A stretch of DNA of 35,147 nt from a virus (taxonomy: Duplodnaviria > Heunggongvirae > Uroviricota > Caudoviricetes), in the IMG/VR virus record IMGVR_UViG_2802429245_000015. One strand, given 5' to 3'. Shown here one piece after another: positions 1 to 35,147 of the stretch. The translations under genes were made by a program, and so were the position numbers. Numbering within the stretch: the first letter of the stretch is position 1; the number at the start of each line of letters is the position of its first letter. A model generated the notes under the pieces. It saw nothing but the letters and a program-made list of their open reading frames with translations. It was not told the origin of the DNA and did not search any database.

Positions 1-738
1 TCACTTCGGGTATGGCTGAATCCTGAATAGCTTGGTGTTTAGGCGCTTTTTTGCACGCTTATTCAGGAATCTGATGTAGCGATATTGATTAAATTTGTGT
101 ACCACGGCCCGCTCCTTATTAGCCCGCAAATACACGCCTCGTTGCCCTCCACGCTTAATCGCGTTCATCGTTATCTCGTGATACCACTCGCCGTCCAGCT
201 CGTAGAACGTGCTTTCATGGCTGCCAATAAAATCAAAATTCGACGCCTGATATACCACGCCTGCACGTCCGCAACGTTCGTCTGCAAAGGACTGAACCCA
301 CTCCACTGACGGATACAGTAACCTGATGGTTTTCAGCGCGTAGCTGATGGCCCGTGATTCAGAGTTGCGGGGCATGTCATCGTGTAACCACATGCGGTTC
401 AGTTCCATATAGCCCCGGTTATCCGTTTCAAGCACGACCCGGCGCCCTGAGTTGGGGTTAAGGGCATATCCCCACTGAAGAACACCAACCAGATCACGTC
501 CGCTGAATACGCCCAGATGCAGGTAGGAGTTATTCACAAAACGGCGGGAATAATGCTTTGTCTGAATGATTGTGCGGGCCAGCCAGCAGGATATGGTTTC
601 AACACGCAGCTCCTTTGAACCATAACCGACAATACGGCCTTCATACTCAATAACGCAGGGTTTTGTCAGAATGCGTGATTTCTTCTCTTTTCCCACAATA
701 CAGCTCCGTGGGATGCTCTTTGGCATTCGATATGACAA
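1..738 (-). CDS. mom: Mom-like DNA modification protein (anti-restriction adenine modification); true start probably downstream of 738
   Basis: 245-codon ORF with its stop at 1-3; begins inside the 3' end of com, as mom overlaps com in Mu; last gene of the late region. Assigned by synteny and size, not by a recognised motif. Confidence 0.6.
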
Positions 739-832
739 TGTAACGTTTACAGCGAGGACATTTAATTTCTATATGCTTAAAACCTCCTTTAAACAGTAAT
801 TTATTGCAGTTTTTACAGCGAACAGAGTCCAT
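647..832 (-). CDS. com: Com zinc-finger translational activator of mom
   Basis: ATG at 830-832 preceded by GGGGGA; product [61 protein letters not shown] closely matches remembered Mu Com (CxxC...CxxC finger, ...HCGKRE.ITHSD..RY). The track ORF 647-859 carries a 9-aa N-terminal extension. Confidence 0.8.
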
Positions 833-955
833 GATTCCCCCTGTGTAATAACCAGACATGAGCGCCCGGAGGGCTGGGGGTATTTAATCACAACCGATGC
901 AAACCGACGATCGATATGATGTTATCGATCGTCATAAACTATACAAACTGATTAT
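833..955 (-). promoter_or_regulatory. com-mom promoter region with a dyad carrying two GATC (Dam) sites
   Basis: Non-coding gap upstream of com. Perfect inverted repeat gacgatcgata (906-916) / tatcgatcgtc (923-933) with GATC at 909-912 and 927-930. Confidence 0.5.
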
Positions 956-1531
956 TTAATCACCGACAGTTAACGCTCTCACCTCGTCCAGTATGGACAG
1001 CTGGGAAAGCTGCTCCTTCATTTCACGCTGGCGCTGATAAATCTCGTCATTGCGATCGACCTGTGCCTGCGCCATTGCTGTCGCCAGTTCTTCCAGTTCC
1101 TGTATCGACAGTTTCACCTGTTGATTATCGGCGTCACCCCACGTCATAACGTCGCGTGCCATATCGGATTTTGATGCCATCACCACCGGATAAAGGCGAG
1201 CCAGTGAGTCGGGGCCAGCGTTCCAGGTATGACCGTTCCATTCGAACGTGAACGGCTGCGCTTCCTGCTCTGTTCGCCACGCCTCGATTTCCCGTTTTTT
1301 GGCATCTTTTGCCGCTGCGATAAGTTCCGGCGTGACGGTGAACGGGGCGATTTCGCCCCATTTGCCGCTCTGTAACTCTTCCCAGATGCGCTGGCCTGTC
1401 GGGGCGCTATCGTCCTGCATGGCGGTATACGGGACGAATTCCCTTTCACCTTCAAATAGCACCTCGCAGTCAACCGCACCATTTTCGAGATAATGCGCGT
1501 TTCTGATGCCTTTTACCGCTCTGATTTTCAT
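956..1531 (-). CDS. tail fibre assembly (chaperone) protein
   Basis: 191-aa ORF directly downstream of the large tail fibre gene; position and size typical of fibre chaperones. Confidence 0.55.
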   Translation of the reverse strand: MKIRAVKGIRNAHYLENGAVDCEVLFEGEREFVPYTAMQDDSAPTGQRIWEELQSGKWGEIAPFTVTPELIAAAKDAKKREIEAWRTEQEAQPFTFEWNGHTWNAGPDSLARLYPVVMASKSDMARDVMTWGDADNQQVKLSIQELEELATAMAQAQVDRNDEIYQRQREMKEQLSQLSILDEVRALTVGD

Positions 1532-1545
1532 GTTTTATTTCCTCG

Positions 1546-4500
1546 TTACTCGATGCGCACAAACAGGCAGATACGACCGCTTGTTCCGTAAGAGTCCCTG
1601 ACCCCGGATAACGCCATATAACGCCCCGGGAAAGTGTACCCTGTAGCTCCTGCACTCGGTGTGGAACCGTAGGAGCCAGCCCCCGCAGAAGATATTGTGC
1701 ACGAAAGATTAACTCCGCCCAGTTGTGACCCTGGCACCACATCACCCAGGCCAATTTTGATTTCTTTATCCCCGGAAGTTGTTCCGCGATAAACAGCAAG
1801 CACCGGAACACCCACTGCCGGGTATTTGAAATATGAGCCTGAGCCTGCTGTCCGGGACAGTAAGAACGCCAGCGAATCGCCGTCGTAAATGACAGGGCTT
1901 ACTGTTGCATTCCAGTTGTTTCCACTCCAGCGGTAAGTCAGGCGATGAATACTGTGCTCACCTTCGTAATACTGGTTAAAACACAGCAGCATTTTGAATT
2001 TACGCGTTGTGTCTGATTCATCGTTATCAAAGGGCGACCACATCACATCAATGATGCCGTTAAATTTTGTGGTGCCTGCCAGTAGTGTGGAAGAGTCCGC
2101 AATGCTGACCGCATAACGCCCCGGGGTGGCCTCTTTCAGCCATTCAGCAAAATCGGCCTGTCCGTCAAATGTCAGGGCTTCGGTGCTGGCAAATGCCTGA
2201 CCGAACCCATACATGCCGGACAGTGCCAGCCTGCCCGGTGTGCGGTCGCGGATATCGCTCTGGGGTTCCATCGTCGCAGCCGCTTTCAGTTCAAGCTCCG
2301 TGCGCATGGCTTCTGTCGTGTCCAGCGCCAGTAATGCGCGGGCTTTTTCTGACAGTTGCGCCAGTAAAATCCGGCCCTCTGCACTGAAATAAGGCAGCGT
2401 GTTTTCTTCCGGTGTTATCTGGCTGACAGCCGTTAACACGTCATTAAGCGGCTGTTTACCTGCCAGTGCTTTAGTGACCGTTGTCGCAAAGTTCGGGTCA
2501 TTGCCCAGCGCCGCTGCCAGCTCGTTCAGCGTGTCCAGGGTTTCCGGTGATGAGTCAACCAGCGCGGCGAGCAGTTTGCGGACAAACGCCGCATTGGCTA
2601 TCTCAGTGCCTGCTGCGTCATCCGGCGGGGTTGGTGTTGTCGGCGTTCCGGTCAGCGCCGGGCTTTTCAGTGGTGCGCGGGTTTCAATCAGCGCCCTGAG
2701 TGAAGCCTCATCAACCTTCAGGTTCTCCCACCCAACCAGATAACCACTTCCGGTGTAACGGTTGTAATAAATATGACCGTTAATACCGTAGAAAATAATG
2801 ACCTTATAGGCCTTATCATCGGTCGGGTAGTCATTGGGTGTTGGCCAGATAATTTCAACAACACCACTGAACAACACGCCCTGTATTACTGCTTTTGTAT
2901 CCGCATAAACGGCATAGCGTCCGGGTTTTGCCATTTTTACCCAGCGGAGAAAATCAGCTCCTGTTTTAAACTCGGTCCTGTCGATGCTGGAAAACGCTTT
3001 CCCAAACCCGAACATGCCGGGAATCGCCAGACGACCTTCGGTGCGGTCGTAAATATTCTCCTGCGCATCCTTCTGTGCTGCATTGCCAAGTTGTGGCGTC
3101 AGATTCGTCCAGGTGACCGGGGCGGAGATATTATCGCCACGAACGGTCATAAGAATCCGTCCGTCTTTTCCAAAAAACAGAACCAGCTTTGTTGCTGTCT
3201 GGCTGGTTTTGTCGCCCCAGCCATTATCCAGCCAGATAATTTCTGTTATCCCGGTGGTTTCTTCCGTTCGCGTGGAAAAGGTGTAATACCGTCCCGGGTG
3301 CAGGTTGTGAGCGGTTCTGGCTATATCCGCTATATTGCTGGCAATAATTGAACGTGCTCCGGCGTCCGTCATTCCGTAACCAAATGCACCAGGCAGCGCA
3401 ACGCGACCTTCCGTGCTGTCGTAAAGGTCTGTCTGTATGTCCCTTACCGCTGCGCTTTTCAGCTCAAGCTCATTACGCATGGCTTCCACTGTGGCCTGTG
3501 CCAGCAGTGACCGGGCTTTTTCTGACAGCGGAGACAGTGAAGCATTCCCGTCCTGATTAAAGCACAGAAGGTTATCGGCTCGCTCTTCCAGATTACTGAT
3601 AGCGGTTAACACGTCGCTGAGTGGTTGTTTACCCGCCAGCGCGTTCATGATTGTTGTCGCAAACTCCGGGTCATTGCCCAGCGCCGCTGCCAGCTCGTTC
3701 AGTGTGTCCAGGGCTTCCGGGGACGAGTCAACCAGCGCGGCGAGCAGTTTGCGGACAAATGCCGCGTTCGCCATCTCCAGCCCGGTCGCATCGTCCGGCG
3801 GGGTTGGTGTGGTTGGCGTACCTGTGAACGCCGGGCTGTCCAGTGGCGCTTTTGTTTTCGTCTCGTCCATGACGGTTTTGACGGCTTTTGGCGTGGCTGC
3901 CAGTTCTTCGCTGTCGTTGTCTGTATCACTACAGAGTTGCACCAGACCTTTTTCTGTCGTGGAAGCATTGCTTCCCTTCAGGTCATCAACTATCCGTTGT
4001 GCCTCGTCCCTGTGCTGTTTCGCGCTCTGCTCGCTTTTTGCTGCCGCTTCGGCGCTGGCTTTTGCCTCGCCGGTCAGCGTTGCAGCTTCACCGAGTTTAT
4101 CGACCGCTTTCTGGACTATCTTATCGGCATCTTTGACCGCCTGTTCTGCCCGGGCGGCATTCTGGTTTGTTTCGGAGGCCAGCTCTTCAGCTTTCTGGAC
4201 ATTACCCGCAATTTCTTCTGCATCCTGCCGTATTTCCCCTGCGAGGGTTTCTGTATCCTGGCGGGCCTGTTCAGCAGCGTCCGCATGCTCTCTGGCTTTT
4301 TCTGCGCTTTGCTGCGCCTGTTGCGCCAGTTCCTCGAATTTCTTCAGGGCTTCCGGGCGCAGGTCAATATCGGTTGCCCCCAGAAAATCATTCAGCGAAC
4401 CGTCTGTCGAATCTTCATAAACGCGAATGACACCGATTTCTGAAAGGCGCTGTGTGCTTTGTGTCAGGCGAACGCTGTACACACCCGGCAGAACGGGGAA

Positions 4501-4644
4501 GTCGTACTCCCCGCTCTGTGTGGTGACGTGGCTGAAAACACCTTTCAGAATCCCTGCGCGGTTGTGCAGGGAGGTCAGTGTAATGGTTGCGCCGCCCAGC
4601 GGTTCTCCCGTGGGCGTTTTAATCACACCTTTAAGCTGCGGCAT
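1546..4644 (-). CDS. side tail fibre protein (lambda Stf / P2 H-like), about 1032 aa
   Basis: ATG at 4642-4644 with GGAG 7 nt upstream (track ORF extends 14 codons further). N-terminus MPQLKGVIKTPTGEPLGGATITL...YSVRL...VYEDS resembles the Stf N-terminal anchor domain; Ala/Glu-rich coiled coil; motif TPKAVKTVMDETKTKAPLDSPAFTGTPTTPT...SPEALDTLNELAAALGNDP present twice; three about 110-aa DRTxGRLA.PG.FG.G...PGRY repeat domains. Confidence 0.8.
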   Translation of the reverse strand: MPQLKGVIKTPTGEPLGGATITLTSLHNRAGILKGVFSHVTTQSGEYDFPVLPGVYSVRLTQSTQRLSEIGVIRVYEDSTDGSLNDFLGATDIDLRPEALKKFEELAQQAQQSAEKAREHADAAEQARQDTETLAGEIRQDAEEIAGNVQKAEELASETNQNAARAEQAVKDADKIVQKAVDKLGEAATLTGEAKASAEAAAKSEQSAKQHRDEAQRIVDDLKGSNASTTEKGLVQLCSDTDNDSEELAATPKAVKTVMDETKTKAPLDSPAFTGTPTTPTPPDDATGLEMANAAFVRKLLAALVDSSPEALDTLNELAAALGNDPEFATTIMNALAGKQPLSDVLTAISNLEERADNLLCFNQDGNASLSPLSEKARSLLAQATVEAMRNELELKSAAVRDIQTDLYDSTEGRVALPGAFGYGMTDAGARSIIASNIADIARTAHNLHPGRYYTFSTRTEETTGITEIIWLDNGWGDKTSQTATKLVLFFGKDGRILMTVRGDNISAPVTWTNLTPQLGNAAQKDAQENIYDRTEGRLAIPGMFGFGKAFSSIDRTEFKTGADFLRWVKMAKPGRYAVYADTKAVIQGVLFSGVVEIIWPTPNDYPTDDKAYKVIIFYGINGHIYYNRYTGSGYLVGWENLKVDEASLRALIETRAPLKSPALTGTPTTPTPPDDAAGTEIANAAFVRKLLAALVDSSPETLDTLNELAAALGNDPNFATTVTKALAGKQPLNDVLTAVSQITPEENTLPYFSAEGRILLAQLSEKARALLALDTTEAMRTELELKAAATMEPQSDIRDRTPGRLALSGMYGFGQAFASTEALTFDGQADFAEWLKEATPGRYAVSIADSSTLLAGTTKFNGIIDVMWSPFDNDESDTTRKFKMLLCFNQYYEGEHSIHRLTYRWSGNNWNATVSPVIYDGDSLAFLLSRTAGSGSYFKYPAVGVPVLAVYRGTTSGDKEIKIGLGDVVPGSQLGGVNLSCTISSAGAGSYGSTPSAGATGYTFPGRYMALSGVRDSYGTSGRICLFVRIE
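2423..2677. repeat. internal direct repeat copy 1 inside the tail fibre gene
   Basis: Aligns with 3596-3850 at an offset of 1173 bp (391 codons, in frame). Core 2491-2590 vs 3664-3763 differs at about 5 positions by hand alignment. Confidence 0.85.
3596..3850. repeat. internal direct repeat copy 2 inside the tail fibre gene
   Basis: See copy 1; shared core gggtcattgcccagcgccgctgccagctcgttcag...tcaaccagcgcggcgagcagtttgcggacaaa. Confidence 0.85.
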
Positions 4645-5071
4645 CGGGACGCTCCGGCCAGTTGATGGAATTAAAGGAGGCTTCATCGGTAACGGTGCTT
4701 AAATCCAGCGCCTTCAGTGATTTGATATGCGCCATCCACCGCGCCAGACGGGCTTTATCGTCATCGCTGATGATTCCCAGTTCCAGCTCAGTTTTCCAGT
4801 CGGAGGTGATTTCCCTTGCTTCAGCCAGCAGGTGCTGGCGTTGCGTTTCCGCTTTCTGCTGCCAGTTAATTACGGGTTCTTTTAATACCGGATATCCGTT
4901 TTCGCCAGATACAATAATAAAACCGTCAGTCTGGCCCTGTAACAGTCTCTGATATTCTTCATCCGTGATTTCCTGTAAATCATTCGGCCACGTTCCCGCA
5001 TTTTCATAATCACCCTGAAGGCCAGAATGATAAAAACCGTTTGTTGATGGGCTGAAATAAATAGTCATCAT
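4631..5071 (-). CDS. tail fibre assembly protein (Mu U / lambda Tfa-like)
   Basis: 146 aa; N-terminus MMTIYFSPSTNGFY typical of Tfa chaperones; directly follows the short fibre gene; start overlaps its stop. Confidence 0.7.
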   Translation of the reverse strand: MMTIYFSPSTNGFYHSGLQGDYENAGTWPNDLQEITDEEYQRLLQGQTDGFIIVSGENGYPVLKEPVINWQQKAETQRQHLLAEAREITSDWKTELELGIISDDDKARLARWMAHIKSLKALDLSTVTDEASFNSINWPERPDAAA

Positions 5072-5958
5072 TAATACCCTATCGCTGTCCAGTACATAAC
5101 GCCGTTATTCTCGCTGTTGAATGTCGCACCTGCTGCTGATAACGATTTCAGGGAAATAGAGTAATCAGCACGGGTGTATGCGTTGGTAATAGTGATGCTG
5201 GTACATGCTGACGGAAATGATATCGGAAACGTCAGCCCGGCACTGGCATTGCCGAGATACCCCCACTGAATAATCACCCCGGTGGACGTGTCCTTAAACC
5301 AGCCATTACCGGCTTTTGACGCCGTGTTTTTTTGCTGGTAACGGTTGTCACCTTCAGTTTGTGACATTCCCGCAGAAATCGTGATATCGCGGCTGCCATC
5401 AAACAGCACATTGTTAATCCTGCGGGCCGTCTGAAGGCGGGTTGCCGTTCCGGCGTTGCCGCTGATGTTGTTGATGGTGATATCCGACATCAGAGCCATG
5501 CCGTTGACCTTGCGGGTATTCGGTACGGCATTACTGGCTTTATTTACCGTGTCACGTAATGAAAGCGCATTGATAATTTCATCGGCTGTGGTTTTCCCGA
5601 GAATACCGCGCACAAACGCACTGAGCGGCGTTAATGCCATTGTGTCCTTGCCGGTGAAATACGGGAACGTATTATTCTGACCGGTTAATCCGGCAATAGC
5701 TCCGGCTGAACCACTGTTCGTGATAAACAGCTTTTTCAGCGCCGTCATGATCTGGTCGGTGGTATTTTTATCCGGCTTGATATTTGCCTGCCGGAGAATT
5801 TCCAGCAGTTCAGACTGCACGATATTAAACCAGTCCGGCCCCGGATAGGTGGGTGGAATACCATTCCCGCCTTCGGTGAAATAAAGCGTTGTCTTGCTTA
5901 ATTCAGCCGCGACAGGTGGCATTACCGGTACACCCGTCGGATTATCCACATGAAACAT
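5071..5958 (-). CDS. tail fibre protein (Mu S-like, short, 295 aa)
   Basis: N-terminus MFHVDNPTGVPVMPP...TEGGNGIPPTYPGPDWFN resembles the conserved N-terminal domain of Mu/P2-type fibres; followed by a Tfa chaperone. Confidence 0.6.
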   Translation of the reverse strand: MFHVDNPTGVPVMPPVAAELSKTTLYFTEGGNGIPPTYPGPDWFNIVQSELLEILRQANIKPDKNTTDQIMTALKKLFITNSGSAGAIAGLTGQNNTFPYFTGKDTMALTPLSAFVRGILGKTTADEIINALSLRDTVNKASNAVPNTRKVNGMALMSDITINNISGNAGTATRLQTARRINNVLFDGSRDITISAGMSQTEGDNRYQQKNTASKAGNGWFKDTSTGVIIQWGYLGNASAGLTFPISFPSACTSITITNAYTRADYSISLKSLSAAGATFNSENNGVMYWTAIGY

Positions 5959-5961
5959 AAA

Positions 5962-6546
5962 TTATTCTCCGGTGTAATAATATTCATATTCCGTGCCCGC
6001 CAGCCGGTAATGCTTCAGCAGGCATTCCAGCTCGCGGGTGCGTTCGCTGATTAATGGCGTCATGACGTCATCAATACAGGTAAACCGTCCGGCATCTTTA
6101 TCCGGGACTTCCACTTTCAGCAGCCAGCGATACCGGGCCGGATGCAGCGGATACATACAGTCGCGCAGGCAGTGGTGCGGCAGAACAGCCGTCACCTTAA
6201 TGGTGAAGCCCAGCGCCGCCGCAGCGGCTTCAATCTGCCAGGTTGCCAGCCCGCCTTTGCGGCGGTATTTCTCCACCACGGCCCGGCGGCGGGCTTCCGT
6301 TGTGGTGGCGGCAATTCCGCATTCCGGCAGCGCCAGATATTGCTCCCACTCCGGCAGCAGCTGGAGCGTGGTTTCCGGTCGCATCTCCACATGCAGACGC
6401 GAGGCGTCGTATTCAACGCGGGTTAAACGCTCTGCAAGCGCCCTTAAAAAACGGTTTAAATCCGCGTCGTTATCACGCGGCCATGCCTTACCCCGTGGCA
6501 TGACCTGTTGTAGTGCGGTCAGCCATTCCGTCACGCTGTGAGCCAT
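5962..6546 (-). CDS. baseplate/tail protein (Mu gp48-like by position)
   Basis: 194-aa ORF between the J-like baseplate gene and the fibre gene. Confidence 0.45.
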   Translation of the reverse strand: MAHSVTEWLTALQQVMPRGKAWPRDNDADLNRFLRALAERLTRVEYDASRLHVEMRPETTLQLLPEWEQYLALPECGIAATTTEARRRAVVEKYRRKGGLATWQIEAAAAALGFTIKVTAVLPHHCLRDCMYPLHPARYRWLLKVEVPDKDAGRFTCIDDVMTPLISERTRELECLLKHYRLAGTEYEYYYTGE

Positions 6547-7640
6547 GTCACCTCCCCGATGGTGATAAGCTCATCCACATCACTTGTGGTGTCTTCCCCG
6601 ATGTTGAGGAAGTAATCCGTGATACCGGACGTCATACCGATGGCCGTGCGCAGCGAGGACACCGGCAGCATCTGACCGGGGGCCAGCGTTTTCTGTAATG
6701 CGGTCAGGTTTGCCCTGACGGCGTTCCTGTTCGCCTGGCTGTCCGGTGTCAGGCGGATGGACAGGTCGAGCTTCTTCAGCCTGACCTGCACTGGCCAGAC
6801 CTCGATGCCGCCCGGTTTACCCACCATCACGCCGGTGACCGGGTGTTTGTGGCAGAACAGATACTGCTCCATTGTCTTCAGGTCGTCCCGTGTGGGGATA
6901 ATGTCTTCACGGTCATCATAAAGCCATGCCAGCCCGACCGTGCCGGGGCCGTGCCACGCATCCCATGCCCACGCGCGGCTGACACCCGGCACTTCACGCG
7001 CCCAGATGACGTAATCATGCAGTGCACCGCCCACCGGGGGATTGCGGCGCACATACAGCAGACGGTCCAGCAGCTCTGCGATGGATTCGATGTCTGCGCC
7101 ACCGGTGATGCCACTTTCAGTCACCGCGCCTGTGCTGCCCGTTCCGGGTAGCGGGGATAACAGGGTCAGCACGGCACCGGCAGCAAGATTGCCCGCCACA
7201 CCGGCTTCTTCAGCCTGCACGATGACAGTGACCTCGCCGTCCTGTACCTCGCCGGATGTGAGTACCTGATACACCTGATTTGTGTCGGACTGCATCCGGG
7301 TTTCTGCCGGAATGGGGGACTGACTGGTGAAGGTCACCGGCCCGCTGGCAAAGGTGGCCTGCTTGCGGATAACCCCTTCATACGTTGCTGTTTTGATAAT
7401 GGTTTCATCATCAGACGCGGTGGACGGAATTATCTGGTCCTTAATCCAGCTCTGATGGTCGTATAAATCCCGGACCTGACTGCTGAATGACACGTTCAGT
7501 GCCTGCTCAACACTGACAGGCGGCAGCTTTTGCAGGCCGAGTTCATACGCAATATCTTTTTCGCCGTCGGCAATCAGTTTGCCCAGCGTGGGGATTTCAT
7601 ACGGCATTAATGGTGGCCTCCCATCGGCGGGTGATTTCAA
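6531..7640 (-). CDS. baseplate J-like protein (Mu gp47-like)
   Basis: 369 aa; size and position in the baseplate module. Confidence 0.6.
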   Translation of the reverse strand: MKSPADGRPPLMPYEIPTLGKLIADGEKDIAYELGLQKLPPVSVEQALNVSFSSQVRDLYDHQSWIKDQIIPSTASDDETIIKTATYEGVIRKQATFASGPVTFTSQSPIPAETRMQSDTNQVYQVLTSGEVQDGEVTVIVQAEEAGVAGNLAAGAVLTLLSPLPGTGSTGAVTESGITGGADIESIAELLDRLLYVRRNPPVGGALHDYVIWAREVPGVSRAWAWDAWHGPGTVGLAWLYDDREDIIPTRDDLKTMEQYLFCHKHPVTGVMVGKPGGIEVWPVQVRLKKLDLSIRLTPDSQANRNAVRANLTALQKTLAPGQMLPVSSLRTAIGMTSGITDYFLNIGEDTTSDVDELITIGEVTWLTA

Positions 7641-8049
7641 TTGTGAGCGTGGTTTTGTCCGGGCGGGTTAACACCACCTGAAAGGCAATACGGTCAGGGA
7701 CGATGATTCTGGCCGTGACGGTGGCGTTACGGGCGTAACCGGCCCGCAGCAGCGGTTGCATGGACAGCCGCGCGTAATCTTCCACACGCAGGCGGACATC
7801 TTCCGTCAGCTTTTCACGCTCAAGCAGCCACAGGCGGGAACCCCACGAAAAATCGCTGTACGTGTCGCCCGGCCAGCCGCGCGGGTCGCCAGAGCCGTCA
7901 GGAATGACATCATCGTCATCAGCACGGGCATCGGTGAAAAGGCAGATAAGAACCTGAGTGACCAGCCCCTCATCCAGTGAGAGGCCGTTATGGGTGACGG
8001 TGATGTCACCCCGTGAGAGCATGTTATTCCAGCGGATTCCTGTCGTCAT
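7597..8049 (-). CDS. baseplate protein (Mu gp46-like)
   Basis: 150 aa between the V-like and J-like genes. Confidence 0.5.
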   Translation of the reverse strand: MTTGIRWNNMLSRGDITVTHNGLSLDEGLVTQVLICLFTDARADDDDVIPDGSGDPRGWPGDTYSDFSWGSRLWLLEREKLTEDVRLRVEDYARLSMQPLLRAGYARNATVTARIIVPDRIAFQVVLTRPDKTTLTIEITRRWEATINAV

Positions 8050-8582
8050 ACGGGCGGTGATGTATTCTCATTGTCGCCGTCCTTATGAATATGTTCGCTG
8101 AAAGATTTGCCGTTGATGGTGATGTCTTCAGTAAAATCACAGGGGCCGACGAATTTCATTTGTCCGCTGATGATATTCAGCAATTCGTCGGCAGTGAGAT
8201 TTACCGCTTTCCCTGAAAAGTCTAATTGTTCTCCTGTGATTTCAATGATGCCGCCTTCCTTCAGGGTGATGTGTGATTTGCCGTCCTGGTGATACAGCCG
8301 GACGTCGCCGGGGGACAGCCCTTTCGGGCGACATCGCTTATCCTCCACCGCGATGGCAACCAGCCCGTCACGCCGCCCGCTAACGGCCAGCACTATGGCT
8401 TCAGAACCTTCCGGCGGCACGGATGTAAAACCGTAGTTCTGGAAGCGTTCCACGTCGTCGTCGGTGGCATCTGCCAGCGTCTGGATTTGCAGGTTCTGCC
8501 GCTCCAGACTGTCAGACACCATGCGGACAATGGCACGGTCAACCATCAACCGCAGACGGCGGGCAATGGCGTTTAATCCCAT
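8046..8582 (-). CDS. baseplate assembly/spike protein V-like (Mu gp45-like)
   Basis: 178 aa; position and size. Confidence 0.55.
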   Translation of the reverse strand: MGLNAIARRLRLMVDRAIVRMVSDSLERQNLQIQTLADATDDDVERFQNYGFTSVPPEGSEAIVLAVSGRRDGLVAIAVEDKRCRPKGLSPGDVRLYHQDGKSHITLKEGGIIEITGEQLDFSGKAVNLTADELLNIISGQMKFVGPCDFTEDITINGKSFSEHIHKDGDNENTSPPV

Positions 8583-9643
8583 GTGGCCACCGCCTTTGTT
8601 TTCTTCGTCTTCGCTTTCATTTCCGGCATGTCCAGTGATTCAGGCGGAACCAGCGCCAGAACCGTCATCCGCCCCTGTGCGCCATCCGTCCAGGTCACCC
8701 CGGATATCAGCCAGGTGGTTTTCAGGTTCTGAATGCTGTCGTCGATATCGACAAGGCGGTTGGTCTGCCACAGCGGGCCGCTGTCGCCCTGTTCGCGCCA
8801 GCCTGCCACCGTGATTTCCGTCGTGCGGGATTCCCCCAGCATCCGGGCTTTGTACCATTCCCCGCGAATGCTGGCCCCGCCCACGGTCAGGCTGTCTTCA
8901 TTGACCAGAATGCGCGGGCGGTAACGGTTAATTTCCGGGTCTTCGGTGATGTACTGGCGACCACCCACCATCGAGGCAGGCTGGCTGTCCCACAGTTTGC
9001 CACCGGCACTGGTGGTGCCCTTGATGATGTACTGGCTGTTACGCTCCCGCCAGCTGAAGCGCCCACGGGCAGCGAGGATATTTTTCCCCAGCACCAGTGA
9101 CACACCCGCGCGAACGGAAGAGGCGCGGGTGATAATCAGGTTACCTGCGCCGTCAGACGTCAGCAGAACGCCGCGCTGTTTTGCCAGCCGGTCGAGCAGT
9201 TCAAAGCCCGTTTCACCCTGTTCCAGAACAACGGACGCAAACGCCTCCCCGGTCGGGGTTTCCGTGATGACGGTTATCCCGAACGGGCGGCAGACATCAG
9301 CCGCCACCTGTTCAAGCCGCACGCCTTTCCATTTCCCGGATGAATGCACCACAGAGCAGTCCACCAGGTCACCGGTTTTGTCGCGCCCCATGACGCGGAT
9401 CTCCACGTTATCTGCGTCATAGCTGGGGATAAAATCATCAATATACCCCGTCAGCACGGTATCCGCGCCCAGCCTGACCGTGCAGGGTTGCCCCTCACGA
9501 ATCACGCGCGGTGTCGCCGCTGACCAGCGGGTTGTCACACTGAGATCAAACTCACCGGCAATCGCCTTCAGGGAACGGCTGATGGACATTTCCGTCCAGC
9601 CCTCCCACAATTTGCTGTCAACGGTAAGAATCACGGATTCCAT
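8573..9643 (-). CDS. baseplate hub / tail protein (Mu Q-like)
   Basis: 356 aa downstream of the P-like gene. Confidence 0.55.
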   Translation of the reverse strand: MESVILTVDSKLWEGWTEMSISRSLKAIAGEFDLSVTTRWSAATPRVIREGQPCTVRLGADTVLTGYIDDFIPSYDADNVEIRVMGRDKTGDLVDCSVVHSSGKWKGVRLEQVAADVCRPFGITVITETPTGEAFASVVLEQGETGFELLDRLAKQRGVLLTSDGAGNLIITRASSVRAGVSLVLGKNILAARGRFSWRERNSQYIIKGTTSAGGKLWDSQPASMVGGRQYITEDPEINRYRPRILVNEDSLTVGGASIRGEWYKARMLGESRTTEITVAGWREQGDSGPLWQTNRLVDIDDSIQNLKTTWLISGVTWTDGAQGRMTVLALVPPESLDMPEMKAKTKKTKAVATWD

Positions 9644-10917
9644 CAGTCGGTAATCTCCACAGGTTGCGTTGGCAGTATGAATGACGGATGGCGCAGGCGG
9701 TTACGCTGCACGATTTCATCCCGTCGGCTGGTGTCACCATGCTCGCGCCATGCCAGCAATGCGGCAGATGTGGTTGTGGTCAGCGTCACCTGCCGGGTTT
9801 CCGGCAGACGGGCGGCACGCTCGCGGGCATCCGTAATCACGGCCTGCCGTAAATCGCGCAGCGTTCGCCACAATGCCCGCTGGTTATTTTCCACCGCCGC
9901 CACCGCCTGCTCATGCAGTTCAGCCGCCAGCGTGTCACCGGCAGATAATGCCGCATCACTGGTATCGAACGTCATCGAGGCCACGGCATTTGCCTGTCCC
10001 AGCAGGGTTTCCAGCACAACCACCTGGCGGAAGTCGTCAATGTTCTTCTGCAGGCTGTCAGATACCGGCTGATAATCCGGTGACAGCCCGATAGCAAAGC
10101 CTATTTCACCGTCTGCCACGCTGCCGGGCTTCACGGTGATATCTTCCGGCAGTGCGCCGGTGGCAACCTGTCGGGCACGTTCTCCGGCCCACTGGTTGCG
10201 TAATGTCGTGTAAACCGCCAGTGCTTCGGGTGGTTCCGTCACCAGATCAACCACGCCGTCGATGAACGAGGACAGCTCACTGACCAGACGCCCCGGTGTG
10301 GCAATGATGGTTCCGGCCATCTCCTTAAAATGGTTCAGCCTGTCCATCCACTGATTCAGTGCTGCCGGTAACGTGGGCAGATTAGCCACAAGGTTCTCCA
10401 TATCAGCCAGAAAGCTGTCGGCCATCTCACCCAGCCCGTCGAGTGCGCCGAACCAGTCGCCATCGTCAATGGCGGCTTTCACCGCATCAATGCCCGTCAG
10501 CACTTCCTGCTGCGTGTTATCCGCCGCAGACGGGAACAGGCGCTCGCCTGCCTCAAACACTTCAAAGGTGACATACGCAATGCCATCTTCCTCCGTGCTG
10601 AGGCGATGGGTGACCTTGCCAACCTGTACGGTCTGTATCCCGAACCACGGGTGGATAAGCTCGCCGGGGCCTGGGGTATTGAGCGCGTCTAAAAGGGCGT
10701 TTAAATCATCCTGGAAGTTTTTACCCAGCAGCTTTGCGTTAATCTGCTGTTGCCCCGGAACGGCCCCGTTATCATCCGTCCAGGCGGTTTCGCGCCGGGG
10801 ATACGCACGGGGAATAGCCCTGCGGCCACCGGTGCCTTCCGTATCCACCAGAAAGAAGGGGACACCGCGAAACGAGGCGTCGCGCAGCCCGTCCCATTTG
10901 CCTTTGCTTGTTGTCAT
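9643..10917 (-). CDS. DNA circularisation protein (Mu P-like)
   Basis: 424 aa immediately after the tape measure gene. Confidence 0.55.
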   Translation of the reverse strand: MTTSKGKWDGLRDASFRGVPFFLVDTEGTGGRRAIPRAYPRRETAWTDDNGAVPGQQQINAKLLGKNFQDDLNALLDALNTPGPGELIHPWFGIQTVQVGKVTHRLSTEEDGIAYVTFEVFEAGERLFPSAADNTQQEVLTGIDAVKAAIDDGDWFGALDGLGEMADSFLADMENLVANLPTLPAALNQWMDRLNHFKEMAGTIIATPGRLVSELSSFIDGVVDLVTEPPEALAVYTTLRNQWAGERARQVATGALPEDITVKPGSVADGEIGFAIGLSPDYQPVSDSLQKNIDDFRQVVVLETLLGQANAVASMTFDTSDAALSAGDTLAAELHEQAVAAVENNQRALWRTLRDLRQAVITDARERAARLPETRQVTLTTTTSAALLAWREHGDTSRRDEIVQRNRLRHPSFILPTQPVEITD

Positions 10918-12788
10918 TACCCTTGCTCCACGCTGGTGACGCCAGCCTGCGCACTGAGTCTGACGCCGGGTTGATCCACTCTGACGCTTTTCACGCGGGC
11001 GTCACCTTCCACCACCACACGGATTTCCCCCTGCAATTGTTGCGGAAGAAAAGGATAATTCTGTGTGGGTTGCATACCTGCCCACGGTCGCGGGTCGGCA
11101 ATGTTCTTGTCACCCAGCGAGTTGAACCAGTCCGTTACCTTACGCCAGACGGACTCGAGCGCTTTCTGATTGTCCTGACTCTGTTGCGCGAACTCGCGCT
11201 CCCACGGGCTGGCGTCGGTGGCACCGGCAACGGATTTTGTAAGGCTGTCAACTTCACCCGGCAGGGCGTATTGCGTGGTCAGAAAATCGTAAAACTCCAG
11301 AGCACCGGCAATGATGCCAGCGCCTTTACCTGCCTTTCCTCCACGGTTACCCGGCCCCCGAGGATTGCGGGGGTTACGGGGATTGCGCGATGAATCCGGC
11401 GCATCCGACAGACCGCCGGTATTACCCATCCCGCCACTGCCCATATTAACCACATACACCGGCATCACGCCGGAGCCGAAAACATCCGTGATGCCGCCGG
11501 GTATCCCTTTGCCTTTCCCTTTGGGATTCATGATGTCGTGGATGGTTTTACCGAACTGGTACGTCTTTCTGATGGCGATAATGCCGCCCAGCGCGATCGC
11601 CATATACTTACCGACCTGTAACCAGGTCTGGACGGTGTTCTGGTCCACGCTGTTAATGGCATCAGCCAGTTCCTGAACGGGTTTTGCCAGCTGGTTGTGG
11701 GAGAATTTTTTCCAGCTGGTTTCCAGTGCCTGCATGGCGGACGTAAAATCCTGTGCAGCATACGCGGCATCTTTCATGATGCCTTTACCATCACCGACGA
11801 CTTTCATATAACGTTGCAGGTTTTCTGCACCTTTGCCTGACGTTACGCTGCTTAAAAGCATGACTGAATCCTGGTTAAAACCGGCTTCAATCAGCCTTTT
11901 ATTTTGTTCTTCTGCGCCCCGGTTCCCTGATTTTCTGGCAATCTCCTGAAGCAATAGTGGAAGCGAGCGCATCCGGCCATCTTTCCCGTAAACATCAATG
12001 CCATTTGTCCGCAATGTTTTTACAACCTTAGGAAGCTGTAAATCACGGATCAGGTTTTCAACAGCGGTTGCGGCGGTATCACGGTTCCCTGTGGCATCAA
12101 CGGCAGATTCAAGTGCAACCCCTACGTCCTTGACACCCTGCACACCACGTCCGCCCGCAGCGGAATACAGCGACATCGCACGGGTTGCTTTTTCTGCGAT
12201 GTCTTTCAGTTCATAGGCACCTTCTTTTCCCAGCAGGTTCAGGGTATCCATTGCCTTTAAGGCTTCGTTTTCATCCCTGATGCCGAACTTCGTAAACTGA
12301 GAAAACAGCGAGCCGATGGATTCGCCTGAACTTCCGGAAGCGGCAATAGATGCCGCCATCATTTCTTTGTTTTTAACACCAAAATCAATCTCACCCGTCA
12401 CGGTGCCGACTTTTTCCACTGCGCTTATCAGTTCACTGTCATCAACCTTAAATTTGATGGCGGCATCCTGAATACCATTCAGCATCTGTGCCATTTCGTC
12501 GCGCGTCTTTTCTGCGGCAATACCAATACGGGTCATCCGGCGATCCACCTGCGCAAACTCACGCATCATGGCGCTACCCGCAAAACCGGCAATCATCGCC
12601 GTGTAGCGGTTACCCAGCGTGTCAAGGCCACGCGTGGCAGCCTCCGTTGTGGCTTTGACAAGGCGCATGGCCTTCTGATGATTCCGGGCGAACTGCGACA
12701 TATTTGCGCCGTACTGCCGGGCTTTGGCGGTCAGGTTCCCGGCAAGGTTGATCATGATTTCCGTGCTGAGACGGTTACCTGTTGCCAT
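10917..12788 (-). CDS. tail tape measure protein
   Basis: 623 aa, Ala/Gly-rich, hydrophobic segment (AIALGGIIAI), Gly/Pro-rich low-complexity stretch; lies between the tail chaperone and baseplate genes. Confidence 0.7.
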   Translation of the reverse strand: MATGNRLSTEIMINLAGNLTAKARQYGANMSQFARNHQKAMRLVKATTEAATRGLDTLGNRYTAMIAGFAGSAMMREFAQVDRRMTRIGIAAEKTRDEMAQMLNGIQDAAIKFKVDDSELISAVEKVGTVTGEIDFGVKNKEMMAASIAASGSSGESIGSLFSQFTKFGIRDENEALKAMDTLNLLGKEGAYELKDIAEKATRAMSLYSAAGGRGVQGVKDVGVALESAVDATGNRDTAATAVENLIRDLQLPKVVKTLRTNGIDVYGKDGRMRSLPLLLQEIARKSGNRGAEEQNKRLIEAGFNQDSVMLLSSVTSGKGAENLQRYMKVVGDGKGIMKDAAYAAQDFTSAMQALETSWKKFSHNQLAKPVQELADAINSVDQNTVQTWLQVGKYMAIALGGIIAIRKTYQFGKTIHDIMNPKGKGKGIPGGITDVFGSGVMPVYVVNMGSGGMGNTGGLSDAPDSSRNPRNPRNPRGPGNRGGKAGKGAGIIAGALEFYDFLTTQYALPGEVDSLTKSVAGATDASPWEREFAQQSQDNQKALESVWRKVTDWFNSLGDKNIADPRPWAGMQPTQNYPFLPQQLQGEIRVVVEGDARVKSVRVDQPGVRLSAQAGVTSVEQG

Positions 12789-12874
12789 GCTGTTTCTCCA
12801 GTTGCTTTATCAGGCGGAACAGCTGCCGCAGGGGCAGCTGTTCCAGGTACTGAATGCTGAATCGCTGAGACAGG

Positions 12875-13270
12875 TTAACCAGCAGGTTCATCAGTGCCGC
12901 CGCCAGCGGCATCAGTTCGCCCCCGCGTTGCCACCTCCTCAAGCATTTCATCCAGCGCAGCGGCTTTCGTGCTGATAAGCTCAAGGTCTGCCGGGTGGAG
13001 CATTCGCAACTGTTTCATGTCCAGCGGGCCGGGAATGCTGCCGATGGCCGCAACCTGACGGCGCATCATCTCCAGCCCCATCAGCACTTCAGAGCAGTAG
13101 GCCACTGCCTTTCCGTTCCCGCCCATGACGACGCGTTCTGCGGCCAGTTGCGCATCAATCACATCACTGGCAGTCAGTTCGCGCAGCTTCACGGTTTTAT
13201 GCAGGGTTTCATCTGCCGTGCCTTTGCCGGTCAGAAGCCCGTGTTTCAGTTCAAATTCCATTTCAGCCAT
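12875..13270 (-). CDS. tail assembly chaperone (Mu Y-like position)
   Basis: 131-aa acidic protein between tube and tape measure; a +1-frame ORF (12775-12984) overlaps its 3' end. Confidence 0.5.
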   Translation of the reverse strand: MAEMEFELKHGLLTGKGTADETLHKTVKLRELTASDVIDAQLAAERVVMGGNGKAVAYCSEVLMGLEMMRRQVAAIGSIPGPLDMKQLRMLHPADLELISTKAAALDEMLEEVATRGRTDAAGGGTDEPAG

Positions 13271-13271
13271 G

Positions 13272-13628
13272 TCACACCTTCACGCATTTTTCACCGATAA
13301 AGTTCGCACTGATGGTGCCGGAATCCTCGTCCAGCTCCGCCGGGTTATCCGTGGCTGAACCTGTCATCATGTAGTTCAGGCCGTTGTCGCCGTAGAACAT
13401 CACCGTGACGTCTTCCCAGCTGCTGATTTCAATCACGTCCATATCCGCTGCCGCTGCAATGGTCACCTTGATGGACGGCGAGGCCATCTTGCTGGAGATA
13501 CCCCAGACCTTGCCGCCGCCCATATGCTGGGTGCGGCTGAAGCCGCCCGGGTTCAGCGTGGATTTCCCCTCGGTTTTAATTTCGCGGCCATTCACGCGAA
13601 TGGTCGCCATGCCAAGAATTTTTGCCAT
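13272..13628 (-). CDS. tail tube protein (Mu M-like)
   Basis: 118 aa directly after the sheath gene. Confidence 0.65.
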   Translation of the reverse strand: MAKILGMATIRVNGREIKTEGKSTLNPGGFSRTQHMGGGKVWGISSKMASPSIKVTIAAAADMDVIEISSWEDVTVMFYGDNGLNYMMTGSATDNPAELDEDSGTISANFIGEKCVKV

Positions 13629-13637
13629 GTGGTCCCC

Positions 13638-15113
13638 TTAAAGCTTGAACTGAATCAGGCCTGCCAGCACACGCATCTGGTTCACCAGATTCGGGTGACA
13701 GATAAAGTTCAGACGGTTTTTATCGCTGCTGTCGCGTGTCACCTGAAGCGTGTCCTTGTAATCGCTGAAGTTCTCCACAAGGCCCGCCGGGAGGAGTTCG
13801 GTCTGGCAGATATCCAGCAGCTCTGCGGTACACAGCTTCGGCGTCATCACCGGCTGCCCCGCATCCAGCGAGTCCAGCACGTCATCGTCCGCCAGCTTGT
13901 GGCGCGGATAACGGTTCGAGAAACGGTTTTTGATGATGTAACGGATACGGCCCAGCGTGGCGGGGGACTGCACATCAAGGTACGACACATCCGCATCACC
14001 GTACTGGTTAACCCGGTACATGGTGATTTCACGCTCGATGCAGACGTTATCCCCGGCGTCCACCATGTGCGTGGCAATGCCGTCATGCAGCAGCAGGTTA
14101 CGTTCCGGCATATCCCAGCGAACATTACGCGCAGGCGGCAGAATGCCGGTCAGAACCAGCGTCTGAAGCGGACGTGCCGGATCAATGGCGAGGTAATACG
14201 CTGCCGTTGCGCCGTATGACGCGGCCCACATCCACGCCGGGTGCGGTGACAGGTTGGTGCCGATACAGCTAATCAGCCAGTCATTGCGGGTTTCACCAAA
14301 CGTACCGGTTTCCCCGTGTGTGCCACGAAACGCCGTCCACAGCTGCGCCTCCATCATTTTGAGCGGCCCCCAGCGGTTCAGCAGTTCATCACGCAGGGTG
14401 TTCAGGCTTTGCGTGTCGGTGAACGGGGCGATGATATCGGTAAACCACTCCGGGCCGATGGCCGCAACGGCACCCGCCATTTCCGGTGTCCCGGTGCCGC
14501 CGGTAAACGCGGTGGCTGTCACCTTCACACCTGCCGGGAAGGCTTCTCCGGTGTAGTAGTTCAGGCGAACGTCGGCACCGTTGCCGGTGACGCCGTGCCA
14601 GTTCACGGTCAGCTCCACGGTATCCGTGGCATCATCCTTCACCGCAGCGGCCACCTGCGTGGCAGGCTTTTTCGTCACCGCATCAGCAATGGCTTTTGCA
14701 ATGTTTTCTTTCGTAGCCCCGGCGCTCACGCTCACCTGAACGGACACACCGTTAATCAGCAATGCCACCGTTCCGGCTTCAGTCGCTGTCCCCAGCACGG
14801 TCAGCGTGGCTTTTGCGGCAGCGCCTTCAGGCGCGGCAACCGGCATTGCCCAGGTTTCCGTGTACGTGTTGGCACGACGCAGCATTTTAAGCATTTCAGC
14901 CAGCATCGACCCTTTGCCATAAAGCTGGTCTGCCTGGCTGTCACTGGTGATGCGGGTCAGTGACAGGGCGTCTGCGCTGCCGGACGATACCGCATGGCCC
15001 ATGACCAGAATTTTTCGGCTTTGCGCGGATGCACCATCCAGCGCCTGTGAATTGTCGATATCGATCCAGACAAGCGGGACGCGGATATCATCAGGAATTG
15101 AACCCAGCGACAT
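13638..15113 (-). CDS. contractile tail sheath protein (Mu L-like)
   Basis: 491 aa; size and position. Confidence 0.75.
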   Translation of the reverse strand: MSLGSIPDDIRVPLVWIDIDNSQALDGASAQSRKILVMGHAVSSGSADALSLTRITSDSQADQLYGKGSMLAEMLKMLRRANTYTETWAMPVAAPEGAAAKATLTVLGTATEAGTVALLINGVSVQVSVSAGATKENIAKAIADAVTKKPATQVAAAVKDDATDTVELTVNWHGVTGNGADVRLNYYTGEAFPAGVKVTATAFTGGTGTPEMAGAVAAIGPEWFTDIIAPFTDTQSLNTLRDELLNRWGPLKMMEAQLWTAFRGTHGETGTFGETRNDWLISCIGTNLSPHPAWMWAASYGATAAYYLAIDPARPLQTLVLTGILPPARNVRWDMPERNLLLHDGIATHMVDAGDNVCIEREITMYRVNQYGDADVSYLDVQSPATLGRIRYIIKNRFSNRYPRHKLADDDVLDSLDAGQPVMTPKLCTAELLDICQTELLPAGLVENFSDYKDTLQVTRDSSDKNRLNFICHPNLVNQMRVLAGLIQFKL

Positions 15114-15313
15114 TATTTTTTCCCTCTGGTTTTGTTGCTATTTTTCGGAAGCGCGGTTATTTCCACATCTCCCTCGGCTTCACGGCGCAGCCAGTAAGCG
15201 CAGACGTCGAGACGTTCCCCTTCCGGGGATAAATGCGCGCCATCCGGTTTACGGACACGAACGTTTTCCCGCGCTGGCTTAATCAGTTTCTGTTCCATCG
15301 TCACCCCGTACAT
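15113..15313 (-). CDS. hypothetical small protein
   Basis: 66-aa ORF between the gp38-like gene and the sheath; basic C-terminus. Confidence 0.35.
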   Translation of the reverse strand: MYGVTMEQKLIKPARENVRVRKPDGAHLSPEGERLDVCAYWLRREAEGDVEITALPKNSNKTRGKK

Positions 15314-15890
15314 GGATCACGTCGTTAATTTCAGTGTGTTCGCCGCAGCGCAGCGTTGCCCCGAGGCGCAGGAAGTCCGGGAGCGCGGCGAGATCAATCT
15401 CTTCATCCAGCCGAAATTCCTGCTCCCACGTCACCGCCCACATGGTGACACCCAGCCCGTCGAGGCTGGCGGAGTAAATGTTGTCTGCCCGTACATCAGC
15501 AGCCAGGCGTTCAGCCCCCATGCCCGCTGTGGCATCCGACGACAGCAGACGTTTGATCACCTTTCCGGCCAGTACTTCACAGCGCACGTCGCGGGAATAC
15601 CCCCACGAATCCGTCGCCATGATGTAAGCCACCCAGGTAACCAGACCGGACAGCCCACCGCGCGGGTTGATATCCCGGACACGCAGGGCAGCTACCCGGA
15701 TACAGCCGGTGCGACCGGACATATAGCGTTTGACTTCCTCCGGGCTGTTAAACTGGCCGATGTGACGCTCCACCACATCAGCCCGGTCTGGGGTGTCCCC
15801 CTGAAGGGCCGTTTGCAGCCAGGCCACAATGCGCTCTGCGGCCGCAACGGTGCTCCCCGGTGTGCGCAGTTCAGGGCGTTGTTCTGTCAT
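15279..15890 (-). CDS. virion/tail protein (Mu gp38-like by position)
   Basis: 203-aa ORF in the head-tail joining block. Confidence 0.45.
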   Translation of the reverse strand: MTEQRPELRTPGSTVAAAERIVAWLQTALQGDTPDRADVVERHIGQFNSPEEVKRYMSGRTGCIRVAALRVRDINPRGGLSGLVTWVAYIMATDSWGYSRDVRCEVLAGKVIKRLLSSDATAGMGAERLAADVRADNIYSASLDGLGVTMWAVTWEQEFRLDEEIDLAALPDFLRLGATLRCGEHTEINDVIHVRGDDGTETD

Positions 15891-16432
15891 GGCAGAACCT
15901 CCTTCCAGAAATGACTGATAACCTGTTGCAGCTCCTGCTGATTGGCAGAAGACAGCCCCAGAAATTCACGTTGCGGAATGTTCATCATGCGGTTATGTGC
16001 GCCGACGGTCTGCCAGACCGGATATTTCAGCGCCCGCCCGAAACACTGCGAGATAAGCCGTTTGTGGGCTCTGACCGGCACACTGCCGGAAAAGCCGTCA
16101 TTCATGATGCGGGCATAATCCAGCGGTGAACCGATACGCACCACGCGGTTTTCCACGATGTACTGGATACTCTCCAGCAGATGGCCTTCACCGCGCAGCA
16201 GACTCTGGTTGCCGTGGCGGGTCTTTTTGTACCCGTCAGACCAGTCTGGCCAGCGTTCGCCACCCGGACTGGTTTTCTCATCGATGATGCGGCGGCGGGT
16301 CTGTGATTCCACCACCGCACCGATGCTCTCCAGCAGCTCTGCCTGCAATGAACCATCTGCCAGCTTTTCAACGGCGCGGCGGATATCCTCCAGACGCTGG
16401 TCACCGCTGACCTGTACAGAAATCCCCATCAC
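15887..16432 (-). CDS. virion morphogenesis protein (Mu gp37-like by position)
   Basis: 181-aa ORF, overlapping stop/start with neighbours. Confidence 0.45.
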   Translation of the reverse strand: MMGISVQVSGDQRLEDIRRAVEKLADGSLQAELLESIGAVVESQTRRRIIDEKTSPGGERWPDWSDGYKKTRHGNQSLLRGEGHLLESIQYIVENRVVRIGSPLDYARIMNDGFSGSVPVRAHKRLISQCFGRALKYPVWQTVGAHNRMMNIPQREFLGLSSANQQELQQVISHFWKEVLP

Positions 16433-16866
16433 AGCACCCCTTTCAGGTTGTTACGGGTGAACAGCCGGGCATTGGCACCCACTACAATGATCTTCCCGTG
16501 GTCGGTTTCTGCCGGGGTGGCATACGTCGGCAGCCCCAGGTCACGGGTGCCGTTCGCCATCTCACGCAGGGTTTTAATGGCGTCATCGTAGCGTTTCTGG
16601 ATCAGCTCCGTGATTTGATTGTCACGCTCTGACAACCAGTAAAACGCCAGCGATACCGCCACGCGTTGCAGCGGGCGCGGGATTTCCGTCACTCCCAGCG
16701 GCAGCTGGTAGCGGCGGGACAGAAACGAATCAATTTCCGCTTCGGCATCACTGATGGCCTGACGGATTTTGTCTTCATCCAGTTCGTTGGTTTCCCGGTT
16801 AATCGCCATGTTCCAGACAAGATTGCCGTCCGCGCGTAACAGGTCTTCCTGCGTGATATACCCCAT
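16429..16866 (-). CDS. head-tail connector-type protein (Mu gp36-like by position)
   Basis: 145-aa ORF. Confidence 0.45.
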   Translation of the reverse strand: MGYITQEDLLRADGNLVWNMAINRETNELDEDKIRQAISDAEAEIDSFLSRRYQLPLGVTEIPRPLQRVAVSLAFYWLSERDNQITELIQKRYDDAIKTLREMANGTRDLGLPTYATPAETDHGKIIVVGANARLFTRNNLKGVL

Positions 16867-17177
16867 CAGCCTTTCTCCGCTTCCCGGACAATCAGATTCG
16901 GCTCTGCCATCAGGCGGGTGGCAACCGCAGCGGTCACCGCCACATCCTCACCAGCATGTGACCAGAAACGGCCACAGCGCCAGAACCCGTTTTCAGACAC
17001 GGCCCGGACGTTCAGCCGGACAGGGGCGTCACCCTGTACAGTAACCGGGTCTTCAGCCGGACGTGGTTCATTCGCCTGACCGTCAGCCACAATAACGTCT
17101 GCCAGCGGTGCCGGGTTTTCCTGTGCTGCGCTGTTCTTTGCGGCTTTCGCGCCTTTGGTTCCTGCTTTTTCACTCAT
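16866..17177 (-). CDS. hypothetical protein, first gene after the major head gene
   Basis: 103-aa ORF, Ala/Pro-rich N-terminus; ATG at 17175-17177. Confidence 0.45.
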   Translation of the reverse strand: MSEKAGTKGAKAAKNSAAQENPAPLADVIVADGQANEPRPAEDPVTVQGDAPVRLNVRAVSENGFWRCGRFWSHAGEDVAVTAAVATRLMAEPNLIVREAEKG

Positions 17178-17181
17178 GACT

Positions 17182-17231
17182 CTGCCTTTTAAAAGGCAGT
17201 TAAAAGGGCATTCACAGCGCCTTTTAACTGC
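17182..17231 (-). other. stem-loop between the major head gene and the next gene
   Basis: Perfect 18-bp palindrome ctgccttttaaaaggcag (17182-17199) overlapping a hairpin with 12-bp arms gcagttaaaagg (17196-17207) / ccttttaactgc (17220-17231). Confidence 0.4.
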
Positions 17232-17258
17232 GGGTTACAACAGATTACGGATGACGGG

Positions 17259-18161
17259 TTATGCCGGGGTGGTGATGAACGGACTGACCACGATGTCCAC
17301 ATCCTTGTACCAGATGTTGGAATCGCCGCCGTTAACCAGCATGGCGTCAATGATGCGCTTCGCGGCTGCACGGTTTTTCGGCCCCACCACAAGGGTGGTC
17401 GGGCGGATGCCCAGCGGTTCACCGTTGGTGGTCTTCATACCCAGCAGCAGATTGCTGGCCTTCTCGTAGTTCTCCGCTGTCAGTGCCGCACGGGAACCGA
17501 CGGCGGTCTGCCAGAAGCCGAAGCCCGCATTGCAGCGACCGTCCACCCCGTAAAGGAACTCGTTATTCTTGAAGGTGTGCTCGCTGTTCAGATCATCCAG
17601 GGCTTCAAACTTAAAGGCGCGTCGCGTCTGCCAGATGATGGGTTTCAGTACCTGAGAATCATCAATCAGAAACCACGGTTCCCCCTGGTCTGATGCCGGG
17701 GTGCCGACAACGTTGCTGTATGTGCCGTCGCCCAGCGGGTGGTCTTCATCAAAGAAGTTCTGACCGTCAAAACACAGGGTGTTAAACCCGGCACACAGCA
17801 GGGGGTAACACAGCTTGTCCGGGAACTCCGACGTCTGGCGGCCATAGCGTTCAGCGATAATGCTGTACTGACCAATCTGATCGTCTTCAATGTGTTCGCG
17901 TTTAACGCGGATCGAACTTTCCCAGGTTTTGTTCGCAAGGGTGTAACCATAACCGTCCAGCGTTGCCATCTGACGGGCGCTGACCCATTCCTTAATCTCC
18001 GGTAAATCTTTCATCCAGCCGTAGGTATTGGAGGCGGACGAACTCGGGATTTCAGAGGCGATGCGCTGCCACTGTGGGGTGACACCACTCAGCCCACGGG
18101 TATAAGCGGCGCTCAGACAGGTGGTCAGCGCGTGAAGGACTTCGGAAGTGACTGCTCCCAT
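17259..18161 (-). CDS. major head (capsid) protein (Mu T-like)
   Basis: 300 aa, directly after the I-like gene with a 1-nt start/stop overlap, followed by a stem-loop; size and position. Confidence 0.75.
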   Translation of the reverse strand: MGAVTSEVLHALTTCLSAAYTRGLSGVTPQWQRIASEIPSSSASNTYGWMKDLPEIKEWVSARQMATLDGYGYTLANKTWESSIRVKREHIEDDQIGQYSIIAERYGRQTSEFPDKLCYPLLCAGFNTLCFDGQNFFDEDHPLGDGTYSNVVGTPASDQGEPWFLIDDSQVLKPIIWQTRRAFKFEALDDLNSEHTFKNNEFLYGVDGRCNAGFGFWQTAVGSRAALTAENYEKASNLLLGMKTTNGEPLGIRPTTLVVGPKNRAAAKRIIDAMLVNGGDSNIWYKDVDIVVSPFITTPA

Positions 18162-19123
18162 CAGTTATTCTCCTGTTTAGGTTTAGCGGCGAGGAACTCT
18201 TCCCCGGTAATACCCATGCTGCGGCACATCGCCAGTTCGGCGTCGGTCAGTGTCTGCGCGGGTTTATCCTTGCCCTGGCTGGGCTTGTCGTTGTTCACCA
18301 GCGGCTGTGCACCTTTGGTGTACTCCGCAAACTGTTTGCGGCCTTCTTCCGTACGGCAGGTGGCAAGGAACATGTCACGGTTTGCCGGGGCCACTTTTCC
18401 GGCTTCGATGGCCGCATCCACAAGCGCTTCTGCTTCCTTCTCTTCCAGTTGCTGAAGGCGTTGTTCTGCGGTTTCGGCACGGTTCAGTGCCAGATTGTGG
18501 GTTTCCACCGGCACAAACTTCGTCAGATCAGGTGTCTGTGCGCGGTTCAGCGCCACCTGTTCGCTCTCCTGAAGTTGTTTAATGGCGGCCACGGTATCGT
18601 CCACCGTGGCAGATTCAGCCAGCCCAAGCAGGCCGGTGATTTGCACAGGTACTGTCATCGGGTTTTTCTCCGTATTCAGTGCAGGAAAATCCAGGTTAGG
18701 TTTGTTGGTCAGCCCGACGCTGGACAGGCGCGTCACCACACCGTCTGCGTCAAAGAAAAACGCCGGGCTGTAATAGCGGTAACGGCGTTCGCTCAGCATC
18801 CACCGGGCGTACTCGCTCCAGACAACACGGCCTTCAATGGTGCCGCTGTCCGTCACGCGCAGTTCTTCCACCCAGCCATACGCCGGGGCTTCATCACCGC
18901 GTTGCCCTTTAATTTCGGTGGCGTGTTCAATGTCCACCGGAATTTTGATGTCGGACGAACGGGTGACCACCTCATGCGGATTGCGGTTAATCCACGTCCG
19001 GCCATCGCGCCCGGTGAACTCACCCGCAGGGACGAGTTCAAGCCATTCCGGCAGTTGAGCAGGTGTCAGCTCAGGGATGGGTTCTGGCAGGGAAAAACAC
19101 AGCGCCAGCAGTTCCGGTTGCAT
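18161..19123 (-). CDS. head maturation protease/scaffold (Mu I-like)
   Basis: 320 aa with a coiled-coil, charged C-terminal half; position upstream of the capsid gene. Confidence 0.65.
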   Translation of the reverse strand: MQPELLALCFSLPEPIPELTPAQLPEWLELVPAGEFTGRDGRTWINRNPHEVVTRSSDIKIPVDIEHATEIKGQRGDEAPAYGWVEELRVTDSGTIEGRVVWSEYARWMLSERRYRYYSPAFFFDADGVVTRLSSVGLTNKPNLDFPALNTEKNPMTVPVQITGLLGLAESATVDDTVAAIKQLQESEQVALNRAQTPDLTKFVPVETHNLALNRAETAEQRLQQLEEKEAEALVDAAIEAGKVAPANRDMFLATCRTEEGRKQFAEYTKGAQPLVNNDKPSQGKDKPAQTLTDAELAMCRSMGITGEEFLAAKPKQENN

Positions 19124-19172
19124 GTCAGTCTCCGTCGTTTGGGGTTACCGACGGTCAGTATGCGGAAGGCAG

Positions 19173-19198
19173 AAAAAAAGCCGGATTTACCGGCTTCA
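19173..19198 (-). terminator. hairpin plus A/T-run element (intrinsic terminator and/or late-promoter motif), copy 1
   Basis: aaaaaaagccggatttaccggcttca, identical to 26894-26919. On the minus strand this reads gaagccggtaaatccggc followed by T7. Confidence 0.5.
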
Positions 19199-19337
19199 CT
19201 GAAAACGGGAAGAACACCCCCTTCAAAACCCCTTCAAAAACGCCACAGCATCTTCAAAAACGTCTGAGTGCACATTCACGCCATCAGAATAAAAAACGCG
19301 TTTCTGATGCGTTTCAGGGGGATTTACGGCGGGAGGG

Positions 19338-20102
19338 TTACTCACTGTCAAAACGGGCCTGTTTTGTCGCCAGCTGGCGCGCCAGCTCCTGCTCACGGTT
19401 TATGCCGGGATTGTAGTTCCAGCCCGGATCAATCCCTTCCGGCACATCTTCCTCTTCGCCCGTGCGTTTGTTCACCCAGCGGACAGTTCTGATTTCCGGC
19501 GCTTCGGTATGAATGGTGCCCTGTGCCGCCAGTTGCGCATACTCACCACGGCTGACCTGACGAATGGTGCATTTGCAGCCCCAGCCGTTAGGCGCAAAAT
19601 GCGTCTGCCAGAACGGGTGGTCTGTCGGCAGACACAGACGCGCCCATTTCACATGCTCCGCCCGGTGCTCACGGGATGGCCCCAGCTCATAAATCAGATA
19701 CGGCATGGCCCGCTTTGTCCGCTGAATGCGTTCCCACTGGCCCGCCGCGCGGGCGGTGCGCATGTTGGTGTCAAAAATCGTGCGGAGGCGGCGGTCGCTG
19801 CCCAGTTGCACGGTGCGGGTTTCACCCGTCAGCGGATCATCCATCTCCTGTACGCCCCACCATCCGCGTTTTATCAGCAACGGTTGCAGCATCTCCCGGA
19901 ACTCGCTGAACGTCTGCCCGCTTTGCAGGGCGTCTTCCACAAGGGCTTTCACATCCGACAACAAATCCAGTTGCAGCATTTTTGCCACGGTGAAGCTGTT
20001 CCGGTGTTCTTCCCGCCATACATCCCGGTAATCAAAACCGGGGCGCAGCTTCTTCGCCTTCAGCCACGCCAGCGCCTCTTTCGGGATGAGGGTTTCACGC
20101 AT
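19338..20102 (-). CDS. head morphogenesis protein (Mu F-like)
   Basis: ATG at 20100-20102 (MRETLIPKEALAWLK...) overlapping the portal stop; the track ORF extends 19 codons further upstream; position after the portal. Confidence 0.65.
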   Translation of the reverse strand: MRETLIPKEALAWLKAKKLRPGFDYRDVWREEHRNSFTVAKMLQLDLLSDVKALVEDALQSGQTFSEFREMLQPLLIKRGWWGVQEMDDPLTGETRTVQLGSDRRLRTIFDTNMRTARAAGQWERIQRTKRAMPYLIYELGPSREHRAEHVKWARLCLPTDHPFWQTHFAPNGWGCKCTIRQVSRGEYAQLAAQGTIHTEAPEIRTVRWVNKRTGEEEDVPEGIDPGWNYNPGINREQELARQLATKQARFDSE

Positions 20103-21666
20103 GGCCGGTGTCCCCCAGCGCACGCGCCTTAAAGCACACCTCCGCCAGTTGCAGGGCAAAGTCGTCCGCGTTCAGCGTTTCCTGAAGCTCAGGCAGGCGT
20201 TTCAGAAAGTCATCAAAACTGTCGCATTCCTGCGCCAGTGTCAGCACCGGGTTCGTGAACGCCTCGCCGGTTTTCTGCCAGTCACGCAGGGCATCATCCA
20301 CCATCTGTGCCAGTTCGTCGGGGTGTTCCCGGTTCAGGGCGACGCGCTCGCGGTTCATCGCCATATCACCCGGCATCCCGGCAGAAACCGGATGCAGAAC
20401 ATCAGCCCCGTCGTCCGGTTCAGCCAGGCCGAACCGGTCCCGCAGCTCCGATTCCTGAACCCGCATCCCCCGGTCAATCAGCGGCACCAGAGCATCTGTC
20501 AGCGCCTTCAGATCTTCCGCTTCACTGATACGCAGAACAACACGGGGGTAGTGCGCCTGTGGCCCGTAATTGGCCTCGATATAGGGACGCACCAGATATT
20601 CATTCAGCGTGTTAGCCAGCTGTCGCGCGTCCCAGCGCACAATGTCCATGCGCACCTGATTGTGCACGTCCGCCTGTGAGCGCGAACTGCCGTTATCCGT
20701 GGTCATGGTCTGCCCCAGCACGGCTTTACTGATTTGCGCATCACACCATTCCGCCATTTCACGGAACAGTGCGCCGCCGTTATTCCTGCTGGCGGTTTCC
20801 TTCATCTCCAGTTGCATGGACTGCGGAATGGCACACCCGGCATCCGAGGCAATGGAGGCAATCGCATCAATCAGCACGCGGATTTGCTCCTCCGTGGCGT
20901 TGGGACCGTATTTCCCCACCGTAACCGGAATGCCGAATTTTTCCGCAAATGCCCACCAGTCGCGCACGGTAAAGGATTTCAGCATGTACATCACCGCCAC
21001 CAGACGGGCCAGACCGTTACGCAGCGGCAGACCGGATTTCAGACGCGGCTGGTGAACAATGAATTTTCCCGGTGTCAGCGGTACGCCATCCACCGGTTCA
21101 TCGTCAGTCAGCAGGCGGAACTGGCGCAGCGTGGGTTTTTCGGCTTTCAGAAAACGGGGATCAACCCACTCATAATCACGGGGCACCCAGTGGTTGTTGC
21201 GGGTGTTCCACAAAATTTCACAGACCGCCACGCCTTTTCCCAGCCCGTCGAGCAGATCAAACATCAGCTCAGGGATTTGCGGTGCCTCCATCAGTGCACG
21301 GATGGCGTCCGCCAGTTGCACGTCAGCATCGTCATCACTGGCGGCCACCACCACCGGTTCGATACCCGCCACCGTCAGCTTGCGGGTGCGCAGTACCGAG
21401 GCGTAATGCAAATCGCGTTCTTCCATCTCTTCAGCAAGGATAAAAAAATCACGCGTGATGCCGTCAGTAGCATTGCGCAGAATGCCTGCCAGCCTGCCGG
21501 GGTTCAGCCCGGAGGCGACGCTGATACCCGGCGAGGCCGAACGCACACCGGCATGACGCGGACGGGCCTGTGCTTCGTTGAGCGCCTCTTTTTTCAGCGT
21601 GTCTTCCTCACCGGTTGCCGGGTTCAGCAGACGGCGAACGGCCCCGGCCAGTTGTTTCAGGTTCAC
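20095..21666 (-). CDS. portal protein (Mu H/gp29-like)
   Basis: 523 aa immediately downstream of the large terminase with overlapping stop/start. Confidence 0.7.
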   Translation of the reverse strand: MNLKQLAGAVRRLLNPATGEEDTLKKEALNEAQARPRHAGVRSASPGISVASGLNPGRLAGILRNATDGITRDFFILAEEMEERDLHYASVLRTRKLTVAGIEPVVVAASDDDADVQLADAIRALMEAPQIPELMFDLLDGLGKGVAVCEILWNTRNNHWVPRDYEWVDPRFLKAEKPTLRQFRLLTDDEPVDGVPLTPGKFIVHQPRLKSGLPLRNGLARLVAVMYMLKSFTVRDWWAFAEKFGIPVTVGKYGPNATEEQIRVLIDAIASIASDAGCAIPQSMQLEMKETASRNNGGALFREMAEWCDAQISKAVLGQTMTTDNGSSRSQADVHNQVRMDIVRWDARQLANTLNEYLVRPYIEANYGPQAHYPRVVLRISEAEDLKALTDALVPLIDRGMRVQESELRDRFGLAEPDDGADVLHPVSAGMPGDMAMNRERVALNREHPDELAQMVDDALRDWQKTGEAFTNPVLTLAQECDSFDDFLKRLPELQETLNADDFALQLAEVCFKARALGDTGHA

Positions 21667-23198
21667 AGTAAACCTCCCTCATTTTTCAGGCCGCGCGTTA
21701 GCTTCATCTGGCGGCGCGCGTTGCGTTCTTCCGGTTTCGCCGGGCGGTTCAGGCGGTGCAACTCGTAACGGTGGCAGTCATCCTTGCTGGCAAGGAAGCC
21801 CAGGAAAATGGCCACAGCGGCGTCGCCGTGACGTTTGTGACCGTCGCTGCCTTTGGTTCGTGAATCATCAATGCCGGGAACGCCACGCAGTAACTGAATG
21901 GCTCCGAGGTCATTGATCACGTCTTCATGCTTCGGAAGGATCAGCTCATCATCTTCAAACGCCGCACGGAAACGGGGCATGTTTTCGCGGTAAAACGCCA
22001 CGGACAGCATCACCTGTTCCACTTCATCGCCGTACCGCTCTGCCGCCTGTTCTGCCAGATACTGACCATTCCCCCGCGCATCCATTTTGATGCCGTCACG
22101 GCGGGGCAGACGATCGCAAAGCCAGAACAGCACCTGCTCCTGCTGTTTAAACGGCACATTGCCAAGCTCAACCAGGAACGGCACCTCGCGGGTGGTGTCA
22201 TCGTTCACCGTCACCGGGGCCAGTACGGTCAGGTCACCCGAACGCGCAAAGTCTTCCCCCAGACAGTGGCGCAGGTTCTTCGGGAGTTTTTCCAGTTCAG
22301 GGCGCACCACTGTTTCCAGCCATTCCCGGATATCTGCCCGGCGCTGGCTTTCCGTCAGTGCGTTAAATTCCGGTGTGCCGGTAAAGCGCAACACTTTCCC
22401 GGTGCCACGGGCCGCACGTTCACGCAGTGAGCGGGGGATATACGTGCCGCCGCCGTTTTTCGGGACGCAGTAATACTCCTCCAGCGCGTCTTCGCGGGTG
22501 GCGGTATTTCGCAGCAGGCCTTCTTTCCATTCCGCCTCGGCTTCCGGTGACCACACCATGCCGCGCACCTGACAGATACGTCGGTACAGCCCGTCATTGC
22601 AGGCGTCGTCCAGCGTGATGGTGTGAATGCTGTAATCTTTTTTGCCCGCGCGGCTTTCCTGAATAAGCTGATTAAACAGGTTGTCCACGCCGTCATGGGT
22701 GGAAATAAGGCGAATTTTGCCGCCCCATGTTTTCAGCGGCAGCACCGCCTTCAGCAGCTCGTCCAGTTTTTCATGGAACGCGGCCTCGTCGATGGTGACA
22801 TTCCCCTGCATCCCGCGAATGTTGCTCGGGTTGCTGGACAGTGCCTTGACCTTAAAACCGCTGGCGAAGTACACGACGAACGTCAGAATGTCCTTGTCTT
22901 CGTCGGTGATCACTTCCTCGCAGATTTCTTCCGCTGCCGCATTAAACGCCTTCGCCCACATCGCCACGGCGTCGATAAATTCGCGGGCCATCTCCTTATT
23001 CGAACCGATATAAAAGTGATCGCGCCCGCCGTCTTCCTTCTTCAGTGATGCCGTCAGTGCTGCATCCGCCGCTTCCGCCCAGGTTAAACCGGTACGGCGG
23101 GATTTCTCGGCAATTTTCAGGTCGGCATCATCCGCCACCCAGCGTTTCTGATACGGCAGCAGAACATCATATTCACTGAACGTATCCATTTGTGTCAT
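21663..23198 (-). CDS. terminase large subunit (Mu gp28-like)
   Basis: 511 aa; N-terminus MTQMDTFSEYDVLLPYQKRWVADDADLKIAEKSRRTGLTWAEA... resembles Mu-type terminases; precedes the portal. Confidence 0.75.
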   Translation of the reverse strand: MTQMDTFSEYDVLLPYQKRWVADDADLKIAEKSRRTGLTWAEAADAALTASLKKEDGGRDHFYIGSNKEMAREFIDAVAMWAKAFNAAAEEICEEVITDEDKDILTFVVYFASGFKVKALSSNPSNIRGMQGNVTIDEAAFHEKLDELLKAVLPLKTWGGKIRLISTHDGVDNLFNQLIQESRAGKKDYSIHTITLDDACNDGLYRRICQVRGMVWSPEAEAEWKEGLLRNTATREDALEEYYCVPKNGGGTYIPRSLRERAARGTGKVLRFTGTPEFNALTESQRRADIREWLETVVRPELEKLPKNLRHCLGEDFARSGDLTVLAPVTVNDDTTREVPFLVELGNVPFKQQEQVLFWLCDRLPRRDGIKMDARGNGQYLAEQAAERYGDEVEQVMLSVAFYRENMPRFRAAFEDDELILPKHEDVINDLGAIQLLRGVPGIDDSRTKGSDGHKRHGDAAVAIFLGFLASKDDCHRYELHRLNRPAKPEERNARRQMKLTRGLKNEGGLL

Positions 23199-23776
23199 AC
23201 GCTAATCCCCAGAATGTCTCGTTTGATGGTGTCAGCCGCACCACCTGACAGACCGCCCGTTCTGACCAGTTCTTCGGTTTTCTCTGCCATCTCCTGCGCA
23301 AACGCATCACGGATCGCTTTCTCGCGTTTATGGCTGGTCATGGCTGCCGCTTCCAGACGCTGGGCAACCAGCGCCAGTTGCCCCAGCGCCTTCGGTGCAA
23401 CAGGCTTGTCGTCTTCTGCCATCGACATGGACGTTTCAAAAGCCAGCGTTTTTACAAACTCCATCAGCAGTTTGCCGACGTCTGACGTCGGCGCGGAACC
23501 CAGCTTTGCCGCCCAGACTTCGGCCATTTCGCGGGAGGCACGGATTTTTGCCCCGACTTTTTCCATGCGGATGGCATAGCGGTTTAAGCCCGTCCGGCTT
23601 AACTGCATCTCTTCCGGCAGGTTGTGTTCGTCAATCAGGGCGTTGATGGCTTCGCGGATTTCCTCCTGCGTGTGCCGCTTTTCCCGCAGCATCTGATGCA
23701 ACTGCTCCCGGATGCTGTCCGGGAGTAAATCCACTTTGGAAAGACGGCCACGGGTGGGGCGTTGTTCATTTTCCAT
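23195..23776 (-). CDS. putative terminase small subunit / Mu gp27-like
   Basis: ATG at 23774-23776 with AGGAGG 6 nt upstream (track ORF starts earlier); charged helical protein directly upstream of the large terminase. Confidence 0.5.
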   Translation of the reverse strand: MENEQRPTRGRLSKVDLLPDSIREQLHQMLREKRHTQEEIREAINALIDEHNLPEEMQLSRTGLNRYAIRMEKVGAKIRASREMAEVWAAKLGSAPTSDVGKLLMEFVKTLAFETSMSMAEDDKPVAPKALGQLALVAQRLEAAAMTSHKREKAIRDAFAQEMAEKTEELVRTGGLSGGAADTIKRDILGISV

Positions 23777-23913
23777 GTGTGCCCTCCTGTTGCTCACTAC
23801 GCTGTAAACTTTCGTATGCAGATTTCAGTGCGCCGTTCTGGATTTCCCGCCATGTCAGGTTATGCGCCAGACGGCGGAGTTCATCACGGGACGCTTTACT
23901 TATCGGATTCTTT

Positions 23914-24213
23914 TTACGGTTCACGACGGCCCCCGTCTTCAGTTCCCGGTGTTTTCAGACCGGCGTATATTTCTTCGCGAACGGAGCGGATATCCTTACC
24001 CAGCAGCTTCCACAGCCGCGCACATGCCGGTGATGAACGCAGGGCACGTTTCATGGGGGTATCCGGTGCATCCGGGTTCCAGGGCTTTCCGGTCTGTTGT
24101 TCATATGCACGGGCGATGGCGTTTTTCTCAATATCCGCGAGCACAAGACAGTACGCCAGCTGCCGCACGACGGCCCGTTCTCCGCGACTTAACGGCTTCA
24201 GTTTTCGGGCCAT
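23914..24213 (-). CDS. hypothetical protein
   Basis: 99-aa ORF in the lysis/packaging block. Confidence 0.4.
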   Translation of the reverse strand: MARKLKPLSRGERAVVRQLAYCLVLADIEKNAIARAYEQQTGKPWNPDAPDTPMKRALRSSPACARLWKLLGKDIRSVREEIYAGLKTPGTEDGGRREP

Positions 24214-24215
24214 GC

Positions 24216-24509
24216 TCAGTCCCTCGCACGGGGTTTTTTAACGCCCGGAACGCTGGACAGGCCGTTTGCCACATCCTCACCGCTGCCGGTGATTTCAGCC
24301 ACGTAACAGCCGCCCACATCAGACAGACGAACCAGCCCCTGCTCGCGCAGCCATGCAAGCTGGGTGCGCACCACATCACGGGATACCTTATGACCGTAGG
24401 CCTGAAGGCAGGTCTGCAACACGGATTCATTCGCGCTGTCGCCACAATCCAGCAGGGAACGCAGCAACACCAGACGACGGTCTTCAGTGAGGATCTCTTT
24501 CATCGCCAT
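24216..24509 (-). CDS. hypothetical protein, possible winged-helix DNA-binding fold
   Basis: 97 aa; segment VSRDVVRTQLAWLREQGLVRL looks like a recognition helix plus wing. Confidence 0.4.
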   Translation of the reverse strand: MAMKEILTEDRRLVLLRSLLDCGDSANESVLQTCLQAYGHKVSRDVVRTQLAWLREQGLVRLSDVGGCYVAEITGSGEDVANGLSSVPGVKKPRARD

Positions 24510-24814
24510 TAATTTTTTTCCTTTAACTCGTTCTCTAATAACAAATCGCTGATGCGGGATACCTGGCGGATGGATGGCCCCAGCTCTTTGATTTCTCCCC
24601 GCAGGTTGCTGATATCCAGTTGCAGGCGGTGGAACTCATCACGATCAGGTAGCTGATGTACCTGGCTTTCCATCACCGACACGCGGGAACGCAGCAAATC
24701 AAACTCTTCGCGTTTGACGTAGGTCTTTGCCAGAATCAACTGAAGCAGGTTTATTCCTGTCATCAGCAATGCCCACAGAATGGGCCAGTTGGCTCTGATC
24801 ATTTCCCAGGACAC
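24509..24814 (-). CDS. membrane-anchored coiled-coil protein (possible spanin-type or Mu gp25-like)
   Basis: 101 aa; N-terminal hydrophobic segment WPILWALLMTGINLLQLIL followed by a charged helical region. Confidence 0.4.
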   Translation of the reverse strand: MSWEMIRANWPILWALLMTGINLLQLILAKTYVKREEFDLLRSRVSVMESQVHQLPDRDEFHRLQLDISNLRGEIKELGPSIRQVSRISDLLLENELKEKN

Positions 24815-25026
24815 GTTTTCCTCCTGCGTTCCCGCATCTGCTGACAGTCAATACAGGTCACCACATCCGGCAGCGCCGCAAGGCGCTGTGCCGGAATAAC
24901 GTTCCCGCAGTCATTGCAGAAGCCCCGGCTGTGGGGCGTTTCTTTTGTCCGTGTCTGCCAGGCTTTAACGACGCTCTGACGCTCGTTCAGAACCACTTCA
25001 CTGATGCGATCGATTTCGTCGGTCAT
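24799..25026 (-). CDS. TraR/DksA-family C4 zinc-finger protein
   Basis: 75 aa with CNDCGNVIPAQRLAALPDVVTCIDCQ (CxxC-x17-CxxC) near the C-terminus; ATG overlaps the upstream stop. Confidence 0.55.
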   Translation of the reverse strand: MTDEIDRISEVVLNERQSVVKAWQTRTKETPHSRGFCNDCGNVIPAQRLAALPDVVTCIDCQQMRERRRKTCPGK

Positions 25027-25631
25027 TTCGGCCCCGCAGACATTTTGTGACGGCTTGATTTGCTGTAACGGGCAAAGCCGTCAAGGGTTCTTACACCGAG
25101 ATAGCCCAGCGCCGGGGTAAGCAACATCAGCGTGATATCCCAGTCCGGTGATGGCATATGCAGCGTGATACCTCTGGCACCGGCAATGGCTCCGGCAATC
25201 TGGCCGCAGGAGAGCAACAGCACATAGGCCAGACTGCTGTAACAGGAAAGGCGGGCCAGCAGCGGGCGTGTCTGGCGCACATAGCTGTCCGTGGCGTTGT
25301 CACCATTGCGGATGGTTTCCTGCTGTTCGTGGTGTGCGGCCTGCTGGTCAGCCAGCACCAGCTTCTGCCGTTCCACCTCCAGCTGTTGCAGCTGAATTTT
25401 CAGGGTTTCCAGTTGCACCAGTTGCTCCGGTGACAGCATCACCAGTTTTTGTTCCAGAATGCGTTGCTGTTCAGCAACGGGAAGGCTTTCCCGGACGCTT
25501 TCCACCATACCGGCCACCGAGTCAGCGGCGGCAGATGTACTGCCACCAAACCAGCGCCCGACGGAACGAATCAGCCCCGGCCCGGCTTTCAGCAGAACAG
25601 AGGCGATGCCTGAAAGGGTTAACGGATCCAT
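25023..25631 (-). CDS. membrane protein, possible holin-type lysis protein
   Basis: 202 aa; coiled-coil middle and hydrophobic C-terminal segments (LARLSCYSSLAYVLLLSCGQIAGAIAGA, ITLMLLTPALGYLGV). Confidence 0.4.
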   Translation of the reverse strand: MDPLTLSGIASVLLKAGPGLIRSVGRWFGGSTSAAADSVAGMVESVRESLPVAEQQRILEQKLVMLSPEQLVQLETLKIQLQQLEVERQKLVLADQQAAHHEQQETIRNGDNATDSYVRQTRPLLARLSCYSSLAYVLLLSCGQIAGAIAGARGITLHMPSPDWDITLMLLTPALGYLGVRTLDGFARYSKSSRHKMSAGPK

Positions 25632-26200
25632 GAATCCCCCTTATGAAAACGGCGCTGATGTTTATAAAGTGCCGCGCAAAAAATACCGCCCAGCCAGAAC
25701 GCCAGCTGATAAGGCTCCTTCAGATAAAGAATGCCGAATGTCAGCATGAAAAAACCAACGGCCCAGACCACCCATGACCACACGACAATTCGAAGGGAGG
25801 CGGCCCGGAAACGCCTTTTGGGCTGCAGGCGATAAGGTACGTTGCCCAGCTGGAAACTGTGAATCAGGCAGAGTGTCGCGCCGTATGCCAGCACCATGAC
25901 CGCAAACGCCCGCCATCCGGCAAAACAGCTCGCCAGAAAAAGTACTGCCGACAGTCCCAGAAACGACCACTGGCACAACATAAAGCGGGAGTAAATAACG
26001 CGAACAAAAAGACTATTCATTCTGTGCATTGAGTTTTTCCTTGTACTTCTGGCACTGCCAGAAAATGTCCCGTGTATCCACGGAGTTCCAGCCACGCATG
26101 TAGTAGCTGGCGTGTGTGCCATCATGGCCGGTATAGTCCAGCGGTTTCGGGGGCGGACCTCCGGCCATGCGGTGCAGAACCTCCTGGCGCAGGCGGTCAC
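25619..26200 (-). CDS. multi-pass membrane protein; real start probably the internal Met near 26029
   Basis: Several hydrophobic helices (FLGLSAVLFLASCFAGW, AFAVMVLAYGATLCLI, IVVWSWVVWAVGFFMLTFGILYL); the long N-terminal extension overlaps the neighbouring ORF. Confidence 0.4.
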   Translation of the reverse strand: MTACARRFCTAWPEVRPRNRWTIPAMMAHTPATTCVAGTPWIHGTFSGSARSTRKNSMHRMNSLFVRVIYSRFMLCQWSFLGLSAVLFLASCFAGWRAFAVMVLAYGATLCLIHSFQLGNVPYRLQPKRRFRAASLRIVVWSWVVWAVGFFMLTFGILYLKEPYQLAFWLGGIFCAALYKHQRRFHKGDSWIR

Positions 26201-26240
26201 GCCGCCCGGCTTTCAGTGAGGCATCCCAGCCTTTGCCCAT
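26013..26240 (-). CDS. hypothetical small protein
   Basis: 75-aa ORF starting just after the endolysin stop. Confidence 0.35.
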   Translation of the reverse strand: MGKGWDASLKAGRRDRLRQEVLHRMAGGPPPKPLDYTGHDGTHASYYMRGWNSVDTRDIFWQCQKYKEKLNAQNE

Positions 26241-26241
26241 A

Positions 26242-26838
26242 TCACCCCCGCGTGGCGGACATGATGCCTAAAGGGGTATCGATGATTTCCAGACAGGCGT
26301 CGGTCAGCTTTTCCATGCGGTTAAACCAGCCGTTCAGGTATTTTCCCTGGGCGGGGTTTGATTTGATGATGTCGGCATAAAAGCGGGAACGACGGACAAT
26401 GCAACGGGCCAGCAGCCAGTCCGGGGTGGACAGACTCACGGCCTTACGGGTACGCGGACCAATGATGCCGTCAGCATCCACATCAGCGGCTTCCTGCAAA
26501 ATCCTGATGGCTTTTTTAACGCCATGCTGAACCGCCGCATCGAACACAAACATCGCCACGCCATCAGGCCACTGGTCACATCCGGCAGGCAGCCAGTAAT
26601 CGCGCCAGTAAATCTGCGCAACCTGTTCGCGGGTTAAATCCTTAATGCGGGTATCCGGTTTGCCGTCGCCGTTGACATCGGTTTTGCCGTCAATCACACC
26701 GTCGCGGCGGTCAGAAATGCCGTATTTGGTTTCGCCGCCACGGTCAGTGGGGTCATTGACATAAACGCCTTCGATATCAGGACGCAGAATAAAATTCAGC
26801 GCATGCTCAAAGGCCGGGGAGAATTTTTGATTTTCCAT
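26242..26838 (-). CDS. endolysin, glycoside hydrolase family 108 with C-terminal peptidoglycan-binding region
   Basis: 198 aa; motif EGVYVNDPTDRGGETKYGI is the GH108 N-terminal signature; ATG at 26836-26838. Confidence 0.8.
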   Translation of the reverse strand: MENQKFSPAFEHALNFILRPDIEGVYVNDPTDRGGETKYGISDRRDGVIDGKTDVNGDGKPDTRIKDLTREQVAQIYWRDYWLPAGCDQWPDGVAMFVFDAAVQHGVKKAIRILQEAADVDADGIIGPRTRKAVSLSTPDWLLARCIVRRSRFYADIIKSNPAQGKYLNGWFNRMEKLTDACLEIIDTPLGIMSATRG

Positions 26839-26849
26839 AAAAGCACCTG

Positions 26850-26878
26850 TGAAGCAGATTTAAACGTGGTCTGCTTCA
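26850..26878 (-). promoter_or_regulatory. dyad/hairpin in the endolysin leader
   Basis: tgaagcaga (26850-26858) / tctgcttca (26870-26878) with an 11-nt loop, ending 9 nt upstream of the endolysin Shine-Dalgarno/ATG. Confidence 0.4.
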
Positions 26879-26893
26879 TGGTGCCGGAGGCAT

Positions 26894-26919
26894 AAAAAAA
26901 GCCGGATTTACCGGCTTCA
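26894..26919 (-). terminator. hairpin plus A/T-run element, copy 2 (intrinsic terminator after mor, comparable to Mu t9.2)
   Basis: Identical 26-mer to 19173-19198, starting 5 bp after the mor stop. Confidence 0.55.
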
Positions 26920-26923
26920 TTGA

Positions 26924-27373
26924 TTAAGGGCGTCGTGGCGGACGACGAACGGGGTGAGGCAGGTTCGGGGAGTGGTAAAACAAATCCGGCTGGTATTTAT
27001 TACGCTCCAGACGTCGCATCCGTTTGATGGCCTTGTAGACGGTTTTATACGTCACCCCATAACGCTGAACCAGTTCAGGAATATTATGGCCGTTAAAATC
27101 ACGCCAGATACGCATATCCCGGACAAGATTCTCCAGAATATTCCCCCTAGGAACATAAACCTGCATCCCGCCGATATGGCGACAAATCGCCACAACCAGC
27201 TCAATGGAATGAGCAGGGTCTGCGCCAATCCGGGCCAGCTCTTTACGCAGCAGTGCGTTCAGTTCAGAAAGTAACGCCGGATAAGCGGTGTTTTCCTGGT
27301 AATCGTTAAGGTATTCCAGAACGCTGTCGTCCCGGAAGTCTTCGAATAAATCCTGCTCTTTCATCTGTTTCAT
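26924..27373 (-). CDS. mor: Mor middle-operon transcription activator
   Basis: 149 aa; ...FEDFRDDSVLEYL...YPALLSELNALLRKELARIGADPAHSIELVVAICRHIGGMQVYVPRG...RDMRIWRDFNGHNIPELVQRYGVTYKTVYKAIKRMRRL matches remembered Mu Mor, including the C-terminal helix-turn-helix. Confidence 0.8.
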   Translation of the reverse strand: MKQMKEQDLFEDFRDDSVLEYLNDYQENTAYPALLSELNALLRKELARIGADPAHSIELVVAICRHIGGMQVYVPRGNILENLVRDMRIWRDFNGHNIPELVQRYGVTYKTVYKAIKRMRRLERNKYQPDLFYHSPNLPHPVRRPPRRP

Positions 27374-27921
27374 ACAGCAATTCTCCCGCTGTTTCGTGCG
27401 CGGGCATATGCACTGGTCAGTGCATCATAGCCGCGCAGTTCCCGCCCGGATGGGCTTACAGGTAAAGGCACACCATGTCGGGCAAAGGCTTCCCGGATGC
27501 AGCGCATATGCCACTGTTTGAGCGTTTCGAGCACAACATGCAACGATTCCCCGTGACACCAGGCCAGCGTGGAAACACCCTGACCACCATTACGTCTGGC
27601 CGTCAGGCGTTCAACGTATTTGTCCAGCGCGGCGTCGCTGATATCGGAGACGAAACCATCAAGAAACATCTGCTGCCAGATTTTATAAATCTTCTCGCGC
27701 GGTGTGACATGCCCCTTAAAGCGACGGCGGGGATGTTTTTTCTGCTTCTTAAAACCGCGCTCTTTCATGGCATCGAGCACCTGTTCCAGTTGTGCGACAG
27801 TCAGTTCGCGGCAACTGGTCTTGCCTGTGCACTGCACCAGAAAGGCGCGGTAAGTGTCATCGTCGAGTTGTAGATCACGACGGGCAACATGGATTAATTT
27901 AATCAGGGATGTGCGACTCAT
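27370..27921 (-). CDS. gemA: GemA-like protein (Mu gp16 family)
   Basis: 183 aa immediately upstream of mor with overlapping stop/start; N-terminus MSRTSLIKLIHVARRDLQLDDDTYRAFL fits the gp16 family pattern; GGAGG RBS. Confidence 0.55.
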   Translation of the reverse strand: MSRTSLIKLIHVARRDLQLDDDTYRAFLVQCTGKTSCRELTVAQLEQVLDAMKERGFKKQKKHPRRRFKGHVTPREKIYKIWQQMFLDGFVSDISDAALDKYVERLTARRNGGQGVSTLAWCHGESLHVVLETLKQWHMRCIREAFARHGVPLPVSPSGRELRGYDALTSAYARARNSGRIAV

Positions 27922-27993
27922 AATCGTACCTCCGAAAAGGGGCGGTGCTGCAACACCGCCCGTACTATTGATAACACTGAAAATGGAGACGAC

Positions 27994-28233
27994 ATGTCTG
28001 TAGAAAACAATGCGTCAATCACTTTTAATCTGGTTTCGGGTCTGATGTTGAAACTTGTCCAGAACAAGACTCTGACAAAGGGGGAAGCTCAATCCATACT
28101 GGCCTCAGCAATTCTTGAAAACATTCAGAACCGGGAGGGCGTTACGGATCTTGATCTTCATGCGCTTCGTCTGAAACTTGCTATGTCTGATTTCAGCGTT
28201 GAAAAAGAGCCTCCACAAGACGCTCAGGCGTAA
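27994..28233 (+). CDS. hypothetical 79-aa protein on the opposite strand to the early operon
   Basis: ATG at 27994 with GGAG 5 nt upstream; fills a 270-bp gap with no minus-strand ORF longer than 18 codons; AT-richer than flanks; 3' end overlaps the convergent 93-aa gene by 41 bp. Confidence 0.4.
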   Translation: MSVENNASITFNLVSGLMLKLVQNKTLTKGEAQSILASAILENIQNREGVTDLDLHALRLKLAMSDFSVEKEPPQDAQA

Positions 28234-28474
28234 TCACGTCTGATGGTTTAAGCCCCAGCCTGCGGCGAATAAATTCGTCGCGGGCTTTTTTGTTATCCAG
28301 TGAAACTTCATCTGCAATAATATTAATTTCATGCTGGATAATATTCACAGTAACACGCGCAGACAGCCCTTCACGGATAGCAATATCAATAATATCGCGC
28401 ATACGCTCAAGCATTTTAGCCTTCACCAGTTCTTCATCCAGATCTTTGGGGATAAATGTGATTTCATCGTTCAT
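28193..28474 (-). CDS. hypothetical 93-aa protein
   Basis: ORF in the AT-richer segment; charged, helical. Confidence 0.45.
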   Translation of the reverse strand: MNDEITFIPKDLDEELVKAKMLERMRDIIDIAIREGLSARVTVNIIQHEINIIADEVSLDNKKARDEFIRRRLGLKPSDVITPERLVEALFQR

Positions 28475-28794
28475 TTTGCAGTTCTCAGAATAAATTCAGG
28501 ATAAAAATTCATACTCATTTGCTGTAATACATTCAACGCGGCAACCGCAGCCTGCTTATCATTCCCTTTGGCTATTCCTTTTAATTCTCTGATAATCCAT
28601 GCCGGGCTAAGCGCCTCAGCCATTTCCAGTCGGGCGTCGTTAAAAAGCAATAGCTCTGCATCATCATGTTTTTCGTCTTCCAGATAAGATACGAGCTTAT
28701 CCGCTGATTCCCTGCTCATTCCGCCAGCCATCAATGTGGCCCGAAACTCCGCATGCAGGGTTACTTCTTGTGTTATCATTTCATTCACCTTCAC
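28471..28794 (-). CDS. hypothetical protein (about 102-107 aa; ATG at 28777-28779 or GTG at 28792-28794)
   Basis: ORF; its ATG lies 2 nt after the stop of the upstream zinc-ribbon ORF. Confidence 0.45.
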   Translation of the reverse strand: MKVNEMITQEVTLHAEFRATLMAGGMSRESADKLVSYLEDEKHDDAELLLFNDARLEMAEALSPAWIIRELKGIAKGNDKQAAVAALNVLQQMSMNFYPEFILRTAK

Positions 28795-28930
28795 AATTCA
28801 CGCATGCCGTGTCATCGCCCATATCGCAGTGGTTGCATTTCTGCTCGCCACAATAAGGGCACTCTTTCAGATATTCAGGGACTTCATTACCGCAGGCCGG
28901 GCATTCCTGCTTTTCGTTTACGTTATTCAT
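28781..28930 (-). CDS. small double zinc-ribbon protein (49 aa, four CxxC pairs); absent from the ORF track
   Basis: Hand translation: MNNVNEKQECPACGNEVPEYLKECPYCGEQKCNHCDMGDDTACVNCEGE; GAGGAGG 9 nt upstream of the ATG at 28928-28930. Confidence 0.5.
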   Translation of the reverse strand: MNNVNEKQECPACGNEVPEYLKECPYCGEQKCNHCDMGDDTACVNCEGE

Positions 28931-29105
28931 TCCTTAATACCTCCTCGCAATAAAAGATTTCACTGGGATAACGTTTTTGTATGCGCTCCATCACCTGCAT
29001 ACATGACTGCTCTGTGGGCCAGATTTTTTCCGTTACGGGTATGGCATCACAGGCATCATTCCCGCAGGTGCCAACCAGCAGGACAAAGCCAATTGACTTA
29101 ATCAC
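28923..29105 (-). CDS. small Cys-rich, probably exported protein (about 60 aa from GTG 29103-29105)
   Basis: GTG preceded by GGAG at 7-nt spacing; MIKSIGFVLLVGTCGNDACD... has a signal-peptide-like N-terminus with a non-canonical lipobox; four further Cys. The track lists a longer 78-aa version (28923-29159). Confidence 0.4.
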   Translation of the reverse strand: MIKSIGFVLLVGTCGNDACDAIPVTEKIWPTEQSCMQVMERIQKRYPSEIFYCEEVLRNE

Positions 29106-29382
29106 TGCTCGTCTCCATCTGTTCCAGGCGCTGCGCTTCGCGCATACACAGCTGCGCAATCATCATCTGGCGGGTAATGCCTGCACGAATAAACGAAGCT
29201 GCGCGACGGAGATTTTTTGCATTCGCCTGTTGAATCAATGCAGGTACTGATGCCAGACATTCGGCGCTGTCTTTAATCAGCGTTGCTGCTGTTATTTCTG
29301 TTTTTTGTCGTTCACTCTTTGTGGTCATAAACATCACCATTTCAGATTCAGGCGCGAGCAATCCCCTGACGCATCGCGCCAT
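29098..29382 (-). CDS. hypothetical protein (up to 94 aa; start uncertain)
   Basis: First ORF downstream of gam. Confidence 0.45.
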   Translation of the reverse strand: MARCVRGLLAPESEMVMFMTTKSERQKTEITAATLIKDSAECLASVPALIQQANAKNLRRAASFIRAGITRQMMIAQLCMREAQRLEQMETSSD

Positions 29383-29422
29383 AATTAAAAGAAAGTGAAT
29401 TAATTAAATATTCGTGGTGATA

Positions 29423-29947
29423 TTAAATACCGGCTTCCTGTTCAAACGGAATAATAGAAAAATCTTCAATGCCCGATTTAACTGTAATTCCGGCAACACC
29501 TGCGACCGCTTTCGGTTCCAGTAAAATCGCTTCCTTGTTGATTTCCTGTTTCGTGCGAATAAAGCGTTGCAGGCCAAGACGCTCCAGCGTTTCCATCACC
29601 GCATCCACACCGCGAATACTTACCGATGGTGGGCGCTGACGCCATGACACATCGCCGGTTACCAGGTTCGCCGTCTTCACCTTGCCGCCGTTCGTCAGTT
29701 CGTCACGGTTCGCTTCACACCACCCCTGAACGCCTTTTGAAAGGGTTTCAATACTGGTTTTAAGGGGCGCAATCTGTGAGGCGTATTTCTCCGTAATCTC
29801 AGCGATAGCGTCATTCATTTCCGTTTCAAGTCGTGCTGCTTCGCGTTGCAGGTCACCAATCCGGCGGATATCACATACCACGGCATCGCGGGATTGCGGA
29901 ACATAAGCCGCTGCGGCGTTCTTGATTCGTTTTGCTGGTTTAGCCAT
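29423..29947 (-). CDS. gam: Gam host-nuclease inhibitor (Ku-like DNA-end binding)
   Basis: 174 aa; MAKPAKRIKNAAAAYVPQSRDAVVCDIRRIGDLQREAARLETEMNDAIAEITEKYA...GITVKSGIEDFSIIPFEQEAGI matches remembered Mu Gam along its length. Confidence 0.85.
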   Translation of the reverse strand: MAKPAKRIKNAAAAYVPQSRDAVVCDIRRIGDLQREAARLETEMNDAIAEITEKYASQIAPLKTSIETLSKGVQGWCEANRDELTNGGKVKTANLVTGDVSWRQRPPSVSIRGVDAVMETLERLGLQRFIRTKQEINKEAILLEPKAVAGVAGITVKSGIEDFSIIPFEQEAGI

Positions 29948-29967
29948 ATAAATAAAGCTCCTGTTAA

Positions 29968-30267
29968 TTAATATTCGCTGTATACAATGCTGGATACAGC
30001 ACGATTGCTTAATTCCATCTTTTGGGCAATGACATGAATAGCCAGCCCGTCTTTATAAAGTTCTCGACACAAATATTTGTCGTGCTCACTGATTCGATAT
30101 GCACACAACGATATTCCGTGCCTTCTGGCGTGTGCCCGGAGGGCGGTTGTGGCAACGTTCAGTTTTTTCGCCATTTCCTCGACGGTCATTTTCCCGACAC
30201 TGGCTTCGATAAATTCCCGGTCTTCGCGTGACCAGCGTTTACGCTTACACATCATTCCGGTCACCAC
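29968..30267 (-). CDS. small helix-turn-helix DNA-binding protein (likely ATG start at 30253-30255, about 95 aa)
   Basis: Two HTH-like segments (MTVEEMAKKLNVATTALRAHARRHGI and LAIHVIAQKMELSNRAVSSIV); basic N-terminus. Confidence 0.5.
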   Translation of the reverse strand: MVTGMMCKRKRWSREDREFIEASVGKMTVEEMAKKLNVATTALRAHARRHGISLCAYRISEHDKYLCRELYKDGLAIHVIAQKMELSNRAVSSIVYSEY

Positions 30268-30687
30268 TCAGTACAACAGGGGTTCGCGCAGTGATGCCGG
30301 AATATGCCGCAGCGATAACTGAACCGCTTTCAGGGCAAGGGAAGAATACGTCCCCTGCGTCCAGCCTTTCGCCATTTGCCGGTAATCGCGCCAGATGTTC
30401 TGCCACTGCTCCCGTGCGTCCGGGTCTGACGCGCTGATGTATTCTCGGCCCATGACGTATTCCCATAAATCCACATTGAAGGCATTGCCAAACGTAATGG
30501 CGCGGAATACCGCCTCCCCGCAATAACGCGCACAAATGCTGTAATGGTCGAATGCAATCAGGTAAGTCTTTTCGCCATACCCCTCAACTTCGCGCGCGCA
30601 AATAAATTCGCGCAAGTCTCCGCCATTGTTATTACGCATTTTGATTCGAATTAATGCCTGGATTTCGTTTCTGATTTTGGCGTTCAT
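30268..30687 (-). CDS. hypothetical 139-aa early protein
   Basis: ORF with AGGAA RBS 8 nt upstream of the ATG at 30685-30687. Confidence 0.45.
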   Translation of the reverse strand: MNAKIRNEIQALIRIKMRNNNGGDLREFICAREVEGYGEKTYLIAFDHYSICARYCGEAVFRAITFGNAFNVDLWEYVMGREYISASDPDAREQWQNIWRDYRQMAKGWTQGTYSSLALKAVQLSLRHIPASLREPLLY

Positions 30688-30701
30688 TGTCAGCGTTCCT
30701 T

Positions 30702-30965
30702 TCAGTGACGTGTTCCTTCAACTGTCGCTTCTGTGACACTGCCACCCGAAATGACGCCATCATTTTTCAGTATTTCAATGGCCTCATGGGCTGACTCGCG
30801 AACGATATCCCGGCTTTTTTCCAGAACCAGTAACGCTATCGCACCAGCAAGCGTGTACTCATCACCATCCAGTTCTGCGCTGTGGTCCACGTTAACATTG
30901 GTGCGTAAATGCTGCCCTTTAACTTCAGATGTCACATTTTTGATTTCGATAATGACTTTTGCCAT
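30702..30965 (-). CDS. hypothetical 87-aa acidic early protein
   Basis: ATG at 30963-30965 with GAGGA 8 nt upstream (track ORF extends 18 codons further without an RBS). Confidence 0.45.
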   Translation of the reverse strand: MAKVIIEIKNVTSEVKGQHLRTNVNVDHSAELDGDEYTLAGAIALLVLEKSRDIVRESAHEAIEILKNDGVISGGSVTEATVEGTRH

Positions 30966-30997
30966 TTTGTTATTCCTCACAAATAAATAAGCCGTTA

Positions 30998-31225
30998 TTA
31001 ACGCCAGATAATCTGGCAACCATTAAGGCGTGCCGTCCATACTGAACGGGCAACCCCTGATTTATGCTCCATAATCCTGACAGCGTTTCTGACCAGCTCC
31101 GGTGGCGGGCAGGTGATTTCAAGTACCGGGCGGGCCACGCCCAGCCAGGATTCGTTGACGTGGCTGCCGCGCTCCTGTAACCAGGTCTTTACTTCCGTCG
31201 CCATTTTGATATTACGAGACATCAT
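30998..31225 (-). CDS. small early protein immediately after B (Kil-like by position only)
   Basis: 75-aa ORF whose start overlaps the B stop; Mu kil occupies this position. Confidence 0.3.
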
Positions 31226-32181
31226 GATTCAGCATCCCCTTGCACACCCAGCAGCATCGAAACATCAACGTCCTGGTCTAACTCTTTGTAAGCCTCACGC
31301 AGATAATCCTCATTAACACGTTCACCTTTACCGAAGGCATTCATAACAGCAAGGCGCAGCGTTTGATTTATAATGCGGAGCGCACCAGGCGTTTGTGCAA
31401 TCTGCTGTAATAATTCCCGTTCATTTTTCCCGGTAATCTGCCAGGCATCCGCAATTGCGTTTACATCGTCTTCTTTGGTTTTATTAATTGCTGTGCGCTT
31501 TGCAATACGGGAAAACAGACGGGCAAACTCAATTGTTCTGTCGCCATTAGCGGTCATATTTGAATAAACACGGTGATTCCCCATCAGAACCAGACCAATA
31601 CAGGCGGACTCCTGTAACAGACGGAGCTCTTCCAGCGCTTCGGTGTCAAGGTGATCAGCTTCGTCAACAATGACCAGTCCCTGCGTCCCTTTCAGGCGGC
31701 GACGCAGATTACGGGAAAGCGGCCCTTTGCGACATGGTGCATTATTCATTCCCAACTCTTCGGCAAGTTCAGTCAGACATTCCAGCGTACTGGCACGGGA
31801 TGGCGCGATGGTGATCATCCAGACATTATTATTAGTGCGACAAAATTCACGGGCTGCTTCGCTTTTACCCACTCCTGGATTGCCACAGATAACAGCAATG
31901 GTTCCGGTCAGATTAGCAAAACGCATACTTGTCCAGATTTGACGGGCTGTTGCAGTTTCCACAAAACGCGGGGGTTCCGGCAGTTCTTCTGCGCGGTGAT
32001 AGTTTTCCAGCCAGCGTTCCAGTGTGCGCCCGACTGATTCCATGTTGCCGTTATATTTATCATTCACAAAACCACTGACTGTGCTCAGGGCCACGCCTGA
32101 TTCACTGGCGATGCGTGTCAGCGTGGTTTCTCCATTGTCTACAAGCGTGCGCAGTCCTGCGCGAATATCGGAAATATTCAT
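31222..32181 (-). CDS. B: MuB-type AAA+ ATPase / target DNA activator
   Basis: 319 aa; [14 protein letters not shown]... N-terminus, Walker [15 protein letters not shown], ...[14 protein letters not shown]...[18 protein letters not shown]..., matching remembered MuB over its full length. Confidence 0.9.
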
Positions 32182-32219
32182 CTAAATAACCTCGTAATTA
32201 AATTTTGTTTAAACGTTAA

Positions 32220-34208
32220 TTAAATGGCTTTTTTACGTCTTTTCTGTTCCAGAATATCCAGTGACTGATTCAGATATTCATCACGAGCGGGTTCGTATTT
32301 ATCATCGGGGGTGCGATATTTAACCCGTACTGTGTTACCCACAGGCCGGAAAATACCAACAACCCTTGATTCTGGTGCTGCTGGTTCGGCTATCTGCGGC
32401 AGCAGTTCAGCAACTTCCAGCGCGTCCATTTGTTTCTGCGCCTTAATGGCTGCTTTAGTTGCAGATTTCAGTTGTTTCTGGCGGCGGCGATATTCACGGC
32501 CTGCCGCAGCATCATTAAATGCAACAGGTGCCAGACATTCCGCTTCACAGATAAATCGACCGTCCAGGGTGTAACAATAAACCGTGCTGTGTAGCTGCTG
32601 CGGATCAAACCTGACCACAACTTTTTTCACGCCGGCATTCATTAACGCCATGTTGTAATAAACGTTTTTTGCGCCTTTTAGGGAGCCGCCAACTTTTAGC
32701 GTAAACTCGCCTTTGCGTGAAACGTTCACCGCCTCAGCAGGCAGTAACAGCATCCGTTTTTGTTCTTCGGTTGGCTTACGCACAATCGTTCTGGCGTATT
32801 CACGCTCGAAAACATCATCGAACGAGAGTTTGCCCCCGCACATTTCTGTTTCACGGCCTGTTCTGGCATTGAACATCGCAACACCTTCAGCAAGGGTTTT
32901 CAGAAACAGCTCTGCATCAACAGCACGGTCGCCATAGTTATCAGGTTTTGCCTGCGGATTTGGCCCCGTATATGCGCCAGCCAGTGCCGGATGCTTATCA
33001 ACGTATTCCTCAAGCCCACCAACACCGAAAGCACGTTCAACAGGTTTTGCCTGGCCCCAGCCTTTACCGGCAACAACGCTTGTCCAGTGCATTTTTGCGC
33101 CCATCAGTAAAAACAGTCCCTTTGGATCGTCCTCTTTCACCTTAAAGCGGTAACGATTGGGCGCGCCCCCCGTCAGCCATTTATTCGCTGCACCATGGGT
33201 GTTATCAATGGTGATGTGAAAATCCTCCGGGATACCGTAGCGAGTCACAACATCCATGAACGAGAGGCGAATTGAATCAATGTTCTCGCTCACATCGCAG
33301 CGCCAGCCCAAAATTTTTCGGGTTTTCACATCCTGCCAGAACCATGTTTTCGGGCGGATCACATCACCGTTAAACCAGCGTACAAAGACGTTATGCAGAT
33401 AACCGTCGCCGTTGATCCACTGCATGGCGTCCAGGTGTTCCACAGTTCGCTGCTGTGCCGGTATCAGATGCATCAGTGCATGTTCACCTTCACGACAGGC
33501 AACAACCATTGCCTCGTCCAGTTGCTGAATCCGGCGAAAGGCCGTGGCGCGGGAGGGAATACACCAGCCATGCTCGCGTGCTGCCAGTTCCAGACGCTCA
33601 TAACATTTGCGGAAGGCGGGTTTTTCCGGTCGCAGATAATCTGCAATCAGAAACTGCCAGGCATCCTCGTCAAATTCACTTTTGTGAACATTGCGACGAG
33701 ATGCACCACGTCCATCAACAAGTGCAGCCGCCCAGTCAGGCTTCGCAAACTTCTGTACCTGGTAATACTTGTCCCGCAAAGTGGATGCGCTGACCTGGTA
33801 ATGCCCTGCAACGGTCGCAAAAGCCGTTTTCGTTGAAATCCCCTGGTTCAGCATTTCGTCTGCAGCCTGAACCGCAGGCAACCATTTTTCAGCAAGTCTG
33901 CGCTGGGAATCGCTGGCGTTATCCCATTTGCTCCACAGTGCCTCACGATCATAATCATGGGCTTCCAGCGTGGGGCGGGCGATTTCAAAATACCCCTGAC
34001 TTGTTTCAATTCTCCCTTGTTGCAACAGAATTTCAGCACGTAATGCGACAGGGAATGATTTGATATTGAATTCAAATGATACACCTTTAGTTCCTGCAAC
34101 CTGCCTGAACTCCCAGCCTTCTCTTTGTGCCTTACGTGTAATGTTAGTGGCTTGCTTTGGTAAACCTGCCAAACCGAGCAACTCTTTTGCTGTATACCAT
34201 TCTTTCAT
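32220..34208 (-). CDS. A: MuA-type DDE transposase
   Basis: 662 aa; from [60 protein letters not shown]... onward matches remembered MuA; the N-terminal DNA-binding domain diverges from Mu A (as described for D108). Confidence 0.95.
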
Positions 34209-34215
34209 AGCGCAC

Positions 34216-34437
34216 CTAGTATCGAGACGGCCAAATATCTTGCGGTGTCATTCCCAGTGCATCTGCAATGATTTTCTCCGCTTTCGGATATCTCTTATCC
34301 AAAGCATTTTTTAATGTTGAAGACGAAAGATGATTAGATCTTCCCAATTCAGCTAGTGACATATTGCGTTTTCGTAGCTCTGCAACGATGTCAGCTCTGT
34401 GCCAATCTTGGCGGTTAGTTCTTTTATTCATATGCAT
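34216..34437 (-). CDS. ner: Ner-like DNA-binding early regulator (Ner/Nlp family)
   Basis: 73 aa; [25 protein letters not shown]...[32 protein letters not shown] carries the Ner/Nlp signature; 7 bp upstream of A. Confidence 0.8.
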
Positions 34438-34622
34438 TTCGTGTAATCCTTTCAGATTCCCCCGTGAGCTACGCTATAAAGTAGCTCACGGCATATCGTG
34501 TAATGTAGTGTGGAATCATTTTCAAATCAATAGTGATTTGAAAAGATTTACCATAATTTCACATAACGGTATGATTTTTATATGAATTTATTTTTCCTCT
34601 ATTGAAATCGCTAGGATTTTAA
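34438..34622. promoter_or_regulatory. divergent early/repressor promoter-operator region
   Basis: Inverted repeat ccgtgagctac (34462-34472) / gtagctcacgg (34481-34491) around gctataaa; inverted repeat ttttcaaatca (34519-34529) / tgatttgaaaa (34534-34544); direct repeat tcgtgtaat at 34439-34447 and 34496-34504; candidate repressor promoter TTTACC-N17-TATGAT on the + strand. Confidence 0.6.
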
Positions 34623-35147
34623 ATGATGTCTTTTGAAATCAAAGAATGGTTTAATGCGAAAGAGCTGGAAGGGATGCCTGGTGTACCAAAGTTGGCGACT
34701 AACATTACCAGGAAAGCTGTGGCGGAAGATTGGGTAAAACGTCAGCGTCACGGTGGGAAAGGTGTCGCTTATGAGTATCACATCAACAGTCTGCCAGAAG
34801 AAACACGTAGGGCCATTAAAGGAACCTCACTTTCTGATAAACCAGTGCATACATCAATCGCCCATACAGTTGATGAGAGGCTAATTTATGCAATGAGCTT
34901 CTTAACACCAGATGAGCAGGCCGCAGCTGTGGAGATCATTCGTGTAGCAGGGATTAAAGGACTTATGCCTACAATTGTCAGTAAAGATAAGGCATTAGAG
35001 GCATTAGGGATTACTGTGGAGCAACAGAAAACCCTGCAAACTCTTCAGGCATTACCACCGGAAAAAGTAAGAGAGATTTTGTCTCAGTATGAAGGCAAAG
35101 AACATAATTTCCCTGCAAGAGAAAACGATGTAAAGAAAGCCGTATAA
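34623..35147 (+). CDS. c: prophage repressor c (Mu/D108 Repc-type)
   Basis: 174 aa, divergent from ner; C-terminus ...LPPEKVREILSQYEGKEH...KKAV resembles Mu repressor; N-terminus [26 protein letters not shown] is homologous to the A N-terminus in this window ([26 protein letters not shown]). Confidence 0.75.
   Translation: MMSFEIKEWFNAKELEGMPGVPKLATNITRKAVAEDWVKRQRHGGKGVAYEYHINSLPEETRRAIKGTSLSDKPVHTSIAHTVDERLIYAMSFLTPDEQAAAVEIIRVAGIKGLMPTIVSKDKALEALGITVEQQKTLQTLQALPPEKVREILSQYEGKEHNFPARENDVKKAV

What the first reader, a model, noticed from the sequence alone, without database searches (positions are those of the whole stretch)
956..5958. Two tandem tail-fibre plus chaperone modules replace the Gin-invertible G segment
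Mu switches host range by Gin-mediated inversion of the G segment carrying alternative S/U genes. Here a short S-like fibre with its chaperone (4631-5958) is followed on the same strand by a long Stf-like fibre with its chaperone (956-4644). No invertase gene and no inverted fibre genes are present; com follows within 100 bp. Both fibres may be expressed at once.
Basis: partly seen in the sequence, partly recalled or inferred. Interest (0 to 1): 0.45.

Follow-up and report, generated by a model that had tools for sequence, protein, structure and literature searches.

The report
Mu-like prophage with two fixed fibres
This transposable Mu-type prophage of E. coli has no invertible host-range switch; it carries two permanently encoded, differently anchored tail-fibre sets, a design shared by a whole lineage of E. 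coli prophages and built from known parts.

Summary
On the minus strand lie an S-like short fibre (5071-5958), a Tfa chaperone (4631-5071), a 1032-aa Stf-like fibre (1546-4644) and a DUF4376 chaperone (956-1531). Then come com and mom. There is no Gin/Pin homologue, no gix-like site, no meaningful inverted repeat and no inverted fibre gene.

The interpretation needs two corrections.

First, this is not a local swap of the G segment. The early region (about 27.4-35.1 kb) and com-mom are 88-90% identical in DNA to Mu, D108 and SfMu. The whole late region between them belongs to another Mu-like lineage (gp47 38%, gp48 31% identical to Mu).

Second, the two fibres are not equivalent alternatives. 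Fibre 1 has the Mu S N-terminus, which in Mu docks on gp48. Fibre 2 has the collar-type N-domain of lambda Stf and of the neck "collar spike" of Vibrio myophage XM1, so it must bind elsewhere, possibly at the neck.

All 14 loci of this lineage examined keep both anchors (dN/dS 0.09 and 0.13), vary the distal parts, and have no invertase. The genes are translationally coupled, so co-expression is likely.

This is a new member of known kinds and of modest interest.

The parts
5962..6546 (-). gp48-like baseplate wedge protein (YmfQ family). It is the presumed docking partner of fibre 1.
   Evidence: Pfam Phage_Mu_Gp48 5.9e-32. 31% identical to Mu gp48. In Mu the S N-terminus docks on gp48 loop 133-155 (PMC11915804).
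5071..5958 (-). Fibre 1: a short S-type baseplate fibre of 295 aa. It has a constant N-terminal anchor and a variable distal part with a Gp53-like / R-pyocin-fibre-like C-terminus.
   Evidence: Residues 1-81 match Mu S 1-81 in PDB 5yvq/9ki1 (E 2e-19), and residues 211-258 match R1/R2 pyocin fibres. Gp53-like_C 1.6e-13. The first 100 aa are 93-100% identical in 14/14 lineage loci, with dN/dS 0.087 over the 13 unframeshifted loci.
4631..5071 (-). Tfa: tail-fibre assembly chaperone of fibre 1 (146 aa). Its start overlaps the fibre 1 stop.
   Evidence: Caudo_TAP 2.3e-24. The C-terminus is 34% identical to Mu U'. The N-terminal part is of at least three types among relatives (146-147, 177 and 182 aa), while the last residues ...INWPERPDAAA* recur with little change.
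1546..4644 (-). Fibre 2: a long Stf-like fibre of 1032 aa. It has an N-terminal collar-type anchor (about aa 1-95, nt 4360-4644) and an Ala/Glu/Gln-rich coiled coil (about aa 96-245). The shaft has two Phage_fiber_2/helical segments and three knob-like repeats of about 120 aa. The tip ends ...PGRYMALSG...CLFVRIE.
   Evidence: phage_tail_N 1.5e-25. Residues 3-183 match XM1 gp40 collar spike 4-184 (E 4e-11), and residues 3-90 match Ur-lambda StfN 4-92 (E 1e-9). Nucleotides 2252-4164 are 88.7% identical to the Rac-SA53 tail fibre, but the N-domain is only 40-46% identical to lambdoid StfN. The internal duplication is shown.
956..1531 (-). DUF4376 protein (191 aa), the presumed chaperone of fibre 2. 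It starts 14 nt after the fibre 2 stop and has its own ribosome-binding site.
   Evidence: DUF4376 4.1e-17 and PHROG 1141 6e-87. Family members have been shown to be fibre chaperones. In nine lineage loci (counting the window) it sits directly after a StfN fibre, eight of which end in the PG.Y.AL.G...LF.R motif.
860..955 (-). Spacer carrying the mom regulatory region. It is where similarity to the Mu right end fades out.
   Evidence: The alignment with Mu shows conserved ACGACGATCGA and ATCGATCG blocks. In Mu these lie in the last roughly 35 nt of gin and just after it.
1..859 (-). The com-mom module of Mu type (com 647-832/859, mom 1-726/738).
   Evidence: Mom is 96.7% and Com 72.6% identical to Mu in protein. 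Nucleotides 1-822 are 89% identical to Mu/SfMu/D108.

Best explanation
The window is a nearly complete, chimeric, transposable Mu-like prophage of E. coli type.

Chimeric structure. Its transposition/early region and its com-mom right end are of the Mu/D108 type. All late genes come from a different Mu-like myovirus lineage.

The host-recognition module is fixed, not switchable.
- Fibre 1 (S-type N-terminus) is folded with its Tfa. It docks on the gp48 wedge protein of the baseplate, as Mu S does.
- Fibre 2 carries a collar-type N-domain of the lambda Stf / XM1 gp40 class. It is folded with a DUF4376 chaperone and mounts on a second site.

Where fibre 2 sits. This is inferred. The site is most likely a six-fold ring at the head-tail neck, as in myophage XM1. 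Less likely is a position at the baseplate end.

Expression and diversification. All four genes are translationally coupled to the baseplate genes in the late operon. Every virion should therefore carry both fibre sets at once. Host range in this lineage is varied by recombinational exchange of the distal fibre cassettes, partly with side-fibre genes of lambdoid prophages. It is not varied by DNA inversion.

Shown: gene content, anchor types, absence of inversion machinery, conservation across the lineage, and mosaic boundaries.
Inferred: simultaneous display, attachment sites, and chaperone dependence.
For: Mu-like identity. MuA DDE_2 1e-135, MuB, Mu-type repressor, Portal_Mu and gp44-48 are all present. 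The sheath, tube, gp36 and major head protein match Mu cryo-EM chains.

Chimera. Window 27422-35147 is 88-90% identical in DNA to D108/SfMu/Mu, and 1-822 is 89%. gp47 and gp48 are only 38% and 31% identical to Mu in protein. The nearest isolated phages reach only 49-55%.

No switch.

Distinct anchors. Fibre 1 residues 1-81 match Mu S 1-81, and Mu S docks on gp48. Fibre 2 residues 3-183 match XM1 gp40, and residues 3-90 match lambda StfN. StfN forms a 12-mer collar on the lambda tail tube (PMC12617516). The gp40 N-domain binds the XM1 neck (PMC10457771).

Both anchors are functional. 14/14 lineage loci, from differently located insertions, keep both. Fibre 1 is 93% identical or better and StfN 90% or better over the first 100-110 aa. 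dN/dS is 0.087 and 0.13. The distal parts differ, with fibre 2 at 468-1037 aa.

The anchor is lineage-specific. StfN is only 40-46% identical to lambdoid StfN, while the shaft is 88.7% identical in DNA to a Rac-type fibre.

Coupling. Gaps and overlaps of 14 nt or less with ribosome-binding sites. There are no terminator-like sites at the gene junctions; the only two minus-strand sites are weak and lie inside the fibre 2 ORF.
Against: - No virion of this lineage has been imaged or analysed by proteomics, so display of fibre 2 and its position are untested.
- The neck proteins of the window show no detectable sequence similarity to the XM1 neck proteins. The neck location therefore rests on fold precedent and on the sheath covering the tube in myoviruses.
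- A clade (L010, L016, L017) with fibre 2 cut to 156 aa sits at different insertion sites. The distal part of fibre 2 is thus dispensable for spread.
- Only 14 of about 50 lineage loci were inspected.
Confidence: 0.7

Rival explanations
1. Fibre 2 is a passenger. On this reading a lambdoid stf gene with its chaperone was captured at the end of the late operon. It is expressed but not assembled on the Mu-like virion, or it serves only as a recombination reservoir. The phage would effectively have one fibre.
For: The shaft is 88.7% identical in DNA to the tail fibre of phage Rac-SA53. A clade with a truncated 156-aa StfN still occurs at different chromosomal sites. The Mu structure shows only one fibre-docking site per wedge.
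Against: The N-domain is not the lambdoid one (40-46% identity). It is kept at 90% identity or better in 14/14 loci with dN/dS 0.13, including the truncated clade. The 14-nt overlap with Tfa is conserved even where the Tfa type changes. The ORF is intact at 468-1037 aa in 10 of 14 loci.
Confidence: 0.13
2. The tandem modules would be the unswitched equivalent of S/U and S'/U': two alternative fibres of the same class that replaced the G segment and gin by a local event in a Mu genome. They would share or compete for the same baseplate site.
For: The position is the same: the modules lie between gp48 and com-mom, where Mu has S-U-U'-S'-gin. Part of the mom operator, which in Mu overlaps the 3' end of gin, is retained.
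Against: Fibre 2 lacks the S-type N-terminus and has a collar-type one. The whole late region, not only the G region, is foreign to Mu. The two related phages read have no inverted fibre cassette.
Confidence: 0.07
3. There is a hidden switch. Fibre choice would be controlled by some other programmed mechanism, such as a host invertase acting in trans, a shufflon, a diversity-generating retroelement, or recombination between the internal direct repeats.
For: The long fibre has an in-frame 254-nt direct repeat (83% identical, 1173 nt apart). This could give length variants by homologous recombination. Relatives differ in fibre length.
Against: There are no inverted repeats and no gix-like sites. 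No serine invertase was found anywhere in the window, and the stray ORFs across the fibre region have no Pfam match. I did not scan for tyrosine recombinases or reverse transcriptases outside that region. Repeat-mediated deletion would be ordinary recombination, not a programmed switch.
Confidence: 0.03

Closest known systems
Phage Mu / D108 / SfMu tail-fibre region (S-U-U'-S'-gin, the G segment)
   Same: The gene neighbourhood is gp47-gp48-fibre-Tfa ... com-mom. Fibre 1 has an S-type N-terminus. Tfa is of the Caudo_TAP family. com-mom and the early region are 88-90% identical in DNA.
   Different: There is no gin, no gix and no inverted S'/U'. Fibre 1 is short (295 versus 504 aa). The late genes are only 31-38% identical in protein. 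A second fibre of another anchor class takes the place of U'-S'-gin.
Ur-lambda side tail fibre Stf with Tfa (and the StfR-type fibres of Rac-like prophages)
   Same: Fibre 2 has the PF08400 N-domain, followed by a coiled coil and then the shaft. The shaft DNA is 88.7% identical to a Rac-type fibre. Like lambda Stf, it is an accessory fibre whose distal part can be lost without loss of viability.
   Different: It sits in a contractile-tailed Mu-like phage, where the tube ring used by lambda StfN is covered by the sheath. The N-domain is only about 40% identical. The chaperone is DUF4376, not lambda Tfa.
Vibrio myophage XM1 gp40 collar spike protein (PDB 7KJK)
   Same: Both are myoviruses with baseplate receptor-binding proteins plus a second trimeric appendage. 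In both, the N-terminal domain and coiled coil of that appendage align (residues 3-183 versus 4-184, E 4e-11).
   Different: The distal part of XM1 gp40 is a tailspike, and its gene is not next to the baseplate genes. No sequence similarity was detected between the neck proteins of the window and those of XM1.
e14 prophage P segment (ymfQ-stfP-tfaP-tfaE-stfE'-pinE)
   Same: A gp48-type wedge protein is followed by an S-type fibre and a Tfa.
   Different: e14 has the Pin invertase and an inverted cassette. It is only 27-31% identical in protein and has no StfN-type fibre.
DUF4376 fibre chaperones (Alteromonas V22 gp27, A5 gp9, the Campylobacter CJIE1 gene downstream of the H-fibre)
   Same: A C-terminal DUF4376 domain in a gene lying directly downstream of its fibre.
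   Different: The partner fibre is different, and nothing has been tested experimentally here.

Membership tests
Gin/Pin/Cin/Hin-type invertible fibre segment | A serine DNA invertase gene next to the fibre genes. | tested here: not met
   tblastn of Mu Gin and e14 PinE found no hit below E = 2.4 in the window. It found none at E <= 1e-3 in the window or 13 related loci.
Gin/Pin/Cin/Hin-type invertible fibre segment | A pair of inverted crossover sites (26-34 bp gix-like) flanking the variable fibre parts. | tested here: not met
   The Mu gix has no match within 8 mismatches, and the generic pattern none within 4. The best inverted repeats are 26 nt or less at 77%.
Gin/Pin/Cin/Hin-type invertible fibre segment | A second fibre C-terminal cassette and chaperone on the opposite strand. 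| tested here: not met
   All fibre and chaperone similarity is on the minus strand. Plus-strand ORFs have no family match.
Mu S-type baseplate fibre | An N-terminus homologous to Mu S residues 1-81, the part that docks on gp48. | tested here: met
   Fibre 1 residues 1-81 match 5yvq/9ki1 S residues 1-81 at E 2.3e-19. It is 33% identical over 200 aa.
Mu S-type baseplate fibre | Encoded directly after a gp48-family wedge protein and followed by a Caudo_TAP chaperone. | tested here: met
Mu S-type baseplate fibre | Physical docking on the gp48 fibre-docking loop. | not testable with these tools
   This needs a virion structure or a multimer prediction.
Lambda Stf / XM1 gp40 collar-anchored fibre (PF08400) | A roughly 95-aa N-terminal collar (Ig-like / CarboxypepD_reg-like) domain. 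| tested here: met
   PF08400 1.5e-25. The domain aligns over its whole length with 9e7m StfN and 7kjk gp40.
Lambda Stf / XM1 gp40 collar-anchored fibre (PF08400) | A trimeric coiled coil directly after the N-domain. | tested here: inconclusive
   Residues 100-183 align with the XM1 gp40 helical region, and the sequence is Ala/Glu/Gln-rich. No coiled-coil prediction or structure was made.
Lambda Stf / XM1 gp40 collar-anchored fibre (PF08400) | The N-domains form a ring around a six-fold tube or neck ring of the virion. | not testable with these tools
   Precedents are in PMC12617516 and PMC10457771. The neck proteins of the window are not detectably similar to those of XM1.
DUF4376 tail-fibre chaperone | A C-terminal DUF4376 domain in a gene immediately downstream of the fibre. 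| tested here: met
   PF14301 4.1e-17 over residues 73-177. The gap after the fibre stop is 14 nt.
DUF4376 tail-fibre chaperone | Required for folding or activity of the upstream fibre. | not testable with these tools
   Only co-occurrence is available. In nine lineage loci (counting the window) the gene follows a StfN fibre, and eight of those fibres end in a shared motif.
Mu-like transposable phage | MuA DDE transposase, MuB, a Mu-type repressor, a Mu portal/head and the gp44-48 baseplate. | tested here: met
   Relatives sit at unrelated chromosomal sites and interrupt host genes.

The most novel reading that the evidence does not exclude
The PF08400 collar domain may be a portable adaptor that works across tail morphotypes. 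In this Mu-like myovirus it would mount long fibres on the head-tail neck, as in XM1, rather than on the tail tip, as in lambda. Because the adaptor is lineage-specific while the shaft and tip are shared, contractile-tailed transposable phages and lambdoid siphoviruses in E. coli would draw on one common pool of side-fibre receptor-binding cassettes.
Probability: 0.35. Interest if true: 0.5.

Novelty: new member of a known kind. Interest (0 to 1): 0.3.

Why it matters
The finding shows that Mu-type transposable phages of E. coli are not all built like Mu. A lineage present in about 1% of complete E. coli genomes combines Mu/D108 transposition and com-mom ends with a foreign late region. It covers host range with two constitutive, differently anchored fibre sets and with cassette exchange, not with Gin inversion.

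Two practical consequences follow. Such prophages should not be annotated or engineered on the Mu G-segment model. Their second fibre also offers a conserved anchor onto which lambdoid side-fibre tips can evidently be grafted.

The open structural question is where a collar-type fibre sits on a Mu-like contractile tail. It could be answered with one cryo-EM data set.

Tried and rejected
- The genome-contig scan with the gp47-like protein returned only two loci, both cut at contig ends, so it told nothing about the fibre module.
- The search for homologous proteins with the StfN domain returned only short, near-identical E. coli/Shigella fragments. This gave no diversity for a structure alignment and no distant contexts. 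I therefore made no AlphaFold model and relied on direct sequence matches to solved structures.
- I looked for sequence similarity between the neck proteins of the window and those of XM1 to support a neck location. I found none.
- I considered e14 as a close relative that carries an invertase. It is only 27-31% identical, and its fibre is S-type, not StfN-type.
- I first took the PGAP 'pseudogene / missing C-terminus' flags on fibre 2 in relatives as decay. Reading the ORFs through showed them intact up to the DUF4376 gene.
- A self-BLAST of the long fibre reported only the diagonal. The duplication is documented by the repeat finder and by the motif listing.
- There are no tRNA genes and no Rfam family matches in the window.
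- Literature searches for a Mu-like phage with a side or collar fibre, or for PF08400 in such phages, found no description.


Full report
WHAT IS THERE

The window is a nearly complete Mu-like prophage read in reverse. mom ends at base 1, and a Mu-type repressor ends at base 35147.

Pfam identifies the following:
- MuA (DDE_2 1e-135, 32220-34208) and MuB (31222-32181).
- A repressor with the Mu DNA-binding domain.
- Mu portal, gp44/gp45/gp46, gp47-like baseplate J (6531-7640) and gp48-like (5962-6546).

The sheath, tube, gp36 and major head protein match chains of Mu-type cryo-EM structures.

Downstream of gp48, all on the minus strand, lie:
- a 295-aa fibre (5071-5958);
- a 146-aa Caudo_TAP chaperone (4631-5071);
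- a 1032-aa fibre with PF08400 and Phage_fiber_2 (1546-4644);
- a 191-aa DUF4376 protein (956-1531);
- a spacer of 96-123 nt, then com and mom.

The junctions are tight:
- 3 nt between gp48 and fibre 1, with a GGAG ribosome-binding site;
- a TAATG overlap between fibre 1 and Tfa;
- a 14-nt overlap between Tfa and fibre 2, with GGAG;
- 14 nt between fibre 2 and DUF4376, with GAGG.

No terminator-like site lies at a gene junction. The two weak minus-strand sites are inside the fibre 2 ORF.

TEST OF THE REFUTING CONDITION

Invertase. Mu Gin and e14 PinE were fetched from their records. Neither finds anything in six frames of the whole window. The best Gin hit has E = 2.4, and PinE has none at E <= 1.

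Crossover sites. The 34-bp Mu gix was recovered from the two G-segment boundaries. It has no match within 8 mismatches, and a generic gix/hix pattern has none within 4.

Inverted repeats. Those in 1-8000 are 26 nt or less at 77% complementarity, and they pair unrelated genes.

Opposite strand. ORFs on the opposite strand have no family match.

There is thus no inversion system.

WHAT THE TWO FIBRES ARE

Fibre 1. Residues 1-81 match residues 1-81 of Mu S in solved structures (E 2e-19). It is 33% identical to S over 200 residues. In the Mu virion the S N-terminus is anchored to the fibre-docking loop of gp48, with six trimers per baseplate (PMC11915804). The C-terminal part of fibre 1 resembles Gp53-like and R-pyocin fibre tips.

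Fibre 2 is a different class.
- Residues 3-90 align with the N-domain of the Ur-lambda side fibre (9e7m, E 1e-9).
- Residues 3-183 align with the N-domain plus coiled coil of XM1 gp40, the 'collar spike' (7kjk, E 4e-11).
- In Ur-lambda, twelve StfN domains from four trimers form a collar round the tail tube at the gpV/gpM junction (PMC12617516).
- In the myovirus XM1, six gp40 trimers bind the neck through this domain, contacting the head-completion and tail-terminator proteins (PMC10457771).

Fibre 2 therefore cannot use the gp48 loop in the way S does. It is an additional appendage set, not a second allele of S.

In a contractile tail the tube is covered by the sheath. The neck is therefore the precedent-supported site. 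This is an inference: the neck proteins here show no detectable sequence similarity to those of XM1.

The DUF4376 protein. It belongs to a family whose members, encoded just downstream of fibres, are required chaperones in Alteromonas V22 and Campylobacter CJIE1. The Alteromonas A5 homologue is annotated the same way.

A LINEAGE FEATURE, NOT A ONE-OFF

Frequency. The gp47-gp48 DNA occurs at 93-99% identity in 49 of 5426 complete E. coli genomes.

Sample. I read 13 of these loci plus the window. The prophages sit at unrelated sites, near pduF, dhaM, gspE, flhA, fliH, yehQ, mhpR, vgrG or inside other prophages. They often truncate a host gene, as expected of active transposable phages.

Shared layout. 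All 14 have gp48, then fibre 1, then Tfa, then the StfN gene. The 14-nt Tfa overlap was read in the 11 loci examined for it. None has a Gin or Pin homologue.

Conserved anchors. The first 100-110 residues are 93% or more (fibre 1) and 90% or more (fibre 2) identical. dN/dS is 0.087 and 0.13 over 13 distinct sequences, with mean dS 0.24-0.29.

Divergent distal parts:
- Fibre 1 is 260-367 aa, with at least three Tfa types.
- Fibre 2 is 468-1037 aa and intact in 10 loci.
- In one locus (STEC719) fibre 2 is a 301-aa StfN protein followed by a 100-aa protein and an SGNH/GDSL hydrolase.
- In one clade it is a 156-aa stub.
- Several PGAP 'pseudogene' flags on fibre 2 are artefacts. The ORFs read through to just before the DUF4376 gene and end in a shared motif, PG.Y.AL.G...LF.R.

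Mobility of the stub clade. Its members lie at different insertion sites, so the distal part of fibre 2 is dispensable for spread. The same is true of lambda Stf in laboratory lambda.

Source of the distal parts. The N-domain is only 40-46% identical to lambdoid StfN domains. The shaft (nt 2252-4164) is 88.7% identical in DNA to the fibre of phage Rac-SA53. So the anchor is lineage-specific and the distal part is exchanged with lambdoid prophages.

WHY 'REPLACES THE G SEGMENT' IS ONLY POSITIONALLY TRUE

- Window 27422-35147 (repressor, A, B and the other early genes) is 88-90% identical in DNA to D108, SfMu and Mu.
- Window 1-822 (mom and most of com) is 89% identical, and Mom protein is 96.7% identical.
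- Everything between is foreign to Mu. gp47 is 38% and gp48 31% identical in protein. The best isolated-phage matches are Klebsiella Kp4866-3 (55%), Vibrio Mu-likes (about 50%) and a Shewanella Mu-like (49%).
- G+C content follows the same pattern: 41-53% in the early region, 54-61% in the late genes, and 48% at com-mom.
- The phage is therefore a chimera with Mu/D108-type ends around a heterologous late region.
- Kp4866-3 has a Collar-domain fibre, a Tfa and a 585-aa unknown protein. Vibrio martha 12B12 has a single GDSL fibre. Neither has an inverted cassette.
- At the right junction, recognisable similarity to Mu fades inside the mom regulatory region. Two of Mu's three GATC blocks are kept in the spacer 860-955. 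In Mu these blocks overlap the last codons of gin.

MECHANISM PROPOSED

The late operon reads through baseplate, fibre 1, Tfa, fibre 2 and DUF4376.
- Fibre 1 trimers, folded with Tfa, occupy the six gp48 sites.
- Fibre 2 trimers, folded with the DUF4376 chaperone, form a collar by their N-domains on a second six-fold site.
- Particles carry both. Fibre 2 probably acts as an accessory first-contact adhesin, and fibre 1 as the baseplate-triggering fibre.
- Diversification is by recombination distal to the conserved anchors.

Shown: gene content, anchors, conservation, absence of a switch, and mosaicism.
Inferred: co-display, sites, and roles.

COMPARISON AND VERDICT

Every part belongs to a known family, and a myovirus with baseplate receptor-binding proteins plus collar-anchored spikes already exists (XM1). 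I found no paper describing a Mu-like phage with a PF08400 fibre. The lineage is in RefSeq with automatic annotation only.

It is a new member of known kinds. It is ordinary as regards the missing G segment: the two related Mu-like phages read here have none, and I know of invertible fibre segments among Mu-like phages only in the Mu/D108/SfMu group. That last point rests on my own knowledge. It is mildly interesting for the cross-morphotype use of the Stf collar anchor. Interest 0.3.

Noticed in passing
window 1-822 and 27422-35147 versus 860-27400: The prophage is a chimera. Both ends (com-mom, and the repressor/A/B/early region) are 88-90% identical in DNA to Mu/D108/SfMu. The repressor end matches D108/SfMu rather than Mu. 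The whole late region is from another Mu-like lineage and has a higher G+C content.
   Followed up: partly
window 860-955: The spacer before com keeps two of the three GATC blocks of the Mu mom operator (ACGACGATCGA and ATCGATCG). In Mu these overlap the 3' end of gin. The third block (AGATCGA in Mu) reads GCATCGG here.
   Followed up: partly
window 2423-2676 and 3596-3849: A 254-nt direct repeat (83% identical) lies inside the long fibre gene, spaced 1173 nt apart (391 codons, in frame). The protein has two Phage_fiber_2/helical segments and three knob-like repeats of about 120 aa, starting near aa 409, 533 and 800. Relatives with 750-865 aa look like single-unit versions.
   Followed up: partly
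L001 4522-6774, L006 3685-5970, L008 3373-5970: RefSeq/PGAP flags the second fibre as an incomplete pseudogene in these E. coli genomes. The ORFs are nevertheless intact (750, 761 and 865 aa) and end just before the DUF4376 gene. The flags are annotation artefacts.
   Followed up: yes
L002 (E. coli STEC719) 3957-6683: This variant has a different second appendage: a 301-aa StfN protein, a 100-aa protein, a 456-aa SGNH/GDSL hydrolase (Lipase_GDSL_2 1e-17) and a 50-aa remnant of the DUF4376 gene. It may be an esterase-type receptor-modifying tip.
   Followed up: partly
L010, L016, L017 (about half of the 49 genomes, the 93% identity group), locus coordinates about 4167-8077: In this clade gp48 is extended to 324 aa, an extra 352-aa protein without a Pfam match precedes fibre 1, and StfN is cut to a 156-aa ORF with no DUF4376 gene. 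The copies lie at different chromosomal sites.
   Followed up: partly
C-termini of StfN fibres in the window, L001, L006-L009, L011 and L015: These fibres share an extreme C-terminal motif, PG(T/R/S)Y.AL.G ... LF(V/I/M)R... It is seen only where a DUF4376 gene follows, and is absent from L013, which has no DUF4376 gene. L014 has a DUF4376 gene but a divergent ending. This suggests a chaperone recognition element.
   Followed up: no
last residues of the Tfa proteins: window 4631-4665 and the equivalent stretch in all relatives: The end of Tfa (...INWPERPDAAA*, with two substitutions in one clade) is kept across at least three otherwise different Tfa types. It overlaps the ribosome-binding site and start codon of the StfN gene, so the conservation may be imposed by the overlap.
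   Followed up: no
L018 (Klebsiella phage Kp4866-3) 4046-5803: The nearest isolated relative also has a large gene (585 aa) after its fibre and Tfa. It has no Pfam match and no StfN domain.
   Followed up: no
whole window: There are no tRNA genes and no Rfam family at gathering threshold.
   Followed up: yes

What the first reader, a model, noticed from the sequence alone, without database searches (positions are those of the whole stretch)
2423..3850. Side tail fibre gene carries in-frame 255-bp direct repeats
Two about 255-bp repeats (about 95% identical across a 100-bp core) lie exactly 1173 bp apart, which is 391 codons. Homologous recombination between them would delete or duplicate a 391-aa block holding two of the three repeat domains without breaking the frame, giving fibre length or receptor-domain variation.
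Basis: seen in the sequence. Interest (0 to 1): 0.45.

Follow-up and report, generated by a model that had tools for sequence, protein, structure and literature searches.

The report
Recombination-prone repeats in a prophage tail fibre
A Mu-like prophage's long tail-fibre gene contains two in-frame copies of a conserved fibre-shaft segment, and related phages carry long and short versions of the fibre that differ exactly by the block between those copies. This fits the long-known way in which phage fibres evolve, by recombination at conserved motifs.

Summary
Window 2423-2676 and 3596-3849 are a 254-nt direct repeat, 83% identical overall and 93-94% in a 100-nt core. The copies lie 1173 nt (391 codons) apart, inside one minus-strand gene (1546-4644, 1032 aa).

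The gene encodes a lambda-Stf-like fibre with the layout N-CC-F2-[R1-L1-D1-D2]-[R2-L2-D3]-C, and it sits in a complete Mu-like prophage.

Two independent long/short allele pairs differ by in-frame indels of 392 and 394 codons bounded by the repeat:
- E. coli prophages at uspF/ompN (1046 vs 654 aa).
- Phages Rac-SA53 and vB_Apl-pPE4 (1061 vs 667 aa).

In each short allele the single repeat is chimeric, R1-like at its 5' end and R2-like at its 3' end, with the switch in the conserved core. Synonymous divergence is 0.16 in the core against about 1 in the flanks, so the core is homogenised at the DNA level.

The long form is nevertheless stable: all 132 close protein clusters keep two copies. No duplication-type allele was found, and no deletion allele was found in this Mu-like lineage.

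Recombination at conserved fibre motifs is long established (phage P1 gene S, phage T4 gene 37). This is a new member of a known kind, of moderate to low interest.

The parts
1546..4644 (-). Stf-like tail-fibre gene, 1032 aa from Met15. The longest ORF runs to 4686. Layout: N-CC-F2-R1-L1-D1-D2-R2-L2-D3-C.
   Evidence: ORF list and translation. Pfam PF08400 phage_tail_N (aa 18-143) and PF03406 Phage_fiber_2 (aa 242-281). PHROG tail-fibre families. The closest protein, P0001 (Escherichia marmotae), is 99% identical and 1032 aa. RefSeq homologues start at MPQLKG.
3596..3849 (-). Repeat copy R1, the promoter-proximal copy. It encodes ORF aa about 280-364: APLDSPAFTGTPTTPTPPDD...AFVRKLLAALVDSSPEALDTLNELAAALGNDPEFATT...
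2423..2676 (-). Repeat copy R2, the distal copy. It is 1173 nt (391 codons) downstream of R1 in the gene.
3653..3759 (-). High-identity core of R1, paired with 2480-2586 in R2. It contains 35-bp and 36-bp perfect matches. Synonymous divergence (dS) is 0.16 here against 0.9-1.3 in the flanks.
   Evidence: Fisher p = 5e-4.
2480..2586 (-). High-identity core of R2, the partner of 3653-3759.
2686..3591 (-). The unique part of the optional cassette: linker L1 (3445-3591), domain D1 (3070-3444) and domain D2 (2686-3069). An R1 x R2 crossover would remove or duplicate this stretch plus one repeat unit.
   Evidence: Paralogy of the D domains. This stretch is absent from the short natural alleles L004, L005, L007 and L012.
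1549..2418 (-). Distal module kept in both long and short alleles: L2 (2272-2418), D3 (1882-2271) and C-terminal domain C (1549-1881). C is the most variable part among relatives (57-72% identity against 86-98% for L2 (one outlier, L007, at 53%) and D3) and is the inferred receptor-binding tip.
956..1531 (-). DUF4376 gene immediately downstream. It accompanies the Stf-like gene in all 11 related loci fetched for this family and is the inferred fibre chaperone or assembly partner.
   Evidence: Pfam PF14301. Same neighbour in L001-L007 and L009-L012.
4631..5958 (-). First fibre cassette of the prophage: a short tail fibre (5071-5958, Gp53-like C-terminal domain) and a Caudo_TAP assembly protein (4631-5071). 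It carries no R repeat.

Best explanation
The two repeats are paralogous copies of a conserved fibre-shaft unit (R, about 89 aa). This unit is used one to about thirteen times in thousands of phage fibre proteins. In this gene the two copies bracket an optional 391-aa cassette (linker L1 plus globular domains D1 and D2).

The central ~100 nt of the two copies is kept nearly identical at the DNA level. It contains perfect matches of 35 and 36 bp, just above the minimal pairing length for RecA (31-34 bp) and Red-beta-type recombinases (23-27 bp).

Unequal homologous recombination in this core can happen between sister copies of the prophage or with fibre genes of other prophages. It removes or swaps the cassette in frame. 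The deletion product here would be a 641-aa fibre, N-CC-F2-R-L2-D3-C, which keeps the virion attachment end, the distal tip and the chaperone gene.

What is shown:
- The anatomy of the gene and repeats.
- The DNA-level homogenisation of the core.
- Natural long/short alleles with crossovers in the core.

What is inferred:
- That the event still happens in this prophage.
- Which recombinase does it. No Rad52-like recombinase was seen in the window, so host RecA or a co-resident phage's recombinase is the likely agent.
- That the short fibre is functional and changes adsorption.
- That deletion, rather than insertion, was the direction of the natural events.

This is an occasional evolutionary event, not a programmed switch.
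For: 1. The repeat is in frame and far beyond chance.
2. Pair 1: prophages L011 and L004 sit at the same uspF/ompN site. They are collinear at 95% upstream and 91.5-93.5% downstream. The two alignments overlap exactly over the 254-nt R, and the indel is 1176 nt = 392 codons. The R of L004 is R1-type up to about nt 60 and R2-type from about nt 192.
3. Pair 2: for vB_Apl-pPE4 against Rac-SA53, gene nt 1-1310 match nt 1-1301 (89.7%) and nt 826-2004 match nt 2008-3186 (95.0%, no gaps). The indel is 1182 nt = 394 codons. The switch from R1 context (93-100%) to R2 context (93-100%, mostly 100%) is clean, at about R nt 150.
4. Measured against the window's own R1 and R2, the single R of L004, L005 and L007 is R1-like at the 5' end and R2-like at the 3' end. 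The switch points differ between them but all lie inside R.
5. A synthetic deletion-junction query gives single-piece collinear hits in at least 19 complete E. coli genomes.
6. All four junction combinations occur naturally: F2|R|L1, D2|R|L2, F2|R|L2 and D2|R|L1.
7. dS between R1 and R2 is 0.16 in the core (aa 309-340) and 0.9-1.3 in the flanks; Fisher p = 5e-4.
8. The R unit matches 19,044 representative proteins, with 1-13 copies each, spaced 74, ~130, ~260 or ~393 aa apart.
9. Minimal pairing lengths and recombination between lambda and the Rac stf region are documented in PMC3945230.
Against: - The long form is stable. All 132 close protein clusters (75-99% identical; E. coli, E. marmotae, E. 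albertii, Salmonella) keep two R copies 391-394 aa apart.
- No deletion-type protein with this Mu-like N domain appeared among hits scoring 1294 bits or more, which corresponds to roughly 92% identity or more.
- No three-copy allele appeared among the top 120 hits; the longest was 1086 aa.
- Overall the repeats are 17% diverged, which host mismatch repair would strongly penalise.
- The window has no Chi site and no phage recombinase was seen in it.
- The direction of the natural events (deletion or insertion) cannot be read from the data.
- Nothing here measures events within a population.
Confidence: 0.72

Rival explanations
1. The repeats are only a structural duplication. Two copies of a trimer-forming shaft unit stay similar because the protein sequence is constrained. 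They play no role in recombination, and the long and short fibres of other phages are unrelated architectures.
For: The core peptide is almost invariant (dN 0.015). 31 of 42 mismatches are at third codon positions, as expected for ordinary purifying selection. The two-copy form is conserved in all 132 close clusters. The R unit is a common repeated building block.
Against: Protein constraint does not explain a six- to eight-fold local drop in synonymous divergence. It also does not explain short alleles whose flanks are 90-95% identical to the long alleles on both sides, with a switch point inside R, in two independent pairs.
Confidence: 0.1
2. The mechanism is the same but the direction or the partners differ. 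The short one-module fibre is the starting form. The long form, including this gene, arose or spreads by recombination at R between different fibre genes in co-resident prophages. The repeat would then be a scar of module acquisition rather than a substrate for ongoing deletion within the gene.
For: The Stf-like/DUF4376 cassette occurs in several different myovirus prophage backbones, and mosaic boundaries fall at R, at the end of L and at gene nt ~523. The 3' type of R always travels with the linker type that follows it. Prophage L006 carries a fragment D2-R-L1-D1. E. coli genomes hold up to 8 matching places.
Against: A gene in which D2 is followed by an R 5' half must already have had two R copies, so a two-copy ancestor is needed anyway. 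R1-L1-D1 and R2-L2-D3 are old paralogues (54.6% aa identity, flank dS about 1), whereas long and short alleles differ by only 5-10% in their flanks. A single unequal crossover (deletion) is therefore the more economical explanation. The two directions do not exclude each other.
Confidence: 0.25
3. The repeats belong to a programmed diversification system: site-specific inversion or excision as in Mu Gin/G or P1 Cin/C, or a diversity-generating retroelement with a template and a variable repeat.
For: Mu-like phages classically vary their fibres with an invertible segment. The repeats lie in a fibre gene.
Against: The window has no inverted repeat of 40 nt or more. No invertase lies between the fibre genes and com/mom; the neighbours are DUF4376, com and mom. 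The repeats are direct and coding. Mismatches involve all four bases and are not adenine-specific. The ORFs that were scanned are ordinary Mu-type genes with no reverse transcriptase. Not every small ORF was scanned.
Confidence: 0.01
4. The short alleles, or the repeat itself, are assembly artefacts caused by collapse or expansion of a repeat.
For: Repeats can be collapsed by short-read assemblers.
Against: The copies differ at 42 of 254 positions, so reads can tell them apart. Short alleles occur in at least 19 complete genomes and one phage genome record. They differ by 5-10% from the long alleles and occur with two different distal ends. The long form occurs in more than 130 protein clusters.
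Confidence: 0.02

Closest known systems
[quoted passage not shown]
   Same: Both are in-frame direct repeats inside a fibre gene. The window's R2 core aligns with P1 element b2 at 82-83% over 112-120 nt. The idea is also the same: these conserved motifs are where fibre genes are rearranged and exchanged (references as listed in PMC3945230).
   Different: In P1 the b1 and b2 elements are adjacent tandem copies of 222-223 nt in the constant part of S, and fibre variation is attributed mainly to the Cin-invertible segment. Here the copies are 1173 nt apart, bracket two globular domains, and no invertase is present. I could not read the 1992 and 1994 papers because they are not held.
T4-type distal fibre gene 37/38: recombination between conserved motifs; duplications of a small adhesin domain expand host range (Tetart et al. 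1996, 1998)
   Same: Short conserved motifs inside a fibre gene serve as crossover points. They give in-frame duplications, deletions or swaps of the domains between them, as summarised in PMC3157838.
   Different: The protein family is unrelated and the phage is virulent. The duplicated unit is small and lies in the receptor-binding tip, and the events were seen experimentally under selection. Here the unit is 391 aa in the shaft, and the evidence is comparative only.
Lambda Stf and prophage Stf homologues (PF08400 family); recombination between lambda and the stf regions of the Rac and Qin prophages (De Paepe et al. 2014, PMC3945230)
   Same: The N-terminal PF08400 domain and the Phage_fiber_2 repeat are shared. 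Homologous recombination between diverged stf sequences with short perfect matches has been measured.
   Different: This gene sits in a Mu-like myovirus after a first fibre/chaperone pair. It is followed by a DUF4376 gene rather than a lambda Tfa-type gene. The published exchanges are between phages, not between repeats within one gene.
Phage Mu fibre variation by the Gin-invertible G segment (S/U against S'/U')
   Same: The phage backbone is the same: MuA, MuB, Gam, Mor, portal, gp45-48, com and mom. The F2 region matches Mu fibre protein S in the PDB (5yvq, 8ju3).
   Different: There is no G segment, no gin and no inverted repeats. Instead there are two fixed fibre cassettes. Any variation would come from general homologous recombination.

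Membership tests
Lambda-Stf-like 'prophage tail fibre' proteins (Pfam PF08400 architecture) | N-terminal PF08400 (phage_tail_N) domain above the gathering score | tested here: met
   90.2 bits against a cut-off of 26.6, aa 18-143.
Lambda-Stf-like 'prophage tail fibre' proteins (Pfam PF08400 architecture) | Phage_fiber_2 (PF03406) repeat in the shaft | tested here: met
   57.9 bits against a cut-off of 22, aa 242-281.
Lambda-Stf-like 'prophage tail fibre' proteins (Pfam PF08400 architecture) | Carried by a lambdoid siphovirus as a side fibre, followed by a Tfa-type (Caudo_TAP) assembly gene | tested here: not met
   The context is a complete Mu-like myovirus prophage with a sheath and gp45-48 baseplate genes. 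The downstream gene is DUF4376. The Caudo_TAP gene lies upstream and belongs to the first fibre. So this is a homologue of Stf, not a lambda-type side fibre in the strict sense.
Fibre genes whose internal conserved repeats act as recombination points (P1 S a/b elements; T4 gene 37 motifs) | In-frame direct repeats inside the fibre coding sequence | tested here: met
   254 nt, 83% identical, spacing 1173 = 3 x 391.
Fibre genes whose internal conserved repeats act as recombination points (P1 S a/b elements; T4 gene 37 motifs) | Natural alleles whose breakpoints fall inside the repeats | tested here: met
   Two independent long/short pairs with the switch inside R. The R copies of L004, L005 and L007 are chimeric.
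Fibre genes whose internal conserved repeats act as recombination points (P1 S a/b elements; T4 gene 37 motifs) | Sequence homology to the P1 repeated element b2 | tested here: met
   Gene nt 2126-2245 match P1 at 81.7-83% under the feature annotated 'repeated element b2'.
Fibre genes whose internal conserved repeats act as recombination points (P1 S a/b elements; T4 gene 37 motifs) | Recombinants observed experimentally, with changed host range | not testable with these tools
   This needs lysate sequencing or PCR plus adsorption assays.
Invertible fibre segments (Mu G/Gin, P1 C/Cin, Min, Pin) | Serine invertase gene and inverted crossover sites flanking alternative fibre C-termini | tested here: not met
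   No inverted repeat of 40 nt or more in the window. The genes between the fibre and the prophage end are DUF4376, com and mom.
Diversity-generating retroelements | Reverse transcriptase plus template and variable repeats that differ at adenines | tested here: not met
   Mismatches involve all four bases. No reverse transcriptase was found among the scanned ORFs, though not every small ORF was scanned.

The most novel reading that the evidence does not exclude
The ~100-nt R core could be more than a by-product of protein constraint. It could be a nucleotide-level 'recombination joint', maintained because it makes the fibre evolvable. In that case every lysate of this Mu-like phage would contain a measurable minority of short-fibre (and perhaps triple-module) virions, a form of bet-hedging on fibre length and accessory binding domains without any dedicated recombinase. 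The same joint would also serve as a general plug-in point for exchanging fibre modules between unrelated myovirus and siphovirus prophages.
Probability: 0.12. Interest if true: 0.55.

Novelty: new member of a known kind. Interest (0 to 1): 0.33.

Why it matters
The result gives a concrete, testable example of how a prophage fibre can change length and domain content in one step without losing its frame, its attachment end or its tip. It identifies a natural splice point (AFVRKLLAALVDSSPE-LDTLNELAAALGNDP) at which nature has repeatedly joined different fibre modules, which could help in designing chimeric fibres for phage or cosmid delivery vehicles. It also carries an annotation warning: fibre length differences of about 392 aa among near-identical prophages are real alleles, not assembly errors. 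It does not change the current understanding of fibre evolution.

Tried and rejected
1. Structure of R2-L2-D3-C. AlphaFold2 with a 43-sequence alignment (mean column identity 81%) gave a poor model (mean pLDDT 55.5, R region below 50). Foldseek against the PDB found nothing with E <= 0.001. The fold of R and of the D domains therefore remains unknown.
2. Family searches. Pfam and NCBIfam scans of R, L, D and C on their own found no family.
3. Search for a deletion allele in this lineage. A search with the synthetic 641-aa deletion protein returned only two-module proteins among its top 120 hits. These score higher because R and D match twice. The search therefore only excludes near-identical (about 92% or more) deletion alleles in this Mu-like lineage.
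4. Duplication junction. The synthetic duplication-junction query gave almost only two-piece hits, which are normal genes matched in reverse order. The one single-piece hit lies in a pseudogene fragment (L006).
5. Chi sites as a recombination stimulus. There are none in the window, against about 2 expected.
6. Phage-encoded Rad52-like recombinase. None was found among the early-region ORFs scanned; only Mu Gam was present.
7. Literature. Sandmeier et al. 1992 (PMC206102) is not held in the library.
8. Third repeat copy. The 43-nt copy at 4325-4367 (72%) lies in the Ala/Glu-rich coiled coil and was judged a chance or low-complexity match.
9. Other rejected readings. A diversity-generating retroelement, an invertible segment and an assembly artefact were all considered and rejected.
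Full report
**Observation**

The repeat finder reports a two-copy direct repeat of 254 nt at window 2423-2676 and 3596-3849. It is 83% identical without gaps, with starts 1173 nt apart. It is the only direct repeat of 50 nt or more in the whole 35,147-nt window.

Gapped blastn of the gene against itself extends the similarity to about 393 nt at 77% (gene nt 838-1230 vs 2011-2403), with E = 5.5e-81.

A 100-nt core is 93-94% identical. The longest perfect matches are 35 and 36 bp. 1173 = 3 x 391. The one thing it did not say is that the gene lies on the minus strand.

**The gene and its setting**

Both copies lie in one ORF, 1546..4686 on the minus strand (1046 aa). RefSeq homologues, and the closest protein in the large protein collection (P0001, Escherichia marmotae, 99% identical, 1032 aa), start at Met15. 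The gene is therefore 1546-4644.

Pfam finds the lambda-Stf-type N-terminal domain PF08400 (aa 18-143) and one Phage_fiber_2 repeat (aa 242-281). PHROGs gives only tail-fibre families.

Self-comparison of the protein gives this layout, in ORF numbering:

| Module | Residues | Note |
|---|---|---|
| N | 15-114 | attachment domain |
| CC | 115-241 | coiled coil |
| F2 | 242-276 | Phage_fiber_2 region |
| R1 | 277-365 | repeat copy 1 |
| L1 | 366-414 | linker |
| D1 | 415-539 | globular domain |
| D2 | 540-667 | globular domain |
| R2 | 668-756 | repeat copy 2 |
| L2 | 757-805 | linker |
| D3 | 806-935 | globular domain |
| C | 936-1046 | C-terminal domain |

R1-L1-D1 and R2-L2-D3 are paralogues (54.6% identity over 238 aa). 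D2 is a third copy of the D domain (32% to D1, 42% to D3).

The window is a complete Mu-like prophage. It has the following genes:
- Regulation and transposition: repressor, MuA, MuB, Gam, GemA, Mor.
- Lysis, head and packaging genes: endolysin, gp27, terminase, portal, protease.
- Tail: sheath, tape measure, baseplate gp45-48.
- Fibres: a first short fibre plus a Caudo_TAP chaperone, then this Stf-like gene plus a DUF4376 gene.
- End of the prophage: com and mom.

There is no invertible G segment and no gin. 'Side tail fibre' is therefore true only in the sense of homology.

**Test of the interpretation with related sequences**

I built two synthetic 1-kb queries. One is the junction a crossover in the core would create by deletion (F2-R-L2-D3). 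The other is the junction it would create by duplication (D2-R-L1-D1).

Against 5,426 complete E. coli genomes, the deletion junction gave single-piece, collinear hits in at least 19 genomes. The best was 93.8% identical. Module mapping of the fetched genes confirmed the predicted architecture N'-CC-F2-R-L2-D3-C in L004 (654 aa), L005 (759 aa) and L007 (757 aa).

At the 108 positions where the window's R1-L1 and R2-L2 stretches (414 nt each) differ, the single R of each of these genes is R1-like at the 5' end and R2-like at the 3' end. The switch points differ between genes but all lie inside R.

**Two natural long/short pairs**

Pair 1. L011 (fibre 1046 aa, same two-module layout) and L004 (654 aa) are prophages at the same uspF/ompN site.
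- They are collinear at 95-96% upstream and 91.5-93.5% downstream.
- The two alignments overlap exactly over the 254-nt R.
- The difference is 1176 nt = 392 codons.
- Measured against L011's own R1 and R2, the R of L004 is R1-type up to about nt 60, mixed from 62 to 190, and R2-type from about 192.

Pair 2. Phage Rac-SA53 (tail3, 1061 aa) and phage vB_Apl-pPE4 (gp69, 667 aa) have a different distal end (L1'-D'-C').
- Gene nt 1-1310 of the short allele match nt 1-1301 of the long one (89.7%).
- Gene nt 826-2004 match nt 2008-3186 (95.0%, no gaps).
- The difference is 1182 nt = 394 codons.
- The switch from R1 context (93-100%) to R2 context (93-100%, mostly 100%) is sharp, at about R nt 150, in the most conserved part.

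**DNA-level homogenisation of the core**

| Segment (ORF aa) | dS between R1 and R2 | dN |
|---|---|---|
| Core, 309-340 | 0.16 | 0.015 |
| Rest of R | 0.9-1.3 | 0.13-0.22 |

Synonymous differences in the core against the flanks give Fisher p = 5e-4.

Protein constraint cannot lower synonymous divergence locally six- to eight-fold. Exchange between copies (gene conversion or repeated recombination) is the simplest reading.

The two perfect matches of 35 and 36 bp are just above the minimal efficient pairing segments quoted for RecA (31-34 bp) and Red-beta (23-27 bp) in PMC3945230. That paper also measured recombination between lambda and the diverged stf region of Rac.

**How common and how stable**

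Counts in the complete E. coli genomes, for 1-kb junction queries covered at 80% or more in one place:

| Junction | Genomes |
|---|---|
| F2\|R1\|L1-D1 (native) | 40 |
| D2\|R2\|L2-D3 (native) | 25 |
| F2\|R\|L2-D3 (deletion type, single piece) | at least 19 |
| D2\|R\|L1-D1 (duplication type, single piece) | 1, a pseudogene fragment |

Rac-SA53 shows that D2|R|L1-like junctions do exist in intact genes.

The two-copy form is very stable among close relatives. All 132 protein clusters recovered (75-99% identity; E. coli, E. marmotae, E. albertii, Salmonella) keep two R copies 391-394 aa apart. Three limits on the evidence follow:
- No protein longer than 1086 aa appears among the top 120 hits, so there is no three-module allele among close relatives.
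- No near-identical deletion allele with this Mu-like N domain was found.
- Other Mu-like relatives vary differently. L002 (777 aa) and L003 (639 aa) keep R1-L1 and diverge within the D domains.

The event is therefore occasional on an evolutionary scale. It is not a frequent switch.

**What R is**

A search of 1.84 billion representative proteins with the 89-aa R1 found 19,044 matches at E <= 0.001. Each protein has between 1 and 13 matched stretches.

In a sample of these proteins the core motif recurs every 74 aa (tandem copies), or at about 130, about 260 or about 393 aa. R thus looks like a general shaft unit, the 'string', between optional globular 'beads'.

No Pfam or NCBIfam family covers R, L, D or C. 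The core motif aligns with a solved 'tail collar fibre gp4' chain, 9d93.

My structure prediction was too poor to say more (pLDDT 55.5, no significant fold match).

**Most likely mechanism**

Unequal homologous recombination in the R core removes, or rarely adds or swaps, the L1-D1-D2 cassette in frame. It could occur between sister prophage copies during replication, or with fibre genes of other prophages in the same cell.

The deletion product here would be a 641-aa fibre. It has the same architecture as the natural 654-aa fibre of L004. It keeps the N-terminal attachment domain, the distal D3-C tip and the DUF4376 partner, so it is likely to assemble (inference).

C is the most variable part among relatives (57-72% identity against 86-98% for L2 (one outlier, L007, at 53%) and D3). 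It is therefore the probable receptor-binding tip (inference). If so, the event changes fibre length and removes two accessory domains rather than the main receptor-binding end.

The window has no Rad52-type recombinase among the ORFs scanned and no Chi site. Host RecA or a co-resident phage's recombinase would have to do the work.

Deletion is the more economical direction, for two reasons. A D2-R junction requires a two-copy ancestor. The R1/R2 duplication is old (flank dS about 1), while long and short alleles differ by only 5-10%. Insertion by exchange between genes is not excluded.

**Rejected alternatives**

- Invertible segment: the window has no inverted repeats and no invertase.
- Diversity-generating retroelement: mismatches occur at all four bases, 31 of 42 at third codon positions, and no reverse transcriptase was seen.
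- Assembly artefact: the copies differ at 42 of 254 sites. The short alleles occur in many complete genomes, are 5-10% diverged from the long ones, and have two kinds of distal end.

**Comparison with what is known**

Internal repeated elements in fibre genes have been described since 1992. Phage P1 gene S carries annotated 'repeated elements a0, a1, b1, b2', and the window's R2 core matches b2 at 82-83%.

Recombination at conserved motifs that duplicates or swaps fibre domains was shown for T4-type phages by Tetart et al. 1996 and 1998 (cited in PMC3157838). Horizontal exchange of fibre genes was described by Haggard-Ljungquist 1992 and Sandmeier 1992 and 1994 (listed in PMC3945230).

This case works the same way. 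It differs in the size and content of the unit (391 aa, two globular domains), in its setting (an Stf-like second fibre in a Mu-like prophage without a G segment), and in being supported by two clean natural long/short pairs.

**Verdict**

This is a new member of a known kind. Direct evidence of ongoing events in this prophage is lacking. Interest is moderate to low (0.33).

Noticed in passing
window 1-5958 (whole right end of the prophage): This Mu-like prophage has no invertible G segment and no gin. It has two fixed fibre cassettes instead: a short fibre (5071-5958) plus Caudo_TAP (4631-5071), then the Stf-like gene (1546-4644) plus DUF4376 (956-1531). com (starting about 832, minus strand) and mom (1-738) follow directly. 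E. coli Mu-like prophages L001-L003 and L010 have the same layout.
   Followed up: partly
L004, L005, L007, L009, L011, L012 against the window: The Stf-like + DUF4376 pair is the last tail gene pair in several different myovirus prophage backbones: Mu-like, prophages at uspF/ompN, a prophage next to ssrA, and one next to tRNA-Ser after a 'late control protein' gene. The N domain is only 36-38% identical between the Mu-like type and the others. DNA similarity starts at gene nt ~523, inside the coiled coil, which is a second recurrent mosaic boundary.
   Followed up: partly
proteins P0002, P0005, P0008 and others; E. coli records UMNF18 and STEC306-308: Many database entries name this fibre protein 'shikimate transporter'. 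This looks like an annotation error that has been copied from entry to entry.
   Followed up: no
L012 (PP818812.1, 'Actinobacillus phage vB_Apl-pPE4'): The tail-fibre region of this phage is 90-96% identical in DNA to E. coli phage Rac-SA53. That is odd for a phage recorded as infecting Actinobacillus pleuropneumoniae, so the host assignment may need checking.
   Followed up: no
window 19161-19209 and 26882-26930: A 49-nt direct repeat, 86% identical, containing AAAAAAAGCCGGATTTACCGGCTT. On the gene strand it looks like a terminator-type hairpin used twice in the prophage.
   Followed up: no
L006 4436-5800 (E. coli SC418, second prophage): A broken second fibre gene consists of a tail-collar N-terminal fragment followed by a fragment D2-R-L1-D1(start). 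It is the only single-piece match to the duplication-type junction.
   Followed up: partly
E. coli K_EC180 and W13-16 (hits H188, H189); phage SerU-LTIIb (H3): In the two E. coli genomes, fragments 95% identical to the window's L2-D3 (gene nt 2269-2648) lie next to a terminase small-subunit gene. In SerU-LTIIb an stf gene matching gene nt 769-2258 at 88% also lies next to terS. Both look like remnants of fibre genes at prophage ends.
   Followed up: no
window 3592-3858 (R1 as a protein): The 89-aa R unit matches 19,044 representative proteins (317 at E <= 1e-30), with up to 13 copies per protein. No Pfam-A or NCBIfam model covers it.
   Followed up: partly
whole window: There is no Chi site (GCTGGTGG) on either strand in 35 kb, against about 2 expected. 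This is not significant on its own.
   Followed up: no
window 4645-4686: The longest ORF begins 14 codons upstream of the start used by all homologues (Met15, MPQLKG). With that longer start it overlaps the end of the upstream Caudo_TAP gene by 56 nt. The real start is most likely 4644.
   Followed up: yes

Follow-up and report, generated by a model that had tools for sequence, protein, structure and literature searches.

The intergenic gap between genes F and I of a Mu-like Escherichia coli prophage raises the question of whether transposable phages other than Mu carry a strong gyrase site (SGS) near the middle of their genomes. The Mu SGS is the strongest gyrase site known and a standard substrate in structural and single-molecule work on gyrase. 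It is needed for rapid replicative transposition, must occupy a central position and aids synapsis of the prophage ends (PMC10052514); the generality of such sites among transposable phages was called unresolved in 2021 (PMC8705779). A sequence-only reading had proposed that the F-I gap holds a candidate central gyrase site. The analysis described below indicates that the 214-bp gap probably holds a counterpart of the Mu central SGS, followed by a predicted late promoter, activated by Mor, that would also act as a terminator. Both are new examples of known elements rather than elements of a new kind.

The stretch of DNA analysed (35,147 nucleotides, referred to as the window) is bounded by the stop codons of mom (position 1) and of the repressor gene (35147), and all of its structural genes are on the minus strand. 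Read on this strand, the gap presents in succession the F stop codon, an SGS-like element, a putative promoter/terminator with a Mor box, a leader and the start of I (Table 1). In blocks, the window shares 93-98% identity (approximately 97%) with a prophage that resides in potE of E. coli STEC383. When the ends of the STEC383 prophage are used as reference, the gap falls about 46-47% of the way from the repressor end, compared with 48.7% for the Mu SGS; its placement near the prophage middle, part of the sequence-only reading, is therefore upheld. Of 5,426 complete E. coli genomes, 46 contain the gap over at least 80% of its length, with an identity of 90-99%. No RefSeq annotation lies inside the gap in 47 genomes carrying it whole. 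BLAST comparison with phage records returned matches to the flanking coding DNA only and none within the gap, while a search of genome contigs with protein I yielded a single locus, in Brenneria. The prophage family as such is present in 56 of the 5,426 genomes, a single genome having as many as four matching places, and one copy lies on a 136-kb plasmid (NZ_CP012497); multiple places per genome and a plasmid copy are consistent with active transposition. In the window, positions 1 to approximately 950 contain com and mom with an upstream region resembling Mu Pmom and its GATC cluster, and the C gene is absent.

Table 1. Coordinates of the features of the F-I gap and of related loci in the window.
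Feature	Position	Strand	Description
F-I intergenic gap, 214 bp	19124-19337	minus	between I and the F stop at 19338
Gene F, PF04233	19338-20102 (RefSeq start, 254 aa) or to 20159	minus	
H/portal	20095-21666	minus	
Gene I, head protease/scaffold	18161-19123	minus	ATG at 19123
T, major head	17259-18161	minus	
SGS-like element	19204-19325	minus	sole window match of the 60-phage array profile, E = 1.9e-6
Left-arm segment	19282-19315	minus	two GAAACGC and an 8-bp inverted repeat CATCAGAA/TTCTGATG around a T6 run
Predicted gyrase cut, gene strand between 19274 and 19273	19270-19274	minus	ungapped alignment with Mu 17879/17880
Right-arm repeat 1, TTTTTGAAG	19252-19260	minus	aligns with Mu TTTTAAAAC
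Right-arm repeat 2, TTTTTGAAG	19232-19240	minus	20 bp past repeat 1; aligns with Mu TTTTTAAAC
Right-arm repeat 3, GTTTTGAAG	19221-19229	minus	11 bp past repeat 2; aligns with Mu TATTTAAC
Mor-binding-type 16-mer, AGTGA-AGCCGG-TAAAT	19185-19200	minus	14/16 vs Mu Pm AGTAAAGCCGGTTAAT (-51 to -36)
GC-rich hairpin and T7, GAAGCCGGTAAATCCGGCTTTTTTT (25 nt)	19173-19197	minus	intrinsic-terminator form; overlaps the Mor box as in Mu Pm
Candidate -10 hexamer, CATACT	19157-19162	minus	22 nt past the Mor element, equal to the Pm spacing
Leader	19130-19154	minus	inverted repeat CCGTCG (19154-19149)/CGACGG (19137-19132); Shine-Dalgarno GGAG (19133-19130)
Second Mor-box promoter/terminator	26878-26921	minus	AATGAAGCCGGTAAAT, 22 nt, CACCAT; exact copy of the hairpin at 26894-26918
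Mor orthologue, 149 aa	26924-27373	minus	61% identical to Mu Mor (E = 3e-62), 31% to Mu C; PF08765
Distant G-family gene	15887-16432	minus	PF05069, E = 4.5e-15; 24% identical to Mu G

The gap contains no credible gene. The sequence-only reading had described it as devoid of ORFs longer than about 15 codons, and this needs correction in its letter: a mechanical ORF list includes a 23-codon ORF with a TTG start on the gene strand (19155-19226), as well as antisense ORFs of 41-272 aa that enter or cross the gap, all of which are unsupported. The same reading had noted that gene G, which separates F from I in Mu, is missing here. Indeed, the sole PF05069 gene among the ORFs tested is positioned after the gp36 homologue, outside the F-I interval. 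This gene was also considered as the counterpart of Mu gp37 and rejected, its similarity to gp37 being nil. A layout in which F is followed by a large gap and I, with no G, is common to Shewanella and Vibrio phages. These relatives also share with the window a short form of F, 254 aa in the window against 439 aa in Mu; the window protein matches the PF04233 core only, and Mu F adds a weak MuF_C match (E = 3.6e-4, under the Pfam cutoff).

Within the gap, the octamer CTTCAAAA occurs three times, at 19221-19228, 19232-19239 and 19252-19259 in plus-strand coordinates, with the spacing of 11 and 20 bp that the sequence-only reading had reported; no further copy exists on either strand of the window. 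While these positions are correct, they follow the plus strand, and the genes all use the minus strand, on which the repeats read TTTTGAAG and are separated by 20 and then 11 bp. No other 8-mer of the window forms a non-overlapping triple within 45 bp, and a triple of this kind was obtained in 6 of 20,000 Markov-1 simulations of a 214-bp sequence. A direct repeat of GAAACGC, also pointed out previously, is present on the minus strand (19315-19309 and 19304-19298, 11 bp apart); since this 7-mer occurs 14 times in the window, it carries little weight alone. The inverted repeat of the left-arm segment that harbours it has no T tail and is thus not a typical terminator.

In the Mu reference sequence (AF083977), the SGS cut is annotated at 17879/17880, and the annotated order of elements in the G-I gap is gyrase cut site, terminator and PI. 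Alignment of the window gap with this region revealed similarity, the three repeats matching, ungapped, three A/T motifs of the Mu right arm. Measured between their last bases, the Mu motifs follow one another at 20 and 11 bp, and the first motif has its last base 22 nt beyond the cut. The Mu sequence immediately to the right of the cut is AGCCGCACAGATTTTTTAAAACGCGCCACGGGATTTTTAAACCGGTATTTAACGG, and the gene strand of the window reads GTGCACTCAGACGTTTTTGAAGATGCTGTGGCGTTTTTGAAGGGGTTTTGAAGGGGG; both have the 20/11 spacing, and the phased signals of the window right arm consist, as in Mu, of three motifs made of a T run, a pyrimidine-purine step and an A run. An alignment of eight phages (A1) has a mean column identity of 63% and is ungapped except for a 2-nt offset at one end. 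Mu, TUM9757 and the window family did not contribute to a nhmmer profile derived from 60 non-redundant arrays. In the 36.7-kb Mu genome this profile has a single match, at 17829-17952 (E = 9.6e-7), which is the SGS and agrees with the 133-bp SGS fragment of Sutormin et al., mapped to 17812-17944. In the window, the SGS-like element of about 130 bp that it identifies occupies the space from the F stop to the Mor box. Transferring the Mu cut through the alignment predicts a break with a 4-bp stagger, GTGC at 19273-19270, with a precision of a few bp at best. This homology supports the proposal of a candidate central gyrase site, and we infer from it that gyrase would bind and cleave within the gap.

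The Mu-type prophage of E. coli strains TUM9757, SE11 and PEC422 combines a Mu-like SGS core with a 45-bp array that is 96-98% identical to that of the window family. Its G-I gap reads GATAAAATCACGCGATAAAGAATTTTTGAAGGTTCTGTGGCGTTTTTGAAGGGGTTTTGAAGGGGGT, and at the cut-site position GATAAAATC/ACGC (slash, cut) resembles GCATAAAATC/AGCC of Mu. This prophage has G and a C-type PI promoter and shows 75% identity to Mu across the G-I region; outside the array, its DNA similarity to the window is undetectable (17800-20159 compared).

The array is also retained in more distant phages. Among relatives selected by I-protein similarity, it was found in 29 of 29, once per locus of about 20 kb and always in this gap. 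The repeat cores and the 20/11 spacing are kept in all 19 close relatives selected in the same way, whereas the surrounding and intervening sequence varies. In IMG/VR relatives whose I proteins are about 60% identical, the array takes the form TTAAACGCGCCACAGCGTTTTTAAACGTGTTTTAAAC, with 20/11 spacing and upstream of I. Klebsiella phage Kp4866-3 has an intermediate form, TTAAAC / TTTGAAC / TTTGAAC, at 20/11 in the gap upstream of I, where arrays with the same spacing are present as well in Brenneria, Shewanella MuM16-2 and Vibrio martha. Phages that possess G are also among its carriers. The notion that the repeats arose by chance, or are the decaying remnant of a G deletion, might draw on the fact that G is missing from this position; it is scarcely credible in view of the simulations, of the conservation of cores and spacing in every close relative and of the occurrence of the array in phages with G.

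To gauge the breadth of this distribution, IMG/VR was scanned with the pattern TTRAAS-N13-TTTRAAS-N4-TTTRAAS, which is present in at least 120 places. Mu-like F, G, I or T genes were detected by tblastn in at least 84 of the matches listed. Among these listed matches, 64 have an F or G homologue ending no more than 400 bp upstream, and in 57 an I homologue on the same strand starts downstream at a distance of at most 700 bp (median 102 bp, range 0-451). Carriers of the array include Escherichia, Klebsiella, Brenneria, Shewanella and Vibrio phages, along with at least 84 IMG/VR contigs. In an anchored profile built on 71 non-redundant arrays, further conserved columns are an 'atg' at the Mu cut position, GGTT behind the third motif and, 5-8 bp ahead of the first, an A tract that most relatives have and the window lacks, a point against a gyrase site there. 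In this profile the A/T content rises and falls about every 10-11 bp along about 130 bp. From these comparisons, three T runs each followed by RAAS, spaced 20/11 and placed 16 bp from the cut-aligned core, may be a conserved signature across a broad set of Mu-like phages. In some IMG/VR relatives the distance from the array to I is 440-460 bp, compared with about 100 bp usually, which suggests that small genes have been inserted there; the anti-CRISPR genes of Pseudomonas DMS3 sit at the same array-to-I position.

Degenerate forms of the array may be visible in Pseudomonas DMS3, Alteromonadaceae phage B23 and Ralstonia RS138, in which the profile gives no significant match. By eye, the sequence upstream of I reads GTTAAC / GTTAGAG / GTTAGAA at 10-11 bp in DMS3, TAAAAC-20-TTAAAT-11-TTAAAT in B23 and GTTAAAC-11-GTTAAAT in RS138. 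A functional reference is offered by Sp18 of E. coli O157:H7 Sakai, whose central site, according to a review, can replace the Mu SGS and is the only foreign site among those tried that supported Mu replication (PMC10052514). Sp18 was matched neither by the profile nor by BLAST with the window gap and shows only a loose trio of motifs. As Sp18 reportedly works yet escapes the profile, the profile marks family and not function. By A/T periodicity at 10-11 bp, the window gap ranks in the top 1% of 130-bp segments, with 17 other regions scoring higher, and in the top 2-8% at 60-100 bp, which makes the periodicity suggestive but neither specific nor decisive. A template of weak and strong bases taken from the Topo-Seq consensus was abandoned, as it placed the Mu SGS about 3 SD above the mean but not first in Mu.

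What the array might do can be gathered from work on the Mu right arm. This arm is essential while the left arm is dispensable (PMC13284261); its AT repeats face the C-terminal domain (CTD) of GyrA in a cryo-EM model in which the arm supplies the T segment (PMC11626157), and its repeat motifs induce DNA bending (PMC10052514, a review). These published properties fit the array as the putative functional heart of the site. The variation between TA and TG keeps a flexible pyrimidine-purine step between the T run and the A run. One could argue, on the other hand, that the TTTRAAS motifs are sites of a sequence-specific protein other than gyrase, from the phage or from the host nucleoid, which would organise the prophage centre or regulate late transcription, gyrase being incidental. 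Conservation of the motif (TTTAAAC or TTTGAAS, with a G after most copies, at 20/11) across phages whose I proteins are 45-60% identical is tighter than bendability alone seems to need. However, in Mu the homologous segment lies in the right arm, which gyrase needs in order to act and which wraps on the CTD of GyrA (PMC10052514, PMC13284261, PMC11626157), and the permitted changes (A/G, C/G) preserve the shape made of T run, pyrimidine-purine step and A run. Moreover, the genome-wide analysis of Sutormin et al. revealed no further known protein motifs at the sites of gyrase cleavage, and no candidate protein is known. We consider a protein other than gyrase unlikely. For a gyrase site, motifs conserved so tightly could also result from specific docking on GyrA or on a cofactor, beyond bendability. 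Taken jointly, the 20/11 array as a signature of central gyrase sites, with docking of GyrA or a cofactor and coupling of gyrase to late transcription as possible corollaries, is a reading that we offer tentatively and hold to be rather unlikely.

The I-proximal part of the gap contains the hairpin that the sequence-only reading had located at 19173-19198 and included in the candidate gyrase region. The hairpin is real, with arms at 19178-19184 and 19190-19196 and T7 on the minus strand; nevertheless, it belongs to a predicted Mor-type promoter/terminator, a near-copy of Mu Pm, and not to the gyrase site. The RNA folds into an 8-pair stem with a 5-nt loop followed by U7 (-12.8 kcal/mol, z = -3.5), and both the terminator scan and the fold favour a hairpin terminator for the lys-to-F transcript. 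The second exact copy of the hairpin sequence, for which the chance expectation in the window is zero, is separated by 5 nt (26919-26923) from the Mor gene that precedes it and by 55 nt from the ATG of the lysis gene downstream. Both copies are almost identical to cagtAAAGCCGGTTAATCCGGCTTTTTTTTacgtcctcaaTATCCT of Mu Pm, a sequence that GenBank labels as predicted terminator and as Mor-activated promoter. A Rfam scan of positions 18500-20000 gave a sole match, to sroD (19172-19261, 22 bits, E = 0.18), which together with the strong 3' terminator could be taken to mean that the gap encodes a minus-strand small RNA ending at the hairpin. The score, however, is far under the gathering threshold of 50 bits, no promoter-like site was seen upstream, identity to Pm accounts for the hairpin, and the right stem and the T run are lost in relatives; a small RNA is very improbable.

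One point against a promoter here is that a strong terminator hairpin is located inside the candidate sequence. The published Mor site consists of 16 bp, from -51 to -36, with two 5-bp arms and a GC-rich 6-bp spacer. With the numbering of Pm set from published permanganate-sensitive positions (+1 = AF083977 9224, -10 TATCCT at -13 to -8), the Pm site is AGTAA-AGCCGG-TTAAT and spans the left stem and the loop of the hairpin. Downstream of 42 of 131 distinct arrays, the 16-mer is conserved together with CAYACT 22-23 nt further on. Relatives with about 60% identity in the I protein keep the 16-mer but have lost the right stem and/or the T run, with, for example, ccacctgag or ccgcctttcttcccc in its place. 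Loss of these parts with retention of the 16-mer identifies the promoter as the conserved role; as judged from this comparison, termination would be an added role specific to the window lineage, as at Mu Pm.

A scan of positions 18900-19600 for the sigma-70 consensus found no promoter and no -35, a result that is expected if the promoter is activator-dependent and does not count as positive evidence. The -10 region reads CCGCATACTG in the window and CCGCAAACTG in Mu PI, so that the window CATACT is homologous to CAAACT of PI; in both, 32-33 nt with an inverted repeat follow and then the ATG. Transcription is predicted to start near 19149, within a few nt. The predicted start falls within the 5' arm of the leader inverted repeat. 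The combination of CCGCAnACTG, a 32-33-nt leader with an inverted repeat and the ATG is observed in Mu (AF083977 approximately 18019-18058), in TUM9757 and in the window (19124-19162). By these alignments the putative gap promoter corresponds in position to PI, a Mor box replacing the C box.

The vicinity of this promoter makes it conceivable that the phased T tracts would only boost late transcription upstream of I, as curved DNA or as an UP-like enhancer; relative to the predicted start they occupy about -72 to -110. Mu Pm does have a proximal UP subsite, and the alpha-subunit CTD of RNA polymerase binds just upstream of Mor. Mutations upstream of -57 in Mu Pm, however, have no effect. Furthermore, the distance from the array to I varies between 0 and 451 bp in relatives while its distance to the cut-aligned core is fixed, and in the Mu, Shewanella and Vibrio phages a terminator stands between array and promoter. 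A role of the tracts confined to promoter stimulation is therefore decidedly improbable.

Control of the late genes appears to differ from that of Mu. In the 97%-identical STEC383 prophage, the Mor orthologue is the only annotated gene of the Mor/C family, C being absent. With Mor boxes at the lys and I promoters and no C, the late genes appear to be driven directly by Mor; that is, from the sequence, the lys and I operons would appear to run from Mor without the separate C step of Mu. A third Mor-like 16-mer, AGGGAAAGCGGTAAAT, is present on the minus strand at 8199-8214, inside the baseplate V-like gene (8046-8582); the next gene starts (8049) about 150 bp downstream of it, and about 0.13 such sites are expected by chance per window. 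This site could be an internal late promoter like Mu PP, which lies within gene N.

These elements suggest how the gap might work. The gyrase G segment would bind near 19290-19255 and be cleaved near 19274/19270, in an element spanning approximately 19338-19205. The I-proximal arm with its three TTTTGAAG motifs would wrap around a C-terminal domain of GyrA and offer the T segment, the form of the motifs (T run, pyrimidine-purine step, A run) recurring roughly each one or two helical turns. Processive supercoiling from the prophage centre would join both ends and, as in Mu, lead to transposase synapsis and fast replicative transposition. For the promoter, we infer that the Mor orthologue would bind AGTGAAGCCGGTAAAT as a substitute for the -35 and recruit sigma-70 RNA polymerase to CATACT (promoter 19200-19157), so that I, T and the late genes beyond them would be transcribed from near 19149. 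RNA arriving from upstream would fold into the GC hairpin with U7 at the same place, ending the lys-to-F transcript. The exact copy between the Mor gene and the lysis gene would perform the same two jobs.

The gap can be viewed as a compact version of the Mu G-I control region, in which an SGS homologue is followed by a late promoter/terminator of the Mor type. To our knowledge, very few natural SGS variants have been compared so far; the window family represents one, in which TG steps replace TA at all three right-arm motifs. The pattern and the profile single out the central gap in many Mu-like phages and make the question of generality directly testable. If the array signature is true, possession of a strong gyrase site would be general among transposable phages. 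Mor boxes at the lys and I late promoters, with no C, would make for a two-tier layout compared with the three tiers of Mu. Unlike in Mu, the gyrase footprint would abut the Mor promoter, a difference that counts against a gyrase site; if the array signature is true, gyrase occupancy and late transcription could be coupled.

Comparison with Sp18 brings out a central G-I gap and three TTTAAC-like motifs as common traits, but the Sp18 motifs are spaced by approximately 11 and 11-13 bp. The resemblance to the Mu SGS is closer. Both sites are central in a transposable prophage and directly upstream of a terminator, a late promoter and gene I, and both have three I-proximal A/T motifs at 20/11 bp, a core that aligns round the cut and a match to the same profile. 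They differ in the motifs themselves (TTTTGAAG in the window, TTTTAAAC in Mu), in the upstream neighbour (F in the window, G in Mu) and in coding content, the window element being wholly non-coding whereas the Mu site has its left arm overlapping the end of G; in addition, the right arm abuts the promoter in the window and is about 100 bp away from it in Mu. With Mu Pm the gap promoter shares 14 of 16 positions of the Mor 16-mer, the GC hairpin with its T run, the 22-nt spacing, the lack of a -35 and a phage-encoded Mor. Pm, however, drives the middle operon that ends in C, whereas the two copies in the window, which has no C gene, occupy the sites of the C-dependent Plys and PI of Mu. With Mu PI, finally, it has in common its position, the CCGCAnACTG of the -10 region, the inverted repeat of the leader and the distance of 32-33 nt to the ATG of I; in contrast, the activator site is a C box in the C-dependent PI and a Mor box in the window.

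Follow-up and report, generated by a model that had tools for sequence, protein, structure and literature searches.

The Mu-like prophage analysed here (IMG/VR record IMGVR_UViG_2802429245_000015; the window, in what follows, is the whole stretch of 35,147 nt) has one gene of the Mor/C family of transcriptional activators, mor, and no second one. In the textbook cascade of phage Mu, Mor activates the middle promoter, and the C protein made from it activates the late promoters. Elements resembling the Mu middle promoter, Pm, are repeated in the window at the heads of late gene blocks. On comparative grounds we consider it likely that the lytic cascade of this prophage has two steps, with the early operon supplying Mor and Mor activating the late operons directly, without C.

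The window holds a complete prophage on the minus strand. The mom stop codon stands at one end (position 1) and the repressor gene (34623-35147, plus strand) at the other, so that no phage gene lies beyond the window edges. The gene set consists of ner, transposase A, B, gam, gemA and mor, followed by lysis, packaging, head and tail genes, com and mom. Early-region DNA (27422-30977) is ~85% identical to Mu, D108 and SfMu, which makes the wiring schemes comparable base by base, while the late region mostly lacks such DNA identity to these three phages. A prophage 97.8% identical to the window is present in Escherichia coli PSS-15, where the halves of a split host gene flank it on either side, confirming that the whole gene set is inside the window; it has one annotated Mor-family protein only.

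Of 5,426 complete E. coli genomes, at least 46 contain a prophage with 90% or more identity over the queried stretch. About 1-2% of complete E. coli genomes carry the lineage, which is found in Salmonella also. Intact ORFs in identical gene order are seen in no fewer than 46 complete genomes of E. coli, and again in Salmonella and six further genera, and Klebsiella phage Kp4866-3, deposited as a phage genome, has a layout that matches that of the window prophage. Some other properties of the window were recorded along the way. Rfam gave zero family matches anywhere in it. A supposed disrupted gp11-like gene at 28.8-29.4 kb was rejected, as this is merely gene content that differs from PSS-15. 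The tail-fibre gene (1546-4686, 1,046 aa) contains a 254-nt direct repeat (2423-2676 and 3596-3849), the copies being 83% identical and at a distance of 1,173 nt; a third copy near 4325 is partial and weaker.

The initial annotation had reported that no C gene lies between mor and the lysis gene or elsewhere in the late region, and searches by three routes agree. A six-frame search of 788 stop-to-stop ORFs, using a Mor plus C hidden Markov model (HMM) and also Mu C and Mu Mor singly, returned mor only (next E at least 0.8). When a 22-sequence Mor/C profile was compared by hhalign with 33 small ORFs, mor scored 100% probability and the other 32 scored at most 1.1%. Pfam scans of 30 ORFs gave no Mor match besides mor. 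Two small ORFs that had been named as places where a C homologue might be hiding, 24216-24509 and 29968-30267, are not C homologues by profile search (hhalign 0.1% each). The described geometry is also correct: mor ends at 26924 and the endolysin gene starts at 26838, leaving a gap of 85 bp (26839-26923) in which a hairpin begins 5 nt past the mor stop codon.

Binding sites for C were sought as well. The C-type box was taken as TTAT-N5-6-ATAA with right half CATAACCCC, located at about -52 to -34 in Mu late promoters. Matches to CATAACCCC with at most one mismatch number 9 in the window, where 7.2 are expected, and none is found before a late operon.

The missing C gene had been regarded as unusual, a view that does not survive a wider count. 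Among 77 phage records with a Mor/C match, 63 show a single place, and two copies are confined to 14 records, all of the Mu genus, although a very divergent paralogue could escape the tblastn search behind these figures. Since only those 14 carry two copies, absence of C seems usual, and thus ordinary, among Mu-like phages outside the Mu genus.

By its identity of 61% to Mu Mor, against 31% to Mu C, the protein encoded in the window is a Mor orthologue and not a C orthologue. It matches the Pfam Mor family (PF08765) at 106.7 bits (cut-off 24.9) over profile positions 3-107 of 107, and PHROG 532 (late transcriptional activator) with E = 1.2e-40. Residues 94-121 give weak matches to HTH_28 and HTH_23. 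The base contacts of C are made by S110, Q113, Y115, Q116 and R120 (bioRxiv 10.1101/2025.05.02.651988); at the aligned positions window Mor has T, T, Y, K and R, the same as Mu Mor and unlike C. The beta-strand linker of the family, after which comes a C-terminal HTH, has invariant G, G, Y, P and G, at C residues 70, 71, 75, 77 and 79 (PMC2582627), and the aligned linkers read IGGMQVYVPRG in window Mor, LGGGQVYIPRG in Mu Mor and LGGRQFYIPCG in Mu C.

Clamp-binding Mor/MuC proteins carry the near-consensus QL[SD]LF, with QPDLF the C-terminal consensus of the family (PMC12867686). Window Mor shares QPDLF with the C-terminal clamp-binding motif of MuC, whereas Mu Mor reads QPSLL at this place, and it has EQDLF at its N-terminus. 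The QPDLF of window Mor may have a role in clamp binding. With 149 aa, window Mor also differs from Mu Mor in a 20-aa proline/arginine-rich tail. This extension of ~17-20 aa after QPDLF (YHSPNLPHPVRRPPRRP; residues 130-149, 26924-26986) is carried by the E. coli/Salmonella sublineage of Mor, and Mu Mor and the relatives from Klebsiella, Serratia and Kluyvera are without it.

Table 1. Features of the window discussed in the text
Feature	Coordinates	Strand	Description
com-mom module	1..832	-	Coding DNA 89% identical to Mu; similarity stops at the com start codon
-10-like hexamer C'	8170..8175	-	TATCAT, 23 nt past box C'
Candidate Mor box C'	8199..8214	-	AGGGA-AAGCGG-TAAAT, inside baseplate V (gp45 homologue); PWM 24.1
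Head protease/scaffold (Mu I homologue)	18161..19123	-	PF10123 Mu-like_Pro_N on orthologue; first gene after promoter B
-10-like hexamer B	19157..19162	-	CATACT, 22 nt past box B
Mor box B	19185..19200	-	AGTGA-AGCCGG-TAAAT, at the position of Mu PI; PWM 37.4
Mu gp26 orthologue (winged HTH)	24216..24509	-	61% identical; hhalign vs Mor/C 0.1%
TraR/DksA zinc finger	24799..25026	-	Lysis/late operon; Pfam zf-dskA_traR 42.3 bits; PHROG 54
Mu E18 (gp18) homologue	26013..26240	-	phmmer E = 2.5e-32; blastn 72% identity to Mu
GH108 endolysin	26242..26838	-	Pfam Glyco_hydro_108 + PG_binding_3; PHROG endolysin; first gene after promoter A
-10-like hexamer A	26878..26883	-	CACCAT, 22 nt past box A, equal to the Mu TATCCT spacing
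Hairpin + T7	26894..26918	-	Putative early-operon intrinsic terminator; 5' arm and loop overlap Mor box A
Mor box A	26906..26921	-	AATGA-AGCCGG-TAAAT, predicted -51 to -36 of the lysis-operon promoter; PWM 34.4
mor	26924..27373	-	149 aa, last early-operon gene, sole Mor/C-family activator gene
QPDLF motif	Mor residues 128-132		C-terminal; seen in alignments
Early HTH protein	29968..30267	-	89% identical to the Mu product at Mu 5482-5778; hhalign 0.1%

In Mu, the 77 bp 3' of mor contain a predicted terminator and the Mor-dependent Pm. The published description of the Mor box is of two 5-bp inverted repeats separated by a G/C-rich 6-bp spacer, with the centre at -43.5. Because GenBank promoter coordinates for Mu are approximate only, we derived Mu numbering by combining the Mu sequence with the table of mutants in PMC4390567. 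On this numbering Pm has the wild-type bases GTAAAC at -57 to -52 (PMC4390567, Table 3); its Mor box, at -51 to -36, is AGTAA-AGCCGG-TTAAT, and its -10 hexamer, at -13 to -8, is TATCCT.

Base-by-base comparison identifies the 85-bp gap between mor and the lysin gene as homologous to Pm. The gap had been described as lacking a Mor/C ORF and holding a terminator; the ORF is indeed lacking, but the terminator is not all that is there. With Mu the window shares the placing of mor, which is the last early gene and downstream of gemA, and also the 5-6-5 layout of the box at -51 to -36, its AGCCGG spacer (the right half being TAAAT against TTAAT in Mu), the overlap with the early terminator hairpin, the lack of a -35 hexamer, the distance to the -10 hexamer and an E18 homologue downstream. 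The hairpin (GAAGCCGG-TAAAT-CCGGCTTT, then T7) folds at -12.6 kcal/mol with z = -4.4, and was terminator-like in our scan. The predicted transcript start of this promoter, promoter A, is near 26870. In relatives the hexamer at this place is CAAAAT, CAATAT, CACAAT, CACTAT or TAAATT.

The genes past promoter A differ from those of the Mu middle operon, E18-E19-gp20-C, at the position of which the window places its GH108 endolysin. The first, Mor-dependent, gene of the Mu operon, E18, has its homologue second after the promoter in the window, from which E19, gp20, C, Plys and the lysozyme of Mu are missing. A different arrangement is found in the C-carrying Muvirus Yersinia phage vB_YpM_5 (4197-5987), where homologues of the GH108 lysin (E = 4.6e-98) and of E18 lie between Pm and C. 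A Mu-type lysozyme comes next, so this phage would carry two endolysins; it looks like a recombinant between the two lineages.

A second copy of the element precedes the gene for the head protease, which carries the annotation phage protease in PSS-15. Exact copies of the 25-mer GAAGCCGGTAAATCCGGCTTTTTTT stand at 26894-26918 and 19173-19197 (0 matches expected by chance), the second falling 50-75 nt upstream of the protease gene. The repeat widens to 49 nt at 86% identity (against 26882-26930), stopping one base short of the CATACT hexamer. The two hairpins (26918-26898 and 19197-19177, each -12.6 kcal/mol) are the top minus-strand terminator matches, and no other strong minus-strand terminators were found in the late region. 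The predicted start of this promoter, promoter B, is near 19149, with the protease ATG at 19123. In relatives hexamer B is CATACT, CACACT or GACACT, spaced 22-23 nt from the box.

Some further repeats surround these two elements. Directly after each -10-like hexamer there is an inverted repeat, at 26851-26877 (GAAGCAGA...TCTGCTTC) and at 19128-19154 (CCGTCG...CGACGG). Mu has TGATGA...TCATCA in the corresponding place (locus L004, about 520-548), and the sequences of relatives before the lysin gene each differ. A transcript from the predicted +1 would miss most of the 5' arm, so that any action of the repeat may be limited to read-through RNA or to the DNA itself. Few double changes were seen on looking for covariation, the B-site repeat being conserved mostly in sequence; the A-site leaders are too divergent to align for this purpose. 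Upstream of Mor box B (19205-19300, minus strand) are conserved TTTTGAAGGGG repeats (GCGTTTTTGAAGGGGTTTTGAAGGGGG), which take the form of TTTGAACGGGG or TTTAAACG variants in relatives. Mu has a central strong gyrase site between its head-morphogenesis genes and its protease gene, and the repeats occupy the equivalent intergenic position.

A position weight matrix (PWM) built from 21 distinct boxes was used to scan for further copies. The top three scores in the window are 37.4, 34.4 and 24.1, with the next best at 10.8. The third is box C', inside baseplate gene V and ~150 nt upstream of the gp46-like gene, with a predicted start near 8162. In 200 shuffles the maximum score averaged 7.5 and reached 22.1 in one shuffle, the highest, against 24.1 for box C'. 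The homologous positions score 18.9 in PSS-15 and 17.5 in Kp4866-3, and the hexamer in relatives is TATTAT or CATTAT. Box C' has neither hairpin nor T run.

Box C' lies in coding sequence, where synonymous sites can be compared. In a comparison of 39 distinct V genes, whose proteins are 58-93% identical, the codons beneath the box keep to its consensus. GGG encodes Gly124 in 38 of the 39, AAT encodes Asn128 in 38 of 38, and Val127 is GTA or GTT only, GTA being used in 0-3 of 39 at the other valine columns. Elsewhere in V, conserved Gly, Val and Asn columns mix codons, and the median codon entropy of the other conserved columns is ~1 bit. We regard a third Mor-type promoter inside gene V as probable. 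The -10-like hexamer C' is bracketed by an inverted repeat in the V coding sequence (8147-8190, minus strand; CCGACGAATT...AAATTCGTCGG), also present in PSS-15.

The modules were compared across 15 loci of eight enterobacterial genera: Escherichia, Salmonella, Klebsiella, Raoultella, Kluyvera, Pluralibacter, Serratia and Brenneria. The identity of their Mor proteins to window Mor is 66-98%. Each locus has one Mor/C ORF within 10 kb either side of mor. The motif GG[TA][TA]AATCC on the coding strand is present in exactly two copies in 10 of 14 relatives, before the GH108 lysin and protease genes. In the 15 loci the hexamer 22-23 nt past the box invariably follows xAxxxT, with A as its second and T as its sixth base. 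Kp4866-3 and PSS-15 have three PWM boxes each, at places homologous to those of the window. In Mu the matrix finds Pm only (31.1; next best 12.1), and in a 15-kb stretch scanned of a C-carrying Yersinia Muvirus, Pm alone is above threshold (30.0).

Four of the loci (L024-L027) have a 159-aa ORF between mor and the element, from which it follows that the element goes with the lysin and late block and not with mor. This ORF, at about 10400-10890 of these loci from some E. coli and E. albertii relatives, overlaps the end of mor, and more distant relatives have a small membrane-protein ORF in its place.

All three boxes of the window, A, B and C', match the geometry of Pm, with a 5-6-5 box and a -10 spacing of 22-23 nt. 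The -35 region of the modules reads CCGGCT, which is no -35 hexamer, and their -10 hexamers are weak. In promoters of the Pm type, bases -57 to -52 form the proximal UP subsite, which is A/T-rich and prefers C at -52. In the window these bases are TTAATC (A), GTTTTC (B) and CTTTTC (C'), A/T-rich and ending in C; those of relatives vary. The left half-site is poorly conserved (AATGA, AAGGA, AGTGA, AGGGA). Photobacterium relatives, with Mor ~40% identical, have a plausible AATAA-TCCGCG-TTAAT box with CACAAT before the lysin gene, and in them a convincing second box before the protease gene was not found. Looser searches of the window with GCCGGTWAATCCGGC (up to 3 mismatches) and AGCCGGTAAAT (up to 2 mismatches) matched coding regions only, with no promoter geometry; we attributed to chance a near match at 5680-5694 (plus strand) and a 9-mer at ~5939-5947.

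No box of either type was clearly recognized before com-mom. In Mu, com-mom strictly needs C. Protein identity to Mu is 96.7% for Mom and 73% for Com. Upstream of com, at 833-955, Mu-like GATC clusters are kept and the sequence differs where Mu has its C box. This interval has no Mor box (PWM below 8; manual 5-6-5 registers misfit) and no clear C box, only a degenerate C-box-like remnant. Since no terminator was found between the tail genes and com, com-mom may be read through from the tail operon. In Kp4866-3 com-mom is wholly absent.

In the cascade that we propose, the early operon would end with mor, and Mor would then switch on the late operons from promoters of the Pm type, replacing the Mor to C to late succession of Mu. 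Each module would consist of an A/T-rich stretch at -57 to -52, the 16-bp Mor box at -51 to -36, no -35 element and a weak xAxxxT at about -13 to -8. Modules of this kind would precede the lysis and packaging block and the head protease gene, and probably another lies inside V. In modules A and B, with the box overlapping hairpin and T run, the element would stop upstream transcription and restart it only with Mor. It is probably both things together: as at Mu Pm, a terminator would be joined to a restart promoter that depends on an activator. That the late operons are activated otherwise than in Mu, perhaps directly by Mor, had been suggested in the initial annotation; the Pm-type modules at the late blocks and the chance frequency of C boxes favour this. 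Mor binding, Mor dependence, the transcript starts and the terminator activity are predictions from the DNA.

Three other explanations were weighed. The element could be an intrinsic terminator only, with the late genes reached by read-through or antitermination from the early promoter or served by unrecognized ordinary promoters. Both window copies are good terminators of the hairpin and T-run type, and in relatives the stem of the second module is kept by compensatory changes (GAAGGCGG/CCGCCTTT, GAAACCGG/CCGGTTTT), which indicates that the hairpin is selected as RNA and that part of the conservation could be terminator function. However, conservation extends beyond the hairpin to the upstream A-R-K-G half-site and the A/T-rich stretch, the spacing to xAxxxT is fixed even where the T run is lost (CCACTTTCTTCTCCCC...GACACT), and the third copy, in V, has its box kept through synonymous-site constraint with no hairpin or T run at all. 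A terminator alone does not account for these points. The element is moreover homologous to the experimentally defined Pm of Mu, where the same bases are the Mor box, and no sigma-70 consensus promoter was found near the sites. We therefore rate this explanation as improbable.

It is unlikely, too, that some other phage protein replaces C or acts together with Mor. The initial annotation had proposed the small HTH and zinc-finger proteins as activators. The HTH proteins at 24216-24509 and 29968-30267 were rejected as substitutes for C, as both have Mu orthologues that occur side by side with C. The best candidate is the zinc finger, which is not a Mor/C homologue and lacks a Mu counterpart (it shows no similarity to Mu gp24). 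All single-Mor relatives examined have it, as far as Photobacterium, whereas Mu and the Yersinia Muvirus do not, and it would be made at the right time from its place downstream of promoter A. It could be a helper, but hardly the activator itself: the lysis and head promoters share one box, so that no second specificity is needed. TraR/DksA proteins work through the secondary channel of RNA polymerase and not as sequence-specific activators. The zinc finger also belongs to a lysis cassette that is unlike that of Mu as a whole, and its co-occurrence with single Mor is for this reason not independent evidence. Far less probable than either is a prophage made defective by loss of C, or reliant on the C of a co-resident Mu-type phage. 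The Mu-like com-mom coding DNA would fit such a history, as would the Pmom-like GATC clusters and degenerate C-box-like stretch upstream of com. Against it are the intact gene order throughout the E. coli, Salmonella and other genomes noted above, the same layout in phage genome Kp4866-3, C-type boxes at no more than chance frequency, and the single Mor/C gene that is the norm among Mu-like phages.

The proposed direct Mor cascade can be set against Mu promoter by promoter. Where Mu has one Pm-type promoter, driving E18-E19-gp20-C, the window has two clear copies and one probable copy, and unlike Mu Pm these are predicted to drive the lysis and packaging, head and tail genes directly. They occupy the places of C-dependent late promoters in Mu, two of them preceding the lysis genes and protease gene I and the third falling within a tail or baseplate gene. 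The intragenic candidate resembles Mu PP but lies in V, that of Mu being in N. The activator is of the same family as C and shares its QPDLF (PMC12867686). The differences from the Mu late promoters are that the window has no C gene, no C boxes above chance, boxes of the Mor type and none found at com-mom. One Mor/C gene by gemA, as in the window, is also the arrangement of BcepMu, Vibrio phage martha 12B12, Pseudomonas phages of the B3/D3112 type and Kp4866-3, but among single-Mor phages the window prophage is unusually close to Mu (early DNA ~85%). Our literature search found no paper on late promoters of Mu-like phages that lack C.

A broader interpretation can be offered, tentatively. In close relatives of Mu a bifunctional cassette, with a hairpin that would end incoming transcription and whose 5' arm and loop would make the Mor box of a restart promoter, may stand before each late block, with a single QPDLF-bearing Mor coupling all late transcription to replication, and C of Mu may be a later, genus-specific duplicate of mor with a box of its own; we think this possible but hold it with less than even confidence.

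Most Mu-like phages have only one member of the activator family. Absence of C being already ordinary, what is new here appears modest, namely a close relative of Mu that has multiplied Pm-type modules. These stand where Mu has C-dependent promoters, so that the rewiring can be read. The system would open to test whether a single activator is enough, what the C tier contributes to timing, which residues and bases separate the specificity of Mor from that of C, and what the clamp motif does in a single-activator phage. The result refines known biology rather than surprising.

Follow-up and report, generated by a model that had tools for sequence, protein, structure and literature searches.

Two identical 26-bp elements before the late operons of a Mu-like prophage resemble the Mor-dependent promoter Pm and carry a predicted intrinsic terminator

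Results

One 26-bp sequence precedes both the lysis and the head operon

The 35,147 nucleotides analysed here, referred to as the window, constitute a Mu-like prophage encoded on the - strand. Its transposase genes A and B lie near 31-34 kb, and further genes are those for GemA, Mor, the endolysin, the terminase, the portal, F, I, T and the tail. Two of its gene boundaries contain the 26-mer AAAAAAAGCCGGATTTACCGGCTTCA (+ strand), which reads TGAAGCCGGTAAATCCGGCTTTTTTT at both places on the - strand, the coding strand of the prophage (Table 1). Copy 1 starts 4 nt past the stop codon of the Mor-family gene and precedes a GH108 endolysin gene (ATG at 26838), whereas copy 2 lies between a gene similar to Mu F (stop at 19338) and the I gene (ATG at 19123). 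The first-pass annotation had given the distances to these two start codons as 42 and 37 bp, which is correct from the end of the extended conserved stretch; from the 26-mer itself they are 55 and 49 nt. We predict that copy 1 drives a lysis, packaging and portal operon of which the endolysin gene is the first gene, and that copy 2 drives a head operon, probably including the tail genes too, that begins with I.

The perfect identity that had drawn attention to these sites is exact, and the window contains only these two copies. Allowing up to three mismatches, no further copy was found on either strand, and 100 dinucleotide-preserving shuffles yielded no match, with none expected by chance. 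A weight matrix built from 19 related contexts likewise returned just the two sites, at 74 and 72 bits, with everything else in the window scoring -9.6 or lower. Neither of these searches revealed a third or fourth copy that might correspond to Mu PP or Pmom, no similar module occupies the coding-strand gaps at 23798-23913, 17178-17258 and 12789-12874, and an Rfam scan of the whole window at gathering thresholds matched no family. Adjacent inverted repeats, GTTAAAAGG...CCCTTTTAAC and CTGCCTTTTAAAAGGCAG, fill the 81 nt that follow the major head gene T; neither has a T-run, and they may form an mRNA-stabilising or attenuating structure.

On the - strand both copies are predicted to fold as RNA into an 8-bp stem with a 5-nt loop followed by U7 (-12.6 and -12.8 kcal/mol; z of -3.6 and -3.4 relative to shuffles), and a simple terminator scan picks up both. 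A G+C-rich stem-loop followed by a U-tract downstream of a gene is the canonical anatomy of an intrinsic terminator, the resemblance that the first-pass annotation had pointed out and that gains from an annotated terminator at the Mu homologue and from stand-alone copies in other genomes, both described below. Of the 13 bases 3' of the T-run, 9 are equal between the copies (ATGCCTCCGGCAC versus CTGCCTTCCGCAT).

Table 1. Features of the window that bear on the 26-bp element and its surroundings. Promoter positions are in a register transferred from Mu.
Feature	Position	Strand	Promoter position	Remarks
Copy 1 of the 26-mer	26894..26919	-		Predicted Pm-type Mor box and intrinsic-terminator hairpin, from alignment with Mu Pm
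Left arm of hairpin, copy 1	26917-26911	-	-47..-41	
Loop of hairpin, copy 1	26910-26906	-	-40..-36	
Right arm of hairpin, copy 1	26905-26899	-	-35..-29	
T-run, copy 1	26900-26894	-	-30..-24	
Counterpart of the Mor dyad, copy 1	26906..26921	-		AATGA-AGCCGG-TAAAT; in Mu, AGTAA-AGCCGG-TTAAT
Candidate -10 of the lysis-operon promoter, CACCAT	26878..26883	-	-13..-8	10 nt past T-run, spacing as for TATCCT in Mu
Predicted lysis-operon transcription start	near 26870	-		Mu Pm register
Leader hairpin, lysis	26842..26885	-		5' arm 26885-26870; 3' arm 26858-26842
Copy 2 of the 26-mer	19173..19198	-		Identical to copy 1; before head protease/scaffold gene I
Candidate -10 of the head-operon promoter, CATACT	19157..19162	-	-13..-8	Register as copy 1 and Mu Pm
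Predicted head-operon transcription start	near 19149	-		Mu Pm register
Leader hairpin, I promoter	19132..19154	-		CCGTCG...CGACGG
Mor-family transcription activator, 149 aa	26924..27373	-		Pfam Mor 7.9e-31; PHROG 532 'late transcriptional activator' 1e-40
GH108-type endolysin	26242..26838	-		Pfam Glyco_hydro_108 1e-23 and PG_binding_3
Mu F-like gene	19338..20159	-		
Mu I-type head protease/scaffold gene	18161..19123	-		Pfam Mu-like_Pro 1.8e-44; PHROG 328
Three direct repeats upstream of copy 2	19221-19265	-		19260-19252, 19240-19232, 19228-19221
Weaker hairpin with T6	19291-19314	-		
Inverted repeats after gene T	17185-17235	-		
79-aa ORF	27994-28233	+		
Strong terminator after the 79-aa ORF	28257-28286	+		13-bp stem and T5

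The element matches the Mor-dependent middle promoter of Mu

The Mor-dependent middle promoter Pm of phage Mu, TAAAGCCGGTTAATCCGGCTTTTTTT, matches the window element almost base for base, with 24 of the 26 bases equal in the same register. Where Mu has cagTAAAGCCGGTTAATCCGGCTTTTTTT followed by 10 nt, TATCCT and g, the window has the - strand 26-mer followed by 10 nt, CACCAT (copy 1) or CATACT (copy 2), and G. In the Mu genome record AF083977, Pm (cagTAAAGCCGGTTAATCCGGCTTTTTTTacgtcctcaaTATCCTg) is annotated at 9163-9233 and holds within it a TransTermHP-predicted terminator at 9179-9200, 9 nt past the mor stop; in Mu as in the window, then, the hairpin and T-run are read as a terminator on the same strand. 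Further likenesses are an orthologous Mor, the position directly after mor (copy 1), the T7 run, and a -10 in the same place with no -35. The two differ in the loop (TAAAT in the window, TTAAT in Mu), at position 2 (G versus A) and in the leader hairpin, which is much stronger in the window. They also differ in use: the single Mu copy drives the middle operon (E18-E20 and C), whereas the two copies in the window are predicted to drive the late operons (those beginning with the endolysin gene and with I) directly, a difference that we attribute to the lack of a C gene. With the TransTermHP annotation, we take the Pm hairpin to be the Mu early terminator 't9.2'; our literature search found no paper stating so, nor any usable account of Mor-driven late promoters in Mu-like prophages.

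The Mor site of Mu Pm is a 16-bp imperfect dyad at -51 to -36, centred at -43.5, in a promoter that has a -10 and no -35 (Howe laboratory; PMC4390567, PMC4287176), and bases just 3' of this dyad are also critical for activation (PMC2582627). Taking the register of the dyad from PMC4287176 and PMC4390567, we placed the Mu +1 at position 1225 of the Mu locus (L058), where the published mutant names -57G and -54A fall on G and A. By homology to Mu Pm, copy 1 would then span about -49 to -24 of the lysis-operon promoter. In its published form, 5-bp repeats around a 6-bp spacer, the dyad is weakly symmetric in the window (AATGA / TAAAT), and a 2025 cryo-EM preprint describes a Mor tetramer over about (nearly) three helical turns; Mor may read either a dimer dyad or a tetramer footprint.

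The candidate -10 hexamers fit a pattern kept among relatives, C-A-n-n-n-T-G, with column frequencies of 0.85 for C, 0.97 for A, 0.95 for T and 0.92 for the next G, and CATACT of copy 2 also lines up with CAAACT of Mu PI. Between mor and lys, and between F and I, we found no sigma-70 consensus, no -35 and no alternative promoter candidate. The window has the sequence features of a Pm-type promoter, namely a Mor gene in the same element, a Mor box in register and a -10 with no -35. The first-pass annotation had suspected that the sequence might also carry the late-promoter or activator site, and the near-identity to the Pm Mor box, with a -10-like hexamer at the same spacing, speaks for that suspicion. 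We consider it very likely, from this homology, that both copies are Mor-dependent promoter elements.

Mor is the only member of its family in the window

The window Mor protein is 61% identical to Mu Mor and 31% identical to Mu C, and its recognition helix is nearly identical to that of Mu Mor (VTYKTVYKAIKRMRRL in the window, VTFNTVYKAIRRMRRL in Mu). tblastn with Mu Mor, Mu C and the window protein detected no second Mor/C gene in the 35-kb window; the Mu C query found only the Mor gene, at 31% identity. The C-box sequences of Mu Plys and PI are absent from the window as well, so that neither the activator gene nor the box (at -52 to -34) of a C-dependent late promoter was found. The lack of a second family member points to a prophage without a C tier, in which Mor is the presumed reader of both 26-mer copies.

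The recognition helix is invariant across the clade of relatives. No Mor residue cleanly separates phages with a TAAAT loop from those with a TTAAT loop; within KAI(K/R)RM, Arg occurs with TTAAT only and Lys with both loop types.

The first-pass annotation had equated the two sites with Mu Plys and PI. This holds for their positions, before the endolysin gene and between the F/G genes and I, but the sequence is that of Mu Pm, so that the predicted activator is Mor and not C. In Mu, Plys and PI have C-boxes (for example ...ATAGCATAACCCCAGATTTTCCC...) where the window has Mor boxes, and the terminators predicted there are separate hairpins upstream of the promoter, not part of the activator box. 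At PI the likeness extends to the flanks, since the F-I spacer of the window can be aligned with the G-I spacer of Mu to either side of the box, upstream through the repeats TTTTTGAAG/TTTTTAAAC, which match the Mu region with an annotated gyrase cut site, and downstream through CCGCAnACTGAC and a leader hairpin. With homologous flanks around a different box of roughly 26 bp, the two lineages share a promoter scaffold and differ in the activator box.

Two other features of the F-I spacer are recorded here. Upstream of copy 2 stand three direct repeats of (T)TTTTGAAG, which align with the TTTTTAAAC repeats found close to the annotated gyrase cut site in the G-I spacer of Mu, and also with the corresponding region in the relatives L138 and L139; they are probably the equivalent of the Mu central strong gyrase site. 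About 24 nt past the F stop there is a weaker hairpin with T6 (AAACGC...GCGTTTTTT) that is kept in close relatives. Its fold is ambiguous, RNAfold preferring CAUCAGAA/UUCUGAUG at -8.1 kcal/mol (z -1.3); together with copy 2 it would give the F-I spacer two successive terminator-like hairpins.

The core is invariant after mor and decays before I

A search for the 26-mer in other Mu-like prophages had been proposed, and the sequence is present there. A first scan of viral contigs for the exact 26-mer gave 57 stretches, often two per contig and with very different flanks. Such a sample is biased by construction, and we used protein-anchored sampling instead. Anchoring on Mor gave 60 loci with Mor 63-99% identical, and all 58 viral loci with enough sequence contained exactly one GCCGGT[A/T]AATCCGGCTTTTTT core downstream of mor. 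The core lies 7-8 nt from the mor stop, or 340-550 nt when a small gene is inserted, and in every Mor-anchored relative examined it sits immediately before a GH108 endolysin gene. Among 39 non-redundant Mor-anchored loci, 24 of the 25 core positions are 100% conserved, the lone variable base being an A or T in the loop, while the 20 nt upstream are at background (33-50% conserved); downstream, the pattern aTGCCTg...CAnnnTG is kept.

The inserted small gene, present in most of the relatives L071-L118 and absent from the window, is a single extra gene (103-173 aa) that fits exactly into the gap from mor to the module. It comes in at least four unrelated types (PHROG 38744, PHROG 36430 or without a family), which have predicted signal peptides or membrane helices, and the site resembles a slot for variable cargo where the early operon ends. 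The window itself has a 79-aa ORF without a PHROG match on the opposite strand, between early genes and gemA and followed by a strong terminator; this ORF may represent cargo transcribed in the opposite direction.

Anchoring on the I protein gave a different picture. All close relatives have the element before I, with the full 26-mer, but in relatives with about 60% I identity this copy decays in a graded way. Some T-runs are interrupted (T4AT4; T5CT3), another copy combines a G·U-weakened stem with a broken T-run, and one (L138) has a compensated stem, GGCGG...CCGCC with TTTCTTCC. In several phages, L139 being one that lacks the right arm, the right arm and the T-run are gone altogether, while CAGTGAAGCCGGTTAATCC, the published Mor site, and a -10 CACACT are kept, as are the left arm, the loop and CAGT just upstream. 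The 15-mer left half is too short as a sole probe, giving more than 120 viral hits that are mostly chance matches inside unrelated coding sequence, and we used only those matches that are followed by an I-type leader. Across non-redundant contexts, an intact hairpin with at least seven T is found in 27 of 27 lys-type copies and in 3 of 8 I-type copies (Fisher p = 1.7e-4).

These patterns bear on whether the element is an intrinsic terminator and nothing else, duplicated or homogenised by gene conversion, that ends transcription of the early operon ahead of lys and of the lysis/packaging operon ahead of I, with the late promoters elsewhere or under another factor. Such a terminator would account for the hairpin and U7 on the coding strand right after a stop codon at copy 1, for the terminator annotated at the homologous Mu hairpin and for the occurrence of the same hairpin and T-run on their own in unrelated phyla. 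A plain terminator tolerates compensated changes in stem and loop, however, and would drift by them, whereas the core is fixed between randomised flanks in phages whose Mor proteins diverge to 63% identity; invariance of this kind argues for sequence-specific recognition. Nor would a terminator be expected to lose its right arm and T-run and yet retain the left arm, the loop and the upstream CAGT. Given also the homology to an experimentally defined Mor-dependent promoter, the conserved -10 at a fixed distance and the failure to find any other promoter candidate or activator for the late operons, we regard a terminator-only element as improbable.

The converse possibility is that the element is a Mor-dependent promoter with little or no terminating activity, its symmetry and T-tract serving protein-DNA contacts such as symmetric or tetrameric Mor binding, DNA bending or contacts in the -35 region. 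The stem of the lys-type copies is invariant and shows no covariation, and promoter needs alone could have conserved the right arm and T-run there; the requirement for bases directly 3' of the Mor dyad in Mu Pm (PMC2582627) and the tetramer footprint of the cryo-EM preprint are in keeping with this. Against it, related I-type promoters manage without the right arm and T-run that lys-type copies never lose, which makes these parts look dispensable to the promoter, the single compensated stem change, in I-type L138, preserves pairing, and the hairpin with U7 is a thermodynamically good terminator that stands alone in unrelated genomes. We therefore think it unlikely that the element is a promoter only. 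Termination by the two copies is, on the strength of these predicted folds and conservation patterns, likely, and we put nearly the same confidence in the preferred reading that one stretch of DNA serves both as Mor-dependent promoter and as terminator.

In enterobacterial genomes the module occurs as a unit

A scan of one genome per species with the 24-mer core found 15 Enterobacterales contigs, all with the full module, and 6 Bacteroidota/Ignavibacteria contigs with the core as a hairpin and T-run without the rest of the module. The latter six (L149, L156, L160, L161, L166 and L168) have the exact 24-mer GAAGCCGGT(A/T)AATCCGGCTTTTTT and appear to represent independent reuse of the hairpin as an ordinary terminator; because of them, the 24-mer alone does not identify the module. 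These prophages are present in 58 of the 5,426 complete E. coli genomes searched, STEC strains included.

The same data address a mobile or recombinogenic repeat of the REP or MITE type, or a site for gyrase, IHF or a small HTH protein, unrelated to Mor. The GCCGG stems superficially resemble enterobacterial REP sequences, and copy 2 adjoins the stretch that aligns with the Mu strong gyrase site region. Each phage has exactly two copies, though, whose operon boundaries and orientation do not vary; the enterobacterial genome matches all carry the full module, with none dispersed in host DNA; and copy 1 is without a gyrase-site-like flank. A dispersed REP/MITE-like repeat was rejected on copy number and context, and an origin of this general kind is very improbable.

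A leader hairpin would pair the promoter region with the ribosome site

A second hairpin lies between the T-run and the start codon in every context, in a fixed register and with variable sequence. In the lysis leader the 5' arm spans the -10 hexamer to the predicted +1, the 3' arm spans the Shine-Dalgarno sequence AGGTG (26848-26844), and the whole region folds at -33.8 kcal/mol (z -5.8). In the I leader the 3' arm abuts or overlaps the Shine-Dalgarno sequence GGAG (19133-19130), and a counterpart with changed sequence is found in relatives and in Mu PI. The 3' arm in relatives covers the Shine-Dalgarno sequence and, in many phages, the AUG too, and the pairs themselves differ between phages (for example, GGCA/TGCC versus GGAA/TTCC).

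For 30 non-redundant contexts, RNA starting after the T-run folds at a mean of -21 kcal/mol (mean z -3.7), as against a mean of -5 kcal/mol when the predicted +1 is its first base. For the ribosome-binding site, the mean unpaired probability rises moderately, from 0.39 in the read-through RNA to 0.55 in RNA from the predicted +1, in leaders that are phylogenetically related, so that a Wilcoxon p-value overstates their independence. In 22 lys leaders, all 230 of 230 predicted pairs touching positions -14 to +2 of the start codon involve a partner that lies 5' of the predicted +1, a start site that is itself placed by homology with Mu Pm; since every such pair reaches 5' of it, the helix would form in read-through RNA only. 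On these predicted folds, we judge occlusion of the ribosome site by the leader in read-through RNA to be somewhat more probable than not.

The Mu Pm and PI leaders (L058 1218-1251 and 10027-10050) also contain inverted repeats, GTGATGA...TCATCAT and CTGCTCA...TGAGCAG, in which the 5' arm ends at or near +1 and the 3' arm reaches the start-codon region. A read-through-only hairpin may be a general, undescribed trait of activator-dependent promoters of the Mu family.

Discussion

By its sequence the element is of a known kind, a Mor-dependent promoter with an embedded terminator, found here in a lineage with a shortened cascade and with a probable translational safeguard, predicted from RNA folds, attached to it. 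We propose that each copy is the upstream half of a Pm-type Mor promoter and that the same DNA encodes an intrinsic terminator. At the DNA level, the binding site of Mor, at about -51 to -36, would consist of the left arm and loop together with about 2-3 further bases on the upstream side; Mor would bring sigma-70 RNA polymerase to a promoter with a -10 and no -35, and transcription would start about 7-8 nt past the -10 hexamer. Polymerases coming from upstream (at copy 1 those of the early operon, whose last gene is mor, and at copy 2 those of the lysis-to-F operon) would transcribe the hairpin and U7 and stop just before the -10. In any read-through RNA, the first gene would have its Shine-Dalgarno and start region paired with the -10/+1 region, which would block its translation, whereas RNA begun at the Mor promoter would be free of the 5' arm and hence translatable.

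This mechanism would explain why 26 bp are identical at two places. Mor would fix the left arm and loop, the right arm must pair with the left, and the T-run would be held both because termination needs it and because it adjoins the Mor site in a stretch also needed for Mu Pm activity. The decay of I-type copies beside the integrity of lys-type copies is what a dual function predicts: the Mor half would be required at both promoters, while the terminator half would be indispensable only where a constitutively early operon meets the lysis genes and dispensable between two co-regulated late operons. Without a C gene, Mor would turn on the lysis/packaging and head (and tail) operons directly, in a cascade of two tiers instead of the three of Mu.

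The predicted logic of the leader has a precedent in phage T4, where the ribosome-binding site of e (lysozyme), soc, 49 and I-TevI is sequestered by a hairpin whose 5' arm contains a late promoter (McPheeters et al. 1986, reviewed in PMC3014915). As at T4 gene e, long upstream transcripts would pair the Shine-Dalgarno sequence and AUG of a lysis gene, and a stage-specific promoter within the 5' arm would give transcripts without that arm. The phage family, the sequences and the polymerase specificity (sigma-70 with Mor versus gp55) are unrelated, and the hairpin in the window, known from predicted folds, comes on top of a terminator. The 'fold-back inhibition' of read-through transcripts in IS10 and IS50 is a further analogue. 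Our most inclusive reading, which we offer tentatively and at slightly less than even confidence, is that an enterobacterial clade of Mu-like phages without C, in Escherichia, Salmonella, Klebsiella, Raoultella, Kluyvera, Serratia, Brenneria and other hosts, relies on just two Pm-type Mor promoters for its late development. Both would act as three-in-one insulator cassettes in which the Mor box doubles as terminator and the -10/+1 region as silencing 5' arm, with a safeguard like that of T4 gene e that arose independently and is fused with activator site and terminator within about 85 bp.

Provided that it behaves as predicted, the combination of a terminator, an activator-dependent promoter and a read-through-proof ribosome site could serve as a tight, insulated expression part. 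Relatives with the left half only are a natural experiment that separates Mor binding from the terminator half, useful for the question of what Mor reads, a dimer dyad or a tetramer footprint. The identity of 26 bp at two places would be explained by a Mor box that must also fold as a terminator, and not by recent duplication. One known activator would thereby be assigned the two late operons of Mu-like prophages in a widespread, unstudied group, which would make the induction programme of these prophages predictable, from the early operon to Mor and from Mor to lysis/packaging and head/tail.

Follow-up and report, generated by a model that had tools for sequence, protein, structure and literature searches.

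The window, by which is meant the whole 35,147-nt stretch of DNA that was analysed, is a complete Mu-like (Muvirus-type) prophage in reverse orientation, and the minus strand carries its early operon. Pfam searches identified the domains Gam, GemA, and Mor together with a Mu-type repressor DNA-binding domain. The best DNA matches in the phage collection were Mu, D108, SfMu, and Mu-like Yersinia phages (81-85% identity over 37-51% of the query), and the gaps left unmatched against these phages fall exactly in the region of interest, which lies in the last part of the 'semi-essential early' region, between the zinc-ribbon gene and gemA. A megablast search against complete E. coli genomes returned no match. 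The features of the region are collected in Table 1. A single gene on the + strand is divergently oriented with respect to gemA, with 72 nt between the two start codons, and overlaps the gp14-like gene of the minus strand tail-to-tail by 41 bp; this open reading frame, its ribosome-binding site, the overlap, and the GC hairpin just before the gemA ribosome-binding site are all present as the initial annotation described them.

Table 1. Genes, domains, and signals in and around the region of interest (positions of the window)
Feature	Position	Strand	Description
Mor domain	26924-27373		Pfam domain
gemA (GemA domain)	27370-27921	-	Pfam GemA 3.7e-33
GC hairpin	27940-27961	-	GGGCGGTG-CTGCAA-CACCGCCC (GGCGGTG-N6-CACCGCC); early strand
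Ribosome-binding site GGAG	27985-27988	+	Five bases before the ATG of the 79-aa gene
+ strand gene	27994-28233	+	79 aa; divergent Mu gp15 family member
gp14-like gene	28193-28474	-	93 aa; Mu gp14 homologue, phrog_6075
Intrinsic terminator of + strand gene	28257-28296	+	13-bp stem (28257-28286) followed by TTTTTTGTTAT
Third gene	28471-28794	-	107 aa from GTG 28794; likely ATG 28779, 102 aa
Zinc-ribbon gene (Mu gp13-like)	28781-28930	-	49 aa; Pfam zinc ribbon, phrog_5584 1.6e-29
Gam domain	29423-29947		Pfam domain
Repressor DNA-binding domain	34623-35147		Pfam, Mu-type

None of the three proteins encoded in the region had been recognised in the initial annotation, and all three proved recognisable. 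The 93-aa protein is 41% identical to Mu gp14 (E = 2e-24; PHROG match 1.2e-33), the 102-aa protein is homologous to SfMu gp14 (49% identity, E = 2e-29; phrog_1988 match 9.5e-32), and the 79-aa protein, which is identical to WP_105266495.1, is a distant member of the Mu gp15 family. For the third gene the ATG start was considered more likely because the SfMu and vB_YpM_3 homologues are so annotated. In SfMu the three genes are all present, and their order and orientation match those of the window (gp14, gp15, and the opposite-strand gp16). Mu has gp14 and the opposite-strand gp15, and D108 has gp14 and an unannotated opposite-strand ORF; the gene for the 102-aa protein is absent from both. The initial annotation had proposed that homologues of all three ORFs at the same place and orientation in Mu and D108 would speak against an accessory island, and this is essentially what was found, with two of the three in those phages and all three in SfMu.

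The AT-richness that had been noted by eye was borne out by windowed GC. The GC content is 44.4% at 27940-28794, within the lowest 2.2% of same-size windows, compared with 54.5% for the whole window, 56.4% for its late region, and 48.7% for its early region, and GC3 is 39-44% in the three genes of the region against 55% in gemA and mor. The dip is not peculiar to this prophage: in Mu, D108, and SfMu, too, gp14 and gp15 are poor in GC (42-46%) beside a gemA of 54-55%, so that low GC is a trait of the lineage and no evidence of import.

The + strand ORF is a real protein-coding gene under purifying selection, judged from the pattern of substitution and the frames that stay open. Three window-type alleles whose proteins are 81-89% identical give a dN/dS of 0.28-0.29 in the + frame (Fisher p = 0.002), and stops interrupt all five other frames, including all three minus-strand frames of the gap. 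Across nine allelic types the opposite-strand frame is the only one open from end to end, and all types have a normally spaced ribosome-binding site. The ORF had been described as the only one in its gap; short TTG- or GTG-initiated ORFs of 37-49 aa also exist there, and it is the only spanning, conserved ORF. The view that it is a genuine, separately organised gene is thus supported.

An opposite-strand gene between a gp14-like gene and gemA was found in the window, in Mu, SfMu, and D108, and in the further Mu-like loci L079-L088; slot and strand are kept even in distant Salmonella and metagenome prophages (L085-L088). In the RefSeq record of Mu (NC_000929), the 88-aa Mup15 (NP_050619) is encoded on the opposite strand between gp14 and gemA, with a tail-to-tail overlap with gp14, and the left-end record M64097 from the 1980s already carries this frame as 'putative F-134'. 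SfMu gp16 is the equivalent of gene 15, in the same slot and on the opposite strand, and the unannotated ORF of D108 (119 aa, phrog_38610) likewise occupies this slot. Of the distant relatives, P0028 and P0021 are encoded on the opposite strand at a distance of 71 nt from the gemA start and overlap a gp14-like gene, and the P0025 gene overlaps its gp14-like gene tail-to-tail.

At the sequence level, BLASTP of the window protein against Mu gp15 gave no alignment. The same program aligned it with P0028, of the Salmonella type, over 73 residues (E = 7e-7) and with the D108 type (E = 2e-5). Profile comparison with hhalign gave P = 2.6e-4 for the window type against the Mu type, 7.8e-5 for the window type against the D108 type, and 1.3e-5 for the Mu type against the D108 type, and the models phrog_8747, phrog_38610, and phrog_32893, which represent different gp15 types, match one another. 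No PHROG family was matched by the window protein at E ≤ 0.1; its membership is therefore at the superfamily level and runs through intermediates, the link to Mu gp15 consisting of about 30 aligned residues, synteny, and the P0028 and D108 types as intermediates. On this footing the window gene very probably belongs to the gp15 family, known but uncharacterised, to which it adds a new and divergent member. All gp15 types are recovered by the family profile at E ≤ 1e-22. The family is tiny and lineage-restricted, with 12 clusters among 5.8 billion proteins and only 30 relatives in an HMM scan of 1.84 billion representative proteins, all of them named 'hypothetical protein' and, where a source is named, from Escherichia or Salmonella. 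The most distant profile matches, P0033 and P0036, lie in unrelated contexts and were left out of the family.

The updated Mu record AF083977 drops gp15 and lists Mu_54 (7960-8127, early strand). When Mu was compared with the 33%-diverged loci L026 and L032, the gp15 frame was stop-free with dN/dS of 0.29-0.32 (p = 2e-4), while the Mu_54 frame contained two stops and gave dN/dS of 0.47-0.54. The comparative data thus favour gene 15 of RefSeq over Mu_54 of AF083977.

With a pI of 4.9 the 79-aa protein is acidic, like most members of the gp15 family (pI 4.3-5.5). An AlphaFold2 model built from a 29-sequence alignment has helices at residues 3-23, 29-42, and 52-64, with a mean pLDDT of 78.5; in the first two helices the pLDDT exceeds 90. 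Members of the family align colinearly, with an N-terminal helix of the form [FY]D.A.F.LAGN.L..LV.KG.I and a second helix with the pattern ..EA..I..., followed by a variable loop, a third helix, and often an acidic tail. Searches of the protein against Pfam, NCBIfam, and PADLOC gave no match, and those against PDB no match of substance. Fold searches with the model returned only generic or designed helical bundles, and the top structural match in BFVD was the Mu F-134 ORF with a non-significant E-value of 0.9. A match to the N-terminal domain of T4 MotA (PDB profile, E = 0.023) was rejected because it consists of two short 'G[IV]IT..EA..I' matches with per-stretch E-values of 2.8 and 310, and a SHOCT-like Pfam match of one family member (E = 0.0014, below the cut-off) was taken as motif resemblance only. 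For the neighbours, PADLOC gave no match to the 93-aa protein and sub-threshold noise only for the 102-aa protein, and domain and structure searches left gp14 equally anonymous, with no toxin or antitoxin domain. Literature searches turned up no work on what Mu gp14 or gp15 does.

Two hairpins bound the + strand gene. On the minus strand, the hairpin in front of gemA is followed by CUUUUC, the gemA GGAGG (27933-27929), and the gemA ATG (27921). The 81-nt stretch that contains it (27915-27995) has a predicted fold of -25.7 kcal/mol (z = -2.8). The stem is strong, with 8-9 GC-rich pairs, and the tail is just CUUUUC; the terminator scan did not call it, and with this short U-run it can be described as terminator-like on the early strand. 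Its bases are nearly unchanged in almost all loci with the gp14/gp15 module, among them L004 and L049, which have a deleted gp15, as well as the distant L085 and L086. In AF083977 a 'semi-early promoter' for gemA is annotated over the same interval.

The other hairpin is the intrinsic terminator of the + strand gene, located 24 nt past its stop codon and inside the gp14-like coding sequence, whose conserved 'ARDEFIRRRLGL' part encodes the stem. The stem with its T-run was the only terminator-like site reported in a scan of 27700-28900, and the 67-nt stretch that contains the stem (28234-28300) has a predicted fold of -24.6 kcal/mol (z = -3.1). Across the nine allelic types, 88.9% of stem cells are paired; sliding the partners lowers this to 35-51%. 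Three pairs show compensatory changes on both sides. Equivalent stems are preserved in Mu, D108, L019, L085, and L086. Because this terminator is inside gene 14, the + transcript must cover about 100 nt of the 3' end of gene 14 in antisense.

Promoters were sought with a prediction tool and with a weight matrix of our own. No sigma-70 promoter upstream of the + strand gene in any allele scored above shuffled or random expectation, and no sigma-70-like promoter for gemA beat random sequence. A gemA-directed candidate just upstream of the hairpin (-10 AATAGT, -35 TCGTCT) is weak and putative. The + strand gene may have an activator-dependent or weak promoter.

About 60 Mu-like loci were gathered through GemA, plus contigs encoding close relatives of the 79-aa protein, and presence or absence of gp14 and gp15 was scored in 54 loci, many of which are near-identical and so are not independent samples. 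Both genes were present in 33 of the 54 and neither in 19, gp14 was accompanied by a gp15 reduced to its last 20 codons in two (L004 and L049), and gp15 without gp14 was found in none. In 11 of the 19 loci with neither gene, an unrelated opposite-strand gene of 134-138 aa stands next to gemA (phrog_585, with a weak DUF2513 match); its DUF2513-like product was rejected as a gp15 relative (hhalign P = 0.02-0.2). More distant GemA elements, at 52% identity or less, are without the slot, and a same-strand gene abuts gemA in them; a scan of genome contigs with GemA yielded distant loci of this kind only. L004 is the plaque-forming Yersinia phage vB_YpM_3, in which gp15 is cleanly deleted; gene 15 is therefore dispensable for plaque formation and lytic growth.

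Proteins gp14 and gp15 diverge in parallel, with gp15 changing at about twice the rate of gp14. Identities for gp14 and gp15 are 92-94% and 81-89% within the window type, about 54% and 29% to the D108 type, and 41% and 25% to Mu, and gp15 falls to 25-29% between types while gemA stays above 80%. Because the genes overlap, their physical linkage would be enough to explain this co-divergence.

The nearest relatives of the window on both flanks are L016, L019, and L026 (95-97% nucleotide identity). Similarity ends at 27960/61 for L019 and L026 and at 27921 for L016, which has no hairpin, and resumes in all three at 28923-28926, each carrying a different occupant in between. Relative to these relatives the window carries a swapped cassette, 27961-28922, which holds the + strand gene, the gp14-like gene, the 102-aa gene, and most of the zinc-ribbon gene. 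The left edge of the cassette is exactly the hairpin, and the right edge, at about 28922, is within the zinc-ribbon gene. The description of the region as an accessory island thus stands as far as a swapped, variable segment is meant, and fails in that the content is inherited in the Mu lineage, with syntenic homologues and lineage-wide low GC. Genes 14 and 15 are a conserved convergent pair that is inherited together and exchanged between phages as part of a cassette, and gene 15 is a fast-evolving gene that Mu-like phages have inherited, not foreign cargo.

The explanation that we favour, with moderate confidence, is that the + strand gene is an allele of Mu gene 15 that forms its own expression unit, convergent with gene 14, and whose product partners gp14. 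The gene is self-contained, made up of a ribosome-binding site, an ORF of 79 codons, and a terminator, and it stands head-to-head with gemA across the hairpin. As it faces the early promoter Pe, it cannot be expressed from the lytic early transcript and needs transcription of its own, which would most plausibly take place in the lysogen. After induction, strong convergent early transcription through gene 15 would shut it down, which would make it a gene of the repressed (lysogenic) state. An acidic three-helix product without a DNA-binding or enzymatic signature makes protein binding the most plausible mode of action, and the co-inherited gp14 would be the most likely target, with gp15 as its antidote or modulator. 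The mechanism in this specific form, an independently transcribed lysogen gene whose product binds gp14 as antidote or modulator, is put forward only tentatively. Against the model are the promoter searches, which gave nothing above chance, and a co-divergence that may reflect linkage; the gp14-gp15 interaction is putative. The near-identity of many loci, the missing PHROG match of the window protein, and the removal of gp15 from AF083977 also count against it. Toxin-antitoxin genes are expected to be adjacent and always together, which holds for gp14/gp15 in these non-independent loci (33 with both, 0 with gp15 alone). Neither a known toxin or antitoxin domain nor a co-directional autoregulated operon was found, the two genes being convergent, and the occurrence of gp14 without gp15 in the viable vB_YpM_3 argues against a simple toxin.

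A further elaboration of the favoured reading, which we consider a long shot, is that genes 14 and 15 form a co-evolving convergent two-protein switch, in which gp15, made only during silence of the early operon, would check gp14 or gemA-mor, and that phages would swap the specificity pairs as a cassette with a conserved hairpin at either end. If true, a paradigm phage would have a checkpoint between lysogeny and lytic growth, or an exclusion module, that had gone unrecognised.

Among the alternatives, the most probable is that gene 15 is prophage-expressed cargo aimed outside the phage, for superinfection exclusion, anti-defence, or defence, with gp14 a mere neighbour, much as the initial annotation had suggested. 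It would account for the fast divergence of gp15 beside a stable gemA, the exchange of the gene as a cassette, its replacement by the unrelated phrog_585 gene in 11 loci, and its dispensability. The product is moreover small and acidic, like many phage inhibitor proteins, and overlapping opposite-strand genes near the early region of phage Fc02 confer exclusion (PMC9936078). Against this, nothing from PADLOC, Pfam, or NCBIfam ties the gene to an exclusion, toxin-antitoxin, or defence role, no promoter was found, and homologues occur at the same position in distant Mu-like prophages and never without gp14; with this fixed position and constant company the gene resembles an integrated module more than it does a free moron. 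On balance we judge cargo of this kind to be unlikely.

A role at the level of RNA or transcription was also weighed, in which the antisense transcript and polymerase collision would tune or insulate gp14 or Mor and the protein would be secondary. The convergent geometry, with the terminator inside gene 14, means that the transcripts must overlap; the unit is directly upstream of gemA-mor, by the terminator-like hairpin and the annotated 'semi-early promoter' of Mu, and both hairpins are kept across divergent alleles. However, purifying selection on the frame, the three-helix motif, and the ribosome-binding sites of all alleles show that the gp15 protein is important, a phage with the cassette deleted is viable, and a search of Rfam gave no match. 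A primarily RNA-based role is accordingly regarded as quite improbable. That the + ORF is a chance or decayed frame, in a gap that is empty or holds a small same-strand gene like Mu_54, is highly improbable: the listing of Mu_54 without gp15 in AF083977, the failure to detect a promoter, and the missing PHROG match would fit it, but the minus-strand stops in the window-type gap, the opposite-strand frame that alone stays open across nine types, the interrupted and less constrained Mu_54 frame, and the conserved ribosome-binding site and terminator all speak against it.

Mu is a textbook phage, yet its records disagree on gene 15, with the gene in RefSeq and Mu_54 in the revised GenBank entry. 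The comparative evidence given here supports the opposite-strand gene and its coupling to gene 14, and a small exchangeable cassette next to gemA-mor is now defined. For the window, this means that the 'island' is inherited phage content and not acquired defence or toxin cargo.

Several known systems can be compared with this locus. The pR/pL interference of coliphage 186 and the type I toxin-antitoxin pairs with 3'-overlapping RNAs are control modules built on convergent transcripts. The window resembles them in that the 3' ends must overlap, with scope for interference or RNA pairing, and differs in that both partners encode conserved proteins; toxicity or interference here is putative. Phage morons, or lysogenic-conversion genes, are self-contained, variable, and dispensable units that are AT-richer than their surroundings and stand against the operon with their own terminator. 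The window gene, too, has its own terminator with a T-run, opposes the operon, and is AT-richer, variable, and dispensable. Unlike morons, it has no recognisable promoter, its position is fixed across the lineage, it is coupled to gp14, and its low GC is lineage-wide. In the transposable Pseudomonas phage Fc02, olg1 and gene 10 are overlapping opposite-strand exclusion genes, one of them expressed in the lysogen (PMC9936078). Fc02 and the window have in common a transposable phage with an opposite-strand gene overlap near the early region; the Fc02 genes differ in that they adjoin the repressor and ner, bear no sequence similarity to those of the window, and have a tested function.

The closest comparison is with gene 15 of Mu and gp16 of SfMu, which share with the window gene the slot, the opposite strand, the tail-to-tail overlap with gp14, the ribosome-binding site, a downstream hairpin inside gp14, and a similar size and acidity. 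The proteins also have a common N-terminal motif, G..L...L[VI].K..[IL]T..EA..I. The differences from Mu gp15 are an identity of about 25%, a length of 79 aa in the window against 88 aa, and an overlap of 41 bp against 62 bp, and the T-run of the Mu terminator is weaker than that of the window. The D108 ORF and its relatives (P0010 and P0014) likewise have the same slot and strand, with BLASTP similarity to the window protein, and the D108 terminator stem is preserved through compensatory changes. The D108-type ORF differs in its 35-aa acidic N-terminal extension, its other C-terminal half, and its absence from the D108 annotation.

In the revised GenBank record of Mu (AF083977.1, locus L005), the opposite-strand gene 15 was removed from the gap beside gemA, and a same-strand ORF of 55 aa, designated Mu_54, was annotated in its place. 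Comparative data favor gene 15, of which the plus-strand gene of the window is an allele, over Mu_54, because every allele compared keeps the gene 15 frame open, and the dN/dS of this frame is lower than that of the Mu_54 frame, which is interrupted by stops in relatives.

An opposite-strand ORF that is absent from the annotation was also identified between gene 14 and gemA in phage D108 (NC_013594). This ORF corresponds to phrog_38610, and identical copies are carried by two other collected loci (L043 and L048). In 11 Mu-like loci without gp14 and without gp15 (L016, L021, L035-L037, L039, L040, L053-L055, and L060), the opposite-strand gene encodes a protein of 134-138 aa that belongs to phrog_585, is unrelated to gp15, and has a weak match to DUF2513. 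Its start lies 30 nt away from gemA, and these loci lack the conserved hairpin near the gemA ribosome-binding site. Opposite-strand genes of two or more kinds therefore occupy the position adjacent to gemA.

Clean natural deletions were found in Yersinia phage vB_YpM_3, L049, and L052. The first two retain gp14 and the hairpin, and their gp15 remnant comprises only the 20 codons overlapping gp14; in L052 both gp14 and gp15 are gone, except for the first five codons of gp15.

In the early-strand RNA of the window (27915-27995, minus strand), GUCGUCUCC, the antisense of the ribosome-binding site and start of the plus-strand gene, was predicted to pair with GGAGGUACGAU, the gemA ribosome-binding site, thereby enclosing the conserved hairpin. 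This predicted pairing may restrict how much gemA is translated when it is carried on the long early transcript, or it may be a trivial by-product of two divergent ribosome-binding sites.

The third gene of the low-GC region (28471-28794) more likely starts at ATG 28779, which is preceded by AAGGTG at good spacing, than at GTG 28794. The respective products are 102 aa and 107 aa, and the homologues in SfMu and vB_YpM_3 are annotated with the former length. Between gam and the zinc-ribbon gene (28923-29382), the window lacks homologues of gp11 and gp12, and two small genes lie in their place. The gene matching phrog_16556 probably starts at GTG 29105 and encodes a 60-aa product, whose N-terminus, MIKSIGFVLLVGTCGND, looks by eye like a lipoprotein signal peptide.

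Coordinates of the features described, in the window or in the numbering of each collected locus
Feature	Location	Strand	Remarks
gp15 deletion	L004 (vB_YpM_3) 2021-2071		
D108 ORF	L002 2090-2449	+ (of locus)	119 aa; in 376-bp 'empty' gene 14-gemA gap
phrog_585 gene (example)	L016 about 2066-2470	minus	
Mu_54	L005 1661-1828 (Mu 7960-8127)	same as early genes	AF083977.1 annotation; compare L001 2091-2357
Small gene 1	within window 28923-29382	minus	94 aa, phrog_24376
Small gene 2	within window 28923-29382	minus	matches phrog_16556
GH108 muramidase	window 26242-26838	minus	198 aa

Between mor and the middle-operon genes, the window encodes a GH108 muramidase with a PG_binding_3 domain, which is a second lysin-like gene additional to the usual endolysin. 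Unlike the window, Mu has no gene at this position; several relatives do (L079, L080, L083, and L084).

Follow-up and report, generated by a model that had tools for sequence, protein, structure and literature searches.

Two small, cysteine-rich reading frames lie next to each other in the early operon of a Mu-like transposable prophage. The question they raise is whether they are genuine genes, whether they belong together, and what their proteins may do in the host cell. The prophage is the whole stretch of DNA analyzed here (35,147 nucleotides, IMG/VR record IMGVR_UViG_2802429245_000015, hereafter the window), and its genes are on the minus strand. A first-pass annotation had described the two frames as unannotated, translationally coupled genes, the upstream one encoding an exported protein and the downstream one a metal-binding protein. 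Judged from their sequences, the frames, here called ORF-A and ORF-B, are genuine and conserved protein-coding genes. The reading we prefer, at a probability of roughly 0.6, is that they are independent accessory cassettes, of which ORF-B would encode a zinc-stabilised protein and ORF-A a cytoplasmic one, both binding proteins of the host.

Position and expression signals of the two genes

ORF-A and ORF-B are both placed in the early operon between gam and gemA, and homologues of MuA, MuB, Gam and GemA flank them (Table 1). Their placement within positions 28781-29105 was given earlier without a strand; the placement holds, and all features are on the minus strand. The motifs CPAC, CPYC, CNHC and CVNC and the GAGGAGG ribosome-binding site reported for the 49-aa frame can all be read in ORF-B (protein MNNVNEKQECPACGNEVPEYLKECPYCGEQKCNHCDMGDDTACVNCEGE). 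The four cysteines reported for a GTG-initiated protein of about 60 aa upstream are Cys14, Cys19, Cys35 and Cys53 of ORF-A (protein (M)IKSIGFVLLVGTCGNDAC...).

Table 1. Coordinates of ORF-A, ORF-B and the features around them in the window
Feature	Position	Strand	Basis or remark
gam	29423..29947	minus	
Upstream neighbour ORF, up to 94 aa	29098..29382	minus	PHROG 24376, same operon
GGAG, Shine-Dalgarno-like, 7 nt upstream of ORF-A GTG	29113..29116	minus	sequence, putative function; within 3′ end of the 94-aa ORF
8-nt overlap GTGATTAA	29098..29105	minus	ORF-A start codon and TAA stop of the 94-aa ORF
ORF-A, 60 aa, GTG start, TAA stop	28923..29105	minus	GTG 29105-29103, TAA 28925-28923; PHROG 16556; identical to RefSeq WP_105266492.1
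GAGGAGG Shine-Dalgarno element, 9 nt upstream of ORF-B ATG	28940..28946	minus	sequence; also encodes Glu-Glu-Val, residues 54-56 of ORF-A
8-nt overlap ATGAATAA	28923..28930	minus	ORF-B start codon and ORF-A TAA stop
ORF-B, 49 aa, ATG start, TGA stop	28781..28930	minus	ATG 28930-28928, TGA 28783-28781; PHROG 5584; identical to RefSeq WP_172956166.1
Downstream neighbour gene, 102 aa, ATG 28779	28471..28779	minus	PHROG 1988; ATG is 1 nt past ORF-B TGA
gemA	27370..27921	minus	

That ORF-A starts at this GTG is confirmed by its distinct, full-length close homologues, 13 of 18 of which have ATG there. A longer, 78-aa ORF-A from TTG 29159, which has a basic N-region, was also considered and was rejected, since its extension is not conserved and the homologues have their ATG at the position of the GTG. 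The upstream neighbour probably starts at an internal Met, because its PHROG 24376 profile match starts at residue 20. For the downstream neighbour, residue 11 of a 107-aa version with a GTG start is where the PHROG 1988 match begins, at profile position 6, and this favours a start at ATG 28779 (Met6).

Overlaps of 4 nt in the ATGA/GTGA style had been described at these junctions, but both are 8 nt long; in each of them the upstream stop is a TAA 5 nt past the start codon, and the TGA inside GTGA or ATGA is out of frame. Translational coupling remains a plausible part of the earlier description because stop and start codons overlap from gene to gene in this tightly packed stretch, whereas the pairing that it implied does not stand, as the two genes mostly occur separately. 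Equally tight packing is seen at neighbouring junctions of the operon. In the interval 27000-30500 there was no terminator-like site on the minus strand and no Rfam match at E≤1; on the latter result an RNA element, which had been considered, was rejected.

Conservation and independent distribution

The term "unannotated" fits only the ORF list, whose cutoff was 60 aa. RefSeq, GenBank and PHROGs all list the two genes as hypothetical proteins, with exact RefSeq matches of that name, and PGAP annotates both in E. coli SE11; they are thus ordinary, already catalogued hypothetical phage genes. Pfam, NCBIfam and PADLOC gave nothing at threshold for either protein, and literature searches turned up no work, experimental or other, on gp13 of phage Mu or on the ORF-A and ORF-B families.

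By its sequence ORF-B is the orthologue of this Mu gp13 (old E14). It matches phrog_5584 over residues 1-49 (E 1.6e-29) and is 86% identical to Mup13 (NP_050617.1) by tblastn. Mu gp13, D108 gene 13 and the SfMu homologues, at 86-88% identity over residues 7-49, share its eight cysteines and the KCNHCDMGDD motif, and in the early operon they likewise stand between gam and gemA. The N-terminal tail of ORF-B (MNNVNEKQE) is shorter than and different from that of Mu gp13 (MENNKTSYSWLGKFTTVKQE), so that a recombination junction lies inside the first codons; the gene upstream is gp12 in Mu and ORF-A in the window. The order gam, ORF-B, gemA is the same in Mu and in loci L006-L027 and L029 of our collection, and each ORF-B locus among the more distant L030-L044 showed at least one of the two flanking genes. 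The search for this family found 231 clusters at E≤0.01. One cluster "representative" of 577 aa, which we take to resemble RNase J, has no resemblance to ORF-B and looks like a clustering artefact. The "gp13" of the Gabija preprint was also set aside, being the JBD30 Gam and not Mu gp13.

ORF-A matches phrog_16556 with its residues 3-59 on profile positions 2-55 (E 1.2e-28), and an exhaustive HMMER search gave 39 representatives of this family at 50% identity. Cys35 and Cys53 are near-invariant or invariant, the extra pair C14 and C19 is present in most members, and CEEVLRNE is kept in close homologues. Some 80 species, the majority Erwiniaceae and the rest including several Yersinia, carry a standalone chromosomal copy, which marks ORF-A as a long-lived protein family. 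In Erwiniaceae the 80-aa ORF that follows this copy has no Pfam match, and the neighbourhood has no synteny with E. coli yebV-yebW.

Two explanations that would take away one or both genes, or join them in one unit, were weighed against this record. That one or both are chance open frames or pseudogene remnants without a protein product could be argued from their very short length, from the GTG start of ORF-A and from the frameshift of ORF-A at an A6 run in three related loci and in clusters P0010-P0012. Against this, the reading frames of the two ORFs are conserved in dozens of related prophages; the first-pass annotation had named a lack of such conservation as grounds for refutation. The frames are kept with a dN/dS of 0.17 for ORF-A (pooled over 18 distinct copies) and 0.14 for ORF-B (pooled over 27 distinct copies), which indicates purifying selection on both. 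The two families are also conserved across genera and kinds of mobile element, Shine-Dalgarno elements stand before both ORFs, and AlphaFold2 is confident for ORF-A, so that we give this explanation hardly any credence. A functional two-gene module, for example an inhibitor with its chaperone or a toxin with its antidote, in which coupling sets the stoichiometry, would fit the adjacency of the genes, their 8-nt overlap, the strong ORF-B Shine-Dalgarno element within ORF-A and the same pair in E. coli SE11 and two IMG/VR contigs (L006 and L007). Among the fetched loci, however, these and the window are the only ones with both genes. Most Mu-like prophages have only one: ORF-A alone is found in prophages L078-L093, L096 and L097, and ORF-B alone in D108, L008-L044 and Mu, which has no ORF-A. 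Prophage L078 lacks ORF-B although its partial MuA segment and its Gam are 100% identical to those of the window. ORF-B is missing from the surroundings of the ORF-A homologues of Yersinia, Aeromonas and Hafnia phages and of Erwiniaceae chromosomes, no conserved ORF-B neighbour was seen in 33 distant loci, and the overlap is matched by similar packing elsewhere in the operon. The module is largely refuted by this distribution already and is very improbable. Because they occur independently in other prophages, ORF-A and ORF-B are separate cassettes and not a pair.

Cysteines, fold and relatives of the two proteins

The CxxC knuckles of ORF-B are at residues 10-13, 24-27, 32-35 and 43-46. In an alignment of 68 family sequences C24, C27, C32, C35 and C43 never vary, the other three cysteines (C10, C13 and C46) reach a conservation of at least 90%, and the motif KCxxCDMGDD is conserved across the family. 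The four CxxC pairs are kept in 66 of these homologues, which makes the arrangement more than chance. The metal-binding hallmarks noted at first sight are therefore borne out as eight near-invariant cysteines in four knuckles, and two Cys4 zinc sites are likely from the sequence. Classic C4 zinc ribbons (Zn_Ribbon_1, DZR, the RadA finger and those of the ribosomal proteins eL40, eL37 and bL32) align with the CPxCG knuckles at residues 10-27, whereas the second half with CDMGDD has no counterpart in them, and ORF-B differs further in being free-standing and strongly acidic. Its first half scores 23.0 bits against Pfam Zn_Ribbon_1 (PF13240), below the gathering threshold of 25; DZR (PF12773) gives 17.8 against a threshold of 27.3 bits, and the Lar family of restriction alleviation proteins (TIGR03655) 11.5 against the NCBIfam cutoff of 39.6 bits (E 0.28). 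The PDB sequence search gave sub-significant zinc-ribbon matches only, such as the weak match of the first half to the RadA N-terminal finger (E 0.007). The AlphaFold2 model of ORF-B has a pLDDT of 80.

For ORF-A the AlphaFold2 model (pLDDT 92) predicts the fold beta1(2-14)-beta2(19-29)-helix(32-45)-beta3(50-59). This fold is simple and common, and equal scores are reached by ClpS, the RuBisCO small subunit and topoisomerase domains. The alpha/beta-sandwich phage inhibitors AcrIC8 (an anti-CRISPR, PDB 8g9s) and T7 Gp2 (PDB 2wnm) share 8-10% sequence identity with ORF-A, a resemblance which is no evidence of shared function, and a PDB sequence search with ORF-A found nothing.

From its sequence ORF-A may be a distant, unproven relative of DUF1482 (PF07358, PHROG 1092), the family of YdfD and of E. 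coli YebW. YdfD of the Qin prophage binds and inhibits the host enzyme IspG and causes lysis, and two conserved cysteines have been described in it (PMC8835842). The proteins of the ORF-A and DUF1482 families are similar in size (55-65 aa) and share a hydrophobic N-terminal stretch, an (I/V)Y-x-T-xx-C motif and a second conserved cysteine. Both families are found among early accessory genes of temperate phages and adjoin recombination genes: ydfD has dicB on one side and recE on the other, and in Aeromonas phage pAEv1818 an ORF-A homologue follows recE-recT. They differ in the spacing of the two conserved cysteines (17 residues in ORF-A, 12 in DUF1482) and in the additional pair C14 and C19. 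An hhalign comparison gave a probability of 66% with seven DUF1482 sequences and 28% with a larger alignment of 61, at a score of 24.1; the reversed alignment scored 10.7, and none of 30 column shuffles exceeded 15.4. In reciprocal HMM tests each family picks out the other first, and about 43 of the 50 best non-self matches of the DUF1482 model among 13,026 small ORFs belonged to the ORF-A family. Pfam PF07358, on the other hand, has no match at E≤1 in the window ORF-A and none at E≤10 in four homologues, among 26 family members the best value, E 0.059, is attained by only two, and PHROGs separates the two families.

Two further explanations concern what the proteins do and where. ORF-B might be a nucleic-acid-binding zinc-finger regulator, like Mu Com or P2 Ogr, and not a protein binder. 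In favour are its C4 zinc-ribbon motifs in a small phage protein and its weak fold matches to GATA and other DNA-binding zinc fingers, and Mu does encode another small zinc-finger regulator, Com. Com is a translational activator, and Ogr is an activator of late genes. The net charge of -8.5 with only three Lys (family median -9.5) is unfavourable for binding DNA or RNA, however, no regulator family in Pfam or NCBIfam matched at threshold, and the match to phrog_536, a "transcriptional regulator", reached only E 0.012; we regard a regulator as improbable. Export of ORF-A, as the first-pass annotation had it, would mean a Sec or lipoprotein signal peptide, a lipidated Cys14 and a mature cysteine-rich peptide in the envelope, with a role such as superinfection exclusion or inhibition of an envelope enzyme. 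In favour are the hydrophobic N-terminus followed by a conserved cysteine and the near-invariant C35 and C53, which could make a periplasmic disulfide. The PROSITE lipobox rule for bacterial lipoproteins, PS51257, asks for {DERK}(6)-[LIVMFWSTAG](2)-[LIVMFYSTAGCQ]-[AGS]-C, a Cys at residues 15-35 and a Lys or Arg in the first seven residues. Its residue pattern (LLVSAC) is present in 53 of 77 ORF-A family members, which also speaks for export, yet the pattern together with a Cys at 15-35 occurs in 6/77, and all three conditions hold in only 2/77. The first cysteine is at residue 12 in 49 of the 77 and the early cysteine is absent from six, a basic residue among the first seven is found in only eight, and most homologues begin MLIGFVLLVSAC, with no Lys or Arg. 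The window protein has Lys3, but the pattern is absent from it (Thr at -1) and its Cys is at residue 14. Moreover, residues 2-14 are modelled as a strand of the sheet (pLDDT 93), lipidation of Cys14 would leave three cysteines, an odd count for disulfides, and YdfD, which may be related, was obtained pure as a GST fusion and bound IspG both in vitro and in vivo (PMC8835842). A hydrophobic N-terminus and then a cysteine are insufficient for calling a signal peptide. Export is thus unlikely, and ORF-A, on its sequence and its model, is probably cytoplasmic.

Proposed roles and their meaning for Mu-like phages

In the reading that we prefer, the two genes would be accessory cassettes of the early operon, lodged in its variable ("semi-essential") part from gam to gemA. 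After induction a long early transcript would carry both ORFs, and their translation would be aided by their own Shine-Dalgarno elements and by the stop/start overlaps with the upstream gene. ORF-B would be a very acidic cytoplasmic protein of 5.4 kDa whose eight cysteines most likely coordinate a pair of zinc ions, the first in a classic C4 zinc ribbon (Cys10, 13, 24, 27) and the second in a family-specific site on KCxxCDMGDDxxCxxC (Cys32, 35, 43, 46). Such a rigid, zinc-stabilised acidic module may bind a host protein, possibly one that itself binds nucleic acids, at a positively charged surface and so block it. ORF-A would be a cytoplasmic beta-beta-alpha-beta protein whose hydrophobic N-terminus forms the first strand of the sheet and not a signal peptide. 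We infer that it binds and inhibits a host enzyme, because its possible DUF1482 relative YdfD does so with IspG, and it may be toxic when over-expressed. A small inhibitor of a host protein is the most reasonable guess at function.

In Mu-like phages small accessory genes are exchanged in the gam-gemA stretch, and hardly any of them has a known function. The identity of ORF-B with gp13 means that experiments can focus on Mu itself, a reference phage with easy genetics, and the family, being widespread and having a sharp motif, lends itself well to a curated domain model. From the possible link between ORF-A and YdfD comes the concrete hypothesis of a toxicity rescued by ispG.

A wider reading, which we put forward only tentatively and hold to be doubtful as yet, is that the ORF-B family neutralises one conserved host factor while ORF-A extends the YdfD-type inhibitors. 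If it is true, the ORF-B family, for which neither Pfam nor NCBIfam has a model, would be a widespread and uncurated group of acidic two-zinc mini-proteins with the hallmark KCxxCDMGDD, present in many kinds of temperate phages and in integrative elements (at least 231 clusters), and its host factor could be, for example, a protein of defence or repair that binds DNA. Inhibitors of the YdfD type, which act on essential host enzymes, would then reach into transposable phages and into a domesticated chromosomal gene of the Erwiniaceae.

Two conserved early genes in a mosaic interval

ORF-A (60 aa) and ORF-B (49 aa) are real, conserved and independently mobile early genes, and both are ordinary members of phage protein families catalogued before (PHROG 16556, E 1.2e-28, and PHROG 5584, E 1.6e-29, respectively). 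Exact RefSeq proteins exist under the name "hypothetical protein" (WP_105266492.1 for ORF-A, WP_172956166.1 for ORF-B), an ORF-B relative at 90% identity is named "zinc-ribbon domain-containing protein", and in E. coli SE11 both genes were annotated by PGAP. The first-pass annotation had the frames, the four CxxC pairs of ORF-B and its GAGGAGG right; its description of the pair as unannotated is true solely of its own ORF track. The frames are intact in related Mu-like prophages, with pooled Nei-Gojobori dN/dS of 0.17 for ORF-A (18 distinct copies) and 0.14 for ORF-B (27 distinct copies). A frame lost in related prophages, named at first pass as an outcome that would refute the two genes, was therefore not seen. 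The 90%-identity cluster containing the exact ORF-B sequence (P0185) has a representative of 577 aa, unlike ORF-B and apparently resembling RNase J, which appears to be a clustering artefact of the protein collection.

The window is a Mu-like transposable prophage in reverse orientation, with late genes left of the MuA/MuB/Gam/GemA block. These four genes all lie on the minus strand, and their arrangement places ORF-A and ORF-B in the part of the early operon which in Mu is called the semi-essential region. Between 27000 and 30500 no terminator-like site was found on the minus strand, and no Rfam match was obtained.

Coordinates of the genes, signals and side features (window positions unless a locus is named)
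Feature	Position	Strand	Remarks
MuA	32220-34208	minus	
MuB	31222-32181	minus	
Gam	29423-29947	minus	
ORF-A	GTG 29105 to TAA 28923	minus	60 aa; Cys14, 19, 35, 53
A6 run	29026-29031		ACGGAAAAAATC; codons 25-28 of ORF-A
ORF-B Shine-Dalgarno GAGGAGG	28946-28940	minus	9 nt upstream of start
ORF-B	ATG 28930 to TGA 28781	minus	49 aa; CPAC, CPYC, CNHC, CVNC
Hairpin	28257-28286	plus	13 pairs, 8 G-C, then TTTTTGTT
79-aa ORF	27994-28233	plus	opposite to early operon
GemA	27370-27921	minus	
Chromosomal ORF-A locus, example	L203 4004-4174 and 4277-4519		

The N-terminus of ORF-A is (M)IKSIGFVLLVGTCGNDAC, and GGAG is present 7 nt before its GTG. This start is confirmed by ATG at the equivalent position in 13 of the 18 copies; a 78-aa version from TTG 29159 was rejected, its extension not being conserved. 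The junctions of ORF-A with the upstream gene and with ORF-B are 8-nt overlaps (GTGATTAA and ATGAATAA), and the gene downstream of ORF-B starts 1 nt past its stop. The overlapping starts and stops described earlier are real, but the ATGA/GTGA style is not: at both overlaps the upstream gene ends on TAA, and the TGA within GTGA/ATGA is not its stop. A true 4-nt ATGA overlap of that style lies at 28471-28474, between a 102-aa gene (PHROG 1988) and a 93-aa Mu gp14-like gene (PHROG 6075). The overlaps and Shine-Dalgarno elements make translational coupling, also proposed at first pass, plausible, but since neighbouring junctions in the early operon overlap as well, it would be a general operon trait and not a special link between ORF-A and ORF-B.

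The two genes are independent cassettes. Among the fetched loci only the window, SE11, L006 and L007 have both (the last two on the same contigs as L094 and L095, respectively), while ORF-A is found without ORF-B in L078-L093, L096 and L097, and ORF-B without ORF-A in Mu, D108, SfMu and L008-L044. In L078, Gam and the covered part of MuA are 100% identical to the window and ORF-B is absent. The surrounding DNA is mosaic: at least 85% identity to sequenced phages is reached only by gam and one 140-bp piece that runs from the 3′ end of ORF-B into the beginning of the following gene, and a 500-bp query around the two ORFs was mostly covered in only 3 of 5,426 complete E. coli genomes.

Between gam and gemA, cassettes are swapped (28193-29382 compared with L078-L097). 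In prophages with Gam and GemA 92-100% identical to those of the window, and MuA likewise where the matching allele is present, the sets of small genes in between differ (PHROGs 24376, 16556, 5584, 1988, 6075), with junctions at, or within, the first codons of genes. The plus-strand 79-aa ORF has no match in Pfam or PHROG; an opposite-strand gene is also found at this spot in Mu (gp15) and SE11 (DUF2513 protein). The hairpin 24 nt past it is the strongest terminator-like one in the region and falls within the minus-strand gene 28193-28474.

ORF-B and gene 13 of Mu

Mu gene 13 (Mup13, "previously called E14") and its counterparts in D108, SfMu and Yersinia Mu-like phages are 86-88% identical to ORF-B over residues 7-49. 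The difference is confined to the first few residues, and therefore the recombination junction lies within the N-terminal tail. The profile search gave 231 clusters at E≤0.01, nearly all of 45-65 aa; distant members are located within strings of small early genes, both in integrative elements and in other prophages, and no neighbour gene is common to these loci.

ORF-B has a rigid cysteine pattern and strong acidity (net charge -8.5; family median -9.5). In the 68-sequence alignment the pattern is CxxCG, 10-25 residues, CPxCG-xx-KCxxCDMGDD(V/T)xCxxC and an acidic tail, where C24, C27, K31, C32, C35, D36, G38, D39 and C43 are invariant, C10, C13, C46, M37 and D40 are at least 90% conserved, and 66 members have four CxxC pairs. 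No curated model matched ORF-B at threshold (Zn_Ribbon_1, 23 against 25 bits; DZR, Lar and others far below). Classic C4 ribbons (RadA N-terminal finger, E 0.007; eL40, eL37, bL32) give weak alignments to its first half, which favours a sequential arrangement of two putative Cys4 sites. The AlphaFold2 model (pLDDT 80) has two short strands, and Foldseek returned only matches with E of at least 1, to assorted zinc fingers.

In the Mu-like prophages L008 (3275-4099), L009 and L011 (both 3308-4132) an upstream open frame of about 200 codons runs on into the ORF-B domain without a stop, and GTG stands at the position of the Mu gp13 ATG, so that the domain could be made as part of a fusion protein or as a small protein of its own. 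PHROG 6418 (231-position profile) likewise terminates in the ORF-B domain.

Distribution and possible relatives of ORF-A

Mu itself has no ORF-A; many Mu-like prophages from Escherichia and Salmonella carry it. Unrelated temperate phages that infect Yersinia, Aeromonas and Hafnia have it too, in their early regions and close to xis, int and recombination genes. An exhaustive HMMER scan gave 39 family representatives at 50% identity. About 80 species also carry a family member as a standalone chromosomal gene, equipped with a Shine-Dalgarno element and an ATG of its own (L158-L237); most of these species are Erwiniaceae (Pantoea, Erwinia, Tatumella, Mixta, Rosenbergiella), and Yersinia, Morganella and others make up the rest. 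In the Pantoea reference locus, as in 30-50 of the 80, this copy is not part of a prophage and has close by it genes which we take from their sequence to be lldD and an OsmC-like gene. In 50 of the 80 the ORF after it is a conserved one of 80 aa, for which Pfam gave no match. In several E. coli Mu-like prophages ORF-A is frameshifted at or near the A6 run (L099, L100 and L140, near locus position 4077; clusters P0010-P0012), with a truncated or fused product; slippage at the homopolymer, errors in sequencing or toxicity of the gene, with selection against it, could account for this.

The N-terminus of ORF-A had been read as signal-peptide-like, and a lipobox-like LLVSAC is indeed present in 53 of 77 family members, but export is unlikely. 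Most homologues start MLIGFVLLVSACG and have neither Lys nor Arg there. In 49 of the 77 the earliest Cys comes at residue 12, and six lack this Cys together with its partner. All three PROSITE PS51257 conditions hold in only two members, and the window protein, with Thr at -1, does not fit the residue pattern. AlphaFold2 gives a confident alpha/beta prediction (pLDDT 92, pTM 0.73) in which a beta-hairpin with residues 2-14 as strand 1 precedes a helix (32-45) and strand 3 (50-59).

The near-invariant C35 and C53 suggested a comparison with the DUF1482 proteins YebW of E. coli and YdfD of the Qin prophage. They share with ORF-A a hydrophobic N-terminus, (I/V)Y-x-T-xx-C, a second conserved Cys and a length of about 60 aa. 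In lambdoid early-left operons, ydfD and its phage homologues also occupy a niche similar to that of ORF-A homologues, with dicB on one side and recE on the other. The hhalign probability was 66% with 7 DUF1482 sequences and 28% with 61, the latter with a score of 24.1, where the reversed alignment scored 10.7 and none of 30 column shuffles exceeded 15.4. In reciprocal ranking over 13,026 small ORFs, the ORF-A family made up about 43 of the first 50 non-self matches of the DUF1482 HMM, and 5 of 9 DUF1482 ORFs came within the first 23 non-family matches of the ORF-A HMM. Pfam PF07358 did not match the window ORF-A, and the families are separate in PHROGs. We put true common ancestry at about even odds.

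Proposed roles

ORF-B would bind two zinc ions, and its acidic, zinc-stabilised surface may occupy a basic site on a host protein. ORF-A would be cytoplasmic and, by analogy with YdfD, which inhibits IspG, may bind a host enzyme; it may also be toxic, from which the frameshifted copies at the A6 run might follow. The two useful outcomes are the identification of ORF-B as gp13 and the YdfD lead for ORF-A.
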